Origin: an uncultured Acidobacteriota bacterium
Lineage (GTDB): Bacteria > Acidobacteriota > Thermoanaerobaculia > Multivoradales > SZUA-115
Direction: 5' to 3'
NCBI GenBank assembly: GCA_963805975.1
Contig: CAWDVR010000003.1
Span: forward strand, 128,001 to 192,000
DNA length: 64,000 nucleotides
Shown piece after piece: positions 1 through 64,000 of the stretch. Position 1 is the first letter of the stretch; the number at the start of each line of letters is the position of its first letter. The notes beneath the pieces were generated by a model. It saw only the letters and a list, made by a program, of their open reading frames with translations. It had not been told where the DNA came from and did not search any database. A program made the position numbers and the translations under genes.

Positions 1-2
1 TC

Positions 3-875
3 AGCGTCGAGCATGCCCTGATGCCGGAATTCGTCATCAGCGCCAGCGCCACCGTGCGTAAGTACCAGGACATCCTGGAGTTCGAGCGCCGGGTGATCGT
101 CGACGCGACCGGCGAGGTCCGCACCCACGTGCGGTCGGACTATGAGGGTGTGGCGCGCCCCATCCCCAACAACCTGCCGGATGGCAGCGACGCGGACTTC
201 ATCCAGTACCGGCTGCGCCCAGGGATCACCTACTTCGGTGGTGACTTCCTCCACAACAGCGACCGCGAGCAGGACTACGTCGGTCTGACCCTGGGCTTCA
301 ACAAGCGGCTCTCCAACCGCTGGCTGCTCCGTGGCCACTTCACCTGGACGGACTGGGAGTGGAACACGCCGGACAGCGAGCTCGAGAACCCGTCGGCTCT
401 CGTCCCCGGCGGCCGTGACGGCGATCCGGTGATCACCAACGTCGGCAACGGCTCCGGCGCCAAGGGCAACGTGTACATCAACTCCGAGTGGGCGTACGAC
501 ATCTCCGGCCTCTATCAAATCGCGCCGGATCGCCCGTGGGGCTTCAACGTGGCCGCCAACATCAACGGCCGCCAGGGCTACCCGGCCCTGTACCAGGCCA
601 CCAACTCGGACTTCACCGCCAACCGCGTGTACCAGACCTATGACGACCTCGACCGCTTCCGTCTCGACGACGTCATGATCATCAACGGTCGGATCGAGAA
701 AGAGCTCACCTTCAGCGACTTCGGGCTGACGCTCTCGGTCGACGGCTTCAACCTGTTCAACGAGGCGGTCGTCCTCCAGCGCAATGGCAACGTTCGCTCG
801 GGGACGTACGACCACGTGCTGGAAGTCACCAGCCCGCGCATCTTCCGCATCGGCGCGCGCGTCAACTTCCGGTAA
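3..875 (+). CDS. TonB-dependent receptor, Oar-like (C-terminal part, truncated at window start)
   Basis: Frame open from the window edge; amphipathic beta-strand pattern, DGFNLFNE and C-terminal PRIFRIGARVNFR typical of Oar-like barrels. Confidence 0.85.
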   Translation, partial: SVEHALMPEFVISASATVRKYQDILEFERRVIVDATGEVRTHVRSDYEGVARPIPNNLPDGSDADFIQYRLRPGITYFGGDFLHNSDREQDYVGLTLGFNKRLSNRWLLRGHFTWTDWEWNTPDSELENPSALVPGGRDGDPVITNVGNGSGAKGNVYINSEWAYDISGLYQIAPDRPWGFNVAANINGRQGYPALYQATNSDFTANRVYQTYDDLDRFRLDDVMIINGRIEKELTFSDFGLTLSVDGFNLFNEAVVLQRNGNVRSGTYDHVLEVTSPRIFRIGARVNFR

Positions 876-902
876 GCAGGTACAGTAGCTCTGCAGTCGA
901 TG

Positions 903-938
903 CCGCCGGGGCCGTGAGGCCCCGGCGGTTTTCTTTTT
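903..938 (+). terminator. Rho-independent terminator
   Basis: 11-bp stem CCGCCGGGGCC-GTGA-GGCCCCGGCGG followed by TTTTCTTTTT, just after the receptor stop. Confidence 0.9.
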
Positions 939-993
939 GCCCGACACGCGCGGTAGACTTCCGGCGTCGGGGTTTCGACCCAGGAGAAAGCCA

Positions 994-1968
994 ATGCGCG
1001 CCAGACGATTTGCGATCCGGAGATCTGCGATATTGACCCTCAGCCTGCTGCTGCCGCTGATGGCGGCCTCGGTGCAGGCCCAGGACTGGGCGGGCCGGGG
1101 GCGGGCCCAGGGGCTGGTAACGACTGCCGACAAGAAGCCGGTCGAGGGAGCCAAGGTCACGCTGCGGCTCGACGGCGCCGGCCCGGCGCCGATCATGACC
1201 GACAAGAAGGGCCGCTGGTCCTTCCTGGGGTTGGCCACCGGCACCTGGACGGTCACCATCGAGAAGGAGACCTTCAACACCGCCGAGGGGCCGATCAAGA
1301 TCATCGCGGAATCCGTGGGGCCGGGCGAGATGGCCCGCACCACTCTCAACCCGGCCGCTGTTGCGCAGCAACAGCAGCCATCGGAGGCATCCAAGAAGGG
1401 GGCCGAGGTGCGGGCGGCTCTCGAGCGCGGCAATGCCAACCTCCTGGCGCAGAAATATGCCGAGGCGCGGGCCGAGTACGAGGCGGCGATGGCTCAGATC
1501 GAGGATCCCGCGTCGCATGTCCCGATCCTGCGCTCGATCGCCAGCTCCTACTTCGGCGAGGCCAAGCCGGACGAGGCGGTCGCCACCCTGGAGAAGGCTC
1601 TCGTCATCGCACCCGACGACCAGGAGTCGCTGCGCCTCATCACCACCGTGCTCATCAACTCCGGTAAGGAGGAGCAGGCCGCCGCGTACAAGGCGCGGAT
1701 CACGGGCGACTTCAAGGTCGACCCCTCGATCCTGCTCAACAAGGGCATCGAGCAGTACAACAAGGGCGACTACGAGAAGGCGATGCAGTACTTCGAGCAG
1801 GTCGTGGCCGAGAACCCCGGTTCAGCCGACGCCTACTACTACCGCGGCCTGACCTACCTGGCGACCGGCAAGACCGCCGAGGCCAAGGCCGACTTCACCA
1901 AGGTGCTCGAGATCGACCCGAATCACGCTCGGGCCGCCGACGTGAAGGAGTATTTGGCGAACCTTTGA
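994..1968 (+). CDS. Secreted carboxypeptidase-regulatory-like domain + TPR protein
   Basis: AGGAG RBS before ATG 994; signal peptide ending VQA; PVEGAKVTL..TDKKGRW Ig-like motif; TPR helices (AYYYRGLTYLATG). Confidence 0.85.
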   Translation: MRARRFAIRRSAILTLSLLLPLMAASVQAQDWAGRGRAQGLVTTADKKPVEGAKVTLRLDGAGPAPIMTDKKGRWSFLGLATGTWTVTIEKETFNTAEGPIKIIAESVGPGEMARTTLNPAAVAQQQQPSEASKKGAEVRAALERGNANLLAQKYAEARAEYEAAMAQIEDPASHVPILRSIASSYFGEAKPDEAVATLEKALVIAPDDQESLRLITTVLINSGKEEQAAAYKARITGDFKVDPSILLNKGIEQYNKGDYEKAMQYFEQVVAENPGSADAYYYRGLTYLATGKTAEAKADFTKVLEIDPNHARAADVKEYLANL

Positions 1969-1988
1969 GCTCCATCCCAGGTTCTGTC

Positions 1989-4160
1989 ATGGCTGGACGC
2001 AGAGAGAGCGGCGCGAGGCTCGCCGCCGCTCTCTTCCTGCTGCTCCTTCCCGGCTGCGGGCGGGAACGGACGACGGACTCCTTCCCGGGAGCGCCCATCG
2101 TCCTGATCTCGATCGACACCTTGCGGAGCGACCGGCTGCCGGCCTACGGCTACGCGGGCGTCGAGACCCCCGTCCTTTCCCGCCTGGCGCGCGAGTCCAT
2201 CCTCTTCGAGCATGCCTACAGCCACTACCCGCTCACGTTTCCCTCGCACAGCTCGATCCTGACCGGCCTGCTGCCGTCGGAGCACGGCGTGCGCGACAAC
2301 GTGGGCTATCCGCTCAAGTCCGACACGCTGCCCTACCTGCCGCGGGAGCTGAAGACGGCCGGTTACGCCACCGCGGGCGCGGTCTCGGCTTTCGTGCTCC
2401 AGGGCGATCTGGGGCTCGACCGATCGTTCGATCTCTACGACGACGCCATCGAGGTCCGGCCGGACGTGGGCCTCGGGGGCTTGCAACGGGCGGGCGGCGA
2501 AACCCTAGAGCGGGTGCTGCCGTGGCTCGCCGAGACCGCTTCCAAGCCGTTTTTCCTGTTCTTCCACATCTACGAGCCGCACACGCCCTACACCCCGCCC
2601 GAGCCCTACGCCTCGCGCTATCCGTCCCCCTATGACGGAGAGATCGCCGCCGCCGATGCGATCATCGGCCGGCTGGTGGCCGAACTCGAGCGCCTCGGGG
2701 TGTACGACCGCGCGATCATCGTCCTGCTGTCGGACCACGGTGAAGGCTTGGGCGAGCACGGCGAGGACGAGCACGGCCTGTTCCTCTATCGCGAGAGCCT
2801 CCAGGTGCCGCTCCTGCTCAAGCTTCCCGGCGGGGCCCGGGGCGGCGAGCGGGTGAAGGCACCGGCGCAGTTGATCGACGTGGCTCCGACCCTGCTCGGG
2901 CTGGTGGGCCGGCCGGTTCCGCCGAGCCTGCACGGCACCTCGCTCGTCACCCTCGGAGGAGGGCAGGGCGAGCGGCAGATCTATGCCGAGACCTACTACC
3001 CGCGGCTGCACATGGGTTGGAACGATCTCGCCTCGCTGATCGGCGGCGGTTACCACTACATCGAAGGCCCCGACCCCGAGCTCTACAACCTGGAGCGCGA
3101 TCCCCGAGAGAGCTCCAACGTGCTGGGGCAGGAGAGGCGGACCTTCGCCACTCTGCGCGACGCGCTGCGGGGCTTGAGGACCCCGCTCGCCAAGCCCGGA
3201 GAGGTGGACGCGGACACCGTGGCCAAGCTCTCGGCGCTGGGCTACGCCGGTGCTCCGGCGCGGGTGACCGAGGGGCCGCTGCCCGATCCCAAAGCGCGGA
3301 TCCATACCCTGGAAGATTTCAAGAAGGCCTCCTTCCTGATGAGCCGCAAGGACTTCCTCGGGGCTCTCCCCAAGCTCCAGAAGCTGGTCGCCGACAACCC
3401 TCACATGCAGGACGGGTGGGAGAAGCTGGCCCTCTGCTTCCAGCGCCTGGGCCGGCGCACGGACGCCGTCGCCGCCTACCAGCGGGCGCTCGAGAACTCC
3501 GGCGGCGCGGCCCACGTCGCCCTGTCGCTCGCCACGCTGCTCTCGGACCTGGGGCGCTGGCCGGAGGCTCGGGCCCACGCCGAGCTGGCGCTCGCGGCCT
3601 CACCGGCGGTCGCCCATCAGAAGCTGGCGGAGATCGCCCTGGCTGCCGAGGACTATGCGGAGGCCGAGCGGCAGGCGAGGGCGGCGGTCGAAGCCGACGC
3701 GGACCGGCCGCCAGCCTTGATCTCGCTGGCCCAGGTTCTTAACCGGGTGGGCAAGCTCGAAGAGAGCGCCTCCACCGTGGCGCGGCTCGAGCAACTGACC
3801 GCCCGCGCGCACGCCACGCCGCCGCAGGGCTACTTCCTGGTGCGTGGAGACCTGCTCGCCCGCCAGGGCCGCGCCGCCGAGGCCGAGGCAGCCTTCCGCG
3901 AGGAGATGCAGCGCCACCCGGAGAGCCTGGAGACCTACTCGCGGCTGGCCGTCCTGCAGGTGACCCAGGGCCAAGCGGCGGCCGCCTGGCGCACGCTGCA
4001 GCAGATGGTCGAGAGCAACGACAGCTCGCCGGCGGCCTACGTATCCGCGGTCGAGACGCTGCGCGTGCTGGGCGACCGGCCGACCGCCGACCGGCTGCTC
4101 GGCCACGCGCGCTCCCGCTATCCGCAGGACGAGCGGCTGGCGGCTCTGACCCGGGGCTAG
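1989..4160 (+). CDS. Sulfatase-like hydrolase/transferase (alkaline phosphatase superfamily) with C-terminal TPRs, probable lipoprotein
   Basis: Lipobox LLPGC; ISIDTLRSD, LTFPSHSSILTG, HIYEPH, SDHGE motifs; start could be TTG 1965 or ATG 1989. Confidence 0.85.
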   Translation: MAGRRESGARLAAALFLLLLPGCGRERTTDSFPGAPIVLISIDTLRSDRLPAYGYAGVETPVLSRLARESILFEHAYSHYPLTFPSHSSILTGLLPSEHGVRDNVGYPLKSDTLPYLPRELKTAGYATAGAVSAFVLQGDLGLDRSFDLYDDAIEVRPDVGLGGLQRAGGETLERVLPWLAETASKPFFLFFHIYEPHTPYTPPEPYASRYPSPYDGEIAAADAIIGRLVAELERLGVYDRAIIVLLSDHGEGLGEHGEDEHGLFLYRESLQVPLLLKLPGGARGGERVKAPAQLIDVAPTLLGLVGRPVPPSLHGTSLVTLGGGQGERQIYAETYYPRLHMGWNDLASLIGGGYHYIEGPDPELYNLERDPRESSNVLGQERRTFATLRDALRGLRTPLAKPGEVDADTVAKLSALGYAGAPARVTEGPLPDPKARIHTLEDFKKASFLMSRKDFLGALPKLQKLVADNPHMQDGWEKLALCFQRLGRRTDAVAAYQRALENSGGAAHVALSLATLLSDLGRWPEARAHAELALAASPAVAHQKLAEIALAAEDYAEAERQARAAVEADADRPPALISLAQVLNRVGKLEESASTVARLEQLTARAHATPPQGYFLVRGDLLARQGRAAEAEAAFREEMQRHPESLETYSRLAVLQVTQGQAAAAWRTLQQMVESNDSSPAAYVSAVETLRVLGDRPTADRLLGHARSRYPQDERLAALTRG

Positions 4161-4172
4161 GAACCCGCGACC

Positions 4173-4198
4173 GCAAACCCTCGCCCAGTTCCGCCGTA
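4173..4198 (+). promoter_or_regulatory. Putative ECF-sigma promoter upstream of M48 peptidase
   Basis: GCAAAC-N16-CGTA matches the AAC/CGT ECF promoter pattern. Confidence 0.4.
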
Positions 4199-4232
4199 TC
4201 CGCTTCACGGACCCAAGGAACTGGAGAAGCTC

Positions 4233-5597
4233 ATGCGAAATGGAACACGGCGGTGGCTGCAGGTACTGGCGGTGGCCGGGTTGGCGGGCTGGGTGGCGAC
4301 CACCGCTGGCGCGGTTCCCCAGAGTGAAGCGCCCGCGGGCGCCGGTGCGACGGCCAGCTCGGTGCCACCGTCGGCGGAAGCCGGCTTCGATCCCGTGGCC
4401 GCTACCGAGGCCTACCTCGATCGCCTCACCCCCGAGCAGAAGGAGCGCTCGGACTCTTACTTCGAGGGCGGCTATTGGTTGCAGCTCTGGGGGTTCCTCT
4501 ACGGCCTCGGGGTCGCCTGGCTGCTCCTCGACCGGCGTTGGTCGGCGGCCATGCGCTCGCTCGGTGAGCGCATCACGCGGTTCCAGTGGCTGCGGAACTT
4601 CCTCTACGCCGTGCAGTACCTGGCCGTCACGTTCGTGCTCGGCTTCCCGCTGAGCCTCTACGTGAGCTTTTTCCGCGAGCACCAGTACGGCATGTCGAAC
4701 CAGACCTTCGCTGCCTGGATGGCCGACCAGGGCAAGGAACTGGCCGTGGGCCTGGTGCTGGGGAGCCTCGCCATCGTGGGCCTCTACGCGGTGCTCAAGC
4801 GGGCGCCTCGCACCTGGTGGATCTGGGGCACCGTGGTGTCGCTCGTCTTCCTGATGATCGGCGCCCTGATCGCGCCCGTCTTCATCAACCCGATCTTCAA
4901 CGACTACACGCGGCTCGAGGACCCGGTCGTCCGCGGGCCGATCCTCTCTCTGGCGCGCGCGAACGGCGTGCCGGCGACCGACGTCTGGGTGTCGGACGCC
5001 TCGCGCCAGACCACGCGCATCAGCGCCAACGTCAGCGGCTTTCTCGGCACCGAGCGGATCACGCTCAACGACAACCTGCTCTCCCGCACCTCGCAGGCCG
5101 AGATCGAGGCGGTGATGGGCCACGAGATCGGCCACTACGCGCTCAACCACGTCTACGAGATGATCTTCGAGCTCGGCATCGTGATCGCGCTCGGCTTCGG
5201 CTTCCTCTACTTCGCCTTCGAGCGCGCGCGCCGGCGCTGGGGTAGCGGCTGGGGCATCAGCGGCATCGCCGACGTGGCCGGCCTTCCCCTGCTGGCGGCG
5301 CTGTTCTCGGTGTTCTTCTTCGTCTTGACGCCGGTGACCAACACCATCATCCGTGTCAACGAGGTGGAAGCCGACATCTTCGGCCTCAACTCCGCTCGCC
5401 AGCCGGACGGTTTCGCGGAGGTGGCGCTCAAGCTCGGCGAGTACCGCAAGCTCTCGCCCGGGCCGATCGAAGAGTTCATCTTCTTCGATCACCCGAGCGG
5501 CAGGAACCGCATCCTGATGGCGATGCGGTGGAAGGCGGAGCACCTGACGGGCGGCGCCGCCGAGCCGAGGAGTGGACTCCCGCTTTCGCGGGAGTGA
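4233..5597 (+). CDS. M48 family zinc metallopeptidase (Ste24-like)
   Basis: Multiple TM helices, HEIGH zinc motif, EVEAD and DHP motifs. Confidence 0.9.
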   Translation: MRNGTRRWLQVLAVAGLAGWVATTAGAVPQSEAPAGAGATASSVPPSAEAGFDPVAATEAYLDRLTPEQKERSDSYFEGGYWLQLWGFLYGLGVAWLLLDRRWSAAMRSLGERITRFQWLRNFLYAVQYLAVTFVLGFPLSLYVSFFREHQYGMSNQTFAAWMADQGKELAVGLVLGSLAIVGLYAVLKRAPRTWWIWGTVVSLVFLMIGALIAPVFINPIFNDYTRLEDPVVRGPILSLARANGVPATDVWVSDASRQTTRISANVSGFLGTERITLNDNLLSRTSQAEIEAVMGHEIGHYALNHVYEMIFELGIVIALGFGFLYFAFERARRRWGSGWGISGIADVAGLPLLAALFSVFFFVLTPVTNTIIRVNEVEADIFGLNSARQPDGFAEVALKLGEYRKLSPGPIEEFIFFDHPSGRNRILMAMRWKAEHLTGGAAEPRSGLPLSRE

Positions 5598-5642
5598 CGG
5601 CGACAGGGCATCGAACGTCATTCCCGCGAAAGCGGGAATCCA
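5573..5642. repeat. Inverted pair of REP-like palindromes (GTCAYTCCCGCGAAAGCGGGARTCCA)
   Basis: 5573-5599 and 5616-5642 are reverse complements apart from 2 covarying positions; the first copy supplies the M48 stop codon. Confidence 0.85.
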
Positions 5643-5716
5643 TCCGGTTTTGACACCGCTCGAGATACCCACGGACGCGGGGGAGAGGACCGGGTGAGGG
5701 TGCTAGGCTCCGCGGC

Positions 5717-6451
5717 ATGGCTCGCAGCTTCGCTGTCCTGGTCTCGGTCCTGCTCCTCGCCTGGCCCGCGGTGGCGGCCGCGCCGTCGCCGGACGCCATC
5801 GCGCTGCTCCTCGAAGCGGTGAAGGTGGACGCCGCGTTCCATGGCCGGCAAGCCGGGCGCGACGAGCTGTCCCCCGGTGTGCTGGCGGCGCTCGCCGAGG
5901 TGCCGCGGCACGAGTTCGTGCCCGTGGCGGCGGCGGGCCTGGCCTGGGAGAACCGGCCGGCGGCGCTGGGCAACGGGCGCACGCTGCCGCCACCCTACTT
6001 CTCCGCCCTGATGGCCGAGATGCTCGACATCGGTCCCGGCGAGCGGGTGCTCGAGATCGGCACCGGCTCGGGCTACCAGGCGGCGATCTTGGCGCGGCTG
6101 GCCGGCCGGGTGCGTACCGTCGAGCCGGTGGGAGCGCTCGCTCGGCAGGCCTCCGCGCGGCTGGCACGCCTCGGCTTCCCCGGCGTCGAGGTGCGGCACG
6201 GCGAAGGCCTCGCCGGCTGGCCGGAGGAAGCGCCGTTCGACGGCATCGTCGTCACCTTGGCCGTTGCCGAGATCCCGCCGGCGCTCCTCGCCCAGCTCGC
6301 GCCGGGCGGCACGATGCTCGTGCCGCTCACCCACGGCGGCTCGACACCGTATCTGACGCTGGTGCACAAGAACGAGAAGGGCAAGCTCAAGCCCAAGCCG
6401 CGGCCCCTGGTGGCCCTGGCCGTCGAAGCGCTACCGCCTTTTGCCGAGTGA
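5717..6451 (+). CDS. pcm: Protein-L-isoaspartate O-methyltransferase family
   Basis: VPRHEFV, VLEIGTGSGYQAA, GWPEEAPFDGI, LAQLAPGG motifs. Confidence 0.85.
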   Translation: MARSFAVLVSVLLLAWPAVAAAPSPDAIALLLEAVKVDAAFHGRQAGRDELSPGVLAALAEVPRHEFVPVAAAGLAWENRPAALGNGRTLPPPYFSALMAEMLDIGPGERVLEIGTGSGYQAAILARLAGRVRTVEPVGALARQASARLARLGFPGVEVRHGEGLAGWPEEAPFDGIVVTLAVAEIPPALLAQLAPGGTMLVPLTHGGSTPYLTLVHKNEKGKLKPKPRPLVALAVEALPPFAE

Positions 6452-6459
6452 AGGCCGGC

Positions 6460-7257
6460 TCACGCCAGCGCTTCCGCGACGTCGGCCCAGGAGACCCCCT
6501 GCTCCGCGAGCGCCGCGTGCAGCTCGGCGAGCTGGCGGTTGATGCGGCGGTAGAGGCTCTTCTGATCGAGCGTCAGCGCGGTGGCGATCGAGCTCACGGC
6601 ACGGTCGTCGCAGAAGCGCATGCGGAGAATCAGCCGATCCTCGGCCGGCAGTGAGGACAGGGCGCGGGCGAGCGCCACCTGCACCTTCCTCGCCTGCCGT
6701 GCGTGCTCGCGGTCCCGCAGGCCGTCGTCGGCGCGCTCTCGCGCCGCCTCGCTGGCCAGGTTCAGACCGCCTTCCTCCCGGCGCCGGCCGCGGTGGGGAA
6801 GGCGCCCGGCGAGATCCAGGAGCTCCGCCTCCGAGATCGTCACCTGGTAATTGGTGACCAGCAGGGCGACGGCCTCGCGGGGGCTGTGGCCTTCACGGTA
6901 GAGGAGGCGGTCGAGGAGCACCCCCACCTTGCCGGCCCGGCGCGCCTCGGCGGACGGCCGCCACTTCCCCCACTTCTCGATGCGCCAGTCGAGGAACAGT
7001 CGGCCGACCACGGTGGTGAGGTAGGTGCGCAGCGTGCTGCCGCCGCGGAACTTGCGGAGGATCGCATAGCCGTTCTCGCACAGGCGCACGCTTGCACGCG
7101 ACTTGAACTCCTCGGCCTCCTCGGGCGCCAGCGCGTGGCGCTGGCACACCCAGCGGATGACGCTCTCGACGAGCGGCCAGTTTGACTCGAGGCGGGCCTT
7201 GAAGTGGCCCTCCTCGAGCTGTGCTTCTCCGCTCTCGGTGACCGGCTCGGCGAGCAT
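6460..7257 (-). CDS. ECF-type sigma-70 factor with internal insertion
   Basis: Region 2 (ILRKFRGGSTLRTYLTTVV) and region 4 (LPAEDRLILRMRF..IATAL..SLYRR); GGAGG RBS before ATG 7257. Confidence 0.85.
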   Translation of the reverse strand: MLAEPVTESGEAQLEEGHFKARLESNWPLVESVIRWVCQRHALAPEEAEEFKSRASVRLCENGYAILRKFRGGSTLRTYLTTVVGRLFLDWRIEKWGKWRPSAEARRAGKVGVLLDRLLYREGHSPREAVALLVTNYQVTISEAELLDLAGRLPHRGRRREEGGLNLASEAARERADDGLRDREHARQARKVQVALARALSSLPAEDRLILRMRFCDDRAVSSIATALTLDQKSLYRRINRQLAELHAALAEQGVSWADVAEALA

Positions 7258-7427
7258 CGCGACCTCCCCCCGCGCGGCAAGACTCGTGATTGCTTGTCTT
7301 CGGGGCTCATCACCTATAACGTCGCACTCCGCAAAAGCGAACAGGGGACGATGTCGAAGCTGGGGCAAGTGTCTTGCAGGGCCGGTGGCAGCAGCCGCGA
7401 CCTCGAGCTCCCAGTGGACGGAAAACG

Positions 7428-8084
7428 GTGAGCAGCCACTTTGTGCAGCCGCCCAGGACGGATCGGCCGCCCTTGCCGGAAGGCGAGCGGACCCTCGATG
7501 GCGAAGCATCGATCGGTTTTGCCGGCGAGTCGACGCTCGATCTCCTCGCGCGCATCCGGGTTGGTGACCGCGCAGCCCGGGACGCCCTCTGCCGGCGCCT
7601 CTACCCCCGCCTGACCCGGTTTGCCCACAGCCAGCTTCCGCCCCAGGCTCGCGATCTCAAGGAGACCGGCGACCTGGTCAACGAGGCGCTGTTCAAGACC
7701 TTCTCCAACCTCGATTCCTTCGAGCACCGCCACCAGGGCTCGCTGTTCGGCTATCTGTGCCGGGGCGTGCGCAACCAGATCAACGACGAGATCCGTCGCG
7801 TCTCCCGCCATCCGCCGCGCGAGGTGATGGCCGGCAGCGTGATCGACCACCGACCGTCGCCCGTCGAGCTGGCGATCGGCCGCGAGCAGCACGAGCTCTA
7901 CGAGCGCGCCCTCGCCCAGCTCTCGGACACCGACCGCGAGGCGATCTTCCTCAGCCTGGAGCTCGACCTGAGCAACAGGGAGATCGCCGAGGCCCTGGGC
8001 AAGCCCTCGGCCGACGCCGCCCGCATGACCGTGAACCGTGCCGTGCTCCGGCTCGGCCGGCTCCTCGAGCGTGCCGGTGTCTGA
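7428..8084 (+). CDS. ECF sigma factor (kinase-associated)
   Basis: DLVNEALF region 2, ALAQLSDTDREAI..SNREIAEALG region 4; stop overlaps the kinase start; start codon uncertain. Confidence 0.85.
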   Translation: MSSHFVQPPRTDRPPLPEGERTLDGEASIGFAGESTLDLLARIRVGDRAARDALCRRLYPRLTRFAHSQLPPQARDLKETGDLVNEALFKTFSNLDSFEHRHQGSLFGYLCRGVRNQINDEIRRVSRHPPREVMAGSVIDHRPSPVELAIGREQHELYERALAQLSDTDREAIFLSLELDLSNREIAEALGKPSADAARMTVNRAVLRLGRLLERAGV

Positions 8085-10629
8085 GCCCACCCGCGAGCCG
8101 GACGACGATCCGGCGCTGCTCGAGGTCGCCGGCTCGGTGGCGGGCGGCGAGGCGGTCGACTGGCAGGCCGCCGAGGCCCGGGCCGGCGCCGAGCGCGGCC
8201 CCGTGGTGCGGGCTCTCCATCTGATCGCGAAGATCGCCGAGGTCCACCGCAGCCTGCAGCGGACCGTGATCCTGGAGGACAGCCACTCCTTTGCGGCCCC
8301 CTCCGGGGACGCCCCGCCCATGCCGGCGCGCTGGGGCGACCTCGAGCTACTCGAGCGGGTGGGGGAGGGGGCCTCGGCCGACGTCTACCGGGCGCGGGAC
8401 ACGCGCCTCCAGCGCGAGGTCGCCTTGAAGCTCCTGCGCCGCCCGCCCAGCCGTGGCGAGACCGGCAACGAGGCCGTGCTGCGCGAAGGGCGACTGCTGG
8501 CCAAGGTGCGGCACGCGAACGTCGCCACGGTCTACGGGGTCGACGAGCACGACGGCCGGGTGGGCGTGTCCATGGAGTACGTGCGCGGCAAGACGCTCAG
8601 CCGGCTGATCGCCGAGCAGGGCCCGCAGAGCGCGCGCGAGGCGAGCGGCATCGGCATCGATCTCTGCCGGGCGCTCGCGGCGGTGCACGAGAAGGGCGTG
8701 GTGCACCGCGACCTCAAGGCGCAGAACGTGATGCGGGAGGAGGGCGGGCGGACGCTCCTGGTCGACTTCGGCATCGGCCGTGACCTCGAGGCCGAGGACG
8801 ACGGCGCGCCGTCGCTCTCCGGCACGCCGCTCTACCTGGCGCCGGAGATCTTCGACCGCCGGCCGGCCACGGCGCAGTCCGACCTCTACAGCCTGGGGGT
8901 GCTGCTCTTCTACCTGGTGACGGGCAAGTTCCCGGTGATGGGCGGCTCGCTCGCCGAGCTCCGCGCCGCACACCAGGAGGGACGGGCAGCGCTCCTCCGC
9001 GACCTGCGCCCGGACCTCCCTGCCTGGTTCGTGCAGACGGTGGAGCGGGCGCTGGAGCGCGATCCCGCGGCTCGCTTCCGCAGCGCCGGACAGATGGAGC
9101 GGGCGCTCGAGGCGGGCGCCGGGTCCGTGCGCGGTGCGGCAGTGGACGAGACCTCCAGCCGTCGCCGCGTCCTCCGCTGGCCCTGGCTCGCGGCCGCTGC
9201 TCTCGCGCTCGTCGCTGCCTCCGCCTGGTGGATCCAACTCGGCAGCCCCGGCGCCAGGGCACAGGAGCACTACGAAGTGGCGAAGCGGCGCTACGACGAC
9301 GATGATGTCCAGGGCGCGCTGGCAGCGGGTATGAAGTCTGTCGAGATCGATCCCACGAACCCCCGCACGCAGAACCTCATGGCCATGATCTATGGCGCAG
9401 CGGGCCAGCTCGACAAGGAAAAGACCGCTGCCGACCTGGCTCGCCAGTTCGCCGGCCGGTTGCCGCCGGCCGAGAGGCACGAGATTGCCGGCAACAGCCT
9501 CCTGGTGCAGCTCGATTACGAACGAGCCGCCGCGGAGTACAGCGAAGCGTTTCGGCTGGACCCCAAGGCCGAGTTCTCCCGGCGTCAGCTGGCGATGATC
9601 TACGGGAAGCTCGGCAAGCCGAGGAAGGCGGTGGAGCTGCTCGCCGGCTCGTGCAGTGGCGGCCAGGCGAACTGGGTCAGCTGTGGCGAGCTCTGCCTCG
9701 CCACAGCGCAGGACCGTGGCGTCGAGGCCGGGATCGAGCTCCTCGAATCGCTGCCCGCCGAGCTGCGGGAGACCAAGAGCAACGTTGGCTGGTCGGAGGG
9801 GGTGCTCTGGCTCGCGGCCGGCAATCTCGAACTGGCCGAGCGGTCCTTCGCGCGCCTCGCGCAGGCCGACGACACCTATGCCAGCGAAGGCTCGATGTTC
9901 CTTTCCGAGGTCGATCTCCTCCGAGGCCGCCTCCACGAGGCGAAGCAGGACCTCACCAAAGGCTTCGTGGTCGACACCCGCGGTGAGCAGGTCGTGGTGG
10001 GATGGCGCCGTCGGCTGGCCCTAGCCGAATCTGGACCTGGTGCTGAGAGAGGAGGACGAAGCGCGGCGTCAGCTGGATCAGCTCGGCGACGCTTCCCAAG
10101 GTACCCAAGGCGGCGCGGACGATCGCGCACCAGGCGCTGCTCGAGATCCAGGCCAAGAGGCTCGACCGCGCATTGACCCTCGAGCCGCGACCTCGACGGG
10201 ATGCAGCGCCTCTACGACGGCAACGCCACACTCGCCGCCTTGGCGCTCCAGGTGCGAGGGAGCCTCGCCCTCGCGCAGAATGATGCAACGAGGGCGCGCG
10301 ACGATCTCGAAGCGGCCCTGCGCTACCGGGACGAGCCCTTGATCCGAAACGAGCTAGCGCGAGCGCTCGAGAAGTTGGGGCAGGTCCGCGATGCACTGGT
10401 CATCCGCCAGGAGATCGATCGCCTGAAAGTAACCTTGCTCAATGAGAACCTCGCTCTCCTCTGGGTCACCAATCTCGCCGACCTCGCCCGCCTTCACGAG
10501 AAGCTTGGTCAGACCGAGGAGGCGACGAAGCGCTACGAGCAGTTCCTCTCGTATTGGGGCGAGAACGCCCCTGATCTACTCCTCGTGAAAGAGGCCCAGG
10601 CCGCGCTCGACAGGCTCTCCTCGAAGTAG
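8077..10629 (+). CDS. Hanks-type Ser/Thr protein kinase, TM helix and extracytoplasmic TPRs; three apparent +1 frameshifts at about 10030, 10090 and 10182
   Basis: GEGASADV, VALK, HRDLKAQN, DFG, GTPLYLAPE motifs; TM WPWLAAAALALVAASAWW; helical sequence continues through frames 2 and 3 back into ORF 10201-10629. Confidence 0.8.
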
Positions 10630-10846
10630 CTTTCGCCTCTTCCAAGAATTCCTTTTGTAGTTCCGTCTACTCCGCTGAACGGAGCAGAGATCGGGCGCAG
10701 TGAAGCTCGGCTCGCGGCCGTGCGGAGGATGCGCGCTCCCTTCCGGAAGCCTCCGCACGGTCGTCGGCCGGACGCCCGCGGTCTGCTCGGTACGAAGAAG
10801 AGATTCCGACAACCGAACCATGATCGCTACGCGAGAGGTATATGCC

Positions 10847-11569
10847 ATGTCCACGGGAAATCCATTCTGGGTCGTCACGGGTCGCGCCTGCTGCGACCGC
10901 GGCTTTCGCAGGGACTGTGTGGCGCGTCTGGGAGGTCGGGTCACCCCGACTCTCGCGCCCCTCCACGACGAGGTGGAACAGCTCAAGAAGCACGTGCTGG
11001 GCACACTCAGCTATCGGCTCGACAACAAGGGCCTCTACTACTTCTACGACCTCATCTTCCGCGGCCACGAGGCCGAGCCGAGCCTCGACCGCGGCCCGCT
11101 GGCGGAGCTGGGCCGGCTGGCGGCCGGCGCCAACCTCGGCCGCGAGCTCTCCGACCCCGCCCACTGGCAGCCCACCTGGGAGGTGATCGGCCTCGCCTGC
11201 ACGGACCGCATCTTCCGCGCCCAGCTCCACGAGGCCTCGGGGGAGCCGGAAGCGTTCCGCGCCGAGCTCGAGGACGGCATCCCGAGCTTCGCGGTGGGCG
11301 AGGAGTCGCGCGAGGTGCTGCGCGAGCTCTTCTCCCAGGTCGAGACCATGCAGGTCCTGCGTTCGATCCACGTGCTGGCCTGGCGCATCCCCTACGCCGA
11401 GCCGGCCGAGCGCGCGGCCTGCGAGACCGCGATCCGCCACGACGACTACGTCTTCATCCGCCAGGACGTGGCCATGGACCTCTTCCTGCTCCAGACCGCG
11501 GTCAAGCCGGGCGCCCAGCGCGATCTGCTCCAGGCCAGCCTGGACGAGAAGCTCGCCCTCGCCGCCTAG
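10847..11569 (+). CDS. Hypothetical protein with two NHLP/Os1348-like motifs
   Basis: GAGAGG RBS before ATG 10847; strong GC3 codon bias; repeats WVVTGRACCDRGFR and WEVIGLACTDRIFR. Confidence 0.7.
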   Translation: MSTGNPFWVVTGRACCDRGFRRDCVARLGGRVTPTLAPLHDEVEQLKKHVLGTLSYRLDNKGLYYFYDLIFRGHEAEPSLDRGPLAELGRLAAGANLGRELSDPAHWQPTWEVIGLACTDRIFRAQLHEASGEPEAFRAELEDGIPSFAVGEESREVLRELFSQVETMQVLRSIHVLAWRIPYAEPAERAACETAIRHDDYVFIRQDVAMDLFLLQTAVKPGAQRDLLQASLDEKLALAA

Positions 11570-11695
11570 CGTGGCCCTCCAACCTCGCTCACCTCACTTC
11601 CCGCGCCGGCTCCCCTCGGGGCCCGGCGCGGCTTTCCGAGGTACCCGTGCGCCGCGCGCTAGAATCGCGCCCTGGCTTCCGAGCCCCAGCCCGCC

Positions 11696-12292
11696 ATGGA
11701 CCTCACCCCGGGCGAGACCCTCCATCGTGTCCTCGCCGGCGACCGCGCAGCCGCGGCCTGGCTCTACGACTCGTTTGCCGAGCGCCTGTTCCGCCGCCTG
11801 CGGCAGCGCTACGGCTACCTGGGCGAGCCGGAGCTCGAGGATCTGCTCCAGGAAACGTTTCTCCTGGTGCTGCGCAACCAGCGCCGGGTGCTCGCCGCCT
11901 TTCTCGATCGCCGCCCGGCGCGGCCGATCGAGAGCGGGGAGATCGAGCGCTTCCTGTGGGACGAGGCCTGCGGCCTGGCGAGCAACCGGCGGCGCTCGGC
12001 GGCGGTGCGCAAGGTGGTGCCGCTCGCCGACTACGAGGCCTCCGCGCCGTCCCGCGGCGAGTCCGAGTCGCGCGCCCTGGACCGCGACCTCCTGCTGCGG
12101 CTCGCCGCCTGCCTCAAGCAGAGCGGCGCACGGCTCTTCCTCTACTACAAGCTCCGTTTCCGCGACGGCCTGACCCCCGACGAGATCGCCACCGTCACGG
12201 GCTGGTCGCTCAAGGCCACCTACAAGCTGCGGCAGGATCTCAACCAGGCGGTGCTGCACTGCGCCGAGCGGCTGGGCCTGGTCGGAGGCTAG
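11696..12292 (+). CDS. ECF sigma factor
   Basis: EDLLQETFL region 2; YKLRFRDGLTPDEIATVTGWSLKATY region 4 HTH. Confidence 0.85.
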   Translation: MDLTPGETLHRVLAGDRAAAAWLYDSFAERLFRRLRQRYGYLGEPELEDLLQETFLLVLRNQRRVLAAFLDRRPARPIESGEIERFLWDEACGLASNRRRSAAVRKVVPLADYEASAPSRGESESRALDRDLLLRLAACLKQSGARLFLYYKLRFRDGLTPDEIATVTGWSLKATYKLRQDLNQAVLHCAERLGLVGG

Positions 12293-12316
12293 TGTTCCCG
12301 AGCCACCAGATCGGAG

Positions 12317-12339
12317 TGTCATCCTGAGCGCAGCGAAGG
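12317..12339. repeat. REP-like element (TGTCATCCTGAGCGCAGCGAAGG)
   Basis: Resembles the GTCATCCTGAGCGCAGCGAAGGATC repeat family as I recall it; single, 3'-degenerate copy here. Confidence 0.55.
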
Positions 12340-12371
12340 CTCCCGCTCTCGGGACGCTTGCCGTCGCCGGG

Positions 12372-15179
12372 TTGCTGGCGCTCGGAGGCTGTGCCGGGGC
12401 CGGCGAGCCTCTGCCGGCGGAGGTGGCGGTCGTGCTGCGGGGCCACAGCGAGGGCGAGGTGCGCGCCGACGGTGGTGTCACCCCGCTCTACCTCAGCCCG
12501 CGGCAGCCGATCGAGCTCTGTCTCGCCGCCCCGCGGGATCTCAACACCAGCCAGTGGCAGGCGCGCCTGTGGTTCTCGGGCGGGCGCCGAGGCGCCGGGG
12601 CCTTCGTTCCGCCCACGGTGCGGGCCGGCACCACCCTCTGCTTCCGGGCCCCGGAGGCGGCGTTTGGGGTCCACCGGCTGTGCGGGGACGTGGAGAACCG
12701 GCTCGACAGCCGGCACTACCGCCTGCCGTGCCAGCCGCTCGCGGTGGCCGAGCGCCCGGCCTTCCGGGCTCTCGCGGCCGAGCGCGGCACGCTGGCCGGC
12801 TCGCTCGGCGGCGGCAGCTTCGCGGCCTGGCTGCGGGGGGCCGAGTATCTGCGCGCGCGGGCCGCGAGCCAGGGCTGCCCGTTTCTCGCCGTGGAGGTCG
12901 ACCTGGTGGTCGCCTACGTGGCGCGCCAGGCGGGAAGCGCGGCCACCCTGGCCGAGGCCCGGCAGCGCCTCGCGGCCCTGCCGCGGTGGCTCGGCGAGCC
13001 GGCGGCGAGCTGGCTCGCCGCGGCGGCGGCGCTCGAGCGGGCGAAGCTCGATCTCGCCCTGGGCGAGGCGCGAGACGCCTGGCAGGATCTGCGGCAGGCC
13101 GCGACCGGCTTCAAGCGGGTGGCCGAGCCCGAGGCCTTCACGGTCGCCATCACCCAGTCGGAGCTCCTGGCCGAGCTCGGCGCCCAGGCGGACGCCGTGG
13201 CGCTGGTGCGCGGCGAGCTGTCCGACTGTGAGCGCTTCCCTTGCGCCGTGGATCTCCTGCCCAGCCTCCAGACGCAGCTCGCCTGGCTCCTGCTCCTCGA
13301 CCCGGACGCCGGCGCCACCGAGCTGGCCGAGGCACGGGCGCAGCTCGAGCGCGCGATCGCCAGCCCGGCCTGGGAGCAGGGTCCCCTGGAGCTGGAGCTG
13401 GCCAACGGCCACATCAACCTCGCCCATGTCGTTCTGCGCCAGGGCGGCGATCCGCAGCCGGACCTCGAGCATGCGCGGCGGCTCCTGGCTGCCAACCCGA
13501 GCCCTTCGGCGCGCCGGCGCTTCCTGCTCGCCTGGGTCGAGCTCCTCGCCGGGCTCGAGCGCCTGGGCCGCGGCGACGCGGCCGGGGCGCTCGCGGCCTG
13601 CGCGCCGCTCGCCGCGGAACGGGGGACACCGCGGCTCGCAGTCTGGGGCCTGTCCTGCGTCGGTGCCGCCGAGCGCCGGCAAGGCGACCTGCTCGGCGCC
13701 CGGCGCAGCTACGCGCGGGCGCTCCTCGCCTACGAGCTGGCGAGCCCGGCCGAGCTGCGCCAGAACCTCGTCCTGGGTCCCAGCCAGCGGGCCGACGATT
13801 ACTACCAGGCGGCGCGGGTGGAGGTCGAGCTGGGGCGGCCCGAGGAAGCCTGGTCGCTCCTCGCCGGGCTCGACCGCCTCGCCGCCGACGAGCGGGAGCG
13901 CCAGTGCCGCGCGCGGGCGGAGAGCCCGGCGCTCGCCGCTCGTTGGGAGGCGGCCGACACACGGCGCTCCGAGCTCCTGGCCGAGCTGCTCGCGCTCGAG
14001 GCCCCGACCTCCCGCCAGCGGCGCCAGGAGCTCGCGCCGGTGGTGCGCGACCTCAAACGCGAGGCGCAGGAGATGGCCCGGGCGGTTCCCCGTTGCTCGG
14101 CCGCGATCGACACTCCACGCGAATCCTGGGCCGGGTTCCGTGCCGTGCCGCTTCCCGAGGAGGTTCTGCTGCTCGAGCGCACGGCCGGCGGCAGGGTCCA
14201 CCTGGCACGCCGGACGCCGCTCGCTCGCGGCGCGCTCCAGGGCCTCTCGGCCGAGGTCTCTGCCGCCCTCGACCGTCGGCAGATGGACGATGGCGAGTGG
14301 CAGCGGCTCGTAGCGCCCCTGGCCCGTGCCCTGGTGCCGCCCGCGCCGGAACGGCTGCACCCCCTGACAGCCTTCGCTCTGCACGGCGCGTTGCAGAACG
14401 TTCCCCTGGCCGCGCTGCCGGTGACGGCTAACGCGCTGCGCGGTAAGGCTCAGCGCTGGCTGGCCGATTGGACGACGCCCGTCCAGGTGCCGGCGGAAGG
14501 CGAGCGGGACGCCGGGGCAGGCGGGACCGAGACCTGGTTCCTGGTCGATCCCGGCGGCAACCTGGCCGGCGCGCGCTCCATGGTCGACACCTACCGGCGC
14601 CTGTTCCCGGCGGCGCGGGTGCTCACCGGCCGAGCGGCCACCGTCGAGGCCCTGACCGGCGGCCTCGGTCGCGCCGGCCGGCTGCACCTGGACGCCCACG
14701 GGCTCTACGACCCGGCCTTTCCGGAGCTCTCGAGCCTCGAGCTGGCGGACGGCCGGCTGATGGCGAGCGAGCTGGCGAGGCTGCCGGTGCCCCGCGAGCT
14801 GGTGAACCTCTCGGCCTGCAAGACGGGCCGCTCGCCGACCACGGCCGACAGCGGCCGGTACGGGCTCGCCGGCCTCTTCGCGCAGCGGGGCACGGCCTGG
14901 GTGGTGGCCAGCCGGGGAAACCTCGACGACGCTCTGGCGCGCGAGTTCAACCAGGCGTTCTACGCGGCGCTCGCAGCCGGCCGCGGCGTGCCCGCGAGCT
15001 ACGAGGAAGCGCTCGGTACGGTGCGCCGGCGCTGGCCCGCCGCGGCCTGGGCCGGCCTGCTGCTGCTCTCGGCCGGCCCAGGCTGCGAGGCCGCCAGGAA
15101 AGACACCGACGGGAAAAACGCCGACGGAAAAAACGACGTCGTAATGACTCCTATCTCTGTCGTAGGGGGTAGAGGATGA
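12372..15179 (+). CDS. CHAT-domain (caspase/HetF-like) protease with TPR-like helical region, probable lipoprotein; true start likely further upstream
   Basis: LHLDAHG (His) and VNLSACKTG (Cys) dyad, HGALQNVPLAAL, WAGLLL; N-terminal LAVAGLLALGGC lipobox; frame open back to 12174. Confidence 0.85.
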   Translation: MLALGGCAGAGEPLPAEVAVVLRGHSEGEVRADGGVTPLYLSPRQPIELCLAAPRDLNTSQWQARLWFSGGRRGAGAFVPPTVRAGTTLCFRAPEAAFGVHRLCGDVENRLDSRHYRLPCQPLAVAERPAFRALAAERGTLAGSLGGGSFAAWLRGAEYLRARAASQGCPFLAVEVDLVVAYVARQAGSAATLAEARQRLAALPRWLGEPAASWLAAAAALERAKLDLALGEARDAWQDLRQAATGFKRVAEPEAFTVAITQSELLAELGAQADAVALVRGELSDCERFPCAVDLLPSLQTQLAWLLLLDPDAGATELAEARAQLERAIASPAWEQGPLELELANGHINLAHVVLRQGGDPQPDLEHARRLLAANPSPSARRRFLLAWVELLAGLERLGRGDAAGALAACAPLAAERGTPRLAVWGLSCVGAAERRQGDLLGARRSYARALLAYELASPAELRQNLVLGPSQRADDYYQAARVEVELGRPEEAWSLLAGLDRLAADERERQCRARAESPALAARWEAADTRRSELLAELLALEAPTSRQRRQELAPVVRDLKREAQEMARAVPRCSAAIDTPRESWAGFRAVPLPEEVLLLERTAGGRVHLARRTPLARGALQGLSAEVSAALDRRQMDDGEWQRLVAPLARALVPPAPERLHPLTAFALHGALQNVPLAALPVTANALRGKAQRWLADWTTPVQVPAEGERDAGAGGTETWFLVDPGGNLAGARSMVDTYRRLFPAARVLTGRAATVEALTGGLGRAGRLHLDAHGLYDPAFPELSSLELADGRLMASELARLPVPRELVNLSACKTGRSPTTADSGRYGLAGLFAQRGTAWVVASRGNLDDALAREFNQAFYAALAAGRGVPASYEEALGTVRRRWPAAAWAGLLLLSAGPGCEAARKDTDGKNADGKNDVVMTPISVVGGRG

Positions 15180-16033
15180 GAGCGATCGACCCGGAAGCGC
15201 TGCTCGCGAAGCTGGCGGAGGCGGACACGGAGGATGAGGACGGGGATCTGGCGGCGGCCCACGGCGCCGCTTCGCCCTCCCCGCCCACCGCCGTCTCGCC
15301 GACGGAAGCGGTTCTCGTGGCCTACCGGGAGGATCGGCTCTCGGCCGCGGAGGCGGAGCGGATCGCGGGAGCCCTGGCGAGCGATCCCGCCTTGCGACGG
15401 CGGCTGATCGCGCTCGGCGGGATGACCCGGCCACAGCTCTCGCCGCGGGTGCGCGAGGCCGTCCTCGCGGCTGCCGGGACAGCGCCCCGGCCCGGTCTCC
15501 GACCCCGGCTGAGCCGTCGGCGTGCCGCCTGGGTGGGCGCCGCGGCTGCCGCCGCGCTCCTGGCCGTCGCGGTCTTGCCCTGGCTCCTGGGGCGGCAGGG
15601 CGGTACGCCCGCGAGACCGCTGCCCGAGTACGCGGTCGAGGTATCGGGCCTCGCCGCCGAGCGCGACGGGCCGCGCGCCGGGACCACGGCCGCGGCGCTC
15701 GCCGGCACGCGGGTCCGGATCGTCGCCACGGCGGAGGGCGAGGCCGTGGCCGGGGTGGAGTACGGGCTCTACCGGCAGGCAGGCGACCGCTTCGAGCGGC
15801 TCCCTGCCGGCGGGCCGATCCGCTTCGACGCCACGGCCGAGGCCGCGGTCTTCGAAGCCGAGGCCGCGGCCCTCGTCGGCAGGACGCCCGGCAGGCACAC
15901 TCTCTGGGTAGTGGTCGCCCGGCACGGAGAGCTGCCGGCCGGGGCGGAGCTGGCGGCCGGGGGCGACCTGGCGCGGGGCGGCTCGCACCGGATGATGCCG
16001 GTGGTGATCGTGCTCGGGGACGATCGGCAGTGA
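15176..16033 (+). CDS. Putative membrane-anchored anti-sigma factor
   Basis: ATGA overlap with CHAT stop; N-terminal LVAYREDRLSAAEAERIAGAL resembles an anti-sigma domain without Zn ligands; one TM helix; beta-rich C-terminal domain. Confidence 0.65.
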   Translation: MRAIDPEALLAKLAEADTEDEDGDLAAAHGAASPSPPTAVSPTEAVLVAYREDRLSAAEAERIAGALASDPALRRRLIALGGMTRPQLSPRVREAVLAAAGTAPRPGLRPRLSRRRAAWVGAAAAAALLAVAVLPWLLGRQGGTPARPLPEYAVEVSGLAAERDGPRAGTTAAALAGTRVRIVATAEGEAVAGVEYGLYRQAGDRFERLPAGGPIRFDATAEAAVFEAEAAALVGRTPGRHTLWVVVARHGELPAGAELAAGGDLARGGSHRMMPVVIVLGDDRQ

Positions 16034-16056
16034 GAGAACGGGTAAGGAGGAGAGCC

Positions 16057-17778
16057 ATGCGAGAGACGAAAAAGCGCCTACGCGCACCGCGCGCGGTCGT
16101 GCTCGGGCTGGTGCTCGTGGCCGGCGCGGGCCGGGAGGCGGCGGCGCAGCTCGTGACCTGGGAACTCTTCGATCGCGACAAGGAGCCGGCCGAGCAGAAC
16201 GACAAGCGGGTCACCTGCGGCCGCTACGGCGTGTTCCACCTGAAAGTGGAGAACCCGGTGCCGGGCGCCGGGTCGATCGAGCCGTACCCGCCGCGGAACA
16301 AGGGCATCGAGGTCCCGGCCCGCTTCCCGAGCTACGCCGATGCCGCCGCGCCCGTGCCGCCGGCCGGGAGCCTCTCGACTGCGGCCGATGCATGGTTTCC
16401 CTGCGACGAGGGCGGCTGCTTCGCGTCGCCCTTCTCTTTTTCTCCGGGCCAGCCGTGGGTGGCGGTCATCGATTGGGACAGTCCGCACGGCTGGAGCGTG
16501 GGCTGGACCATCCGCCAAGTCACGGGCCCCTCGGTGGGCCTCGCCCTCTTCCCGCTCGCGGACCCGGAGCTCGAGTCGGTCTATCGGCGGGGCGAGACGG
16601 ACGCGCACCTCCTCGCCCAGCTCTGCAGACTGACCGAGCTGGTCGAGCACCACGGCCTGACGCCGCCGGTGGCGGTCAACATGAGCTTCGGGCGGCTGGC
16701 GCGGTCGGAGGACAAGCTCCCGGCCGGGATCTGCAACCCCGATCGGCTCGCCTGCCAGGTCGCCTTCGTCGTCGAGCACCTGCGGCAGATCTCCCGGCCG
16801 GAGCTCCCGGCCCCCGGCACGGTTTTCGTGGCCGCCGCGGGTAACCACGGGCAGCTGCTCTACCCGGCCGCGGCTCCCGCCGTGGTCGCCGCCGGCGCCA
16901 TCGATCTCGCCGTCTTCTGGGCGAACCGCGGCGCGGTCCCCTCCTGGGAGACCCCCCATCTCACGGGCCAGGCCGCGGCGCTGATGCCCGGCTACGGGAT
17001 CTGTCTCTTTCCGGGGCCCGCGCCCCAGGATCAGCGCGGCCACCCCGTGCCGCCCGGCAGCTCCTACGCCGCCGCCACCTTCTCCGGCTTCCTGGTCGCG
17101 CCGCTTCTTGCCGGCGAGCTGGGCGATCCCCTGCTGCCCGTCCTGTGGCAACCGGTGGCGACCTGTACCAGCCAGGGGTGCAGTTACCAGGTCCTGCACG
17201 GCGAGCGGCCGATGCTCGGGGTCGGCCCCGGCCTCGATCTCCTCCTGGAGCAGACGCGCACCGGCAGGCCCAGGTGCCGCCCGCCCCACGAGGGCACCGT
17301 CCAGGCAAACGGCCTGCTCGGCGCGGGCCTCGCCGCCAGCCAGTCGATCCCGCGCCTGTCCTTCGACGACGTGGCGGCCGCGGACCGCAAGCAACCGGCC
17401 CCCGGCGCCGACCCCTGCGTACCCTGCCGGGGCCACAACCCGCCGCCGCCGCTCAACGTCTGGGCCGTCCGCGGGCTCGCCACCCACGCCACGTTGGCGA
17501 GCCTGGTGGGGCTCGAGCTGGATCTCTCGTTCGCCGGCGCCCTTCCCGGCGACTACACCCTTCTCGGACTCTTCCTGCGGGTGGGCGAGACGTTCTACCC
17601 GGTCTCCGTGAGCGGCGGGCTCGGCCGGCTCCAGAGCGGTGCCGTCGACCGTCTGGTGGTGCCCGACACCGGCAGCCTGGTCCTCAGGGGAGAGCAGCCG
17701 TCGCTGGTCTTCGTGCTGCGGGACGACCTCGAGAGCGGGGCCGAGTTCTGGACCTCGATCCCGATCCTGATGCAGTAG
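16057..17778 (+). CDS. Secreted divergent S8 (subtilisin-like) peptidase
   Basis: AAGGAGG RBS; signal peptide; VAVID, HG, VNMSFG, FVAAAGN, GSSYAA motifs in subtilase order. Confidence 0.75.
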   Translation: MRETKKRLRAPRAVVLGLVLVAGAGREAAAQLVTWELFDRDKEPAEQNDKRVTCGRYGVFHLKVENPVPGAGSIEPYPPRNKGIEVPARFPSYADAAAPVPPAGSLSTAADAWFPCDEGGCFASPFSFSPGQPWVAVIDWDSPHGWSVGWTIRQVTGPSVGLALFPLADPELESVYRRGETDAHLLAQLCRLTELVEHHGLTPPVAVNMSFGRLARSEDKLPAGICNPDRLACQVAFVVEHLRQISRPELPAPGTVFVAAAGNHGQLLYPAAAPAVVAAGAIDLAVFWANRGAVPSWETPHLTGQAAALMPGYGICLFPGPAPQDQRGHPVPPGSSYAAATFSGFLVAPLLAGELGDPLLPVLWQPVATCTSQGCSYQVLHGERPMLGVGPGLDLLLEQTRTGRPRCRPPHEGTVQANGLLGAGLAASQSIPRLSFDDVAAADRKQPAPGADPCVPCRGHNPPPPLNVWAVRGLATHATLASLVGLELDLSFAGALPGDYTLLGLFLRVGETFYPVSVSGGLGRLQSGAVDRLVVPDTGSLVLRGEQPSLVFVLRDDLESGAEFWTSIPILMQ

Positions 17779-17951
17779 CGGCGGCGGAACATTCAGCGCC
17801 GCCAGCCGTAAAGCTCTCCTGAACCAAGGCACGGACCCGTGCGCCCCCTGTCGAGCGTCGAGCGGCGGGCCGTGTTCTGTCGCCTCATTTCCGCCCCTGA
17901 GTGGTATCCTCCGGCCGCCCGCCCGAGAGTGGCCTCGAAGGATAGGAGAGC

Positions 17952-19178
17952 ATGGCCGAACGACCCGTTTCCCTGAGCGATCTCAAGATCGATTCGAGCG
18001 CCCGTGCCGAGCCCGGCGGCCACCGCGGGCGCAACCTCGTGCTCGCCGTCATCGCCCTGGCGGTGGCCGGCGGGCTGGGTTTCTTCCTGTGGCGCGGCGC
18101 CGCGGTCCACCAGGTGAGGGCCGCCGATGTCCAGGTCGTCACCAGCGGTGGCGCCAACGACTCGGTGCTCGATGGCTCGGGCTACGTCACCGCCCGGCGC
18201 CAGGCGACCGTGTCCTCGAAAGTGACCGGCAAGGTGATCGAGATCCTGGTGGAAGAAGGCATGCGGGTGACCGAGGGCCAGGTGCTCGCCCGCCTCGACG
18301 ACTCGCTGCTGCGCCGCCAGATCGATCTCGACAACGCCCGCCTGACCGCGGCGCGCAGCTCGCTCAACGAGCTCGAGGTGCGGCTGGCCGAGGCGGCGCT
18401 CAATCTGAAGCGCAGCGGCCAGTTGGCGGCGAGCGGAGTGGCGGCGCAGGCCCAGCTCGACGCCGACCAGGCCACGGTCGACTCGTTCAAGGCGCAGATC
18501 GCGCGCACGCGCGACGACGCCACGGTCGCCGACCGGACGCTCGCGATGTCGCGCGAGCTGCTGACCGACGCCACCATCCGCGCGCCGTTCTCCGGCGTCG
18601 CGATCTCGAAGGACGCCCAGCCCGGCGAGATGATCTCGCCGGTGTCGGCCGGCGGCGGCTTCACCCGCACCGGCATCTGCACCCTGGTCGACATGTCGTC
18701 GCTCGAGATCGAGGTGGACGTGCGGGAGGCCTACATCAACCGCGTCGCGAACGGCCAACGGGTGGAGGCGGTGCTCGACTCCTACCCGGACTGGCAGATC
18801 CCGGCGCACGTCATCACCATCATCCCCACCGCCTCGCGCGACAAGGCGACGGTGAAGGTACGCATCGCTTTCGACCAGCTCGATCCGCGCATCCTGCCGG
18901 ACATGGGCGTCAAGGTGAGGTTCTTCGCCGAGGAGCGCGCGGCCGCGGCCCAGCCGGCGCGGCGCGTGCGCGTGCCGCAGGCCGCGGTGCGCGAGGACGG
19001 TGGCTCCAAGGTGGTGTTCGTGATCGCCGGCGGGCGCGTCGAGCGGCGGGCCGTGACCGTGGGTGCCGCCGATGGCGATCAGATCGAAGTCACCGCCGGC
19101 CTCACGGGCGGCGAGCGAGTGGTAGTGCTGCCGCCCCCCGGCCTCGTGGACGGCGCGCGGGTCAAGACGATCGAGTGA
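17952..19178 (+). CDS. Efflux periplasmic adaptor subunit (MacA/HlyD family)
   Basis: N-terminal TM, VSSKVTGKV..VEEGMRV..GQVLARLD, IRAPFSG. Confidence 0.9.
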   Translation: MAERPVSLSDLKIDSSARAEPGGHRGRNLVLAVIALAVAGGLGFFLWRGAAVHQVRAADVQVVTSGGANDSVLDGSGYVTARRQATVSSKVTGKVIEILVEEGMRVTEGQVLARLDDSLLRRQIDLDNARLTAARSSLNELEVRLAEAALNLKRSGQLAASGVAAQAQLDADQATVDSFKAQIARTRDDATVADRTLAMSRELLTDATIRAPFSGVAISKDAQPGEMISPVSAGGGFTRTGICTLVDMSSLEIEVDVREAYINRVANGQRVEAVLDSYPDWQIPAHVITIIPTASRDKATVKVRIAFDQLDPRILPDMGVKVRFFAEERAAAAQPARRVRVPQAAVREDGGSKVVFVIAGGRVERRAVTVGAADGDQIEVTAGLTGGERVVVLPPPGLVDGARVKTIE

Positions 19179-19188
19179 GGAGGAGCTC

Positions 19189-19884
19189 ATGGCTGCAATG
19201 GAACCCCTGGTCCGCGTGCGCGACGGCTACAAGACCTATCGCCGCGGCAGCGAGACCATCAACGTCCTCCAGGGCATGAACCTGGACATCGCCCGCGGCG
19301 AGTTCCTCGCCCTGATGGGCCCCTCGGGCTCGGGCAAGACGACCCTGCTGAACCTGCTGGGCGGCCTCGACCGGCCGACCCGCGGCGCGGTCGAGGTCGA
19401 GGGCCAGCGCATCGACCAGCTCTCGGAGAACCAGCTCGCGGCCTGGCGCTCGCGGCACGTGGGCTTCGTCTTCCAGATGTACAACCTGCTGCCGGTCTTG
19501 ACCGCCGAGCGCAACGTGGAGCTGCCGCTGCTCCTGACCAAGCTGTCGCGCGACCAGCGCAAGCGCCAGGTGGAGACGGCCCTCACTCTGGTGGGCCTGG
19601 CCGACCGCATGCGCCACTATCCGCGCCAGCTCTCGGGCGGCCAGGAGCAGCGCGTGGGCATCGCGCGCGCCATCGTGACCGACCCGACGCTGTTGCTCTG
19701 CGACGAGCCGACCGGCGACCTCGACCGCAAGAGCGGCGACGAGGTGCTGGATCTCTTGACCGGCCTCAACCGCGAGCACGGCAAGACCATCGTCATGGTG
19801 ACGCACGACCCGCACGCCGCCGCCCGCGCCTCGCGCACCCTGCACTTCGACAAGGGCGTCCTCTCGCAGGAGGAGACGACATGA
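19189..19884 (+). CDS. ABC transporter ATP-binding protein (MacB/LolD family)
   Basis: GPSGSGKT, LSGGQEQR, CDEPTG, VTHD. Confidence 0.95.
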   Translation: MAAMEPLVRVRDGYKTYRRGSETINVLQGMNLDIARGEFLALMGPSGSGKTTLLNLLGGLDRPTRGAVEVEGQRIDQLSENQLAAWRSRHVGFVFQMYNLLPVLTAERNVELPLLLTKLSRDQRKRQVETALTLVGLADRMRHYPRQLSGGQEQRVGIARAIVTDPTLLLCDEPTGDLDRKSGDEVLDLLTGLNREHGKTIVMVTHDPHAAARASRTLHFDKGVLSQEETT

Positions 19885-21044
19885 AGTTCCTCCACCTGAT
19901 CTGGAAGAACCTCGGCCGCAAGAAGGTGCGCACGCTCTTCACGCTGGCGGCGATCAGTGCCGCCTTCGTGCTCTACGGCGTGCTCGCCGCGGTGCGCTTC
20001 GCCTTCAGCATGGGGGTCGACCTGACCGGCGTCGACCGCCTGGTGACGATCAACAAGGTGACGCTGATCCAGCCCCTGCCCTTCGCCTACGACGCCAAGA
20101 TCCGCGCCGTGCCCGGGGTCACCGAGGTGGCCCACGCCACCTGGTTCGGCGCCTACTACCAGGACAAGCGCAACTTTTTCGGGCAGTTCCCGGTCGAGCC
20201 CGTGAGCTACCTGCGCATGTTCCCCGAGCTGCGGCTGCCGGAGGACCAGATGAAGGCCTGGCTCGCCGACCGGCAGGGCGCGGTGGTCGGGCGTTCGATC
20301 GCCAACCAGTACGGCTTCAAGATCGGTGACCGCGTACCGCTGATCTCCCCCTGGCCGCGGCAGGACGGCTCGCAGAGCTGGGAGTTCAACATCGTCGGCA
20401 TCTACGACGGCGCCGAGAAGGGCACCGACACCACCCAGTTCCTCTTCCACTACGACTACTTCAACGAGAACCGGCGCACCTTCGGCAACGCCAGGGACAC
20501 GGTGGGCTGGTACACGGTGCGGGTCGCCGACCCGGAGAAGGCGCCGCAGATCGCCAAGGCGATCGACGCGCAGTTCGCCAACTCGTCGTCCGAGACCGAG
20601 ACCACCACCGAGAAGGCCTTCGCCCAGGGCTTCGCCAACCAGGTCGGCAACGTCGGCGCCATCGTGCAGGCGATCGTGGCCGCGGTGCTCTCGATCCTGC
20701 TGCTGGTGGTGGGCAACACCATGGCGCAGGCCGTGCGAGAGCGCACCAACGAGCTCGCGGTGCTCAAGACGCTGGGCTTCACCAACCGCGGCGTGCTCGG
20801 GCTGGTGCTCGGCGAGTCGCTGGCCATCGCGGTGCTGGGCGGCGTCGTAGGCATGGTGCTCTCGTGGCTCTTCGTGCAGGTCTTCGCCAAGACCCTGACC
20901 GCCTACCTGCCCATCTTCTACCTGCCGAACAGCGCCTTCGTGTCGGGCACCGTGTTGATGCTCGTGCTGGGCCTGGCCGCCGGCCTGTTCCCGGCCTGGC
21001 AGGCGATGCGGCTGTCGATCGCCACCGCCTTGAGGAGGGCTTGA
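19881..21044 (+). CDS. ABC transporter permease (MacB/FtsX family)
   Basis: VRERTNELAVLKTLGF motif, 4-TM topology. Confidence 0.9.
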   Translation: MKFLHLIWKNLGRKKVRTLFTLAAISAAFVLYGVLAAVRFAFSMGVDLTGVDRLVTINKVTLIQPLPFAYDAKIRAVPGVTEVAHATWFGAYYQDKRNFFGQFPVEPVSYLRMFPELRLPEDQMKAWLADRQGAVVGRSIANQYGFKIGDRVPLISPWPRQDGSQSWEFNIVGIYDGAEKGTDTTQFLFHYDYFNENRRTFGNARDTVGWYTVRVADPEKAPQIAKAIDAQFANSSSETETTTEKAFAQGFANQVGNVGAIVQAIVAAVLSILLLVVGNTMAQAVRERTNELAVLKTLGFTNRGVLGLVLGESLAIAVLGGVVGMVLSWLFVQVFAKTLTAYLPIFYLPNSAFVSGTVLMLVLGLAAGLFPAWQAMRLSIATALRRA

Positions 21045-21046
21045 GC

Positions 21047-22231
21047 ATGTGGCTGTCTCAGGTCGTAACCGTCACCTGGCTCAACCTGCGCAACCTGCCG
21101 CAGCGCATCGGCTCGTCGGTGGTGGCCATGGTGGGCATCGCCGGCGTGGTCGCCATCTTCCTCGCCGTGCTGTCGATCGGTGAGGGCTTCAAGCGCGCCA
21201 TGACCGGCGCCGGCTCGCCGGACACCGCGGTGGTGCTGCGCTCGGGCGCCACCTCGGAGATGACCAGCGGCTTCGGCGGCGAGCAGGCGCGGATCATCAC
21301 CGAGGCGCCGGGCATCCTGCGTGGCGACGGCGGCAACCTCGCCTCGCCGGAGCTCTACGTGGTCATCGGTCTGCCGAAACGCTCTACCGGCACCGCGGCC
21401 AACGTGCCGCTGCGTGGCGTGGGCCCGGAAGCCTTCGGCGTGCGCGAAGAGGTGAAGGTGGTCTCCGGCCGTCGTTTCGAGCCCGGCAAGTTCGAGGTCA
21501 TCGTCGGCCAGGCCGCGGCGACACAGTTCGAAGGTCTGGCCGTGGGCTCGATGCACCGCTGGGGCGAGAACGAGTGGAGAGTGACCGGCACCTTCACCGC
21601 CGACGGCGCGCTGTCGGAATCCGAGCTCTGGTGCGACGCCAAGGTGCTGCAGCCGGCCTACCGGCGGGGCAACAGCTACCAGTCGGTGTTCGCAAAGCTC
21701 GAGTCGCCCGCCGCCTTCGACCGCTTCAAGGACAGCCTCACCGCCGACCCGCGCCTCAGCGTCACCGTCGAGCGCGAGAACGACTTCTACGCCGAGCAGT
21801 CGCGGATGCTCACCAACCTGATCAAGCGCCTGGGCGGCGTGATCGCCTTCATCATGGGCATCGGCGCGGTGTTCGGCGCCGTGCTCACCATGTACACGGC
21901 CGTGGCCTCGCGCACGCGCGAGATCGCCACGCTGCGCGCGCTCGGCTTCTCGCGCGGCCCGGTGGTGATCTCGGTGCTGCTCGAGGCCCTGTTGCTCGGT
22001 CTCGTCGGCGGCTTGATCGGCGGCGGGCTCGCCTACCTGGCCTTCAACGGCTACCAGGCCTCGACCCTCAACTGGAACAGCTTCAGCCAGGTGGCGTTCG
22101 CCTTCGCGGTGACACCGGCGCTCCTCACCCAGGGGATCGTCTACGCGCTGCTGATCGGTCTGGTGGGAGGTCTCTTCCCGGCGATCCGGGCGGCCAACCT
22201 GCCGGTGGCGACGGCGCTCCGCGAGCTCTAG
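21047..22231 (+). CDS. ABC transporter permease (MacB/FtsX family)
   Basis: GAGGAG RBS before ATG 21047; RTREIATLRALGF motif. Confidence 0.9.
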   Translation: MWLSQVVTVTWLNLRNLPQRIGSSVVAMVGIAGVVAIFLAVLSIGEGFKRAMTGAGSPDTAVVLRSGATSEMTSGFGGEQARIITEAPGILRGDGGNLASPELYVVIGLPKRSTGTAANVPLRGVGPEAFGVREEVKVVSGRRFEPGKFEVIVGQAAATQFEGLAVGSMHRWGENEWRVTGTFTADGALSESELWCDAKVLQPAYRRGNSYQSVFAKLESPAAFDRFKDSLTADPRLSVTVERENDFYAEQSRMLTNLIKRLGGVIAFIMGIGAVFGAVLTMYTAVASRTREIATLRALGFSRGPVVISVLLEALLLGLVGGLIGGGLAYLAFNGYQASTLNWNSFSQVAFAFAVTPALLTQGIVYALLIGLVGGLFPAIRAANLPVATALREL

Positions 22232-22234
22232 AGG

Positions 22235-23017
22235 TCAGCTCCCGACGATCAGCCCGCCGTCCACGTTGAGCACCGCGCCGCTGACGAAGCTCGCCGCGTC
22301 GGAGGCGAGCCAGAAGTAGGCCTCGGCGACCTCCTCCGGCCGGCCGAGGCGGGCGAGCGGCGTGTGCTCGACCACCCGCGAGACGATCGGCGGCGGCATG
22401 GAGCGCACCATCGCCGTCTCGATGAAGCCCGGCGCCACGGCGTTGACGCGGATCTTGTAGCGGCCCAGCTCGCGCGCCCAGGTGCGGGCCATGGCGATGA
22501 CGCCGGCCTTGGCCGCGGCATAGTTGGTCTGGCCGAAATTGCCCGAGTGCGCGACCACCGAGGAGGCGACGGCGATCGAGCCGCCGCCCGAGCTGATGAG
22601 CAGGGGCACCGCCGCGCGCACGGTCAGGAACACGCCCTTCAGGTTGACGCCGGCCACGGCGTCGAAGTCCTCCTCGGCCAGGCGGGCCACGGCCTCACCG
22701 CCCCGCCACTTGACGAGCTGGGCATCGCGCACGATGCCGGCGTTGGCCACCACCGCGTCGAGGCGGCCCCAGCCGGCCTGGATCTCGGCGACCGCGGCCT
22801 CGACCGCTCGAGCGTCGCGGACGTCGACCGTTTGCAGCCGGCTTTCGCCTCCGGCAGCGAGCAGCTCGGCTTCGAGGTCTGCCGGCCAGGCGGCCACGTC
22901 CCAGCAGGCGACCCGCCAGCCGCCCCGCGCGAAGCGGAGCGCGGTGGCGCGGCCGATGCCGGCGGCGGCGCCCGTCACCAGGGCGACGCGGTGGGCCTGC
23001 GGCTCGGCTTCGCTCAT
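22235..23017 (-). CDS. fabG: SDR oxidoreductase, FabG/acetoacetyl-CoA reductase-like
   Basis: TGAAAGIG, NAGIVRD, GNFGQTNYAAAK, VNAVAPGFIET. Confidence 0.75.
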   Translation of the reverse strand: MSEAEPQAHRVALVTGAAAGIGRATALRFARGGWRVACWDVAAWPADLEAELLAAGGESRLQTVDVRDARAVEAAVAEIQAGWGRLDAVVANAGIVRDAQLVKWRGGEAVARLAEEDFDAVAGVNLKGVFLTVRAAVPLLISSGGGSIAVASSVVAHSGNFGQTNYAAAKAGVIAMARTWARELGRYKIRVNAVAPGFIETAMVRSMPPPIVSRVVEHTPLARLGRPEEVAEAYFWLASDAASFVSGAVLNVDGGLIVGS

Positions 23018-23029
23018 GGCGAGAGCATT

Positions 23030-23569
23030 CTATGGCTCTCGGTGCCGGCCCTCCTCGACCGCGGCGCTGAGGCGCCGGCCGGCGAGCTCGAGCGCCGTCG
23101 GCCCGGCCGCGGCCAGCAGCAGGGCCAGGGCGTCGGGCCGGGCGAGAAGCTCGTAGGCGACGTTCATCGCCGCCACGAAGGCGTCATCGAAGACCTCGAG
23201 CCGGCCGCAGACCTCGCTCCTCTCGAAGAGGGCGAAGCCGCCGTCGGCGCCCGGCTCGCTGGCGATGCGCCAGGGGCCGTCGCCCACCAGGGTGGGGAGC
23301 ACCGCGGCGGCGATCAGCGCCGGGGCGCGCTCGCTGAAGCGGGCGTGGGGGCGGTCGCCGGAACGGGGGCTCTCCCAGTAACGGAAGAGACCGTAGTCGC
23401 CGGCCGGCAGCCGGCGGACGACCCACGGACCGGTCAGCTCGGCGGCGAGAGCAGAGGACGGTTCGTCCTCGATCAGCAGGCGGGCAAGGAAGTCCGTCGC
23501 AAAGGCGTTGTCGGGACGGAGCTCGGACGGGTGGGGCGCAGCAGGGGTCGTCATGGCCTTGTCCTCCAT
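23030..23569 (-). CDS. Hypothetical protein
   Basis: Fills the gap upstream of the SDR with coding-like codon usage; no motif recognised. Confidence 0.6.
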   Translation of the reverse strand: MEDKAMTTPAAPHPSELRPDNAFATDFLARLLIEDEPSSALAAELTGPWVVRRLPAGDYGLFRYWESPRSGDRPHARFSERAPALIAAAVLPTLVGDGPWRIASEPGADGGFALFERSEVCGRLEVFDDAFVAAMNVAYELLARPDALALLLAAAGPTALELAGRRLSAAVEEGRHREP

Positions 23570-23710
23570 AAGGTTTTACGCCTTGTTTGCGCCGACTCTA
23601 GTGGAACGGGATCGGGAGAGCAAGCCATCGGCCACGATGCCTCGGCATCGGCGGCAACCTCTATACTGCCCGGACACACAGGGCCGAGATCTCGGCCCGC
23701 AGGAGGTGCG

Positions 23711-24307
23711 TTGGACGTCCGTCCGCAGGAGAGTGAGCCCATCGCGCGGCTGCGCGCGCTCCTCGATCAGGCCCGCGCCGGCGGGATGCCGGACCCGAAC
23801 GCCATGGTGCTCTCGACCGTCGGCCCCGGCGGGCAGCCGAGCTCCCGCGTGGTGCTGCTCAAGGATCTCGACGAACGCGGCCTCGTCTTCTACACCAACC
23901 TGGGGAGCCGCAAGGCGGCGGAGATTCGCGTCAACCCGAAGGTCAGCCTCAGCTTCTTCTGGCGGCCGCTCGACCGCCAGGCCACGGTGCTCGGCACGGC
24001 CGAGCCGGTCACTTCCGCCGAGGCCGAGGAGTACTTCGCGAGCCGGCCGCGGGGAAGCCAGATCGGCGCCTGGGCCTCGCGGCAGAGCCAGCCGCTCGGG
24101 AGCCGCGAAGAGCTCCTGGCCGAGGCGGCGCGCATCCAGGCGCTCTACGCGGGCCAGCCCGTGCCCCGGCCCCCGCACTGGTCCGGCTTCCGCGTGGTGC
24201 CGTCGTCGATCGAGCTGTGGTCCGCCGGCAGCGACCGCCTGCACCACCGCGAGCGCTTCGAGCGCACGCCGGGCGAGGGGTGGAAGAAGAGGTTGCTCTT
24301 TCCCTAG
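23711..24307 (+). CDS. pdxH: Pyridoxamine 5'-phosphate oxidase
   Basis: AGGAGG RBS before TTG 23711; PNAMVLST, RVVLLK, YFASRPRGSQIGAWASRQS, RLHHR. Confidence 0.93.
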   Translation: MDVRPQESEPIARLRALLDQARAGGMPDPNAMVLSTVGPGGQPSSRVVLLKDLDERGLVFYTNLGSRKAAEIRVNPKVSLSFFWRPLDRQATVLGTAEPVTSAEAEEYFASRPRGSQIGAWASRQSQPLGSREELLAEAARIQALYAGQPVPRPPHWSGFRVVPSSIELWSAGSDRLHHRERFERTPGEGWKKRLLFP

Positions 24308-24900
24308 GCCGTCAGGAGCGCTCCGACCTGGCGGTGGCGGAAGCAGCCCACCAAGTGGTCGTTCACCATCCCCACGGCCTGCATGTAGGCGTAGCAGATG
24401 GTGGGCCCCACGAAGCGGAAGCCACGCCGGGAGAGATCCTTCGACAGGGCTCGCGACTCGTCGGTCTGCGCCGGCACCTCGGACGGCAGGAGCCGGCGGT
24501 TGCGGATCGGACGGCCGCCCACGAAACGCCAGAGGTAGGCGTCGAACGAGCCGTGCTCCTCCTGCACGGCGAGAAAGGCGCGGGCGTTCCCCACGCTGGT
24601 CTCGAGCTTCGCGCGGTTGCGCACCAGGCCGGGGTCGGCGAGCATCGAAGCCACCTTCTCCGGCCCGAAGCCCGCCACCGTCTGCGGGTCGAAGCCGCCG
24701 TAGGCCTCGCGGTAGCGCTCGCGCCGGGTGAGGATCGTCCACCAGGAGAGGCCGGCCTGGGCCCCCTCGAGGATCAGCATCTCGAAGAGGTGGCGATCGT
24801 CGTGCACCGGCACCCCCCACTCCTCGTCGTGGTAGGCAAGGTAGAGCGGCTCGGCGCCGGACCAGGGGCAGCGGGTGAGGACCGAAGTGCGGGCGGTCAT
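24304..24900 (-). CDS. tag: DNA-3-methyladenine glycosylase I
   Basis: RCPW, YHDEEWG, LEGAQAGLSW, GFRFVGPT, GMVNDHLVGC. Confidence 0.95.
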   Translation of the reverse strand: MTARTSVLTRCPWSGAEPLYLAYHDEEWGVPVHDDRHLFEMLILEGAQAGLSWWTILTRRERYREAYGGFDPQTVAGFGPEKVASMLADPGLVRNRAKLETSVGNARAFLAVQEEHGSFDAYLWRFVGGRPIRNRRLLPSEVPAQTDESRALSKDLSRRGFRFVGPTICYAYMQAVGMVNDHLVGCFRHRQVGALLTA

Positions 24901-24975
24901 CGCGTTTAGTTCCGGAAGCCCGCACGATATCCGAATCGAGATGCTTGCAGTGTCTATGTCGCGGGCCCTTGCGAC

Positions 24976-25005
24976 TTGCCATAAAGAAACAGCGAATGCT
25001 ATGGT
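24976..25005 (+). promoter_or_regulatory. Putative sigma-70 promoter for the HTH gene
   Basis: TTGCCA-18 bp-TATGGT with extended -10 TG, in an AT-rich intergenic patch. Confidence 0.4.
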
Positions 25006-25075
25006 ATTCGTGTCTTGAAAAAGTCAAACGTATTGCTTCCGCGCTCTTGCTAGGCGGCGCTGTCGGGAGGTGAAG

Positions 25076-25534
25076 ATGGATGCCGAAGAGCATCTGGCGA
25101 GGATCCTCCGGCTGCTCCAGGGATCGATTCGTGCCGCGGGCTACACCCAGACCGAGGTCGACGAACGGATCGGCCGCCGCCGTGGCTACCTGAGCCATGT
25201 CTTCCAGCGTCGAGTCGACCTCAAGCTTCACGATCTGCTGCGTGCCCTCGAGATGCTGGAGATCGATCCCAGCGCCTTCTTCCATGCCGCGCTGAGCGGC
25301 CGGGGAGGAGAGCACCCGGCGCTCGAGGATCTGATGCAGCTCGTGACCAACAGCAAGCAGCGGGGGCTGCCGTCGCCGGCCGCGACGCAGCCGCCCGGGG
25401 CCACGGCCGAGGATCCGCGCCTGGTCGAGCGGGTGCGCGCCATCGTCCGCGACCTCCTGACCAGCTCTCCCGAGGCCGGGGAGGCAAAGCCCCCGGCCGG
25501 CCGGCCCCCGGACGGTTTAGACGCGGACGGTTAG
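25076..25534 (+). CDS. XRE/Cro-like helix-turn-helix regulator
   Basis: GYTQTEVDERIGRRRGYLSHVF HTH; start GTG 25070 or ATG 25076. Confidence 0.75.
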   Translation: MDAEEHLARILRLLQGSIRAAGYTQTEVDERIGRRRGYLSHVFQRRVDLKLHDLLRALEMLEIDPSAFFHAALSGRGGEHPALEDLMQLVTNSKQRGLPSPAATQPPGATAEDPRLVERVRAIVRDLLTSSPEAGEAKPPAGRPPDGLDADG

Positions 25535-25662
25535 ACGCCGAAGGAGAACCCTGTCCCCGTCTTGCCGATAGGGAGCACTACCACCAATGAGTCCTGGATC
25601 GTAGAGGGTAGGTGAGGCGGGCTCGGCGTCGGCGCCGGGAGTGGGCGGGGCCTTGTCTGCCC

Positions 25663-26475
25663 TTACGACAGACCCCTGACGTAGCCCCCGTCCACCGCCA
25701 GCGACTGCCCGGTGACGTAACCTGCCTCCTCCGAGCACAGGAAGCCGATCACCGCTCCGATCTCCTCCGCCCGCGCCATGCGACCCGCCGGAATCTGCGC
25801 CGTCCAGGAGGCGATCACCTCGCCCTTGTCGAGCCCCAGGCGCGCCGCGCGGTCGGTCGCCAGCTCATCCTGCCGCTCGGTCAGCGTGTAGCCGGGCAGC
25901 ACCGCGTTGACGGTGACGCCGTCCGCCGCCACTTCCTGGGAGAGCGTCTTGAGGTAGCCGATCACCGCCGGGCGCAGCGCGTTCGAGAGCGCCAGGCCCG
26001 GTATGGGCTGCCGGGCCGAGATCGAATTGACGGCCACGATCCGGCCCCAACGGCGCTCCCGCATGCCGGGAACCACCAGGCGGCATAGCCGAGGAACGAA
26101 GAGGAGGGCGAGCGGGAGGGCCGCTTCCCAGTCTTCGTCGGTGAGCTCCAGGGCCGGCTTGGCGGTGGGCCCACCGCCGTTTGCGACCAGGATGTCGACT
26201 CCCCCGAGCCGCTCTACGACCTCCCCGACCAGCTTCCCGAGAGCGTCGCTGCTGCGCACGTCGGCGGGCACTGCCACCACCTCGGCGCCCGCCGCCTCGA
26301 GCCCCTGTCGCGCGGCCTCCAGCTTGTCGCCGCCGCGGCTCGCGATGGCGATGCGGGCCCCCCGTGCCGCCAGGGCCCGCGCCGCGGCGAGCCCCAGGCC
26401 GGAGCTCGCGCCGGTCACCAGGGCCACCCGGCCGGCGAGCGAACCTTGACCTATCCCCTCTGTGGCGTAGCTCAT
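25663..26475 (-). CDS. SDR family oxidoreductase
   Basis: TGASSGLG, DILVANGGGP, VTVNAVLPG; SNALR in place of YxxxK. Confidence 0.9.
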   Translation of the reverse strand: MSYATEGIGQGSLAGRVALVTGASSGLGLAAARALAARGARIAIASRGGDKLEAARQGLEAAGAEVVAVPADVRSSDALGKLVGEVVERLGGVDILVANGGGPTAKPALELTDEDWEAALPLALLFVPRLCRLVVPGMRERRWGRIVAVNSISARQPIPGLALSNALRPAVIGYLKTLSQEVAADGVTVNAVLPGYTLTERQDELATDRAARLGLDKGEVIASWTAQIPAGRMARAEEIGAVIGFLCSEEAGYVTGQSLAVDGGYVRGLS

Positions 26476-26557
26476 AGCGCAAAGTCTAGCCAGGTTTCTA
26501 TCCTCTGCCTACATTGCGCCCACCGGGATGCGCTCACTGGAGGCGAGGAGGCGAGGA

Positions 26558-28855
26558 GTGAAGACCCGACGAGCTTGGACGGCTGTGCTGTGCTCCCTCG
26601 CCATGGTGGCGACGCCGGCGGTCTCGACCGGCGCCGGGGATCTGCCGGTCACCTCTCCTCCGGCCAAGGGTGGGCCGGCGCCGCTCCCACACCCGATCCT
26701 CTTCGTCACCCAGATGCCGATCGGCGAAGACTTCGCCACCATCGGCTCGGTCTTTGCCAACCACGGCGCCGGCCTCCAGGACGCCGGCCGCGGCGGGGAC
26801 CTCTACATCCGGTACCCGAACGGCACGCTGCGCAACCTCACCCAGCAGGCCGGCTACGGTGTCGCCGGCTTCCAGGGCGCCGGCGCGATCGCGGTGCGCA
26901 ACCCGAGCGTGCACTGGAACGGCACCAAGGCCGTGTTCAGCATGGTGGTGGGGGCGCCCACGGTGCAGTTCCAGGTCAACTCGTACTTCTGGCAGCTCTA
27001 CGAGGTGACTGGCCTCGCCCAGGGGCAGACGGCCGTCATCACCAAGGTGCCGAACCAACCTGCCGACGCCAACAACGTGATGCCGATCTACGGCACGGAC
27101 GGGCGCCTCCTCTTCGCCTCCGACCGGCCGCGAAACGGCGCCGCCCACCTCTACCCGCAGCTCGACGAGTACGAGTCCACCGCCACCAACACCGGTCTCT
27201 GGAGCCTCGACCCGGCGAGCGGCGACCTGAAGCTCTTGACCCACGCGCCGTCCGGCATCTTCCACCCGACGATCGACCGCTACGGCCGGGTGATCTTCAC
27301 CCGCTGGGACCACCTGCAGCGCGACCAGCAGGCGGACAGCGACGCGCTCGAAGGCGACAGCTACGGCACCTTCAACTACGCGAGCGAGGCGGCGGGCGCC
27401 GCGGCGCTCGCCAACCGCAACGAGGTCTTTCCCGAGCCGCGGGCGGCGCGCACCGACCTCCTGGCCGGCACCAATCTCGAGGGCCACTCGATCAACCACT
27501 TCTTCCCCTGGCAGATCAACGAGGACGGCACCGAGGAGGAGACCCTCAACCACATCGGCCGGCACGAGCTCCACGACTACTTCAACCGCAGCCTGAACGA
27601 CGATGGCAACCTGGACGAGTTCATCGCCGAGGTCTCCGGCCGCGTCAACCCGAACTCGATCCTCAACTTCCTCGAGATCCGCGAGGACGTGCTCTCGGCC
27701 GGCACCTACGTCGGCATCGAGGCCCCGGAGTTCCAGACCCACGCCAGCGGCCAGGTGATCGCGGTCGCGGCAGCGCCGACCGCCGCTCCCGACCAGATCA
27801 CGGTCTCCTACCTCACCCATCCGTCGACCGCCACCGTGGTGCCGGACGGCCAGACGCCGCCGGCCTCGCACACCGGCCACTACCGCAACCCCTTGCCGCT
27901 CTCGGACGGACGCCTCCTGGTCTCGCACACGACCGAGACCCACGAGGCCGCCAACGACGGCACGCGCCCCAACCCGGATGCACGCTACGACTTCCGCCTC
28001 AAGCTCCTGGTCACCGGGCCGGACAGCTACCTGCGCGCGGGCACGACGCTGACCGCGGGGATCACCAAGTCCCTCTCGTATTGGGACCCGGACGTGCTGG
28101 TCTCCTACAACGGGCCGCTCTGGGAGCTGGACCCGGTCGAGGTCAAGGCGCGGCCGGCGCCGCCGCGACGCGGGCCCGTGCTCGCCGCGCCCGAGCGCGC
28201 CATGTTCCTCGCCGCGGGCGTCAACCCCGTGGACCTGCAGCGCGACCTCGCCGGCCGCGGCCTGGCGCTGATGACTGTCCGCAACTCCACCTACCGCGAC
28301 GAGCTGGACCGCCAGCAGCCCTTCAACCTGCGCGTGCCGGGCGGCGAGCAGACGCTCGGCAGCGGCGGCGCCGTCTACGACATCGCTCACCTGCAGCTCT
28401 TCCAGGGCGACCAGATCCGCGGCATGGACGGCCCCGCGACCCCTCGGCCCGGCCGCCGCGTGCTCGCCCAGCTCCTGCACGAGCCCGCGGCGCTCGCCGC
28501 CAATCCGCCCAACCCCGGCGCACCGCCGGCGAGTGTCAAGATCGCGCTCGACGGCTCGGTCGCCGCCTTCGTGCCCACGCGGCGCGCGCTCTCGTGGCAG
28601 ACCGTGGCGCCAGACGGCGAGCCGGTGGTGCGGGAGCGCTACTGGATCACCTTCCAGCCCGGCGAGATCCGCGCCTGCGACGGCTGCCACGGCATCAACG
28701 CCGTCAACCAGGCGGGCGAGGCGGCCGACACCCACCCGCCGCAGGCGCTCCTCGCGCTCCTGCAGCACTGGAAGCAGCAGGTGGGGATGATCTTCTCCGA
28801 CGGCTTCGAGTCCGGCGACACGGCGGCCTGGGGCGTGGTGGTGGGCGACCCTTAG
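26558..28855 (+). CDS. Secreted HzsA-like (hydrazine synthase alpha-related) protein with one CxxCH heme motif
   Basis: Signal peptide; GRVIFTRWDH; VVRERYWITFQPGEIRACDGCH; C-terminal IFSDGFESGD. Confidence 0.7.
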   Translation: MKTRRAWTAVLCSLAMVATPAVSTGAGDLPVTSPPAKGGPAPLPHPILFVTQMPIGEDFATIGSVFANHGAGLQDAGRGGDLYIRYPNGTLRNLTQQAGYGVAGFQGAGAIAVRNPSVHWNGTKAVFSMVVGAPTVQFQVNSYFWQLYEVTGLAQGQTAVITKVPNQPADANNVMPIYGTDGRLLFASDRPRNGAAHLYPQLDEYESTATNTGLWSLDPASGDLKLLTHAPSGIFHPTIDRYGRVIFTRWDHLQRDQQADSDALEGDSYGTFNYASEAAGAAALANRNEVFPEPRAARTDLLAGTNLEGHSINHFFPWQINEDGTEEETLNHIGRHELHDYFNRSLNDDGNLDEFIAEVSGRVNPNSILNFLEIREDVLSAGTYVGIEAPEFQTHASGQVIAVAAAPTAAPDQITVSYLTHPSTATVVPDGQTPPASHTGHYRNPLPLSDGRLLVSHTTETHEAANDGTRPNPDARYDFRLKLLVTGPDSYLRAGTTLTAGITKSLSYWDPDVLVSYNGPLWELDPVEVKARPAPPRRGPVLAAPERAMFLAAGVNPVDLQRDLAGRGLALMTVRNSTYRDELDRQQPFNLRVPGGEQTLGSGGAVYDIAHLQLFQGDQIRGMDGPATPRPGRRVLAQLLHEPAALAANPPNPGAPPASVKIALDGSVAAFVPTRRALSWQTVAPDGEPVVRERYWITFQPGEIRACDGCHGINAVNQAGEAADTHPPQALLALLQHWKQQVGMIFSDGFESGDTAAWGVVVGDP

Positions 28856-28933
28856 GCACAGAGAACGCGAAGCGGCGAGGCCGAGGCGTGGCAGGCCGCG
28901 CGGCGTATACTGCCGAGGTTCACGAGGTGCGCC

Positions 28934-29134
28934 ATGAGTCGAGTCGAAGTCCTGGAGCACAAGATCAGCGAGCTTTCGGTCGAGGAGCTTTCGGAGCTCC
29001 GGCAGTGGTTCGCCGAGTTCGATGCTCAAGCATGGGATCGGCAATTCGAGAACGACGTCCAGGCCGGGAAGCTCGATGCTCTGGCTGAACGGGCCTTGCG
29101 GGCCCACGCCGCCGGCGAGACCACGGAGCTTTGA
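28934..29134 (+). CDS. Putative antitoxin
   Basis: 66-aa acidic protein (WDRQFENDVQAGKLD) overlapping the downstream toxin-like gene. Confidence 0.75.
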   Translation: MSRVEVLEHKISELSVEELSELRQWFAEFDAQAWDRQFENDVQAGKLDALAERALRAHAAGETTEL

Positions 29135-29385
29135 TCCACCGCGCCTCGCCCGACTTCTGGGCTTGCTACCGCGCTCTACCCGCCGAGATTCGAGACCGCG
29201 CGGACAAATCCTTCGGGCTCTTGAAGAACGACCCAAGGCATCCCTCGCTGCACTTCAAGAAAGTCGGCCGATACTGGTCCGCGCGAGTCGGCCTCCATCA
29301 TCGGGCGGTAGCGGTGGAGGCGCCGGCTGGCTTGGTCTGGTTTTGGATCGGGTCGCATTCCGAGTACGACAAGCTCGTCGGGTGA
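29131..29385 (+). CDS. RelE/ParE-superfamily toxin-like protein
   Basis: HPSLHFKKV, WSARVG, WFWIGSHSEYD. Confidence 0.8.
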   Translation: MIHRASPDFWACYRALPAEIRDRADKSFGLLKNDPRHPSLHFKKVGRYWSARVGLHHRAVAVEAPAGLVWFWIGSHSEYDKLVG

Positions 29386-29432
29386 GCCCATGCCTGCGCT
29401 ACCCCTCACTGCTGCTACAGGAGTCAATGCCC

Positions 29433-30987
29433 TCAGTTGTAGTGCTTCACCCCGGGCCAGGCCTGGGCGAGCGGTGCCTTGAGCCCGCGCGCCACCCAGA
29501 TCGTGAGGTCGTCCTCGTAGGGCATGCAATCCTGGCAGTCGAAGTGCCCGCCGGGCTCGACGCTCGCGAAGTCGCCGACGTGGTCCTCGAGAGGCCCGCC
29601 CAGGATCAGCAACACCTCGCCCGTGCAGCTCCCCGGCCCCCAGAGCCAGTAGCTGTTGTGACCGGAGACCGCCGGCGGCAGGCCCAGCTCGGGGCCGAAG
29701 AAGTCGATGGCGCCGGCTTGGCCGTAGTTGTTGCCATACACGCAGGCCTTCTCGCGGTCTTCGGGGGGCAGCGCGGAGTGGACGCGCGCCGTCGCGCGGG
29801 CGAGCTCGCGCCAGCCGTGCATGTCGGCGAAGAACTGCGGCAGGCGGCCCAGGCGGTGGTTCTCGTCGCTTCCCGGCTCTATGCCGAGCGCCGCCGCGTA
29901 GCGCACGAAGTCGTCGACCGGTAGCAGCGGCTTGGCGAGCGGCGCGGCGAACAGGATCGACACCGCGGCGATCATCGCCACCGCCCGCGCCAGCCGTGCC
30001 CGTGCCGGCCGAGCGAAGCGAGGGCCGGCGGTCCAGGCCTCGAGCGCGGTGCCCGCGGCCGGGAACAGGACAGTGAAGGCAACCGCGAAATAGTAGGGCT
30101 TCGAGACCGACAGGGCGAAGACCGCCAGCACCACGACGATCGCCCAGCCGAGCGGCCGGAAGGGCCGCGCGGCGCGGGCGGCGAGCAGCCAGCCGAGGCC
30201 GGCGAAGGCGAAGAGGAAGGCCACCGGACCGACCATCATGGGCTGCGCGAGGACGAACTCGAGCGGCCCGAGGGCGTTGATCTTCCCGGCCTGGGCGTTG
30301 GCCACGAACTCGCGTGTCGGCCAGCCGTGTGTGGCCTGCCAGAGGACGTGGGGGAGGAAGAGGAGTACTGCGAGCGCACCCCCGGCGTAGAGCCGGCGAT
30401 CGCGCAACACCTCCCAGCGGCGGCTGAGGAGGAGCCCGACGGCGAGGCCCACGCCCAGCAGGCCCACGTCCAGCTTGTTCTGGAGCCCGAGACCGGCGAC
30501 GGCGCCGAAAGCGATCCACAGCCGCGGGTCCCCCCCCCGCAAGGAGCCGCGCCGCCAGCCACGCGAGCGCCGCCCACACCAGGAGGTCGAAGGCGTTCAT
30601 CGAGAAGATCGTGAACAGCGAGAGATAGCCCGGAGCCGTCGCGGCGAGCACTTGGGCCATCACTCGCCCCCAGCGCCCGCCTCCCATCTCCCGCGCGGTC
30701 TCGCCCACCAGGAGGACCGTCGCGGCCGCGGCGAGGGAGGGGAAGAGACGGAGCCCCACCAGCGAATCCCCAAAGAGCGCCCTCGCCAACGCCGCCAGCA
30801 CCGCCACCATCGGCGGATGGTCCACGTATCCCCAGTCCAAGTGCTGGCCGCAGGCCAGGTAGTAGAGCTCGTCGCGGAAGATGCCGTAGCCCTGGGCAGT
30901 GGCAATGAAGAAGACCAGCGTCGCGAGCGGCAAAGCCCAAGTGGTCAGGATCTCGGCGCGGTCCCGGGCGGGACGAACATTGGCCAT
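29433..30987 (-). CDS. Glycosyltransferase family 39/ArnT-like (GT-C) membrane protein; frameshift in G9 tract at 30530-30538
   Basis: FRDELYYLACGQHLDWGYVDHPP in ORF from 30987; continues as DPRLWIAFG in ORF 29433-30542. Confidence 0.8.
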
Positions 30988-31529
30988 CTCTTCTCCTTTT
31001 CGGGTCTCGCTTCACCCGGCCGGCAGAAAGCGGCGAGAGTCACTTGCGCGCTCCTTATCCTATGTAGAAGGGGCCTCGGGAGCCTTCTCCCTCCTGGTCC
31101 GATCGTCTCTCAGGAACCGCGTTTGTCGGGCGACCTGCCGCGGCTGCCGCGCATCCCCGCCTGGCGGCTATCACACCACCCCGCCGCCCGCAGCCAGTGC
31201 CGGAACAGTCGCCGGCCCTCCAAACAGTGGCCGAATCGTGGCTACGCCGGGCTGCCGAGCACTAAGAACCATCGATAGATGGCCCTAAGTATCCTGAGTC
31301 TGGACCTGCTCCGTAATCGAAATCGTAAGGTTCATCGTGGAAGATTCATCAGCACTTGGCAATAGCGATGGAGAGGCCCAGCCACGCGAGCGGCAGGGGT
31401 TGGAGGAACGAAGCAGCGCGACTCCTATGCTAGGGTCACCGCTCCTTTCGCAACGTTTTCTGATCATTCGCAGGCGCTGAGGCTCTTCTAGGGACGAATG
31501 TTCGTATTTTCTATCTTCCGGAGGATTCA

Positions 31530-34500
31530 ATGTCTCGCCGACTCGTTCCAGTGCTCGTCGCCCTGATTCTCGCTCTCTTCGCAGCTCCCGTCATCGCACA
31601 GCCTCTGCTCAAGTCCGCCATCCAGGTGGACCCGGGCAACACCAAGCAGACCGGGCAGACCTTTGGCTATCGGCTGACCTACAACTGCAGCAGCACCTCG
31701 GGGCCTTGTCTCAATGCCGAGGTCGTGGACCTGCTGCCGATCGAGGTGCAGTTCCTGTCGACGGTGCCGGCCAGCCCCACCGGCGACGTGGCCGCGATCA
31801 ACGTCACGCCGAACTTCATGGGCTCGGGCCGCACGCGAGTGCAGTTCGTGCTCATCCCTTCGCTGCCGGCGGGCAACAGCGGCGACCTCCTGATCAACGT
31901 CCGTTTCCCCAACGGCTCGACCCCGGACGGCACGGTGGCGACCAACACGGCGGACGGCATCAACCTGGCGACGCCGCCGGGCACCTTCACGACGCCGCCG
32001 GTTGCGGTGACCGCCGTGGCCACCGTCCAGGTGGCGCTGCAGAAGACCCTGCTCACCACTCCCGCCAACCTGGACCTGCCGGAGAGCTATCGCCTGCGGA
32101 TCTCGGTGAGCGGTAACAACGGCTCTCTCAACCTCACGGCCATCGGTCCGGTGACCGATACGCTGCCGCCGGGCACGGTGTTCAGCGGCGCCACGCCGGC
32201 GGCCGACTGCCAGCCCGGCTGCGTCGGCACCACGCCGGCGACGATCACCTGGACGAGCCCGTGCTCGGTGCCCCTGGCGGCGGGAGGCAACTGCGACATC
32301 ACGGTCAACGTCGTCTTCCCGAGCGCCACCTTCCCGAGTGGCACCAACGTCACCAACAGCTTCACGGCGGACGGCACGCCGCTCGGCGAGCCGGCGCAAA
32401 ACTTCGGAGTGGGCCAGATCACTCACCCGGTCACCACCTTCGTGCCGAGCCCCGGCGCCGGCTTCGCCAAGAACGTGACTGGCGGCAGCCCCAACCCGCC
32501 GACCCTCAACCAGACCTTCAGCTACGAGCTGGTGCCGAGCAACAACGGCAACGTGCCGCTCGACAACATGGTGGTGGTGGACACGCTACCGGTCGAGATG
32601 CAGGTGGCGAGCGTCACCACCGGCGCCTACAGCGGGCTGGCGGACTTCGCTGTCGGCGAGGGCGTGCGGGTGAGCTACGAGAAGAACACCGCGCTCGGCG
32701 TCTTTACTCTCTGGGGCAGCTCGCCCAACACCATCACCAACACCACGCTGACCACGCCACCCCCCGGCTTGGGCGCGGGCGAGTACCTGACCCGCATCCG
32801 CTGGGAGTATGGCCAGGCGCAGCCTGGAATGAGCGCTTCCGCCCGGCCGCTCATCACCGGCCAGATCGTCAACCCGGACAACGCCGGCGGCCCGGTCGCC
32901 TTCGGCGACACGATCCAGAACTGTGCCGATCTGTCGGCGGTCTACACCGCCGGCCCCACCAACGTGAACCAGAGCGCCTGCCGCAGCTTCGTCTTGAGCG
33001 GGCCGTTCGTGCAGCTCAACCCGGCGAAGGAGAACCTCTCGGGAGGCGGGCCGTTCAACCCCGGGCAAACCGTGTCCTGGCGACTGCGGGTGCGCAGTGA
33101 TCCACGCTCGAGCGACCCGGTGGCACTGGAAGATCTGGTGGCCACCGACCTCCTGCCCGTGAATTTGATCTTCTCGAGCTGGACCTTCGACGACCAGGCG
33201 ACCGGCCTGCCGGCGCCGCAGGTCTTCGACCAGATCCCGAACTTCGCCGGCACCGGCCGCACCCTGCTGCGCTGGACCTGGAACGCCGGCAGCGGCAGCC
33301 TGGGCGTCAACCAGCAGGTGTTCATCAACGTCTCGACCACCATCCGCAACGGCGCCCCGGCCGGCAGCCTCGCCAACGACTTCACGCTCGAGAGCGACGC
33401 TCCCGGCCTCGCGCAGCGCTGCACCGGGAGCTCCCAGGCCGACCCGCTCGACTACGACGGCGACGGCGACACGGCCGAGACCCTGTGCCGCGCCACCGGC
33501 ACGATCACCGTGGCGCCCATCGCCCAGCTCATCTCGAGCAAGACGATCCGCGGCACCTGCGACGGCGGCTTCGGCTCGACCTCCGCCGGCACCTTGATCG
33601 GCGGCGAGCTCGAGTACCGCCTGCGGGTCCAGAACGTGGGCACCGTGCCGATGCAGAACTTCGTGCTGATCGACATCCTGCCCTTTGTGGGCGACACCGG
33701 GGTGCGCGACACCAATCCCCGCGGCTCGCTGTGGACCCCGCTCCTCACGGCACCCATCACGCCGCCCGCCGGCACGGTGCTCTACTACTCGACCTCCGGC
33801 AACCCGTGCCGCGGCGAAGTGGGCGGCCCGGTGACGGGCTGCGATCCGCCGAACTGGACCACGGTTCCGCCGAGCCCGATCACCAGCGTCCGTTCGTTCA
33901 AGGTGGAGTTCGGCGCCCGCGTGGTCGGGGCCTTCGACTTCATCGAGTTCTTCTTCTCCATGACCACCCCGGGCAACGTGCCGCCCGGCGACCCGGCCTT
34001 CAACTCCTTCGCCTACCAGGCGGACCGCGCGGACGGTTTGGGCTCGCTCGCCGCCGAGCCGCAGAAGGTCGGAGTGACGCTGGGAAGCTGCGACGCCGCG
34101 AGCCTCGGCGACTTCGTGTGGGTGGACACCGACGGCGACGGCACCCAGGACGACGGCCCCACCGGCGTCAACGACGTCTTGGTCCAGCTCTCGATCCCCG
34201 GCGGGGACGGCCTGCCCGGCACCTTCGACGACGTGCCCCTGGCCTCGACGGTGACCGCCGATGGTCCCGACAGCGCGCCCGGCTGGTACCGCTTCCCGGG
34301 CCTCGCTCCGGGCAGCTACCGGGTCTGCATCGAGGAGCCGCCGACCTTCGATCTCACCACCCCCGACCAGGGCGCCAACGACAGCCTCGACTCCGACGCC
34401 AACCCGGCCAACGCCTGCGCACCGCTCACCGTGCTGGCGGTGAACGAGGACGATCCGACGATCGACTTCGGCCTGGTGGCTACGGGCGAGGCGGCGCTCG

Positions 34501-37500
34501 GCAACTACGTCTGGTTCGACCGCGACAGCGACGGCGTCCAGGACGAGTCGCCCTTCGACGGCGCCAATGGCGTCTCCGTGCGGCTCTTTGCCGACGACGG
34601 CGACGGCACCCCCGAGCCGGGGAGCGGCGACGCGCTGGTGGCCAGCACGGTCACGGCCGACGACGTCTACGGCCAGCCCGGCTACTACCTGTTCGACGGT
34701 CTGGTGCCGGGAGTGCCGTACTTCGTGCAGTTCATCCTGCCGGCTTCCGCCACCGGCTTCACCACGCAGAACGCCGGCGGCGACGACACGGTGGACTCCG
34801 ACGCCGCCCCCGGCGACGGCACGACCCCGGTGGTGACCCTCGCGTCCGGCGAGCTCAACCCCACGATCGACGCCGGCCTGGTGACGCCGACGGGCACGCT
34901 GGCCCTCGGGGACCAGGTGTGGCTCGACAGCGACAACGACGGCGTCTTCGAGCCGGAGAACGGCGAGCCGGGAATCGACGGCGTGCGCCTGGATCTCTAC
35001 CTCGACGACAACGGCGACGACCAGCCCACGCTGGACGAGTACCTGGCCACCACCACCACCGCGACCGTGAGCGGCTTCGCCGGGCTCTACCGCTTCTCGG
35101 GCCTGGCGCCCGGCACCTACATCGTGGTGGTCGCGCCCGAGAGCTTCGCCGGTGGCGGCGCCCTCTCCGGCCTGGTCACCAGCACCGGCAACGACCCCGC
35201 GCCCGATCCGGACGACGACGTCAACGGGGACGACAACGGCACCGACCTGGGTGCGCTCATCGCCAGCCGGCCGGTGACCTTGACCGACAACGGTGAGCCG
35301 ACGTCCGAGGACGGTAACAACGACACCAACCTGACGGTGGACTTCGGCTTCATCCCCGGCGCCGCGGTGGCCGAGCCGGAGCACGACTACGGCGATGCGC
35401 CGGACACCGGGGCCGGCGCCACCAACGGCGACTACAACACCACCGCCCTCGACACCGGCGCCTTCCACAGCGTCGGCGTGGCGGGCGCGCCGTTCCTGGG
35501 CGCCTGCGTGGACGCCGACGGCGGCTTCAACCAGAACGTGCAGGCGAGCGCGGACGACAACAGCGGTTTCGGCACGGTCGTCGGGTCCTGCGACGTCGAG
35601 GACGACGACGAGGACGGCGTGGCCTTCACCGGTCCCTTCACGCCCGGCGCCACGGCCACCTTCAGCGTCACCGCCGGCGGGCCGGCGGCCTGCTCGCTCG
35701 ACGCCTGGGTGGACTGGAACCAGAGCGGCATCTTCGGCGACGGCGCCGGCGAGCAGATCGCGACCTCGCTCGCCGTGCCCACCGGCCCGCCCACCGTGCT
35801 CACTCCGGGCGTACCGGCCGGCGCGGTGCCGGGCCTCACCTACGCCCGCTTCCGCTGCTCGACGGCGGGGGGCCTTTCGCCCACCGGGGCGGCACCGAAC
35901 GGCGAGGTGGAGGACTACCTCGTGGGAGTGGTGGGCACCGATTTCGGCGACGCCCCGGCTTCCTACGGTACGCAGGGAGCGGGCGCGGCGAGCCATACCA
36001 TCGACCCGATCTCGCCGCTGCTCCTCGGCGGCTGCGTGGACACCGAGGCCGACGGCCAGCCCGACGTCTCTGCCTCGGGCGACGACAGCGCCGCGGGCAC
36101 GAGCTCGATCGGAGGCTGCTTCGACGACGAGGAGGCCGTGGCCTTCCAGTCGGCGCTCACCGCCTGCCAGAGCGCCCAGGTCACGGTCACGGCCGGGGCG
36201 GCGGGCCTGCTCGACGCCTGGATCGACTTCAACCTCGACGGCGACTTCAACGACCCCGGCGAGCAGATCTTCGACGCCCAGGCCTTGACCTCCGGTGCCA
36301 ACGCGCTCGGTTTCACCGTGCCGTGCACCGCGGTCGAATCGCCGACCTACGCCCGCTTCCGGCTCTCCTCGCACGGGCGTGGCGGGCCCGACCGGCGCGG
36401 CGCCGGACGGCGAGGTGGAGGACTACGCGGTCAACGTCGGCGACGTGGACTTGGGCGACGCGCCGGACACCTACGGCACCACGATCGCGAGCAACGGCCC
36501 CAACCACGGCACCACGGTCGGCTTCACCCTGGGAGCGACGATCGACAGCGAGAGCGACGGCCAGCCCTCGGTGGGAGCCAACGGCGACGGCGCCGACGAG
36601 GACGGCGTCACCCTGCCCGCCGGCGGGTTGATCGCGTGCTCCACGACGAACGTCACGGTCAACCTCACCAACACCGCGGGCGTCGAGCAGCCCCTGCTCG
36701 ATGCCTGGGTGGACTTCGACGGCGACGGCGCCTTCAACGACCCGCGCGACCGCATCGCCAACGCTCTGGCTCTCACCGCCGGCGCCAACGTGGTGGCGGT
36801 CAACGTGCCGTGCGACGCCGGACCGGCTGCCTCCTACTCGCGCTTCCGGCTGAGCTCGACCGGGGTCGCGGGCCCCGGCGGCCCGGCCCTCGACGGCGAA
36901 GTGGAGGACTGGGTGGTGGGAGTGCAGGGCCTGGACTTCGGCGACGCGCCGGACCCGACCTATCCCACTCTCCTGGCATCGAACGGCGCCCGTCACGTGG
37001 TGGGTGTCGGCCCCAACCCGACGCTGGGCGCGGTGGTGGACACCGAGCCCAACGGCCAGCCGAACCCCGGTCTCACGGGCGACGACGTGCAGGAGGCCGA
37101 CGACGAGGACGGCGTGGTCTTCCCGGCCGTGATGGTGCCGGGCACGGACGGCACGGTGCAGCTCTCGACCGGCGCCACCGGCGGCACGGTCTCCTGCTGG
37201 CTCGACTTCAACCGTGACGGCGACTGGGGTGACGCCGGTGAGCAGATCGTCACCGACGCGGTGATCGCCGCCGGCACCACCACCAGCCGGACCTTCCCGG
37301 TGACGGTGGGCTCGCCGCAGGGGAGCTCTCCCGCCCGCTGCCGCATCAGCTCGCGGGGTGGGTTGGGGGTGACCGGCCAGGCGAGCGACGGCGAGATCGA
37401 GGACCACCTGGCACCGATCGGCGTCGAGGAGCCGCTGATCGGCGTCGCCAAGCAGCTCGTGGAGATCGTCCGCCTGGGCGGTACGCAGTACCAGGTGGAG

Positions 37501-38001
37501 TTCGAGATCCGCCTTGCCAATCTGGGCAACGTGCCGCTCAGCGACGTCCAGGTGATGGAAGACCTCGCGGCCACCTTTGCCGAGGCGGTCTCGTTCAGCG
37601 TGCTCTCGCTCACCAGCACGGATCTGGTGGTCAACCCGGCCTTCGACGGTGCCGGCGACACCTCGCTCCTGGCCGCCGGCAACAGCCTAGCCGTGGGTGC
37701 GAGCGGCTCGATCTCGCTCCTCGTTCAGGTCGAGAGCGGCGGCGAGACCGGCCCCTACACCAACCAGGTGCTGGCGAGCGGCACCAGCCCGGCCGACGTG
37801 CCGGTGACCGACAGCTCGCAGGACGGCGAGGAGATCGACCCGGACGACGACGGCGACCCGACCGACAACGACGATCCGACGATCTTCTTCCTGTCGCTCA
37901 CCGCCATCGAGATCCCGACCCTCGGCACCTGGGGCCTGATGCTCCTGGTGGCTCTGCTGGCCCTGGTGGCGATGCGGCGGATGAGGAGGGTGCAGGCGTG
38001 A
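31530..38001 (+). CDS. Giant secreted surface protein (about 2150 aa): DUF11-like, SdrD B-like and 4 GEVED domains, IPTL-CTERM; one +1 frameshift at about 36372
   Basis: Signal peptide; three LG(D/N)xVWxD SdrD-B repeats; GEVEDY/GEVEDW/GEIEDH; C-terminal IPTLGTWGLMLLVALLALVAMRRMRR. Confidence 0.85.
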
Positions 38002-38218
38002 GAAGGGGCCGCAGCGTGCTGCACCCGGCCACCACCAAGAACTCGTCGCTCGATGTCCCGGTGGTCAAAGTCAGGCTTCTTCCCGGAGAGCTGGAGGAGC
38101 TCGTCCGGGAAGGGCGGCAGAGCGGGGACCGATTCTGGGCAGAGGCAGCAAGCAAGGTGTCGAACAAGACTGCAGCCGGCCCTCGACGCAAATCCGCGCG
38201 CTGACCGCCGTCTGCGCC

Positions 38219-40339
38219 TCAAAACCTCCACTCCGCGATCAGCCGCACGGCGCGCGGCTCCGCGGGGTGGAAGTGGACGTCGGCGATGCCTTCCTCGGGC
38301 TCGCCGGGGAGGCGGGACTCGTAGTAGTAGTCGATGTCGCTCACCCGCTCGTTGGTGAGGTTGAAGACCTCCAGCCCGAGCCGCAGGCCGCTCCGGAGCT
38401 GGTAGCCGATGCGGGCGTTGACGGTGCTCGAGTCGCCGGAGCGCACGGAATCGTCCTCGACCAGAGAGCGGGGCCCGAAGTGGCGCAGGCGCACGCCGCC
38501 GAAGAAGCCGCCGAGATCGTCCACCGAGATGCCCGCCGCCACCACCCGCTCGGTGGCGCCGGGGATGCGGTCGCCGGCGGGGTCCGAGTTGGTGAAGCGG
38601 GCGAGGGTGAAGGTGGCGTCGAGGTCGATCGCCAGCCACGGCAGAGGGCGCCAGAAGTTGGTGATCTCGACGCCGGTGCGGCGGCTGGGACGGCCGGCCT
38701 CGGTGGTGCCGGCGTCACCCACGAAGACGATCTCGGAGTCGAGCTCCAGGCCGAACACGGAGACCGTCGTCACCAGGTTCGCGAACCGTTCGGTGCGGAA
38801 GCCGACGTCCGCGCCGCGGGCGCGCACCAGCGGCGGCACCCGGCCCGCGGCCTCGCCGGTCCGCGGATCGACGGCGATGGTGGCGCCGCGGGAGTCGTTC
38901 GAGTGGAAGCCGTAGCCCGCGTTGAGGTAGATCTCGGTCGCGTTCCAGGGGCCGAGCACCAGGCTCGCCTTGGGGGAGAGCACGGCGTCGGTGTCGGTGT
39001 CCGAGTTGGCTGCGAGGTCGCTCGTCACGTCGACGTAGAGCCCGTCGGCGCGCAGGCCGAGGGTCGTGCGCACCTTCTCGCTCCAGCGCACGCGCCCCTC
39101 CCAGAAGAGCGCCGGGTTGATCTCGATCACGTCGTCCTCGCGCGTGGTCGAGACGCGCCGGCGGCGCTCGGTGGAGAAGAGCCCGTTCGCGATCAGGTCG
39201 CCGCGCAGGTCGAAGCCCACCAGGTGCTCGACCGGCCGCTCGCGCCAGGCGCTCGACCAGCGCCGCTTGGTGCCGCCGCCCAGCAGCAGCCGGCGGTCCT
39301 TCTGCTCGAACTGGTCGCCCCGCACCGGGTCGTCGAGGAAGTAGGTGAAGTTCGAGAACAGCGCGAGGTCGGAGTAGACGGCATAGGCGTTGGCCCGCGT
39401 CTGGGTGGTGCCGCTCGCGCGCCACAGCTCGCCCGTCAAGCCGAAGCGCTCCGCCGCGCCGCCGTCGCTCGCGTCGATCGGGTCGAAGCGTGAGATCGCG
39501 CCCGAGGCCACAGCGCGCCCCGGGACCTGGTCGGTCGCGTTCCAGTCGCTTTCGTACCCTTGAGCCATCAGGTGGAAGCCGCGCTCCGCGTCGCCGTGGC
39601 TGTAGCGCAGCAGCGCGTTCGCCCGGTTCAGGTCCTCGGGCAGGGTCCAAGGGCCGTCGTTCTGGCCGAGCTCGACGGCGCCGAGGAGCGAGCCGCCGGC
39701 CCACTGCCGGGAGTCGGCGAGGAGCAGGCGGCCGTAGTCGTCTTCGCCGTAGTCGAGCTTGACCAGCGCCTCGGGCAGCGAGCCCAGGTACTCGATGTGG
39801 GCGGCGCCGGCGGCGGAGAAGTTGCCCTCGTCGGCGTAGTACGGTCCCTTCCGGTACTCCACGCGCTCCACCAGCTCGGGGATCACGAAGTTGAGATCGG
39901 TGTAGCCCTGGCCGTGGCCGTGCGACGGCAGGTTCACCGGCACGCCGCCGGCGGTGACGCGGAAGTCCGTGCCGTGGTCGAGGTTGAAGCCGCGCAGGAA
40001 GTACTGGTTGGCCTTGCCGGAGCCGCTGTGCTGGGTGATGACCACGCCGGGCACGGTCTCGAGCAGCTCGCCGGGCCGCAGCAGGGGCCGGCGCTCGAGG
40101 TCGGCGTGGCCGGTGGCACCCTCGGTGGCGGAGTCCACGACCCCCACCAACTCGCTCGCCCGCTCCTTGACCTCGACCTCGTCGAAGACGGTGAAGTTGC
40201 CGTCGGAAGCGTGGTGGTCCGCCGCCTCGGCGGTGACCTCGGGCTCAGCCGGCTCGGGTTCTTGCGCGAGGACAGGGGAGAGCGCGAGCGAGTGCGCGAG
40301 GCACACGGACGCGGCGAGCACGAGCAGGCTTTGAGTCAT
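38219..40339 (-). CDS. TonB-dependent receptor
   Basis: Plug motif QHSGSGKANQYFLRGFNLDHGTD, RVEYRKGPY, terminal WRF. Confidence 0.9.
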   Translation of the reverse strand: MTQSLLVLAASVCLAHSLALSPVLAQEPEPAEPEVTAEAADHHASDGNFTVFDEVEVKERASELVGVVDSATEGATGHADLERRPLLRPGELLETVPGVVITQHSGSGKANQYFLRGFNLDHGTDFRVTAGGVPVNLPSHGHGQGYTDLNFVIPELVERVEYRKGPYYADEGNFSAAGAAHIEYLGSLPEALVKLDYGEDDYGRLLLADSRQWAGGSLLGAVELGQNDGPWTLPEDLNRANALLRYSHGDAERGFHLMAQGYESDWNATDQVPGRAVASGAISRFDPIDASDGGAAERFGLTGELWRASGTTQTRANAYAVYSDLALFSNFTYFLDDPVRGDQFEQKDRRLLLGGGTKRRWSSAWRERPVEHLVGFDLRGDLIANGLFSTERRRRVSTTREDDVIEINPALFWEGRVRWSEKVRTTLGLRADGLYVDVTSDLAANSDTDTDAVLSPKASLVLGPWNATEIYLNAGYGFHSNDSRGATIAVDPRTGEAAGRVPPLVRARGADVGFRTERFANLVTTVSVFGLELDSEIVFVGDAGTTEAGRPSRRTGVEITNFWRPLPWLAIDLDATFTLARFTNSDPAGDRIPGATERVVAAGISVDDLGGFFGGVRLRHFGPRSLVEDDSVRSGDSSTVNARIGYQLRSGLRLGLEVFNLTNERVSDIDYYYESRLPGEPEEGIADVHFHPAEPRAVRLIAEWRF

Positions 40340-40400
40340 AGCGGGGCTCCTCGCTCGCTATACGAAGCCCACGACGCGGCGGCCGACCGCCGCCCTGTGC

Positions 40401-40751
40401 TCAGAACGGCTTGTAGACGCCGAGGTAGGCCGCGGCAGCCCCGAGCACCGGCAGCAGCACCCACCAGAGCGTGGAGCTCTGAGGCTGGCGGCGGATGAGC
40501 ACGATCACCCCGCCCAGGAGCGCCCAGATCACGACCTTGACCAGCACCCAGGGCGGGAAGCCGAGGCTGAGCTTGGCCAGGATGCCGAAGCCGCTGACCA
40601 GGATCAGCAGCAGGGCGACGCCGTGCGTCCGGAGCGCCAGCCGGCGGCTCTCGGCGTGGCCGCTCCTCGCCGCGGCGATCAGGGCGCCCAGCGACAGGAA
40701 GGCGAGGATCACGCCCACCAGGTGCAGCAGCTTGTAGAACGGGTAGCTCAT
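40401..40751 (-). CDS. Small 4-TM membrane protein (SirB2-like)
   Basis: YKLLHLVG, HGVALLLILVSG, WVLVK, C-terminal YKPF. Confidence 0.7.
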   Translation of the reverse strand: MSYPFYKLLHLVGVILAFLSLGALIAAARSGHAESRRLALRTHGVALLLILVSGFGILAKLSLGFPPWVLVKVVIWALLGGVIVLIRRQPQSSTLWWVLLPVLGAAAAYLGVYKPF

Positions 40752-40806
40752 GAGCTCGAACCTCTCCTCGAGGACGCCGCGGTCCGCGGCGCCGTTGGCG
40801 GCAGGA

Positions 40807-41694
40807 TCAGGACGGCTTGCGCCGCCCCTCTTCGTCGTACTCGTAGACTCCCTTGCCCACCTTGCGCCCGAAGCGGCCGGCCTTGACGTACTGGACCAGC
40901 AGGTTGCTCGGCCGGTAGGCGTCGCCGAGCGTCTTTTGCAGATACTCGAGGATCGACAGCCGCACGTCGAGGCCCACCAGGTCCACCATCTCGAAAGGGC
41001 CCATGGGGTGGTTCAGGCCCAGCTTGAGCGCGGTGTCGATGTCCTCGGCCGAGGCGACGCCCTCCTGCAGCATGCGGAAGGCCTCGTTGCCGATCAGGGC
41101 ATTGATGCGGCTGGTGACGAAGCCGGGCGACTCGTGGACCAGCACCGTGGTCTTCCCCATGCGGCGCGACACCTCTTCGATCGCCGCCACGGTCTCCGGC
41201 GCGGTCTCGAGGCCGCGGACGATCTCGACCAGCTTCATCAGGTGCACAGGGTTGAAGAAGTGCATGCCGGCGAAGAGCCGGGGCCGGCCGGAGCCCGCCG
41301 CCATCTCGGTGATCGAGAGCGACGAGGTGTTGGAGGCGAAGAGGGCCTCCGCGGGGGCGCTCTCGACGACCTTGCGGAAGGTCTCGATCTTGAGCGCCAT
41401 GGACTCAGGGATAGCCTCGATCACCAGGCCGCTGCCGGTCACGGCGGCGCCGAGGTCGGCGTGGAAAGAGAGCGCGGCCCTGGCCTTCTCCGCCGCCGCG
41501 GGCTCCATCTTGCCGAGCTCGACGCCCTTGTCCAGGTTCTTGTCGATGCGGCTCCTGGCGGCATCGAGCACCGTTTGCTCCACGTCGAAGAGCCGGGTGT
41601 CGTAGCCGGCGGCGGCCGCCACCTGGGCGATGCCGCGGCCCATGGTGCCGGCGCCCAGGACGGCGATGGAGTGGATTGCGAAGTCTGAAGGCAT
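40807..41694 (-). CDS. 3-hydroxyacyl-CoA (3-hydroxybutyryl-CoA) dehydrogenase
   Basis: GAGTMGRGIA, ASNTSSLSI, GMHFFNP, HPMGPF. Confidence 0.93.
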   Translation of the reverse strand: MPSDFAIHSIAVLGAGTMGRGIAQVAAAAGYDTRLFDVEQTVLDAARSRIDKNLDKGVELGKMEPAAAEKARAALSFHADLGAAVTGSGLVIEAIPESMALKIETFRKVVESAPAEALFASNTSSLSITEMAAGSGRPRLFAGMHFFNPVHLMKLVEIVRGLETAPETVAAIEEVSRRMGKTTVLVHESPGFVTSRINALIGNEAFRMLQEGVASAEDIDTALKLGLNHPMGPFEMVDLVGLDVRLSILEYLQKTLGDAYRPSNLLVQYVKAGRFGRKVGKGVYEYDEEGRRKPS

Positions 41695-41704
41695 AGAGGG
41701 CTCT

Positions 41705-41758
41705 GTCGATCTCGGGAGACGGGTCGATCTCAGGAGACGGGTCGATCTCAGGAAACGG
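41705..41758. repeat. Tandem repeat, 3 x 18 bp (GTCGATCTCRGGARACGG)
   Basis: Units start at 41705, 41723 and 41741; one contains the stop codon of the ferritin-like gene. Confidence 0.9.
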
Positions 41759-42422
41759 GAAGGGAGTGCAGGCCGGTCGTCCTCTCGGCCAGGGTGCGAA
41801 GCTCGTCGGCGATGGCAAGGGTGTTGCGCGTCGCGGCGGCCACCAGCTCCTGGAGCTCGGGGGTGTTCGCGTGGCGCTCCAGGAACTCGCGGCCGATGTG
41901 GTGGTGGTGGACCTCTTCGGGCTGGATCACCTCGCGGTAGAGGCGCGCGGTCTCGAGATCTCCCACCGACTCGCAGAAGGCGATGAACTGCGTGTTGCGC
42001 ACCTCGGCGATGGCCTCGCTGGCGAAGGGGCCGGCGGCGATGCGCTCCACCGTGGTGCGCAGCCCCCGCATGTACTGGTAGAGCGGGCTGTGCCCCTCGG
42101 CCAGCGGGTCGAAACCCGAGAGGTCGTCCCCCAGCTCGGCCAGCCGCTGGCTGATCAAGTGGTAGTGGCGCATCTCGTCGCCGCACTGCGCCGCAAAGAC
42201 GTGCTTGGCGTCGATCTCCGGCGTCGAGGGCATCCAGAAGCCGGCGAGCTCACTCGCTTCGAGCTCGGAGGCGAGCGCCAGCTTCAGGAGGGTGACGACC
42301 TCGATCCGGCCCCCCGACTCGGCCTCCAGGGTCTCGTGCTCGCCCAGCCGGGCGAAGAGGCCGTGCATCTCCTCGACCAGGGCGGCAATGAATTTTTTGC
42401 TTTCCGGGGCCTGACTGTCCAC
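41748..42422 (-). CDS. Ferritin-like (di-iron) domain protein
   Basis: E..DEMRH..E..EEVHH ligand pattern; GAGGAG RBS before GTG 42422. Confidence 0.75.
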   Translation of the reverse strand: MDSQAPESKKFIAALVEEMHGLFARLGEHETLEAESGGRIEVVTLLKLALASELEASELAGFWMPSTPEIDAKHVFAAQCGDEMRHYHLISQRLAELGDDLSGFDPLAEGHSPLYQYMRGLRTTVERIAAGPFASEAIAEVRNTQFIAFCESVGDLETARLYREVIQPEEVHHHHIGREFLERHANTPELQELVAAATRNTLAIADELRTLAERTTGLHSLPVS

Positions 42423-42529
42423 GGCTGGGCTCCTCGAGGCCGGCATTGTACGCGCGGGACCCGTAGGCTATCATCCCGGCCGGCTTCCGAGGCCCGAGCC
42501 TCGCCCTCCAGGTTCGCCCCAGGATCCCG

Positions 42530-43936
42530 ATGATCGACCGCCCCTCTGCCGACCCAGCTCTCGCCTACTCAGCGCACGAGGATCATCCCCTGGTCTCGGC
42601 CCTGCTGGCCGATCAGTTGGGAGCGTCGGCCAGCGGGCTGAACTTGAACATCGACGCGCGGGACGACATGTTCCGCTTCACGAGCGACCAGACGCAGGGC
42701 TATCGCGAGCTGGCGCTGGTGAACTACTTTCGCTCGGGGCTCAGCGCGCTGCAGGTCGTGGGTCGGGTCCTGGACGGCTACTTTCCGGCCGCGAAAGGGC
42801 TCCGGATCCTCGATTTCGCCTGCGGCTACGGCCGGGCGACACGCTTCTTCGTCCACGCCTATCCCGAGAACCGCTTCACCGCCTCGGACATCCTCACCGA
42901 TGCGGTCCGCTTCCAGGCGCGCGAGCTCGGGGTGGAAGCCTTCCCCTCCGCCGCCAAGCCGGAGGACCTGGTCTGCCAGGACCGGTTCCACGCGGTGGTG
43001 GTGCTCTCGCTCTTCTCGCACCTTCCTCCGGCAACCTTCGAGAGCTGGCTCGCCAGGCTCCTGGCGCTGCTCGAGCCCGGAGGCCTGCTGCTCTTCTCGG
43101 TGCACGACGCGTCGCGCGCTCCGGCGAGCGTCGAGCAGGCAGAGGGCGGCATTCAGTTCGACAACAAGAGCGAGTCCTTTGTTCTCGATCCGAACGAGTA
43201 CGGCTCGACGTGGGTCACGGAAGAGTACGTCGCCAACCTGCTCCGGCGCCTGGGTGAGGGCCGCTACTCGTACCGTCGGTTCCGGCGTGGCCTCTGGCAC
43301 CTCCAGGATCTCTACCTGGTCGCGGATCGGCCGGACTACTCGTTCGAGACGCTCGACCTCCCGACCCAGCCGGAGGGCTACCTCGATGCCTGCAGCGTCG
43401 AGCACGGGCGTCTGCTGCACCTTTCCGGCTGGGCGCTCGCCCGCGCCCCGCTCGGCAAGCCGGTCACGGTCCGGATCTACAGGAACTGCGAGCTGATAGG
43501 CCAGTGCATCCCGGCCCTCCAGCGGCCGGACGCCGCCAGCTTCACCGGCAGCACCGAGGTCTCGTGCGGCTGGGCTTTCTCGTGCGAGGCCCAGGGCGAC
43601 CTCTTCCGCTCGACCGACACCCTGCTGGTGAAGGCCGTCGATGCCCGGGGGACGGAGTTCGTGCTCTATCTCGGATCTCTCGAGGGCGTCCAGCTCTATC
43701 TGAAGCTCGTGCACGCCACGGCGCGCGGCGATGAGCTCGCGGAGCGGCTGGAGTCCGAGCAGCGGGCCCTCCGGCAGGCCAGTGCGGAGAGGGACGCGGA
43801 GCAGAGCGCCGGCCGGAGGCTGCGGGGCGAGCTCGAGGCGCTGCAGCTCCACGTCGCGACGATGGAAGCCAGCCGCTTCTGGAAGCTCCGCAACGTGTGG
43901 TGGCGCCTGCGCCGGGCGCTGGGGCTGGCCAGGTAG
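42530..43936 (+). CDS. Class I SAM-dependent methyltransferase with C-terminal coiled coil
   Basis: ILDFACGYGR, SLFSHL, LLEPGG; coiled coil then MEASRFWKLR amphipathic tail. Confidence 0.85.
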   Translation: MIDRPSADPALAYSAHEDHPLVSALLADQLGASASGLNLNIDARDDMFRFTSDQTQGYRELALVNYFRSGLSALQVVGRVLDGYFPAAKGLRILDFACGYGRATRFFVHAYPENRFTASDILTDAVRFQARELGVEAFPSAAKPEDLVCQDRFHAVVVLSLFSHLPPATFESWLARLLALLEPGGLLLFSVHDASRAPASVEQAEGGIQFDNKSESFVLDPNEYGSTWVTEEYVANLLRRLGEGRYSYRRFRRGLWHLQDLYLVADRPDYSFETLDLPTQPEGYLDACSVEHGRLLHLSGWALARAPLGKPVTVRIYRNCELIGQCIPALQRPDAASFTGSTEVSCGWAFSCEAQGDLFRSTDTLLVKAVDARGTEFVLYLGSLEGVQLYLKLVHATARGDELAERLESEQRALRQASAERDAEQSAGRRLRGELEALQLHVATMEASRFWKLRNVWWRLRRALGLAR

Positions 43937-43947
43937 CGGGCGCCGCG

Positions 43948-44571
43948 TTACGGGTCGAGCGTGCGCAGCACCGCGCGCACCGGCGAGGCGTCGAGGTCCG
44001 CGAGCTTCAAAGGCAGGGCGATCAGCTCGTAGAGGCCCGCGGGCACTGCGTCGAGGACCACCCCCTCCAGGATGACGATGCCGGCCCCGGCCAGCGCGTG
44101 GTGGGCCGGGAGATCGTCGCTTCCCAGGGGATCGACCGACGGCGTGTCGAGGCCCACCAGCAGGAGGCCGCGCCGCGCGAGCTCCTCGGCCGCCGCCGCC
44201 GACAGCGCCGTGAAACGCTGGTGAAAGACCTTGCGATCGGGAAGGCTTCCGGTCTTGAGCAGCAGGCGCCGGGGCTCGTCCGGCCCTGCCGGCGGCAGGT
44301 GCTCCGGCAGCACCAGCGGCACGGCAGGCACGGCCGCCACCCGGCAGGGGCCGAGGAACGGCGCGAGCGGCAGGTCGCCGATCGCTGATCCCCCGGCCTC
44401 GGTGTGGAGCGGCGCATCCACGTGCGAGCCCAGGTGCGTCGTGGTGGTGAACGCGGAGACGTTGGCCGCGTCCCCCGCCGCGAGCGAGCCGGTGGCCACG
44501 GTGGAGAATTGGACATCCCCCGGCCAGACGGGCGTCGACGCATCGAGGCGTGGGGAGATGTCGTAGAGCAT
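43948..44571 (-). CDS. kynB: Cyclase family / kynurenine formamidase
   Basis: PVWPGD, HLGSHVDAPLH, GLDTPSVD, LIALPLKL..DASPVRAV. Confidence 0.8.
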   Translation of the reverse strand: MLYDISPRLDASTPVWPGDVQFSTVATGSLAAGDAANVSAFTTTTHLGSHVDAPLHTEAGGSAIGDLPLAPFLGPCRVAAVPAVPLVLPEHLPPAGPDEPRRLLLKTGSLPDRKVFHQRFTALSAAAAEELARRGLLLVGLDTPSVDPLGSDDLPAHHALAGAGIVILEGVVLDAVPAGLYELIALPLKLADLDASPVRAVLRTLDP

Positions 44572-44653
44572 GGGGGTGGGGTGGCCACGCCCTCGGGCCA
44601 GCGCACCGGCAGTATAGAGGCTCGGCCGCTCGGATCGTGGCGACCGGCCCGGC

Positions 44654-45250
44654 TCAGCCCTCCCCGCCCGCCCCCGCTTCTTCCTTGACGATGGACCTGG
44701 GGAGCCCGCTCCCTTGGAGGGCGATGGCGTCGGCGAGCGCCTGGTCGAGCTGGCCGCGGAAGCGGGCGAGGACCAGGCTTTCCTCGCTGAGCGCAAAGAC
44801 GTAGACGCTCTCGATGCTCTTGCCGCGCTGCCGGTAGAGCACGGAGCCGGTCTCGGTCCCGTCCTGGAAGCGGGCGGCGACCCGCCAGCCGCGGCGGTCG
44901 GCGAGCCGGCTGACGGCTTCCGACCACTCCTGCCGGAGTCCCGGGCGCAGGCCCTCGACCTCGTAGACGGCGACCTCGACGCCGGAGAGATGGCTCATCA
45001 GCTCCGCGGTCTGGCGGGCCTCGTCGTCCCCTTCGTGCTCGCCGCCGGCGCGGATGATGCTCCGGGCGATCGCCATCGACAGGCGCCCGAGGTGCACCTG
45101 GACCTCGGGCCGGACCTCGACACTGGGCAAGGCGCGCGCCACCTCGTGGCGCATCGGATCGAGGGTCGGGGCCCAGAACAGGCAGCCGCTCGAGGCCAGC
45201 GCGAGGCCGAGGACGAAGAGGAGGCGGGCGGTGGGGCGGACCTTCTCCAT
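44654..45250 (-). CDS. DUF4252-like lipoprotein
   Basis: Lipobox LASSGC; GVEVAVYE..GW..LVLARFRG pattern; operonic with the paralog. Confidence 0.7.
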   Translation of the reverse strand: MEKVRPTARLLFVLGLALASSGCLFWAPTLDPMRHEVARALPSVEVRPEVQVHLGRLSMAIARSIIRAGGEHEGDDEARQTAELMSHLSGVEVAVYEVEGLRPGLRQEWSEAVSRLADRRGWRVAARFQDGTETGSVLYRQRGKSIESVYVFALSEESLVLARFRGQLDQALADAIALQGSGLPRSIVKEEAGAGGEG

Positions 45251-45261
45251 GGCGGGGCTCC

Positions 45262-45900
45262 TCAGGGCTCGTCCTGCGGTGGCTTCTCGGCGGGCAGCTT
45301 CTTGCCACCGGCGTTGGCGTCGATCTGTCCCTGAGCGGCGGCCAAGCCCTGGATGTTGAACCGCTGGCCGATGCTGCCGATCTGGGCGGGGTCGACCTCG
45401 CCGGCGATGTTGATGAAACCGAACTGGTGGTCGGCATCGACGAAGAGCGCGGTGAGGCCCTGGATGCGGTTGCCCGCGCTCTTCAGGTAGATGTAGTGGA
45501 TGGTGTCGCCGTCCCGCAGCCACACCACGCGCTGCCAGCCCCGGCTCTCGAGCAGCGAAGCGTTCTTCGCCACCCGCTTGCGGATCTCCGCCAGGTCCGT
45601 CGCCTTCGGCTTGTAGAGCTGGAAGACGACGGACTTGATCTTGGCGAGCGCCGACGAGAGCTCGGGGTCCGCGGCCTTCGCCGCCTCGGCCACGAACTGC
45701 ACCAGGGGACCCTGGATGTTGACCTCGACCGTCAGGTCCTCCTCGCGGTCGTAGATGTCGAGCTTGGTCACGTCGACGAAACCCGGCTCCCCGGCCAGCG
45801 CCGCGGAGGGAGGAGGGGCCTGGGCCCCGGCCGGCTGCGTGCCTGCCAGAAGCGGGACGGCTGCCAGGAGCAGGGCGAAGGACAGGAGTCGGTTGCTCAT
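45262..45900 (-). CDS. DUF4252-like secreted protein
   Basis: Signal peptide; VEVNIQGPL..GWQRVV..FINIAGEVD. Confidence 0.75.
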   Translation of the reverse strand: MSNRLLSFALLLAAVPLLAGTQPAGAQAPPPSAALAGEPGFVDVTKLDIYDREEDLTVEVNIQGPLVQFVAEAAKAADPELSSALAKIKSVVFQLYKPKATDLAEIRKRVAKNASLLESRGWQRVVWLRDGDTIHYIYLKSAGNRIQGLTALFVDADHQFGFINIAGEVDPAQIGSIGQRFNIQGLAAAQGQIDANAGGKKLPAEKPPQDEP

Positions 45901-46568
45901 CGACGCACCTCGGCGGGAAGGCCGGCAGCCGGCGGCGCGAGCCCGCGGCGCACCGGGTGGATCACGTTTTCGATGACCTCGTCGCGCACCCGGGTGCCGG
46001 CCTCGCCGCCCAGGCGTCCGAGGTAAGCGAAGGTGAGCTTGAGCTCGGCCTCGGCGCGGGCCACCTCTTCGGCGCTCACCCGCGGCCTGGGCTCCGGCGC
46101 CAGCACGACGACCAGGCTGGCCGCGGCGAGCGACGCCGCCAGGCCGGCGGCGACCGCCGGCCTCAGGAGCCCGCGGAAGCGTTCGCCACGGGCCGGCGAG
46201 CCCACCGCCCGCCAGGAGCTGCGCGTGCGAGGCGTCGGGGGCGTGTGGTGGCGCCCTCGCCCCGCGTGAGCGGGGAGAGGGATGGGGTGAGGGGCCGCCT
46301 CGGTCTCGGCCTGGGCGCGCACGGTGGCGGCAACCTGCGGCGGGCAGGACGGCCGCGACCAGCGGGAGAAGCTTTGCGCGAGGTCCTGCGCCAGGGCGAG
46401 GTCGGCGGCGCAGGCCGGGCATGCGGTAGTGTGGCGGTCGAGCAGGGTCCGCTCGGCGGAGGAGAGCTCGCCGTCCGGCCAGGCGTCGATCAGGTCGGTG
46501 ACCCGGTCGCAGAGGCCGGGATCGCGAAGGGTCACGGCGCCGGGGGGAGGATCAGGCGGTTTGAGCAT
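45897..46568 (-). CDS. Zinc-finger (zf-HC2) anti-sigma factor
   Basis: HTTACPAC HxxxCxxC motif, one TM helix, overlaps the sigma gene. Confidence 0.85.
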   Translation of the reverse strand: MLKPPDPPPGAVTLRDPGLCDRVTDLIDAWPDGELSSAERTLLDRHTTACPACAADLALAQDLAQSFSRWSRPSCPPQVAATVRAQAETEAAPHPIPLPAHAGRGRHHTPPTPRTRSSWRAVGSPARGERFRGLLRPAVAAGLAASLAAASLVVVLAPEPRPRVSAEEVARAEAELKLTFAYLGRLGGEAGTRVRDEVIENVIHPVRRGLAPPAAGLPAEVRR

Positions 46569-47076
46569 AGCTGTGCACCTCCCGGAGATGCTCGCGCAGG
46601 CGGCGGCGCGCGCGGTGAAGGTAGGTCTTGACGGTGTTCAAGGGCAGCTCGAGGGCGTCGGCGATCTCCTGGTAGCTGCGTCCCTGGACCTCGCGCAGCA
46701 GAGCGATCGAACGGTACGGCTCGTCGAGCGCCGCGACGGCGCGCTTCAAGAGCCGGTCCAGGTCCTGCGCGGCGAGGCTCTCCTCCGGGCTCTCCCCACC
46801 GTCCGGGGCATCGAGGGTCGCGGCGTCGATGCCGGTCTCGAAGATGCGCCCGCGGGTGCGGCGGCTGCGCAGGCAGTCGAAGCAGGCGTTGCGGGTGACG
46901 CGGGCGAGCCACGCCCCGGCTTTCTCCGGCTCCACGGTCTCGATGTTGCGCCACAGCCGGAGCAGCACCTCTTGGGTCACGTCCTCGGCCTCCTCCTGGC
47001 TCCTCAGGTAATAGGTGGCGAAGCCGAAGACCCGGTGCTGATGTACTTCCACCAGCTCGTGGAACCGGCTCAGCAT
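46552..47076 (-). CDS. ECF RNA polymerase sigma factor (RpoE/SigW-like)
   Basis: AEDVTQEVLLRLW, SYQEIADALELPLNTVKTYLHRAR. Confidence 0.92.
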   Translation of the reverse strand: MLSRFHELVEVHQHRVFGFATYYLRSQEEAEDVTQEVLLRLWRNIETVEPEKAGAWLARVTRNACFDCLRSRRTRGRIFETGIDAATLDAPDGGESPEESLAAQDLDRLLKRAVAALDEPYRSIALLREVQGRSYQEIADALELPLNTVKTYLHRARRRLREHLREVHSYAQTA

Positions 47077-47088
47077 CGCAAAGGGTTT

Positions 47089-47114
47089 AACGGCGGGGGA
47101 GGGGGAAGGTTACA
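47089..47114 (-). promoter_or_regulatory. Putative autoregulatory ECF promoter
   Basis: TGTAAC-N16-CGTT ending 12 nt before the sigma ATG. Confidence 0.6.
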
Positions 47115-47246
47115 GGGATGGATTCCCGCTTGCGCGGGAATGACCAGAGGACCAGCGCCTGCGGCCTCGTAACTCCCACGTCGCAGGCGATGACCCACAG
47201 CGCCGCTTTCGACCTCGTCATTCCCGCGCAAGCGGGAATCCATCCC
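47115..47246. repeat. Inverted pair of REP-like palindromes (GTCATTCCCGCGCAAGCGGGAATCCATCCC)
   Basis: 47115-47144 and 47217-47246 are perfect 30-bp reverse complements; same family as 5573-5642. Confidence 0.9.
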
Positions 47247-47250
47247 TCTT

Positions 47251-47267
47251 CCTACACCTGTGGTAGG
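47251..47267. promoter_or_regulatory. Putative BlaI/MecI/CopY operator
   Basis: CCTACACCTGTGGTAGG contains TACA-CC-TGTG (near the TACAnnTGTA box) inside a CCTAC/GTAGG inverted repeat upstream of the repressor. Confidence 0.45.
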
Positions 47268-47308
47268 CTCACGCCGTTTTGTCGTAGACATGCACCAAGG
47301 AGGTCGCC

Positions 47309-47731
47309 GTGATCCGCAGAACGAAGAACGGTGTCCGGTTGACGCGCTTCGAGCTCGAGGTGATGGAGGAGCTCTGGCGGCTGAGCAAGGCGTCGGTACG
47401 CGAGCTGTTGGAGGCGTTGCCGAAGCGGAAACAACCGGCCTACACCACCGTACAAACGATCGTGCGTCGGCTCGAGGAGAAGGGAGCGGTGCGCCAGATC
47501 CGGAAGATCGGCAACGCCCACATCTACGAGCCCCTGGTTTCGAAGCAGGCGGCCTACAGCCGCCTGGTCCACGAGTTTCTGGACCTGTTCGGCGGCTCGG
47601 CGCGGCCGATCATGGCCCATCTGGCCGAGGCGGGCCAGCTCTCGCTCTCCGATCTCCATGAGCTCGAGCAGGTGCTGGCGGCGAGCGACGAGCCGGAAGG
47701 CGCTGGCGAGGTCTTGGAGCAGGCCGTCTAG
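47309..47731 (+). CDS. BlaI/MecI/CopY family repressor
   Basis: ELEVMEELW, AYTTVQTIVRRLEEKG, LFGGS; AGGAGG RBS. Confidence 0.92.
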   Translation: MIRRTKNGVRLTRFELEVMEELWRLSKASVRELLEALPKRKQPAYTTVQTIVRRLEEKGAVRQIRKIGNAHIYEPLVSKQAAYSRLVHEFLDLFGGSARPIMAHLAEAGQLSLSDLHELEQVLAASDEPEGAGEVLEQAV

Positions 47732-47804
47732 CGTCTCTTGTGATTCGTCTCTCGTAGATGGGGGTACGGGGCCGCAGCGGCTCCGAGCGCACCGAGGAGG
47801 CAGG

Positions 47805-49181
47805 GTGATCGACCTCTACCACACGCTTGCGGCGGCCTCGGCCCGCGCCTGGCCCTGGGTCCTCGACCATCTCTGGCAGTCGACACTCTTCGTTCTCGCG
47901 CTGCTCCCCGCGGCGGCGCTCATGAAGCGCGCCCCGGCCGGGCTGCGCTACTCCCTGTCGCTCGCCGCCTCGCTCAAGTTCGCCCTGCCCTCGGTGGTCT
48001 TCTTCCTGGTCGCCATCCGGCTCGCGCCCGAGGTCGGCGGGCTGCTTCCCGCCTCCTCGGTCTTCACCCTGGGCCTGGACCGCTGGCTGGCCTCGTGGAC
48101 CGGTTCGTCGACCGGGGGCCCGCCCTCGGCAGGCCATCTCGGCCTCTACGCCGCGGCAACCGTGATCTGGCTGGCTGGCGCCCTCGCGGTGGCCTGGCGC
48201 TGGCGCCGGCGCACGCTGGCGTTCGTGCGCGTCCTGTCCTCGGCCCGGACCCTGGAGCACGGCGCCGAGGCCGAGCTGCTGGCGGCCGTCCAGGCCCGGC
48301 TGGGCATCCGCCGCCCGGTGCGCCTGGCGCTCCTCGCCGGCGGCGTCGAGCCCGGCGTCTTCCGCGTCTGGCGGCCGGTGCTGGTGCTGCCGGAGGAGAT
48401 GCCGGCCGTGCTCTCCAAGGCGGAGCTCGAGGCGATCTTCCTCCACGAGCTGACCCACGTGCGCCGCTACGACAATCTGGTGGCCTCGCTCCACATGGTG
48501 CTCTGCTGCGTGCTCTGGTTCCATCCCCTGGTCTGGTGGCTGGACCGCCGCCTGCTCGCCGAGCGCGAGGAGGCCTGCGACGAGCGCGTGCTGGCCATGG
48601 GCGGCCGGGCCGAGACCTACGCCCGCAGCCTGGTCAAGGCCGTGGGGCTGGGCCTCGGCTGGCGCCTGGCGGGGGTCTCCTCGGCCAGCGCCTCGAACTT
48701 CCGCCGCCGCATCGAGCGCATCCTCGCCCACCGCGCCATCCGCCGCTCGTCGCTCGCCCAGCGCGCCGTCCTGGCCTCGGTGGTGCCGCTGCTGCTCGCT
48801 TTCTCGGTCGCCTCCGGCACCGGCGCGCCGCCGGCTTCCTCGCCCGAGCAGGCACGGCAGCTCGAAGCCGAGGCGGCGTCGAGCACGGCGGCCGAGAGAA
48901 GCGTGGCGCCGGCACCGGCGCACGCCGCAGCGCCGGTCAAGCTCGCCTGCCGCAACAAGGACAAGTCGAAGCGCTCGGCGCAGCCGTCCCGCGTCGTGCC
49001 GCAGGCGGCCGGGGAAGTTCCCTCGCACCCGTCTCTCGACACCGTCCCGATGCCGGAGGTCCAGGTCGCCACGGTTCCTCTGACCCTCGGCAACCCGTCG
49101 CAGCGGGGGAAGGTCGGCAAGCCGCTGGCCGAAGAGGAGTCGGCGGTCTCCGAAGAGGCCCGCACCGCGGTCGTGCACTGA
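47805..49181 (+). CDS. M56 family (BlaR1/MecR1-like) metallopeptidase
   Basis: HLWQST, HELTHVRRYD, WFHPLVW, EREEACD; GAGGAGG RBS before GTG 47805. Confidence 0.9.
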   Translation: MIDLYHTLAAASARAWPWVLDHLWQSTLFVLALLPAAALMKRAPAGLRYSLSLAASLKFALPSVVFFLVAIRLAPEVGGLLPASSVFTLGLDRWLASWTGSSTGGPPSAGHLGLYAAATVIWLAGALAVAWRWRRRTLAFVRVLSSARTLEHGAEAELLAAVQARLGIRRPVRLALLAGGVEPGVFRVWRPVLVLPEEMPAVLSKAELEAIFLHELTHVRRYDNLVASLHMVLCCVLWFHPLVWWLDRRLLAEREEACDERVLAMGGRAETYARSLVKAVGLGLGWRLAGVSSASASNFRRRIERILAHRAIRRSSLAQRAVLASVVPLLLAFSVASGTGAPPASSPEQARQLEAEAASSTAAERSVAPAPAHAAAPVKLACRNKDKSKRSAQPSRVVPQAAGEVPSHPSLDTVPMPEVQVATVPLTLGNPSQRGKVGKPLAEEESAVSEEARTAVVH

Positions 49182-49191
49182 GGGTTGGTTT

Positions 49192-49887
49192 CTAGCCTTC
49201 GGAAGGCGCTGCGCCTTCCGTCACGGGCTCGATGCAGCGCGGCGAATCGTTGCCCGGCTTGTTGACGAAGCGGGAAACGGGCCAGGTTTCCATCGCGCCG
49301 GCGCTGTACGCCACCAGCAGACTATTCAGCTTCTCGGCCTCTCCCACGGATGGGTCGAGCCACAGGTCGTAGTCCTTCTCCGCCAGGATCACCGGCATGC
49401 GGTCGTGGACCGCGGCGGCGAGGTCGTTGGGCGAGGTGGTGAGGAGAGCACAGGACTGGACCTCCTCGCCCTCGCGGCTCCAGCGCTCCCAGAGACCGGC
49501 AAAGCCAAAAGGCCTTCCCCCATCGACTCGGAAGTAGTACGGCTGCTTGCTGCCGTCCGCGAGCTTCTTCCACTCGTAGTAGCCGTCCGCCAGCACCAGG
49601 CAACGCTGCTTCTTGAAAGCCCAGCGAAACGCCGGCTTCTCGGCCACGGTCTCCGAGCGCGCGTTGATCATCCGGTTGCCGATCGAGGGGTCATCGGCCC
49701 AGCGCGGCACCAGCCCCCACTTGAGGTTCACCAGGGTCCGCTCGCCGCCCTTGCCGTCGACCCGCACGGCAGCCACTTCCTGGGTCGGAGTGATGTTGTA
49801 GCGCGGCCTCGTCTCCACCGGGCCCGGAAGCTCGAAGGCCTCGACGATCGCATCGCCGGGAGCGGTGAGCGTGTAGCGGCCGCACAT
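49192..49887 (-). CDS. SOS response-associated peptidase (SRAP/YedK/HMCES, abasic-site protection)
   Basis: N-terminal MCGRY, RYNITPTQ, INARSET, GYYEW, HDRMP. Confidence 0.95.
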   Translation of the reverse strand: MCGRYTLTAPGDAIVEAFELPGPVETRPRYNITPTQEVAAVRVDGKGGERTLVNLKWGLVPRWADDPSIGNRMINARSETVAEKPAFRWAFKKQRCLVLADGYYEWKKLADGSKQPYYFRVDGGRPFGFAGLWERWSREGEEVQSCALLTTSPNDLAAAVHDRMPVILAEKDYDLWLDPSVGEAEKLNSLLVAYSAGAMETWPVSRFVNKPGNDSPRCIEPVTEGAAPSEG

Positions 49888-49955
49888 CGGATGGAATTGT
49901 ACTGCGACGCCAGGAAGCCAGGATGACCGCCGAGGTAGTACGTACGGCTAGTAGC

Positions 49956-49984
49956 TTGTAGGGCGTACGACTCTCTCGTAAGAT
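49956..49984 (+). promoter_or_regulatory. Sigma-70 promoter and operator of the vapBC-like operon
   Basis: TTGTAG-17 bp-TAAGAT; TACGA-N5-TCGTA inverted repeat in the spacer; ATG 6 nt after -10. Confidence 0.55.
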
Positions 49985-49990
49985 ATAGCG

Positions 49991-50212
49991 ATGAAAGTGA
50001 CCGCCTCCAAGCTCCGCGAGAACGTCTATCGCCTTCTGGACCAAGTGCTCGCCACCGGAGTTCCCATCGAGATCGAGCGCAGGGGGCGCCTGCTCAAGCT
50101 GGTGCCGGTCGAGCCAACCAGCAAGCTCGCCGCGCTCGAGCCGCGACCGTTCCTGGCGGCCGAACCGGAGAGCTTGGTGCACCTCGACTGGTCCGGCGAA
50201 TGGAAGCCGTGA
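49991..50212 (+). CDS. Phd/YefM-family antitoxin
   Basis: MKVTASKLRENVYRLLDQV..IERRG. Confidence 0.85.
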   Translation: MKVTASKLRENVYRLLDQVLATGVPIEIERRGRLLKLVPVEPTSKLAALEPRPFLAAEPESLVHLDWSGEWKP

Positions 50213-50589
50213 TCTACCTGGACACTCATGTGGTCGCCTGGCTCTTCGCCGGCCGGCTGGACCTCTTCCCGGAAGGCGCTCGCCGGCGGCTGGAGCAGAA
50301 CGACCTGCTCGTCTCGCCGATGGTCGCGCTGGAGCTCGAGTACCTGTTCGAGATCCAGCGCACCATCGAGCCCGCGCCCGTGGTGATCGAGGAGCTGCAG
50401 CGGAAGATCGGGCTCAAGATATGCGACCTGCCATTCCCCGCGGTGATCAGCGAGGCCCAGCGCCAGGGGTGGACACGAGACCCATTCGACCGCGTGATCA
50501 CCGGGCAGGCGGCCCTGCGCAAAGCAGCCCTGCTCACCAAGGACGAGCTCATCCGCGAGCACTACTCCCAGGCCGTCTGGGCCGCCTGA
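50209..50589 (+). CDS. vapC: VapC PIN-domain toxin
   Basis: YLDTH, RDPFDR, LLTKD; GTGA overlap with the antitoxin stop. Confidence 0.88.
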   Translation: MIYLDTHVVAWLFAGRLDLFPEGARRRLEQNDLLVSPMVALELEYLFEIQRTIEPAPVVIEELQRKIGLKICDLPFPAVISEAQRQGWTRDPFDRVITGQAALRKAALLTKDELIREHYSQAVWAA

Positions 50590-50610
50590 TCCCCCACCTC
50601 CGGCCTCGCC

Positions 50611-50636
50611 TGCAACCTTCTCGTCCGATTGCCGTT
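50611..50636 (+). promoter_or_regulatory. Putative ECF promoter upstream of the sulfatase-like/TonB receptor pair
   Basis: TGCAAC-N16-CGTT, closely matching 47089-47114. Confidence 0.55.
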
Positions 50637-50717
50637 CCTCTATGTAACCCCCTTGTAACACCCGGGGTTGGGTGTTAGTTTTCTTCCAGCCTAAGCGGAG
50701 GTTTTGGTCTGGGCCGA

Positions 50718-52886
50718 GTGATGGCGCGGTCGCGCCGGCAGCGCGGATTCACCGCCGCGCGCTTGCTCCTGGCGGCGGCGGTGCTCGCGGGGGCTGCCGG
50801 CTGCGGTGGTAGCCCTCCCGGCGGAGCCACAGGCTCGAGGCCCAGCCTTCTCCTCGTCACCCTCGACACCGTACGGGCCGATCACCTCGGAAGCTACGGC
50901 TACGGCGAGGCCGAGACCCCGCACCTCGACCGCCTGGCGCGCCAGGGGCAGCGCTTCGAGCAGGCGATCACCGCGGCGCCGCTGACCCTTCCCGCGCACG
51001 CCACCTTGCTGACCGGCCTCCTGCCGGTGGAGCACGGCCTCCACGGCAACGGCCTCGGCGCTCTGGCCGAGACCACCGAGACCCTGGCCACGCGCCTCGC
51101 CGCCGCGGGCTACCGCACGGGCGCCTTCGTGGGCGCCTTCGTGCTCGACCGCCGCTTCGGCCTGGGACGTGGCTTCGAGGTCTACGACGACGCGATCGAC
51201 CGCTCGGGGCCGGCGGGGGGCAGCCTCGAGGCGGAGCGGGCCGGGAGCGAAGTGGTCGACCGGGCGCTCGCCTGGCTCGGCCAGCCGGACGAGCGGCCCT
51301 TCTTCGCCTGGGTCCACCTCTTCGACGCGCACGCTCCCTACGCACCGGCCGAGCCCTTTGCGGGCCGCCATCCGGGCCGGCCGTACGACGGCGAGATCGC
51401 GGCCGTGGACGCCCAGGTGGGGCGCCTGCTCGAGTGGTTGGCGGCCCGGGGCCCAGCAGGCAACGCCATCGTGGCCGCGGCCGGAGATCACGGCGAGGGC
51501 CTGGGCGATCACGGCGAGCTGACGCATGGCCTGCTGCTCTACGAGGCCACCCTCCGCGTGCCGCTCCTGGTCATGGCGCCGGGCCGGCTTCCCGCCGGGC
51601 GCGTGATCCATACCCCGGTCAGCCTGGCCGACCTGGCGCCCACGCTGGCGTCGCTCGCCGGCCAGCCTTTCACCGCGCCGCCCTCCGAGGCGCCGGCCCC
51701 GACCGTGCCGCGGGGGAGGGACCTCGCCGCCATCCTCGCCGCGGGCGGGGAGCCGCGCGACTCGGAGGTGGTGGCCGAGACCCGCTACCCGGAAGCCTTC
51801 GGCTGGAGCGGCCTGGCGGCGCTGCGCAAGGGGGCGCTCAAGTACATCGCGGCGCCGCGGCCGGAGCTCTACGACCTGGCCGAGGACCCGCGAGAGACCC
51901 GCAACCGGCTGATCGCCCAGGTCGTGCCCTCCGCAGCCGGCTTCGCGCACCGCCTGGCCGAGATCGTGCCGGCTGGGGCCGCAGCACCGGCCGTGGAAGT
52001 GGACCGCGCGACCCGCCAGCGGCTCGCGGCCCTGGGCTACGTGACGCCGCCCGAGGCCCGCCTTCCGGACGGCACTCCACGCCGCGATCCCAAGGACGCC
52101 GTCGAGCTGTTCCGGGGCTTCGAGGAGGCGCACCAGGCACGCACCGAGGGTCGCGCGAAGGACGCGCAGCAGCGGCTCGAGGGGCTGGTGGCCGCCGACC
52201 CGGCGAACTCCGTGTTCCGGGCCGAGCTGGCCGCGGCCCTGCGGGAGACCGGCGACCTCGACAGCGCCGTCGCGTTCTACCGGCAGGCGGTAGCGCTCTC
52301 GCCTGGGGACCCCGACGCCTGGTACAGCCTGGCGACCGCTCTGGCGGAGAAGGGCAATCACGGGGAAGCGCTCGTCGCTCTCGATGCGGCCCTCCAGCAA
52401 GACGCCAAGCGGCCCGATGCGTGGAACGCACTGGGCGTCGCCTACGCGGCCTCCGGCAAGCCGCGGGACGCCGAGGCCGCCCTCGAGAAGGCGGTGGCTC
52501 TCGACCCCCGCAACGCGCGCGCCTGGAACAATCTCGGCAACGCGCGGCGCGACCTGGGCGAGACACCGGCCGCGGTCGAGGCCTACCAGCGCGCCGTGGC
52601 CCTCGCGCCCGACTACGCGGACCCACTCAACGGGCTCGGCACCCTCGAAGTGGCACGCGATCGGCCGGCTGCGGCACTCCCCTATTTTGAGAGGGCCCTC
52701 ACCCTGAACCCGAAACTGCACGAAGTGCGGCTCAACCGCGCGATCTCGCTCGAGCTCTCGGGCGACCGTACGGCGGCGATCACCGCGTATCAGGACTTTC
52801 TTGCCCGGGCCGAGGGCGATCCGTCCTTCGCCCGCGAGCGGCAGGCCGCCGAGCGGCTGCTGGCCCGCTTGACCCGAGGCGGGTAG
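50718..52886 (+). CDS. Sulfatase-like hydrolase/transferase with C-terminal TPRs, probable lipoprotein
   Basis: Lipobox AAGC; TLDTVRAD, LTLPAHATLLTG, HLFDAH, GDHGE; several TPRs. Confidence 0.88.
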   Translation: MMARSRRQRGFTAARLLLAAAVLAGAAGCGGSPPGGATGSRPSLLLVTLDTVRADHLGSYGYGEAETPHLDRLARQGQRFEQAITAAPLTLPAHATLLTGLLPVEHGLHGNGLGALAETTETLATRLAAAGYRTGAFVGAFVLDRRFGLGRGFEVYDDAIDRSGPAGGSLEAERAGSEVVDRALAWLGQPDERPFFAWVHLFDAHAPYAPAEPFAGRHPGRPYDGEIAAVDAQVGRLLEWLAARGPAGNAIVAAAGDHGEGLGDHGELTHGLLLYEATLRVPLLVMAPGRLPAGRVIHTPVSLADLAPTLASLAGQPFTAPPSEAPAPTVPRGRDLAAILAAGGEPRDSEVVAETRYPEAFGWSGLAALRKGALKYIAAPRPELYDLAEDPRETRNRLIAQVVPSAAGFAHRLAEIVPAGAAAPAVEVDRATRQRLAALGYVTPPEARLPDGTPRRDPKDAVELFRGFEEAHQARTEGRAKDAQQRLEGLVAADPANSVFRAELAAALRETGDLDSAVAFYRQAVALSPGDPDAWYSLATALAEKGNHGEALVALDAALQQDAKRPDAWNALGVAYAASGKPRDAEAALEKAVALDPRNARAWNNLGNARRDLGETPAAVEAYQRAVALAPDYADPLNGLGTLEVARDRPAAALPYFERALTLNPKLHEVRLNRAISLELSGDRTAAITAYQDFLARAEGDPSFARERQAAERLLARLTRGG

Positions 52887-53007
52887 CAGAGGCGCGAGAG
52901 GAGGTGAGCGGGTAAGACGAGTCGGCGCGCTTTCCGGTCTCCTCGGATGCCGGTTTCTCAGTGGATGACTTTGACGTGGATGAGCTCGACCTAGAAAAGG
53001 AGATGTG

Positions 53008-55893
53008 ATGGCAGCTACAAGGTTCCGCAAGAGATTTGGTTCATGGTTGGGGCCGATGATGGCCCTGGCGCTGGTGGCGCTCGCGATGGCCCCCGCCGCT
53101 CTCGCGCAGTCCGGCGCCGGCGCCCTCGAGGGCACGGTCATCGACAAGGACGGCTCCGCGCTGCCGGGGGTCACGGTGACGGCGACCAACCCGGAGACCG
53201 GTTTCACCCGCGTCGCCACCACCGAGGCCGACGGCGGCTTCCGCCTCGCCGCGCTGCCGGCGGGCGACTACGAAGTGACCTTCGAGCTCTCCGGCTTCGG
53301 CACCGTGACCCAGGAAGCGGTCAAGGTCAACGTCGCCTCGGCCCGCACGCTCGAGGTGACGCTCTCGGTGGCGACCCTCGAAGAGGCGATCACCGTCACC
53401 AGCGAGGCGCCGCTCATCGCCAGCGAGGCCTCGATGGGCACGGTGGTCTCCCAGAAGGAGCTCGAGAGCCTGCCCTTGAACGGCCGGCAGTTCGCCAACC
53501 TGGCGGTGCTGGCGCCCGGCACCAGCCTGTCCTACAACTCGGACCCCACCAAGCCCGGCCAGTTGACCGTGGCGCTCAACGGCGGCATCGGCAGGAACGT
53601 CAACTACGTGATGGACGGCGGCGACAACACCGACGACACCATCGGCGGCGCGCTCCAGAACTTCAATCTCGAGGCGGTCCAGGAGTTCAAGATCCAGACC
53701 GGGCAGTACAAGGCGGAGTACGGCCGCTCCTCGGGCGGCGTGCTGACGGTGGTCACCAAGACCGGCACCAACAACTTCTCGGGCAGCGTCTACGGCTTCT
53801 TCCGCGACGACAGCCTGAACTCGAAGACCGAGACCGAGAGCAACGCCGGCATCGACAAGCAGCCCTACGAGCGCCAGCAGTTCGGCGGCTCGCTGGGCGG
53901 CCCCATCGTGCGCGACAAGGCGCACTTCTTCGCCACCTACGAGAAGACCGACCGCGAGACGGCGTACACGGTCGACAGCGGCGGCATCGAGCCCGGGCTC
54001 GACGGCCAGTCCTTCGCGCTGCCTTTCGAGGACGAGCTGATCACCGCCAAGGGAACCTACGACGTCAACGCCAAGCAGTATCTCCAGGTGCGCTACGGCT
54101 ACCAGAAGAACGCCGACAAGTACGGCGCCGCCGCGCTCACCGCGCCCGAGACGCTGGGCACGGTGTCGAACGAGTACAGCTCGATCCTCGGTGGCTGGAC
54201 CGCGCAGCTCGGCTCCGACCGCCTGAACGAGTTCGTCTTCCAGTACACCAAGTTCGACAACGTGATCACCGCCGACTCTGTGGCGCCGACCATCTACTAC
54301 CCGAGCGGCTTCACGCGCGGCCAGAACATCAACACGCCGCAGTCGACGCATCAGATCAAGTACCAGTACAGCGACGATTTCAGCTTCTCCACCGATCTCG
54401 GCGGCCGCCGCAACGACTTCAAGACCGGCGTCAACTACATCCACGAGCCGGAGCTCGGCGGCGACTTCTCGACCGGCCTCGCGGGGCAGTACTCGCGCCT
54501 CGCCAACAGCACCAGCGCCCCGATCTCCGACATCACGATCTACGGCGGGTTCTTCGGCGAGTCGACGCCGGTCGACCAGTACAGCGTCTACTTCCAGGAC
54601 GACCTGTACCTGAACGATCGGCTGACCCTCAACCTCGGCTTCCGCTACGACTACTGGGAGGGCTTCGACCTCGACCAGCGGTCGAACCCGATCTGGCAGA
54701 CGCTCTCCACCCAGACCACCTACAACGAGTACTACCTGCGCGACTTCCAGGGCGGCAGGGGCGGCAAGCTCTCGAACGACGACGACAACTACGCGCCGCG
54801 TCTCGGCTTCACCTGGGACGTGAGCGGCGACGGCCGGCGGGTGCTGCGCGGCGGCATCGGTCGCTTCTACGACTTCCCCTACACCAACGCCACCGTCCTC
54901 TTCCCGACCGCCGCCGTGCAGTCGAACTACGGCGTGATCTACAACCACAACGAACCCACCGGCATCACCAACCCCGACGGCTCCTTCTTCCAGCCCGGCC
55001 AGCCGCTGCCGCCGAACGAGCTTCCCGGCGCGGACGTCTTCCCGCCGAACGAGGTCGCGTCGCCGACGCTTGCCACCCCGTACTCGGACCAGATCTCGCT
55101 CGGCTATTCCTGGCAGGTCAACAACTGGCTGGGCCTCAATTTCGAGGCGATCTCGGTGCGCTACCGGGACATCCCGTTCCGCTTCCGCGCCAACCCGGTC
55201 GACCCGGCCACCGGCGAGCGCCGTTTCTCCGACTTCGCCAACTTCCGGCTCTGGTATGGCGACGGTGAGGCCGACTACGACGGTCTGAACATCGGTTTCC
55301 GCGTGCGGCGCGACAACTTCGAGGTGCAGGGCTTCTACACTCTCTCGGAGTCCGAGGGCAACGTGCTCGCCGGCGCCGACGAGTTCCGCCTCACGGACGT
55401 GAACTACCAGCCCAGCCTCACCCAGGGCCGCGACGTGTCGGTGAACCCGCTCGACCCGCTGTGCGGCGCCTGCATCGGCCCGCTCAACACCGACGCCCGC
55501 CACCGCTTCACCCTGGGCGGCACCTACAACGCGCCGTGGGGGATCAACCTCTCCGGCATGCTGCGCTACCGCTCGGCGACGCCCTACACCATTCACTCGG
55601 CCGACGACCTGAACGGCGACGGCTTCCGGCTCGACCTTCCCGCCGGTGTCGACCACGTCAACTCCGAGCGTGGCGACTCCTTCTCGCAGGTCGACCTGCG
55701 GGTGTCGCGTGAGTTCCGCATCTCGGGCGACATGTCGGTCGAGGCGATCGCCGAAGTGTTCAACCTGTTCAACGAGGAGAACCCGGCGCTCTTCATCCCG
55801 GCCGGCAACAGCCTCCAGGCGACGGCCTTCGCCGGCGACCCGCTGCAGGGCGAGCAGCAGTTGATCCAGCTCGGCGTGCGCTTCCGCTTCTAG
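53008..55893 (+). CDS. Oar-like TonB-dependent receptor with N-terminal carboxypeptidase-regulatory-like domain
   Basis: Signal peptide; LPGVTVT, LPLNGRQF, EAVQEFKI, AEYGRSSGG, terminal QLGVRFRF. Confidence 0.92.
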   Translation: MAATRFRKRFGSWLGPMMALALVALAMAPAALAQSGAGALEGTVIDKDGSALPGVTVTATNPETGFTRVATTEADGGFRLAALPAGDYEVTFELSGFGTVTQEAVKVNVASARTLEVTLSVATLEEAITVTSEAPLIASEASMGTVVSQKELESLPLNGRQFANLAVLAPGTSLSYNSDPTKPGQLTVALNGGIGRNVNYVMDGGDNTDDTIGGALQNFNLEAVQEFKIQTGQYKAEYGRSSGGVLTVVTKTGTNNFSGSVYGFFRDDSLNSKTETESNAGIDKQPYERQQFGGSLGGPIVRDKAHFFATYEKTDRETAYTVDSGGIEPGLDGQSFALPFEDELITAKGTYDVNAKQYLQVRYGYQKNADKYGAAALTAPETLGTVSNEYSSILGGWTAQLGSDRLNEFVFQYTKFDNVITADSVAPTIYYPSGFTRGQNINTPQSTHQIKYQYSDDFSFSTDLGGRRNDFKTGVNYIHEPELGGDFSTGLAGQYSRLANSTSAPISDITIYGGFFGESTPVDQYSVYFQDDLYLNDRLTLNLGFRYDYWEGFDLDQRSNPIWQTLSTQTTYNEYYLRDFQGGRGGKLSNDDDNYAPRLGFTWDVSGDGRRVLRGGIGRFYDFPYTNATVLFPTAAVQSNYGVIYNHNEPTGITNPDGSFFQPGQPLPPNELPGADVFPPNEVASPTLATPYSDQISLGYSWQVNNWLGLNFEAISVRYRDIPFRFRANPVDPATGERRFSDFANFRLWYGDGEADYDGLNIGFRVRRDNFEVQGFYTLSESEGNVLAGADEFRLTDVNYQPSLTQGRDVSVNPLDPLCGACIGPLNTDARHRFTLGGTYNAPWGINLSGMLRYRSATPYTIHSADDLNGDGFRLDLPAGVDHVNSERGDSFSQVDLRVSREFRISGDMSVEAIAEVFNLFNEENPALFIPAGNSLQATAFAGDPLQGEQQLIQLGVRFRF

Positions 55894-55920
55894 AGATCTG
55901 GCTTCGAGGCAGTGGGGGAG

Positions 55921-55948
55921 AGGGCGCCGGTGACGGCGCCCTTTTTCT
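55921..55948 (+). terminator. Rho-independent terminator
   Basis: AGGGCGCCG-GTGA-CGGCGCCCT followed by TTTT. Confidence 0.85.
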
Positions 55949-55962
55949 ATGAGGGCGCTGCC

Positions 55963-56856
55963 TCAGCGCTGCCGGTGCCGCCGCGGCGCCGGGCTCTCCT
56001 GGCGCCTGATGACAGGGGCGGCAGGCGCCGGAGGCTCCGTTACCGGCGTCGCGGAGCGCAGCGGCAGGAGCTCCCCCTCGCCCGGATAGCGGATGCGCTC
56101 GAGGAAGAGGCCGGAGGCCGGTGCCGTCCACTCGGCCGGGGTACCGAGGCCGGGGGCCAGCGGGCGCGCCGCGACCAGGCCCTCGAAGGCGGCCAGCGGC
56201 AGCGCGCCGGTGCCAATCCGCACCAGGGCCCCGGTCAACCGGCGCACCATGCGCCACAGGAAGTGGGAGGCGGTGAAGCGCAGCAGGACGAGGGCGCCCT
56301 CTTCGACGATCTCCACGCTCTCCACCTCGACCAGTGTGCTCGCCTGCTCTTCGGCACCCTCGGCGAAGAGGCGGAAGTCGTGGCGGCCGGCGAGGAGCGC
56401 CGCCGCCTGCCGCATTCGGCCGAGGTCCAGGGGATCCTTCACCCACCACACGAAGCGCTTGGCAAAGGCCGTGCGCCGGCGCGAGAGCTGGTAGAGGTAG
56501 GAGCGCGACACGGCTTCGTGGCGGGCGTGGAAGCGGGGCGTCGCGGGGGTGACGGCAAGCACCTGGATGCTGCCCGGCAGGCGCTCCCGGAGCGCGTGCT
56601 CGAGCGCCTCCGGCTGGATCTTCTTCGCCAGCCGCAGGTGCGCCACCTGCCCGAGCGCGTGCACGCCGGCGTCCGTGCGGCCGGCACCGCCGAGCTCGAT
56701 CACCGAGCAGCCCGCGTCCTTGAGCGCCGCCTTGATCTCGCCGGCCACGGTCTTGGCGTTCTTCTGCTCCTGCCAGCCCGAGAAGCGCGTGCCGTCGTAC
56801 TCGACGAGCAGGCGGTAGGTGTTGGGGCTGGCGGCGCGAACGTTCTCTGGTCTCAT
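55963..56856 (-). CDS. truA: tRNA pseudouridine(38-40) synthase
   Basis: EYDGTRFSGWQ, AGRTDAGVHA, FHAR, FLWRMVR, APASGLFL. Confidence 0.92.
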   Translation of the reverse strand: MRPENVRAASPNTYRLLVEYDGTRFSGWQEQKNAKTVAGEIKAALKDAGCSVIELGGAGRTDAGVHALGQVAHLRLAKKIQPEALEHALRERLPGSIQVLAVTPATPRFHARHEAVSRSYLYQLSRRRTAFAKRFVWWVKDPLDLGRMRQAAALLAGRHDFRLFAEGAEEQASTLVEVESVEIVEEGALVLLRFTASHFLWRMVRRLTGALVRIGTGALPLAAFEGLVAARPLAPGLGTPAEWTAPASGLFLERIRYPGEGELLPLRSATPVTEPPAPAAPVIRRQESPAPRRHRQR

Positions 56857-57021
56857 CACGGCGATCCTACCGCGCGGCCTCCGCGCGAACACGGCCGGCA
56901 CGGGTCCGGCCAGAGAAGACGGCCGGCACGGGTCCGGCCGCTACGGTCAGACCTGGTTGCGCGACCTACTTCCGGACGTAGCGGCCGGGCTTGTCCCGGC
57001 CGAGCGATGATGCGAGAGCAA

Positions 57022-58071
57022 TCACGGCCGGATCCTTGCACCGTGCACGGCTTTCCACCGCTTCTTCTCGGCGTAGGCCGCGCCGCCTTCGGCACGGTCG
57101 GCGAGGTATGTCTCTTCGCGCCGCAGCTTGTCGTAGCCGGCCTTGCGCTCGGCGTCCAACCGGCCGGCGGCCACGGCCGCCTCGACCGCGCAGCCCGGCT
57201 CGCCCTGGTGCCGGCAGTCCCGAAACTGGCAGGCTGCGGCTAGCGCCTCGATGTCGTCGAACACCTCGGCCAGCGCCTCGTGGCCGCCGGCGAGGCCCAG
57301 CTCGCGCAGGCCGGGCGTGTCGAGCAGCAGGCCGCCCGCGGGGAGGGGGATCAGCTCCCGTCGCGTGGTGGCGTGCCGGCCGCGGTCGTCGCCGGCACGG
57401 ATCTCGGCCACCGCCTGCCGGTCGGAGCCCAGGAGCGCGTTGACCAGCGTCGACTTGCCGGCGCCGGAGGAGCCGAGGAGCGCCACGGTCAGGCCGCGGC
57501 CGAGATAGCTGCCGAGCGCGTCGAGCCCCGTCCTCTCTCGTGCGCTCACCAGATGCACGGGTGAACCGGCGGCCACCGCCTGGACCTCGCGGGCGAGAAG
57601 CCCCGGATCGGCGGCGAGATCGGCCTTCGAGAGCACGAGCACCGGCCGCGCGCCGGACTGCCGTACCACCGCCAGGTAGCGCTCGAGCCGGCGCGGGTTC
57701 AGATCCTGGTTGAGCGAGCTGACGATCAGCACGGTGTCCACGTTGGCGGCGAGGACCTGCGTCTCGCCCGTGTCTCCGGCGGCGCGGCGCGCGATCGTGG
57801 TGCGCCGGGGCAGCACGGCATGGACGATCGCCGGGCCGCCGGGGAAGGCCTGGAAGGCCACCCAGTCGCCGACCGCGGGCAGCTCGGCCCGGTTCTCGGC
57901 GCGATAGCGGAGCGCGCCCGTGGGCTCGGCCACGAGCTCGCCCCCCGCCGTCAACAGCCGGTAGATCTCGTGTGCTTCGGTGGCGACACGGCCGGCCGCG
58001 AGGCCCCGTGCCGCGAAAGGTCGAAAGTCTCGTTCGAAGAGCTCATTCCAGCCAAAGTCGTGAAGGCTCAC
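57022..58071 (-). CDS. rsgA: Ribosome small subunit-dependent GTPase A
   Basis: SKAD, GSSGAGKST, GRHATT, DTPG, CQFRDCRHQGEPGC; GGAG RBS before GTG 58071. Confidence 0.93.
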   Translation of the reverse strand: MSLHDFGWNELFERDFRPFAARGLAAGRVATEAHEIYRLLTAGGELVAEPTGALRYRAENRAELPAVGDWVAFQAFPGGPAIVHAVLPRRTTIARRAAGDTGETQVLAANVDTVLIVSSLNQDLNPRRLERYLAVVRQSGARPVLVLSKADLAADPGLLAREVQAVAAGSPVHLVSARERTGLDALGSYLGRGLTVALLGSSGAGKSTLVNALLGSDRQAVAEIRAGDDRGRHATTRRELIPLPAGGLLLDTPGLRELGLAGGHEALAEVFDDIEALAAACQFRDCRHQGEPGCAVEAAVAAGRLDAERKAGYDKLRREETYLADRAEGGAAYAEKKRWKAVHGARIRP

Positions 58072-58151
58072 GCCGTCTCCTCCCAGTCGAGTCGTTGGGT
58101 GAAGCGAGGAGAGGGACGGCGGGGTCGCCGCACCGGCCCGGTGAGCACGGC

Positions 58152-58178
58152 TCACGCGACCGGTGCGGCACGCCGCAT
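58152..58178 (-). other. Putative leader peptide MRRAAPVA in a structured rsgA leader
   Basis: 9-codon ORF whose 3' half is one arm of a hairpin (GCCGCACCGGTC / GGCCGGTGCGGC). Confidence 0.35.
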
Positions 58179-58405
58179 CGTCCCAGAGCGCTCGGCCCCG
58201 GTGCGCCGCTCTGGGGCGCCGGGGCGAGGCTCAGTCAGCGGAGGGCAAGATCTGCGTTTTTCAGCGGCCTTGAAACCACGGCCGGGAGGTTAGCACGAGC
58301 CTCCCGGGCCGCGCGTCGCCGCGTATGGCGTGTAGTTGAAAGACAGCTCGTACTGGCTCTCGTGGCCGGTCCAGTAGAGCGGCGAGCCCTACGGCAGGAA
58401 GTAGC

Positions 58406-59263
58406 TCACTCGTCCGCGTGGACGATCGTCCCCACGTGCTCGCCCGCGAGCGCCCGTGCCAGGAGCTCGGGCTTGCCGCCGTCGATCAACTGGAAGCGCC
58501 GCACCAGCCGCGAGCGCTCGAGCAGGTCGATGAGCACCTCGTCGAAGGGCAGGGTCCGCAGCTTCTTGGCCTTGAGCTCGGCGACGCTGATCTCCGGGAT
58601 AAAGGCGGCGTCGGGTTGAATCTTGGGATCGGCCTCGTAGAGGCCGGCCACGTCCTTGACCAGCGTCAGGCTCTTGCAGCCGAAGCACTCGGCCACCAGG
58701 TACGAGCCGGCGTCGGTGCGGTGGGGCGGGATGCGGCCGATCGCCGGCGGGTGCTCCCACAGCGAGTAGGGCGGGTCGCCGTTGAAGATCACCCCCGGCG
58801 CGCTCTTCAGGAACAGCGGCAGGAGGTGGCCGAAGAGCTCGGGCGGGATCGCCACCACGCCCTGGGGAGCGAGCAGCGTGCCCAGGATGTGCGCGTTGCC
58901 GAGCGCGTCGGCGAGCGCGAGCTGCGCGAGGACGCCGGTGGGCAGGCCCAGGTCGAGACCGATCGAGAACACGTGCCGGCTGCGCACTCCGCCGCCGGTC
59001 GAGAGGATCAGCTTGTGCGTGGCGAGCGCCTGGTTCAAGGCCGCGACCACGGGCAGCAGGGCCTCGGCGCCGCGGTCGACGATCGAGCGCCCGCCGATCT
59101 TGACCACGTGCGCGTCGGGCAGCATGCGCACCAGCGGCCGGTGGTTGTCCGTCGCAGCCACCAGGTCTCGGTCGATCAGGCTCTCGCGGGCGAGGAGGGA
59201 TTCGACGTGGTGCCGGCGGTCGCCGGGAGCCGCCGGGGAATCGGTTCGGTTCGGGTTCATCAT
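58406..59263 (-). CDS. mosA: Molybdenum storage protein alpha subunit-like (amino acid kinase fold)
   Basis: HVESLLARESLIDRDL, VVKIGG, RHVFSIGLDLGLP, IPPHRTD, GEHVGT resemble Azotobacter MosA as recalled. Confidence 0.8.
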   Translation of the reverse strand: MMNPNRTDSPAAPGDRRHHVESLLARESLIDRDLVAATDNHRPLVRMLPDAHVVKIGGRSIVDRGAEALLPVVAALNQALATHKLILSTGGGVRSRHVFSIGLDLGLPTGVLAQLALADALGNAHILGTLLAPQGVVAIPPELFGHLLPLFLKSAPGVIFNGDPPYSLWEHPPAIGRIPPHRTDAGSYLVAECFGCKSLTLVKDVAGLYEADPKIQPDAAFIPEISVAELKAKKLRTLPFDEVLIDLLERSRLVRRFQLIDGGKPELLARALAGEHVGTIVHADE

Positions 59264-59300
59264 CGGTCTCCGATCGTCATGGCTCGATCCGCGGTGATCC

Positions 59301-60128
59301 TCAATCCGCGGTGATCAGCGTGCCCACGTCCTCACCCTCGAGCGCCCGCGTCAGGTTGCCCGGCACCAGGCCGTTGATCACCCGCACCTCGCGCCGGTGC
59401 TGGGCGTGCTCCATCAGATCGAGCACCGCGCGCTCGACGACCAGGTCGGGAAGATCCATGGCCTTGAGCTCGGCGACCGTGACCTTGGGAATGAGCTTCG
59501 CGCCGCGGTCCTTCTTGGGATCGGCGGTGTAGAGGCCGTCCTCGTCCTTGACGTAGATCATCGAGCGGGCGCCGAAGACCTCGCTCACCAGGTAGGCGCC
59601 GGTGTCCGTGCGGTGGGGCGGGATGCGGCCCACCGCCGGGTTCTGCTGCCAGAAGGTGTAGGGCGGCATGCCGAAGAAGACCACCGCACGGCGCTCGGCC
59701 AGGTAGAGCGGGAGCTGCGGGAACTGAGCCGGCTCGATGAACGGGATGCCGTGGCGCGCCAGCAGGTAGTGGAGCATGCGCGCGTTCTGCATCGAGACGA
59801 AGGTGCCGAGCACGCTCATCACGCCGGTGGGCAGGCCGAGGTCGAGCGCCACGCTGTAGGCATGGCGGGCCCTGGTGCCGGCGCCGGTGCCGAGGATCAT
59901 CCGGTGCCGAGGCAGGTTGGCCATCACCTCCTCGAGCACCGGGAAGACGGCTTTCCGGCCGCGGTCGATGATGCTCTGGCCGCCGATCTTGATCACGTTG
60001 GCCTCGGGCAGGATGCGCTCGACCGGCCCGCCGGCCGTCTGCCGCAGAAGGTCCGGGTCGGAGAGCGACCCCTCGACCAGGTTCTTGCCCAAGGCGGTCA
60101 GCAGCTCGTCGTCGAGGCGTGTGCTCAA
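59301..60128 (-). CDS. mosB: Molybdenum storage protein beta subunit-like (amino acid kinase fold)
   Basis: SLSDP, VIKIGGQSIIDRGR, GTGAGTRARH, GMPPY, VKDEDGLYTA, NGLVPGNLTRAL resemble Azotobacter MosB as recalled. Confidence 0.85.
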   Translation of the reverse strand: MSTRLDDELLTALGKNLVEGSLSDPDLLRQTAGGPVERILPEANVIKIGGQSIIDRGRKAVFPVLEEVMANLPRHRMILGTGAGTRARHAYSVALDLGLPTGVMSVLGTFVSMQNARMLHYLLARHGIPFIEPAQFPQLPLYLAERRAVVFFGMPPYTFWQQNPAVGRIPPHRTDTGAYLVSEVFGARSMIYVKDEDGLYTADPKKDRGAKLIPKVTVAELKAMDLPDLVVERAVLDLMEHAQHRREVRVINGLVPGNLTRALEGEDVGTLITAD

Positions 60129-60967
60129 GCTCGCTCCTCTCTCGTGGCCGGCGTCAGCTCGACGGCGGCCAGCTCATAGCTTTCCTCGGCCTCGCGGCCG
60201 GCTTCGAGGTCGCCGAAGCGCTCGCGGGCCCAGGCTTCCAAGTGCTCCAGAACTGCGTTCTTGACCGCCGCCGGCACGGTGGTGCCGGCGAGGCCGGGTT
60301 TCTCCCGCCACGAGGCGAGAGAGTCGGCGGGCCGCTCGACCACCGGCCAGGTGGCGACCGCGACGGTCGGCAGCGGAGTCGCCCCGCGCTCGGTGAAGCT
60401 CTCGATCAGCCGCCCCTGGCCATCTCCACCGTCCCGGCCTTCGATGCCGTGACCGGCCAGCAGCCGCCGCATCTCACGGCGGAGCCGCGAGCGCAGACTG
60501 GTGCCCGCGCGCCGCACACGGCCGATCGCCAGGCGCGCGCCCGCCGGATGCGCCGCGCGCAGCGCCTCGTCCACCAGATGGTCGGGTGCCAGGAGGTGCG
60601 CGGCGCGCGACAGAAAGATCAGGCCGGCGCTGCCCTTGGCCACCGGCCACGGCCGGTTGGCGTCGGCCTGCAACCAGACCGCGCGCCGCGACCGGCGCCG
60701 GGCCTCGAGCAGCATGGGCAACGAGAGGTCGAGGCCCCAGTAGTCGAGGATCGAAGAGGGGCTGCGTGCCGCCGCCAGGTGCGCTCCGATCTCCCCCGTG
60801 CCGGCGCCCACCTCGAGCAGCGCTCTGCCGGCAACCGGCGGGGCGAGCTCCAAGAGCGCGGCGGCGATCTTTCCGGCCGCCGCCGGCAGGCCGGCGCGGC
60901 GGTCGAAGGAGCCGGCCTGGGAATCGAAGCGCAAGGGTTCGGGCACGGAGGGTGGAGTATGTCCCAT
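60125..60967 (-). CDS. Class I SAM-dependent methyltransferase
   Basis: LLEVGAGTG, GLDLSLPML, QADA; stop overlaps the mosB TTG; start uncertain. Confidence 0.8.
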   Translation of the reverse strand: MGHTPPSVPEPLRFDSQAGSFDRRAGLPAAAGKIAAALLELAPPVAGRALLEVGAGTGEIGAHLAAARSPSSILDYWGLDLSLPMLLEARRRSRRAVWLQADANRPWPVAKGSAGLIFLSRAAHLLAPDHLVDEALRAAHPAGARLAIGRVRRAGTSLRSRLRREMRRLLAGHGIEGRDGGDGQGRLIESFTERGATPLPTVAVATWPVVERPADSLASWREKPGLAGTTVPAAVKNAVLEHLEAWARERFGDLEAGREAEESYELAAVELTPATREERA

Positions 60968-60998
60968 GTAGGGGCGACCGGCGGTCGCCCCTACATGG
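60964..60998. repeat. Perfect palindrome, GTAG-type REP-like
   Basis: CCATGTAGGGGCGACCG-G-CGGTCGCCCCTACATGG, 17-bp arms. Confidence 0.8.
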
Positions 60999-61029
60999 TG
61001 GCGATCACCCCGCTAGTTCGTGCACTGCG

Positions 61030-63147
61030 TCAGTTCGTGCATTGGGGCGAGGCCGGCAGCGGAACGCTGCAGTTGTCCGCCGTGCCGGCCGGCACCGTGG
61101 TGCCCCAAACCGGGCTCGTGGTGGGGCAGACGGTCTGCACGCCGATCATCATGCCGCGGTCCTCGTGGCCCAGGAAATGGCAGTGGATGACGTACTCGCC
61201 GGTGAAGTCGAGGAAGCGGCTGCGGGTGGTGATCGAGCCCCAGGGGAGGCAGCCGCAGACCGACATCTGGCCGGGTACGGTGGTGGTCCACTGGCCGTTC
61301 CAGTTGCCGCTGGCCTTGGTGCAGACGCCGGGGCACACCTGTTGCGCCTGCTGGTTGCTGAAGATCGGGCCGGCGTTGACGTCCTGCGGCGTGGTCGAGA
61401 CCGCCGGCAGGCCGAAGGTGTCCCACCAGACCCAGGGTGCGGGCAGCGCCTGGCCGTTGACGGCGATGATCTGGAACGGGTTGATGTGGATGTGGAACGG
61501 GTGCTTGGGAGCCGAGTTGTTCGACACCACCCACTGCTCGGCGGTGCCGATCTTCATCGTCTCGTCGACGCAGCTCGGGTCGAACTGCTTGCCGTTGATG
61601 AAGAAGGCGTTCTGCTGAATGCCGGGCGCGCCGGTCATGCTGAACAGCACGCTGCGGTTGTTCGAGACCTCGCCCTGCTGCACGTCCGCCAGGAACGGCG
61701 GCATGGGCGGCCACTGCGCCTGGGTGGGGAAGGTCATCGGCTTCGCCGTGCCGGCGACGGTGACGGTCAGCAGCGGCGGGTTGGCGGCGGCGGCCGCGGT
61801 CGCGCCCAGCTTCTTGTTCGCCGCCAGGTTCCTGAGCAACCCCTGCCGGTGCCGCTCGGCGCGCGCCTGGATCTCCGGCTCGAGGAAGCCGGTCACCTTG
61901 AAGGTCAGCACGTGCGTGCCCGGCGTCGAGGGAGCCTGCACCAGGAAGTCGGCGCGGTTGCCTGGCGAGAGGCTGAAGTTCTGCACCCCCTGGGCGAGGA
62001 GCGGCTGGGTGCCGTAGTTCTGGGGCGCGAACTGCACGCCATCCTGCGCGATCTGCTTGAGCGTCGGCGCCGAGGTGTTCTCGAACCCGATCTGCAACTG
62101 GGCGGAGGCCTGCATGGTCTCGTTGACCAGGCGCCAGCGCTGGATCTCGCCCGGCTGCATGCTCACGACCGGGTTGGCCTGGCCGTTGATGAGCGGCTGC
62201 GGCGGCGCGTAGGTGGGGTCCTGGCGGAAGAAGTTCAGCACGTCGTCGAGCTGCTGGATGACCATCACCTTCTCGGTGAGCCCGCCCTGGGCCTTGAAGA
62301 AGCCGTTGAGCCAGTCGTCGAAGGGCCCTTCGATGAGCAGTGCCCCGCCCATGCCGTTGAGCAACTGGAGCGCTACCGAGCCGTGCTTGTGCGGGTGGTA
62401 CCAGTGGGTGCCCTCGGCCTGGTTCGACGGGAAGGGGTTGATGGCGTACTGATACTGCCCGCTGGCGGAGGTGCCACGGGTGTGCGTGTGGCCTGCCTTG
62501 TCCGCGGACATGCCGGCCGGCGCCAGCTCGAGCAGCACGTAGTCCTGCGGCGCCTGCGGCGAGACGTGCGTGCCGTGGAAGTGCAGGTTGGTGGTGTTGT
62601 TGCCGTGGAAGCACTCCGGGTAGGTCTCCTGCGGGCAGCCCTTGGTGCAGGTCGCCGGGCAGGGCTGGCCGGGGGCCGGGCAGCAGTTGGAGCCCGCCGG
62701 GCACGCCGAGTCGCACTGGCTGTCGGGGATGGTCGGCAGCGGGAGCTGGTTGACGAGCAGGATCTTGAGCGCGTCACCGTCGCCCGAGGTCGGGGTCGTG
62801 GCCCGCCGCACGCGCAGCGTCGGCCCCGGGGTCGACCACACGAGCTGGCTGCTGCCGGGAGACTGCGGGTAGAAATAGGTGCGCAGGTTCATGGCCTGCG
62901 TGGTCCAGTTGGTGCCGTCGAAGAAGGGCACGCAGGGGTGCTCCTGCATCTTGACCACGAAGGTGGTGCTGAGCACCCCTTTCGTCGCGTCGATCTCCGG
63001 CGGCTGCTGCAAGGGCTGGAGATCGGGCTGCGGGCAGGTCTGCGCGCCGGCCGGGCCGGTGAGGCCGAAGGCCAGCACCAACCCGAGCCAGAGACGCCAG
63101 AGACCAGGGTGAAGGGGGTTCGAGGTCCGGGAAGCTTCGTGGAACAT
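61030..63147 (-). CDS. Secreted multicopper oxidase with Cys-rich insert and MVL-like lectin insert
   Basis: HFHG, WYHPH, HPFHIH, HCHFLGHEDRGM copper motifs; AGGAGG RBS before ATG 63147. Confidence 0.92.
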   Translation of the reverse strand: MFHEASRTSNPLHPGLWRLWLGLVLAFGLTGPAGAQTCPQPDLQPLQQPPEIDATKGVLSTTFVVKMQEHPCVPFFDGTNWTTQAMNLRTYFYPQSPGSSQLVWSTPGPTLRVRRATTPTSGDGDALKILLVNQLPLPTIPDSQCDSACPAGSNCCPAPGQPCPATCTKGCPQETYPECFHGNNTTNLHFHGTHVSPQAPQDYVLLELAPAGMSADKAGHTHTRGTSASGQYQYAINPFPSNQAEGTHWYHPHKHGSVALQLLNGMGGALLIEGPFDDWLNGFFKAQGGLTEKVMVIQQLDDVLNFFRQDPTYAPPQPLINGQANPVVSMQPGEIQRWRLVNETMQASAQLQIGFENTSAPTLKQIAQDGVQFAPQNYGTQPLLAQGVQNFSLSPGNRADFLVQAPSTPGTHVLTFKVTGFLEPEIQARAERHRQGLLRNLAANKKLGATAAAAANPPLLTVTVAGTAKPMTFPTQAQWPPMPPFLADVQQGEVSNNRSVLFSMTGAPGIQQNAFFINGKQFDPSCVDETMKIGTAEQWVVSNNSAPKHPFHIHINPFQIIAVNGQALPAPWVWWDTFGLPAVSTTPQDVNAGPIFSNQQAQQVCPGVCTKASGNWNGQWTTTVPGQMSVCGCLPWGSITTRSRFLDFTGEYVIHCHFLGHEDRGMMIGVQTVCPTTSPVWGTTVPAGTADNCSVPLPASPQCTN

Positions 63148-63337
63148 GGCCACCTCCTGTCCGTCATGCTGCATTTCTGAATTACAAAGAAAGCGGCAAG
63201 TCAGTGGAATTCCAAGATAGAGAGGTCCAGGCCCTCCCCGTGCGAACTCAGCTCTGTGCTTCTGTGCTCCTCGATGATCCGGGAAAGCGGGCCGCGCTGT
63301 CAAGGCAAAGGCTCTCTTTGGTACCGTAGCAATTCCC

Positions 63338-64000
63338 GTGGAGCCGATCCCCGCCCCCGACACCTATCGCCAGACCGTGCGCGAGCTCTCCGACCGGCTG
63401 GTCGAGGCGCAGCGGCCGATCCGCATCCTGGACGCGATCCAGTGGGGGCCGGAAGTGCGCGAGGCATTTTTCGCCACCGGTTGCGCCGAGCAGCCGAGGG
63501 TGGACGCTGCGTATTACCAGGCACGGCCGCTGGGCTTCGACCCGGAGGAGAAGCGCCGCCAGTTCGCGGATCTCGAACGCGACGTGCAGCGCGCCCTGGG
63601 CTCCTTCAACACCATCGGCCAGATCATGCGCCGCATGTGCCGCGAGTACCAGACCGTGATCTCGATGCTCGAGGCGCGCGGCCGGCCCGAGTTCTCCACC
63701 TTCTCGCAGGAGCTCTACGGCGGCGCCAGCGACGCTCTCCACGCCGGCGAGCCCACGCTCGCCGATCTCGCCACGGTGATGGGCGAGGCGCTCGAGAAGA
63801 TCAGCCGCAGCCAGGTGCTGCCCGAGGAGGAGAAGACGATCAACGGCGCCGAGGCGGTGGCGTGGCTCCAGCAGCGCCTGGACCTCGCCTTCCAGGACCC
63901 GCTGCGCCGCGTGCGGGTGCTGCTCTCGGACGGCATCGTGGCGGACGCCGCGGCGGGCTCGGACTACTTGAAGATCCGCCGCGAGGCGATGTTCAACGAA
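63338..64000 (+). CDS. QEGLA-motif/DUF1704 family protein (N-terminal part, runs off the window; absent from the ORF track)
   Basis: Open frame from GTG 63338: YRQTVRELSDRLVEAQRPIRILDAIQW..MLEARGRPEF..LYG..SDGIVADAAAGSD. Confidence 0.7.
   Translation, partial: MEPIPAPDTYRQTVRELSDRLVEAQRPIRILDAIQWGPEVREAFFATGCAEQPRVDAAYYQARPLGFDPEEKRRQFADLERDVQRALGSFNTIGQIMRRMCREYQTVISMLEARGRPEFSTFSQELYGGASDALHAGEPTLADLATVMGEALEKISRSQVLPEEEKTINGAEAVAWLQQRLDLAFQDPLRRVRVLLSDGIVADAAAGSDYLKIRREAMFNE

Follow-up and report, generated by a model that had tools for sequence, protein, structure and literature searches.

A conserved sigma factor, TPR-CHAT, probable anti-sigma and subtilase-fold cassette in uncultured Acidobacteriota, with a candidate arginine cleavage site

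Bacterial CHAT proteases are abundant, and few of their substrates are known (Csx30, PatU3). In type III-E CRISPR systems (Csx29/Csx30/CASP-sigma) a TPR-CHAT protein cleaves the inhibitor of a sigma factor (PMC10028731), and in Anabaena (HetF/PatU3/HetZ) the CHAT protease HetF cuts the inhibitor PatU3 after Arg117, ahead of a serine (R117|S118), PatU3 sequestering the regulator HetZ in the authors' model (PMC9457339). The DdvS/DdvA pair of Myxococcus xanthus joins an ECF sigma factor to a single-pass anti-sigma and a periplasmic TPR-CHAT with a His-Cys dyad; the DdvA CHAT has been proposed as a site-1 protease acting before RseP, an idea held to be untestable until the signal is found (PMC11506125). 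ECF54 of Actinobacteria places an ECF sigma factor beside a subtilase and a TPR-CHAT protein, and proteolytic control is proposed there (PMC7826278, PMC8999054). Classical regulated proteolysis, as described for DegS-RseA-RseP and RsgI/SEAL, runs from a site-1 cut outside the membrane to a site-2 cut within it and release of the sigma factor (PMC10028731, PMC10556640). Related gene sets are already catalogued (ECF54, DdvA/DdvS), and the nearest precedents for the locus described here are DdvA/DdvS, with its periplasmic TPR-CHAT and ECF sigma factor, and HetF/PatU3, both absent from an earlier note on this DNA. Our literature search found no study describing a sigma/CHAT/anti-sigma/S8 cassette.

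The four-gene unit and its neighbour

We analysed a 64,000-nucleotide stretch from an uncultured Acidobacteriota bacterium (the window), in which the earlier note had proposed a five-gene signalling system. Five co-oriented plus-strand open reading frames are confirmed (10847-11569, 11696-12292, 12372-15179, 15176-16033 and 16057-17778), with third-position GC of 0.90-0.93; the CHAT and anti-sigma genes share an ATGA (15176-15179), and the S8 gene begins with an ATG at 16057, 23 nt past the anti-sigma stop. The conserved unit is four genes, not five. The order sigma, TPR-CHAT, single-pass anti-sigma, S8 is held in 31 of 33 distinct loci collected from the sigma side, so the expected synteny is borne out for these four; the relatives are mostly Acidobacteriota sequences, and the unit is conserved in uncultured members of that phylum. 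The related genomes behind this and the other family counts are not independent samples. The gene that drops out is gene A (10847..11569, +), a tandem NHLP-leader-like protein labelled from an E-value of 0.09 and a repeated W-x-V-x-G-x-A-C-x-D-R-x-F-R motif. A homologue search found only two close relatives, and a protein atlas search gave no usable match. Four distant relatives sit elsewhere; one follows a TPR gene that resembles the kinase tail of the window. Of the 60 distinct loci having 1 kb or more of upstream sequence, those of a single further organism (G001) place gene A next to the cassette, and we therefore treat it as a neighbour rather than the member that the earlier note took it to be.

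Taken as single sequences, the sigma, anti-sigma and S8 proteins fall below curated family cut-offs, and their identification draws on profiles, fold and motifs. The first (11696..12292, +; 198 aa) is probably a divergent ECF-type sigma factor with regions 2 and 4: it scores 21.6 bits against TIGR02937 (E=1.3e-4; cut-off 42.9), and its family profile, with a mean column identity of 57% over 17 homologues, matches solved ECF sigmas (6dxo, the best, at E=1.9e-5; SigW, 5wuq; sigma-E, 1or7). The third gene of the unit encodes a single-pass anti-sigma-like protein (15176..16033, +; 285 aa). Hydropathy gives it a single hydrophobic helix at residues 116-141, and the structure model shows helices at 44-80 and a beta-sandwich with Ig-fold matches, in keeping with the arrangement that the earlier note had read: a helical N-terminal domain, one transmembrane helix and an outside domain. 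This predicted layout is that of a class I anti-sigma factor. The sequence matches NF052375 below cut-off (E=1.1e-4) and 3hug_B weakly (E=0.3), and at family level the profile picks up zinc-type anti-sigmas encoded in the same genome, with E-values of 1e-7 to 1e-9. We consider it a probable anti-sigma factor. Against the switch proposed below, the N-terminus has no conserved His/Cys zinc ligands, a feature of the zinc subclass of class I alone, and zf-HC2 is matched in just 1 of 20 members.

The second gene encodes a predicted TPR-CHAT protease and lipoprotein (12324..15179, +), in which TPR matches accompany a strong Pfam CHAT hit (PF12770, E=8.8e-23, 81.6 bits against a cut-off of 24). Both catalytic residues are kept, as had been claimed: HLDAHG begins at 14685 and LSAC at 14808, with the His at 14697 and the Cys at 14817, and the dyad is invariant (33/33). 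The lipobox Cys at 12390 recurs in 33 of 38 homologues, and four more Cys pairs, kept in 35-38 of 37-38, suggest disulfides in a protein that would be exported. The start in the source genome is irregular. The frame has no ATG, GTG or TTG ahead of the TTG at 12372, which stands just six codons 5' of the lipobox Cys, and a full signal peptide therefore requires the CTG at 12324. Translation would begin at CTG 12324, from which the frame is basic and then hydrophobic.

A copy of a dispersed REP-like repeat (12315..12339, +; 79 blastn matches in the genome, itself included) lies over this likely start. Many homologues begin at an ATGA or GTGA overlapping the sigma stop; here no canonical start precedes TTG 12372. 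The family might then work as proposed below while the source copy is impaired, the repeat having displaced the CHAT start so that the protein is made poorly or without its signal peptide. We regard this as very improbable, for a GGAG (12313-12316) lies 7 nt 5' of the in-frame CTG that opens a 22-residue signal, the junction is kept in related strains, and all four reading frames are unbroken and encode their catalytic residues. An assembly indel at this point was not supported: contigs of related strains span the junction with no gap, leaving out one contig in which the 12292-12383 joint joins two similar short stretches.

The last gene encodes an S8 subtilase-fold protein (16057..17778, +; 573 aa) with a C-terminal beta domain. 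Its subtilisin fold is supported by Foldseek (PagA, 4h6w; E=2e-6, TM 0.52 on target) and by Pfam S8, which 16 of 21 members match at E<=0.1 (the strongest at 5.2e-10), and a signal-peptide-like N-terminus is consistent with the export that the earlier note predicted. The window copy has Asp 16471, His 16486, Asn 16843 and Ser 17062; among 32 sequences these are kept in 32, 29, 28 and 28, with the triad intact in 28.

The setting appears CRISPR-independent, as the earlier note supposed: neither the window genes nor 66 scanned neighbours (of 87 called) gave a cas-like Pfam or PADLOC match. PADLOC matched none of the five window proteins and 8 of the 66 neighbours, several through common domains (UvrD helicase, methyltransferase, AAA activator), and we rejected a defence-island setting. 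Autoregulation is likewise not evident because no common upstream motif was found: word counts over 36 upstream regions returned GC-rich words only. A sigma-70 promoter scan gave 0 sites, although a TAGAAT is present at 11661.

A conserved arginine and the proposed switch

The anti-sigma ectodomain carries one outstanding position, Arg163. The Arg163-Asp164 bond (15662..15667, +) is a candidate CHAT cleavage site: the arginine is kept in 35 of 35 sequences, 149 of 151 family representatives and 16 of 16 metagenome copies, being the only invariant ectodomain column among the 35 and the best among the 151. A Gly, Ser, Ala or Asp follows it in 137 of 151, the two residues ahead vary freely, and indels occur downstream. 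Model confidence drops below pLDDT 50 at residues 163-167, and the prediction makes the loop a flexible one on the outer side of the membrane. The same mark recurs in three other CHAT-linked anti-sigma families of the genome (20/21, 24/25 and 25/25; in the two families checked, a CHAT gene lies within ~4.5 kb at 19/20 and 16/20 loci) and, by eye, in 11 of 11 CHAT-adjacent transmembrane anti-sigmas of the source genome. Three CHAT-free control families carry a weaker mark, not a blank one (best Arg columns 0.88, 0.78 and 0.63; Arg-plus-small columns 7/17, 6/9 and 6/19), and a looser criterion, Arg followed by a small residue at any position, discriminates badly (53-74% against 96-100%). That the controls are not blank counts against our reading. 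So does Csx29, which cleaves after Met or Leu (PMC11506125), and CHAT specificity is therefore not always for Arg. Separase does cleave after Arg (PMC11506125), and because HetF and separase share this preference, CHAT is the likely site-1 protease. The earlier note's idea that CHAT cleaves the anti-sigma thereby gains a specific candidate site, Arg163.

We propose, with a probability of about 0.58, that the cassette is a regulated-proteolysis switch. Within the cell, the sigma factor is probably kept captive by the membrane anti-sigma. TPR-CHAT, a predicted lipoprotein, likely cleaves this anti-sigma on the outer side, behind Arg163; a second cut in the membrane, by a protease of the RseP type, would then free the sigma factor and switch genes on (the genome has a full-length M50 protease gene, E=1.2e-64). 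The S8 protein likely partners the anti-sigma outside domain and sets when the CHAT cut can happen. Here we infer that CHAT and S8 are exported, that the anti-sigma binds the sigma factor, that both cuts occur, and what S8 does. The lack of a common upstream motif and the irregular CHAT start count against the switch, and partial loci fit it less well: L047 keeps sigma and CHAT with no adjacent anti-sigma or S8, and L057 keeps sigma alone. Natural fusions speak for it. Six loci (five distinct) fuse sigma to CHAT through the hydrophobic signal, and the anti-sigma::S8 fusion and joint duplication described below tie S8 to the anti-sigma. P0148, the only representative that clearly lacks the arginine, has sigma and anti-sigma fused and no CHAT gene between them; it lends indirect support to sigma binding, but is a single sequence for which no full-length relatives were found.

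The arginine could also be cut at another time. CHAT might cleave it constitutively as a maturation step, with force, a ligand or S8 later pulling the ectodomain off, as in RsgI/SEAL; the halves would stay together because the first beta-strand remains bound in the Ig sandwich. The modelled strand 151-157 does precede the arginine and belong to the sandwich, and RsgI halves stay joined via one beta-sheet (PMC10556640). In the L074 family, however, the arginine sits (by eye) in a linker ahead of the folded domain, where a cut would shed the domain at once, and known TPR-CHATs are inactive until triggered (PMC11506125); we think this unlikely.

The arginine loop may not be cut at all. Securin acts on separase in pseudo-substrate mode. 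By analogy with that inhibitor, which holds separase (PMC11506125), the loop could be a docking or pseudo-substrate motif that keeps CHAT inactive or in place, the target being S8, CHAT itself or a foreign protein. A binding motif would show the same conservation, and a conserved P-x-P-x3-P-C-V-P-C linker in a low-confidence region of the S8 model could be a second ligand. But the restriction of the following residue to small ones (137/151) fits a scissile bond, and an anti-sigma that is conserved must be relieved somehow, which makes docking distinctly unlikely.

Finally, S8 could itself be the anti-sigma site-1 protease, or just a secreted output enzyme, with CHAT acting in a separate step. 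Its mostly intact triad (28/32) would suit this, as would its ties to the anti-sigma: L071 (the same DNA as L294) is an anti-sigma::S8 fusion lacking the S8 signal peptide, and L041 has both genes duplicated together, while a search of longer proteins, itself weak evidence, scored no further fusions. Subtilases also adjoin other ECF/anti-sigma pairs (ECF26, ECF33; PMC7826278). Yet His, Asn and Ser are lost together in 3 of 32 S8 sequences, one clade, whose cassettes retain the other genes, as far as contigs extend, and Arg163. Most other CHAT-adjacent anti-sigmas of the genome have the arginine with no same-family S8 found beside them. We give this alternative very little credence. Because a clade keeps a catalytically dead S8, the protein is probably a partner rather than a cutter, and the earlier note's suggestion that it makes a ligand is weakened.

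Wider reading and comparison with known systems

We speculate, at somewhat under even odds, that envelope signalling in Acidobacteriota includes a large and so far unrecognised class, every ECF sigma/anti-sigma pair in it being served by an exported caspase-clan site-1 protease of its own, specific for Arg. If so, the source genome alone would hold 11 circuits whose ectodomains differ and all carry an Arg-small-residue cut loop, and here the S8-fold protein, active or dead, would be the input module gating access to that loop. The arginine mark would point to substrates for about half of the CHAT loci in the genome. In this cassette protease and probable substrate are separate proteins and a single scissile bond is predicted, which puts a caspase-clan site-1 role within reach of a test with two purified proteins and two point mutants.

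Set against type III-E, whose Csx29 is cytoplasmic, is activated by RNA-bound Cas7-11 and cuts after Met or Leu (PMC10028731), the locus shows no Cas7-11, Csx30 or Csx31 among the window genes and 66 neighbours, and we do not assign it to that type. PatU3, unlike the cassette, also affects cell division via Ftn6, and the HetF paper describes neither an ECF/anti-sigma pair nor an S8, the word sigma being absent from its main text (PMC9457339). ECF54 is 100% actinobacterial and is described as coming without an anti-sigma and with a carboxypeptidase-regulatory-like gene at +1 (PMC7826278, PMC8999054); the cassette has CHAT at +1 and a transmembrane anti-sigma at +2, is mostly from Acidobacteriota, and differs in gene context from ECF54 as so described. 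DdvA is one chain whose anti-sigma domain is of the zinc type and whose active site is incomplete; it controls a CBASS-CRISPR island (PMC11506125). In the loci examined here, by contrast, anti-sigma and TPR-CHAT are separate genes, with a predicted lipoprotein CHAT, an Ig-like ectodomain, no zinc ligands, an added S8 and no defence context seen. Relative to DegS-RseA-RseP and RsgI, the proposed difference is that site-1 cleavage would fall to a dedicated caspase-clan cysteine protease whose gene accompanies each sigma/anti-sigma pair.

The cassette and its neighbourhood

Re-reading the window, which belongs to a genome of 5.36 Mb in 6 contigs, bore out the five co-oriented ORFs of the earlier note together with their ATGA overlap, 23-nt gap and catalytic motifs. 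Four of them, encoding an ECF-type sigma factor (11696..12292), a TPR-CHAT protein (12324..15179), a single-pass anti-sigma-like protein (15176..16033) and an S8 subtilase-fold protein (16057..17778), all on the plus strand, form a putative signalling cassette that is real and conserved as a gene unit. Among the five window proteins only CHAT passed a curated cut-off. The sigma is identified by its family profile, which matches solved ECF sigmas. Subtilase PagA was the sole Foldseek match at E<0.001 to the AlphaFold model of S8 (mean pLDDT 77), and 16 of 21 S8 family members have Pfam S8 matches. The anti-sigma model has helices at the N-terminus, then a long membrane helix, then an Ig-like sandwich.

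By their record titles, the relatives are mostly Thermoanaerobaculia or Acidobacteriota. Of 60 related genomes, 14 had matches to the S8 query, and the order sigma-CHAT-anti-sigma-S8 was seen in the 20 loci retrieved, to the limit of each contig. Sigma-side searches gave 36 genome and 53 metagenome loci, from which duplicates were then removed by script. Where a distinct locus extends 600 bp or more downstream, CHAT directly follows sigma in 58 of 60 cases; where it extends 5.5 kb or more, all four genes occur in order in 31 of 33. Close strains are still among these loci, so the counts are not independent. The exceptional loci are L047 (sigma and CHAT only), L057 (sigma by itself) and L250, whose contig passes into unrelated sequence within the CHAT signal. 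Flanking genes vary between loci, and no defence island was seen among them. A literature search outside most subscription journals and preprint supplements found no study of the four-gene cassette.

The synteny that the earlier note proposed to look for holds for the four-gene order but does not extend to the upstream NHLP-leader-like gene (gene A, 10847-11569, plus strand): of the 60 distinct loci that reach 1 kb or more upstream, those with gene A beside the cassette come from just one further organism. In L042 the window's outer neighbours are both present, a methyltransferase before the cassette and an efflux adaptor behind it, but gene A and the kinase are not. We therefore regard gene A as added locally. 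It has two NHLP-leader-like repeats, and distant relatives occur in 4 of 60 genomes, one of them after a TPR gene.

Following another ECF sigma gene (7374-8084), a Ser/Thr kinase-TPR gene (8038-10629) is broken into two ORFs near 10176/10201; the close relative has a single ORF of about 855-875 aa, and the split may be a frameshift or an assembly error. An additional, divergent ECF sigma gene (6463-7257, minus strand) lies in divergent orientation to this sigma-kinase pair, and no anti-sigma was found after it. Elsewhere in the window are a large SdrD_B/GEVED surface protein (31551-37998) in two ORFs, possibly a single split gene, with an IPTL-CTERM motif at its end; an ordinary sigma/zf-HC2/DUF4252 cluster (44657-47076); and a BlaI-like repressor paired with a BlaR1/M56 peptidase (47309-49178), a second protease-gated regulator.

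Location and start of CHAT

The lipobox Cys aligns in 33 of the 38 CHAT sequences covering that position, the remaining five having a hydrophobic segment without Cys, and four more Cys pairs are conserved in 35-38 of 37-38 sequences, as would be expected for disulfides outside the cytoplasm. Six metagenome loci, five of them distinct (L251, L259, L266, L269, L277 and L278), form a clade in which sigma is fused in frame through a hydrophobic signal to TPR-CHAT, which fits a layout with sigma inside and CHAT outside. In such fusions, lipoprotein processing would leave sigma attached to a membrane peptide.

The first canonical start of the CHAT frame is TTG at 12372, and CTG at 12324, 7 nt past a GGAG, would yield a normal CHAT signal. 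An assembly error at this irregular start is not supported, since the junction is spanned gap-free in contigs from related strains. Overlying the start is a dispersed repeat of 23-25 bp (12315-12339; 79 blastn hits across the genome), which we take to be of REP type. Its copies are often close inverted pairs, and the window copy lies within the probable signal-peptide coding region.

An arginine in the anti-sigma ectodomain

Arg163, in the predicted outside loop of the anti-sigma (candidate site at 15662..15667), is the sole invariant ectodomain column in 35 anti-sigma sequences, and 34 of them place S, D, G or A directly after it. In a larger set, comprising the query and the 150 top-ranked among 7,213 profile hits with one representative per 50% cluster, Arg is present in 149 of 151 sequences and the two preceding positions vary widely. 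The exceptions are P0152, in which Arg is present but shifted in the alignment, and P0148, a 471-aa fusion of a cassette-family sigma to an anti-sigma with no CHAT between and without the conserved Arg. All 16 metagenome copies carry it. In the model the first predicted strand precedes Arg163, and pLDDT around the residue is below 50. One of the two main rival readings gives this residue a docking role; securin holds separase in a pseudo-substrate mode. We favour Arg163 as a concrete predicted cut site in protease-gated sigma control, of a variant that would be new. HetF is described as cleaving PatU3 between Arg117 and Ser118 (PMC9457339) and separase as cleaving after Arg, whereas Csx29 is described as cleaving after Met or Leu (PMC11506125).

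The genome holds 22 CHAT matches. Twelve sigma genes sit no more than 7 kb from a CHAT match, 11 of them accompanied by a TM anti-sigma and one by a kinase in its place. Read by eye, the outside portion of all 11 anti-sigmas contains an Arg followed by G, S or D, which in ten of them lies 10-45 residues beyond the membrane. For three of these, each representing another CHAT-linked anti-sigma family, with homologues from at most 25 loci each and rows not spanning the site left out, Arg is present in 20/21, 24/25 and 25/25. The first is a distant relative of the cassette family (E=6e-14); ectodomains of the second and third are not alignable with it, and 19/20 and 16/20 of their loci have a CHAT gene no more than about 4.5 kb away. 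In three control families without CHAT, its absence judged in this genome only, the top Arg columns close to the membrane stand at 0.88, 0.78 and 0.63, and the patterns they fall in look like strand or helix. Arg plus a small residue occurs in 7/17, 6/9 and 6/19 of controls versus 20/21, 20/25 and 23/25 of the three CHAT-linked families and 137/151 of the cassette family, and a loose motif search finds 53-74% versus 96-100%. The contrast is clear per column but weak under the loose search.

A CHAT-free zinc anti-sigma family (L200-L217) conserves an F/Y-x-T-L-S motif just outside the membrane, possibly another protease's site. Elsewhere in the genome, at C3:28489-35731, a CHAT gene sits between two genes with N-termini that look caspase-like by eye and with no sigma nearby, and two CHAT domains (C3:12746-13559 and C6:55536-56355) are each broken across two frames.

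S8, the proposed pathway and known systems

Over 32 S8 sequences the catalytic Ser is kept in 28 and His in 29; His, Asn and Ser are missing together from L028, L033 and L035, which retain the anti-sigma Arg. L071 is an in-frame anti-sigma::S8 fusion lacking the S8 signal peptide, L041 has anti-sigma and S8 duplicated as a pair, and a linker, P-x-P-x3-P-C-V-P-C, is near-universal (Cys in 31/32) and unfolded in the model. Together, the dead S8 copies, fusion, duplication and linker tie S8 to the ectodomain and show that catalysis by S8 is sometimes lost. A second cassette in the genome (C1:1476470-1482868; L072, L084) runs sigma, anti-sigma, CHAT, S8; its distant S8 has D/H/N/S motifs and a similar linker, P-x-P-x3-P-C-x-x-C.

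We propose that the cassette probably acts by regulated intramembrane proteolysis: CHAT would make the site-1 cut in the anti-sigma at Arg163, an M50 protease, for which the genome has a gene, would make the site-2 cut, and S8 would be the gating partner. What the sequences show directly is the anatomy; we put the probability of this pathway at a little under 0.6. We looked for a promoter motif common to the cassette upstream regions and found none. The other main rival is a constitutive CHAT cut with the strand retained, as described for RsgI (PMC10556640).

As ECF54 is described (PMC7826278 supplement, PMC8999054), the cassette falls outside it, with the proviso that later ECF groups may be missed. 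In its working the cassette would resemble both DdvA/DdvS and Csx29/Csx30, but it is a member of neither as set out in the relevant parts of PMC11506125 and PMC10028731, respectively.
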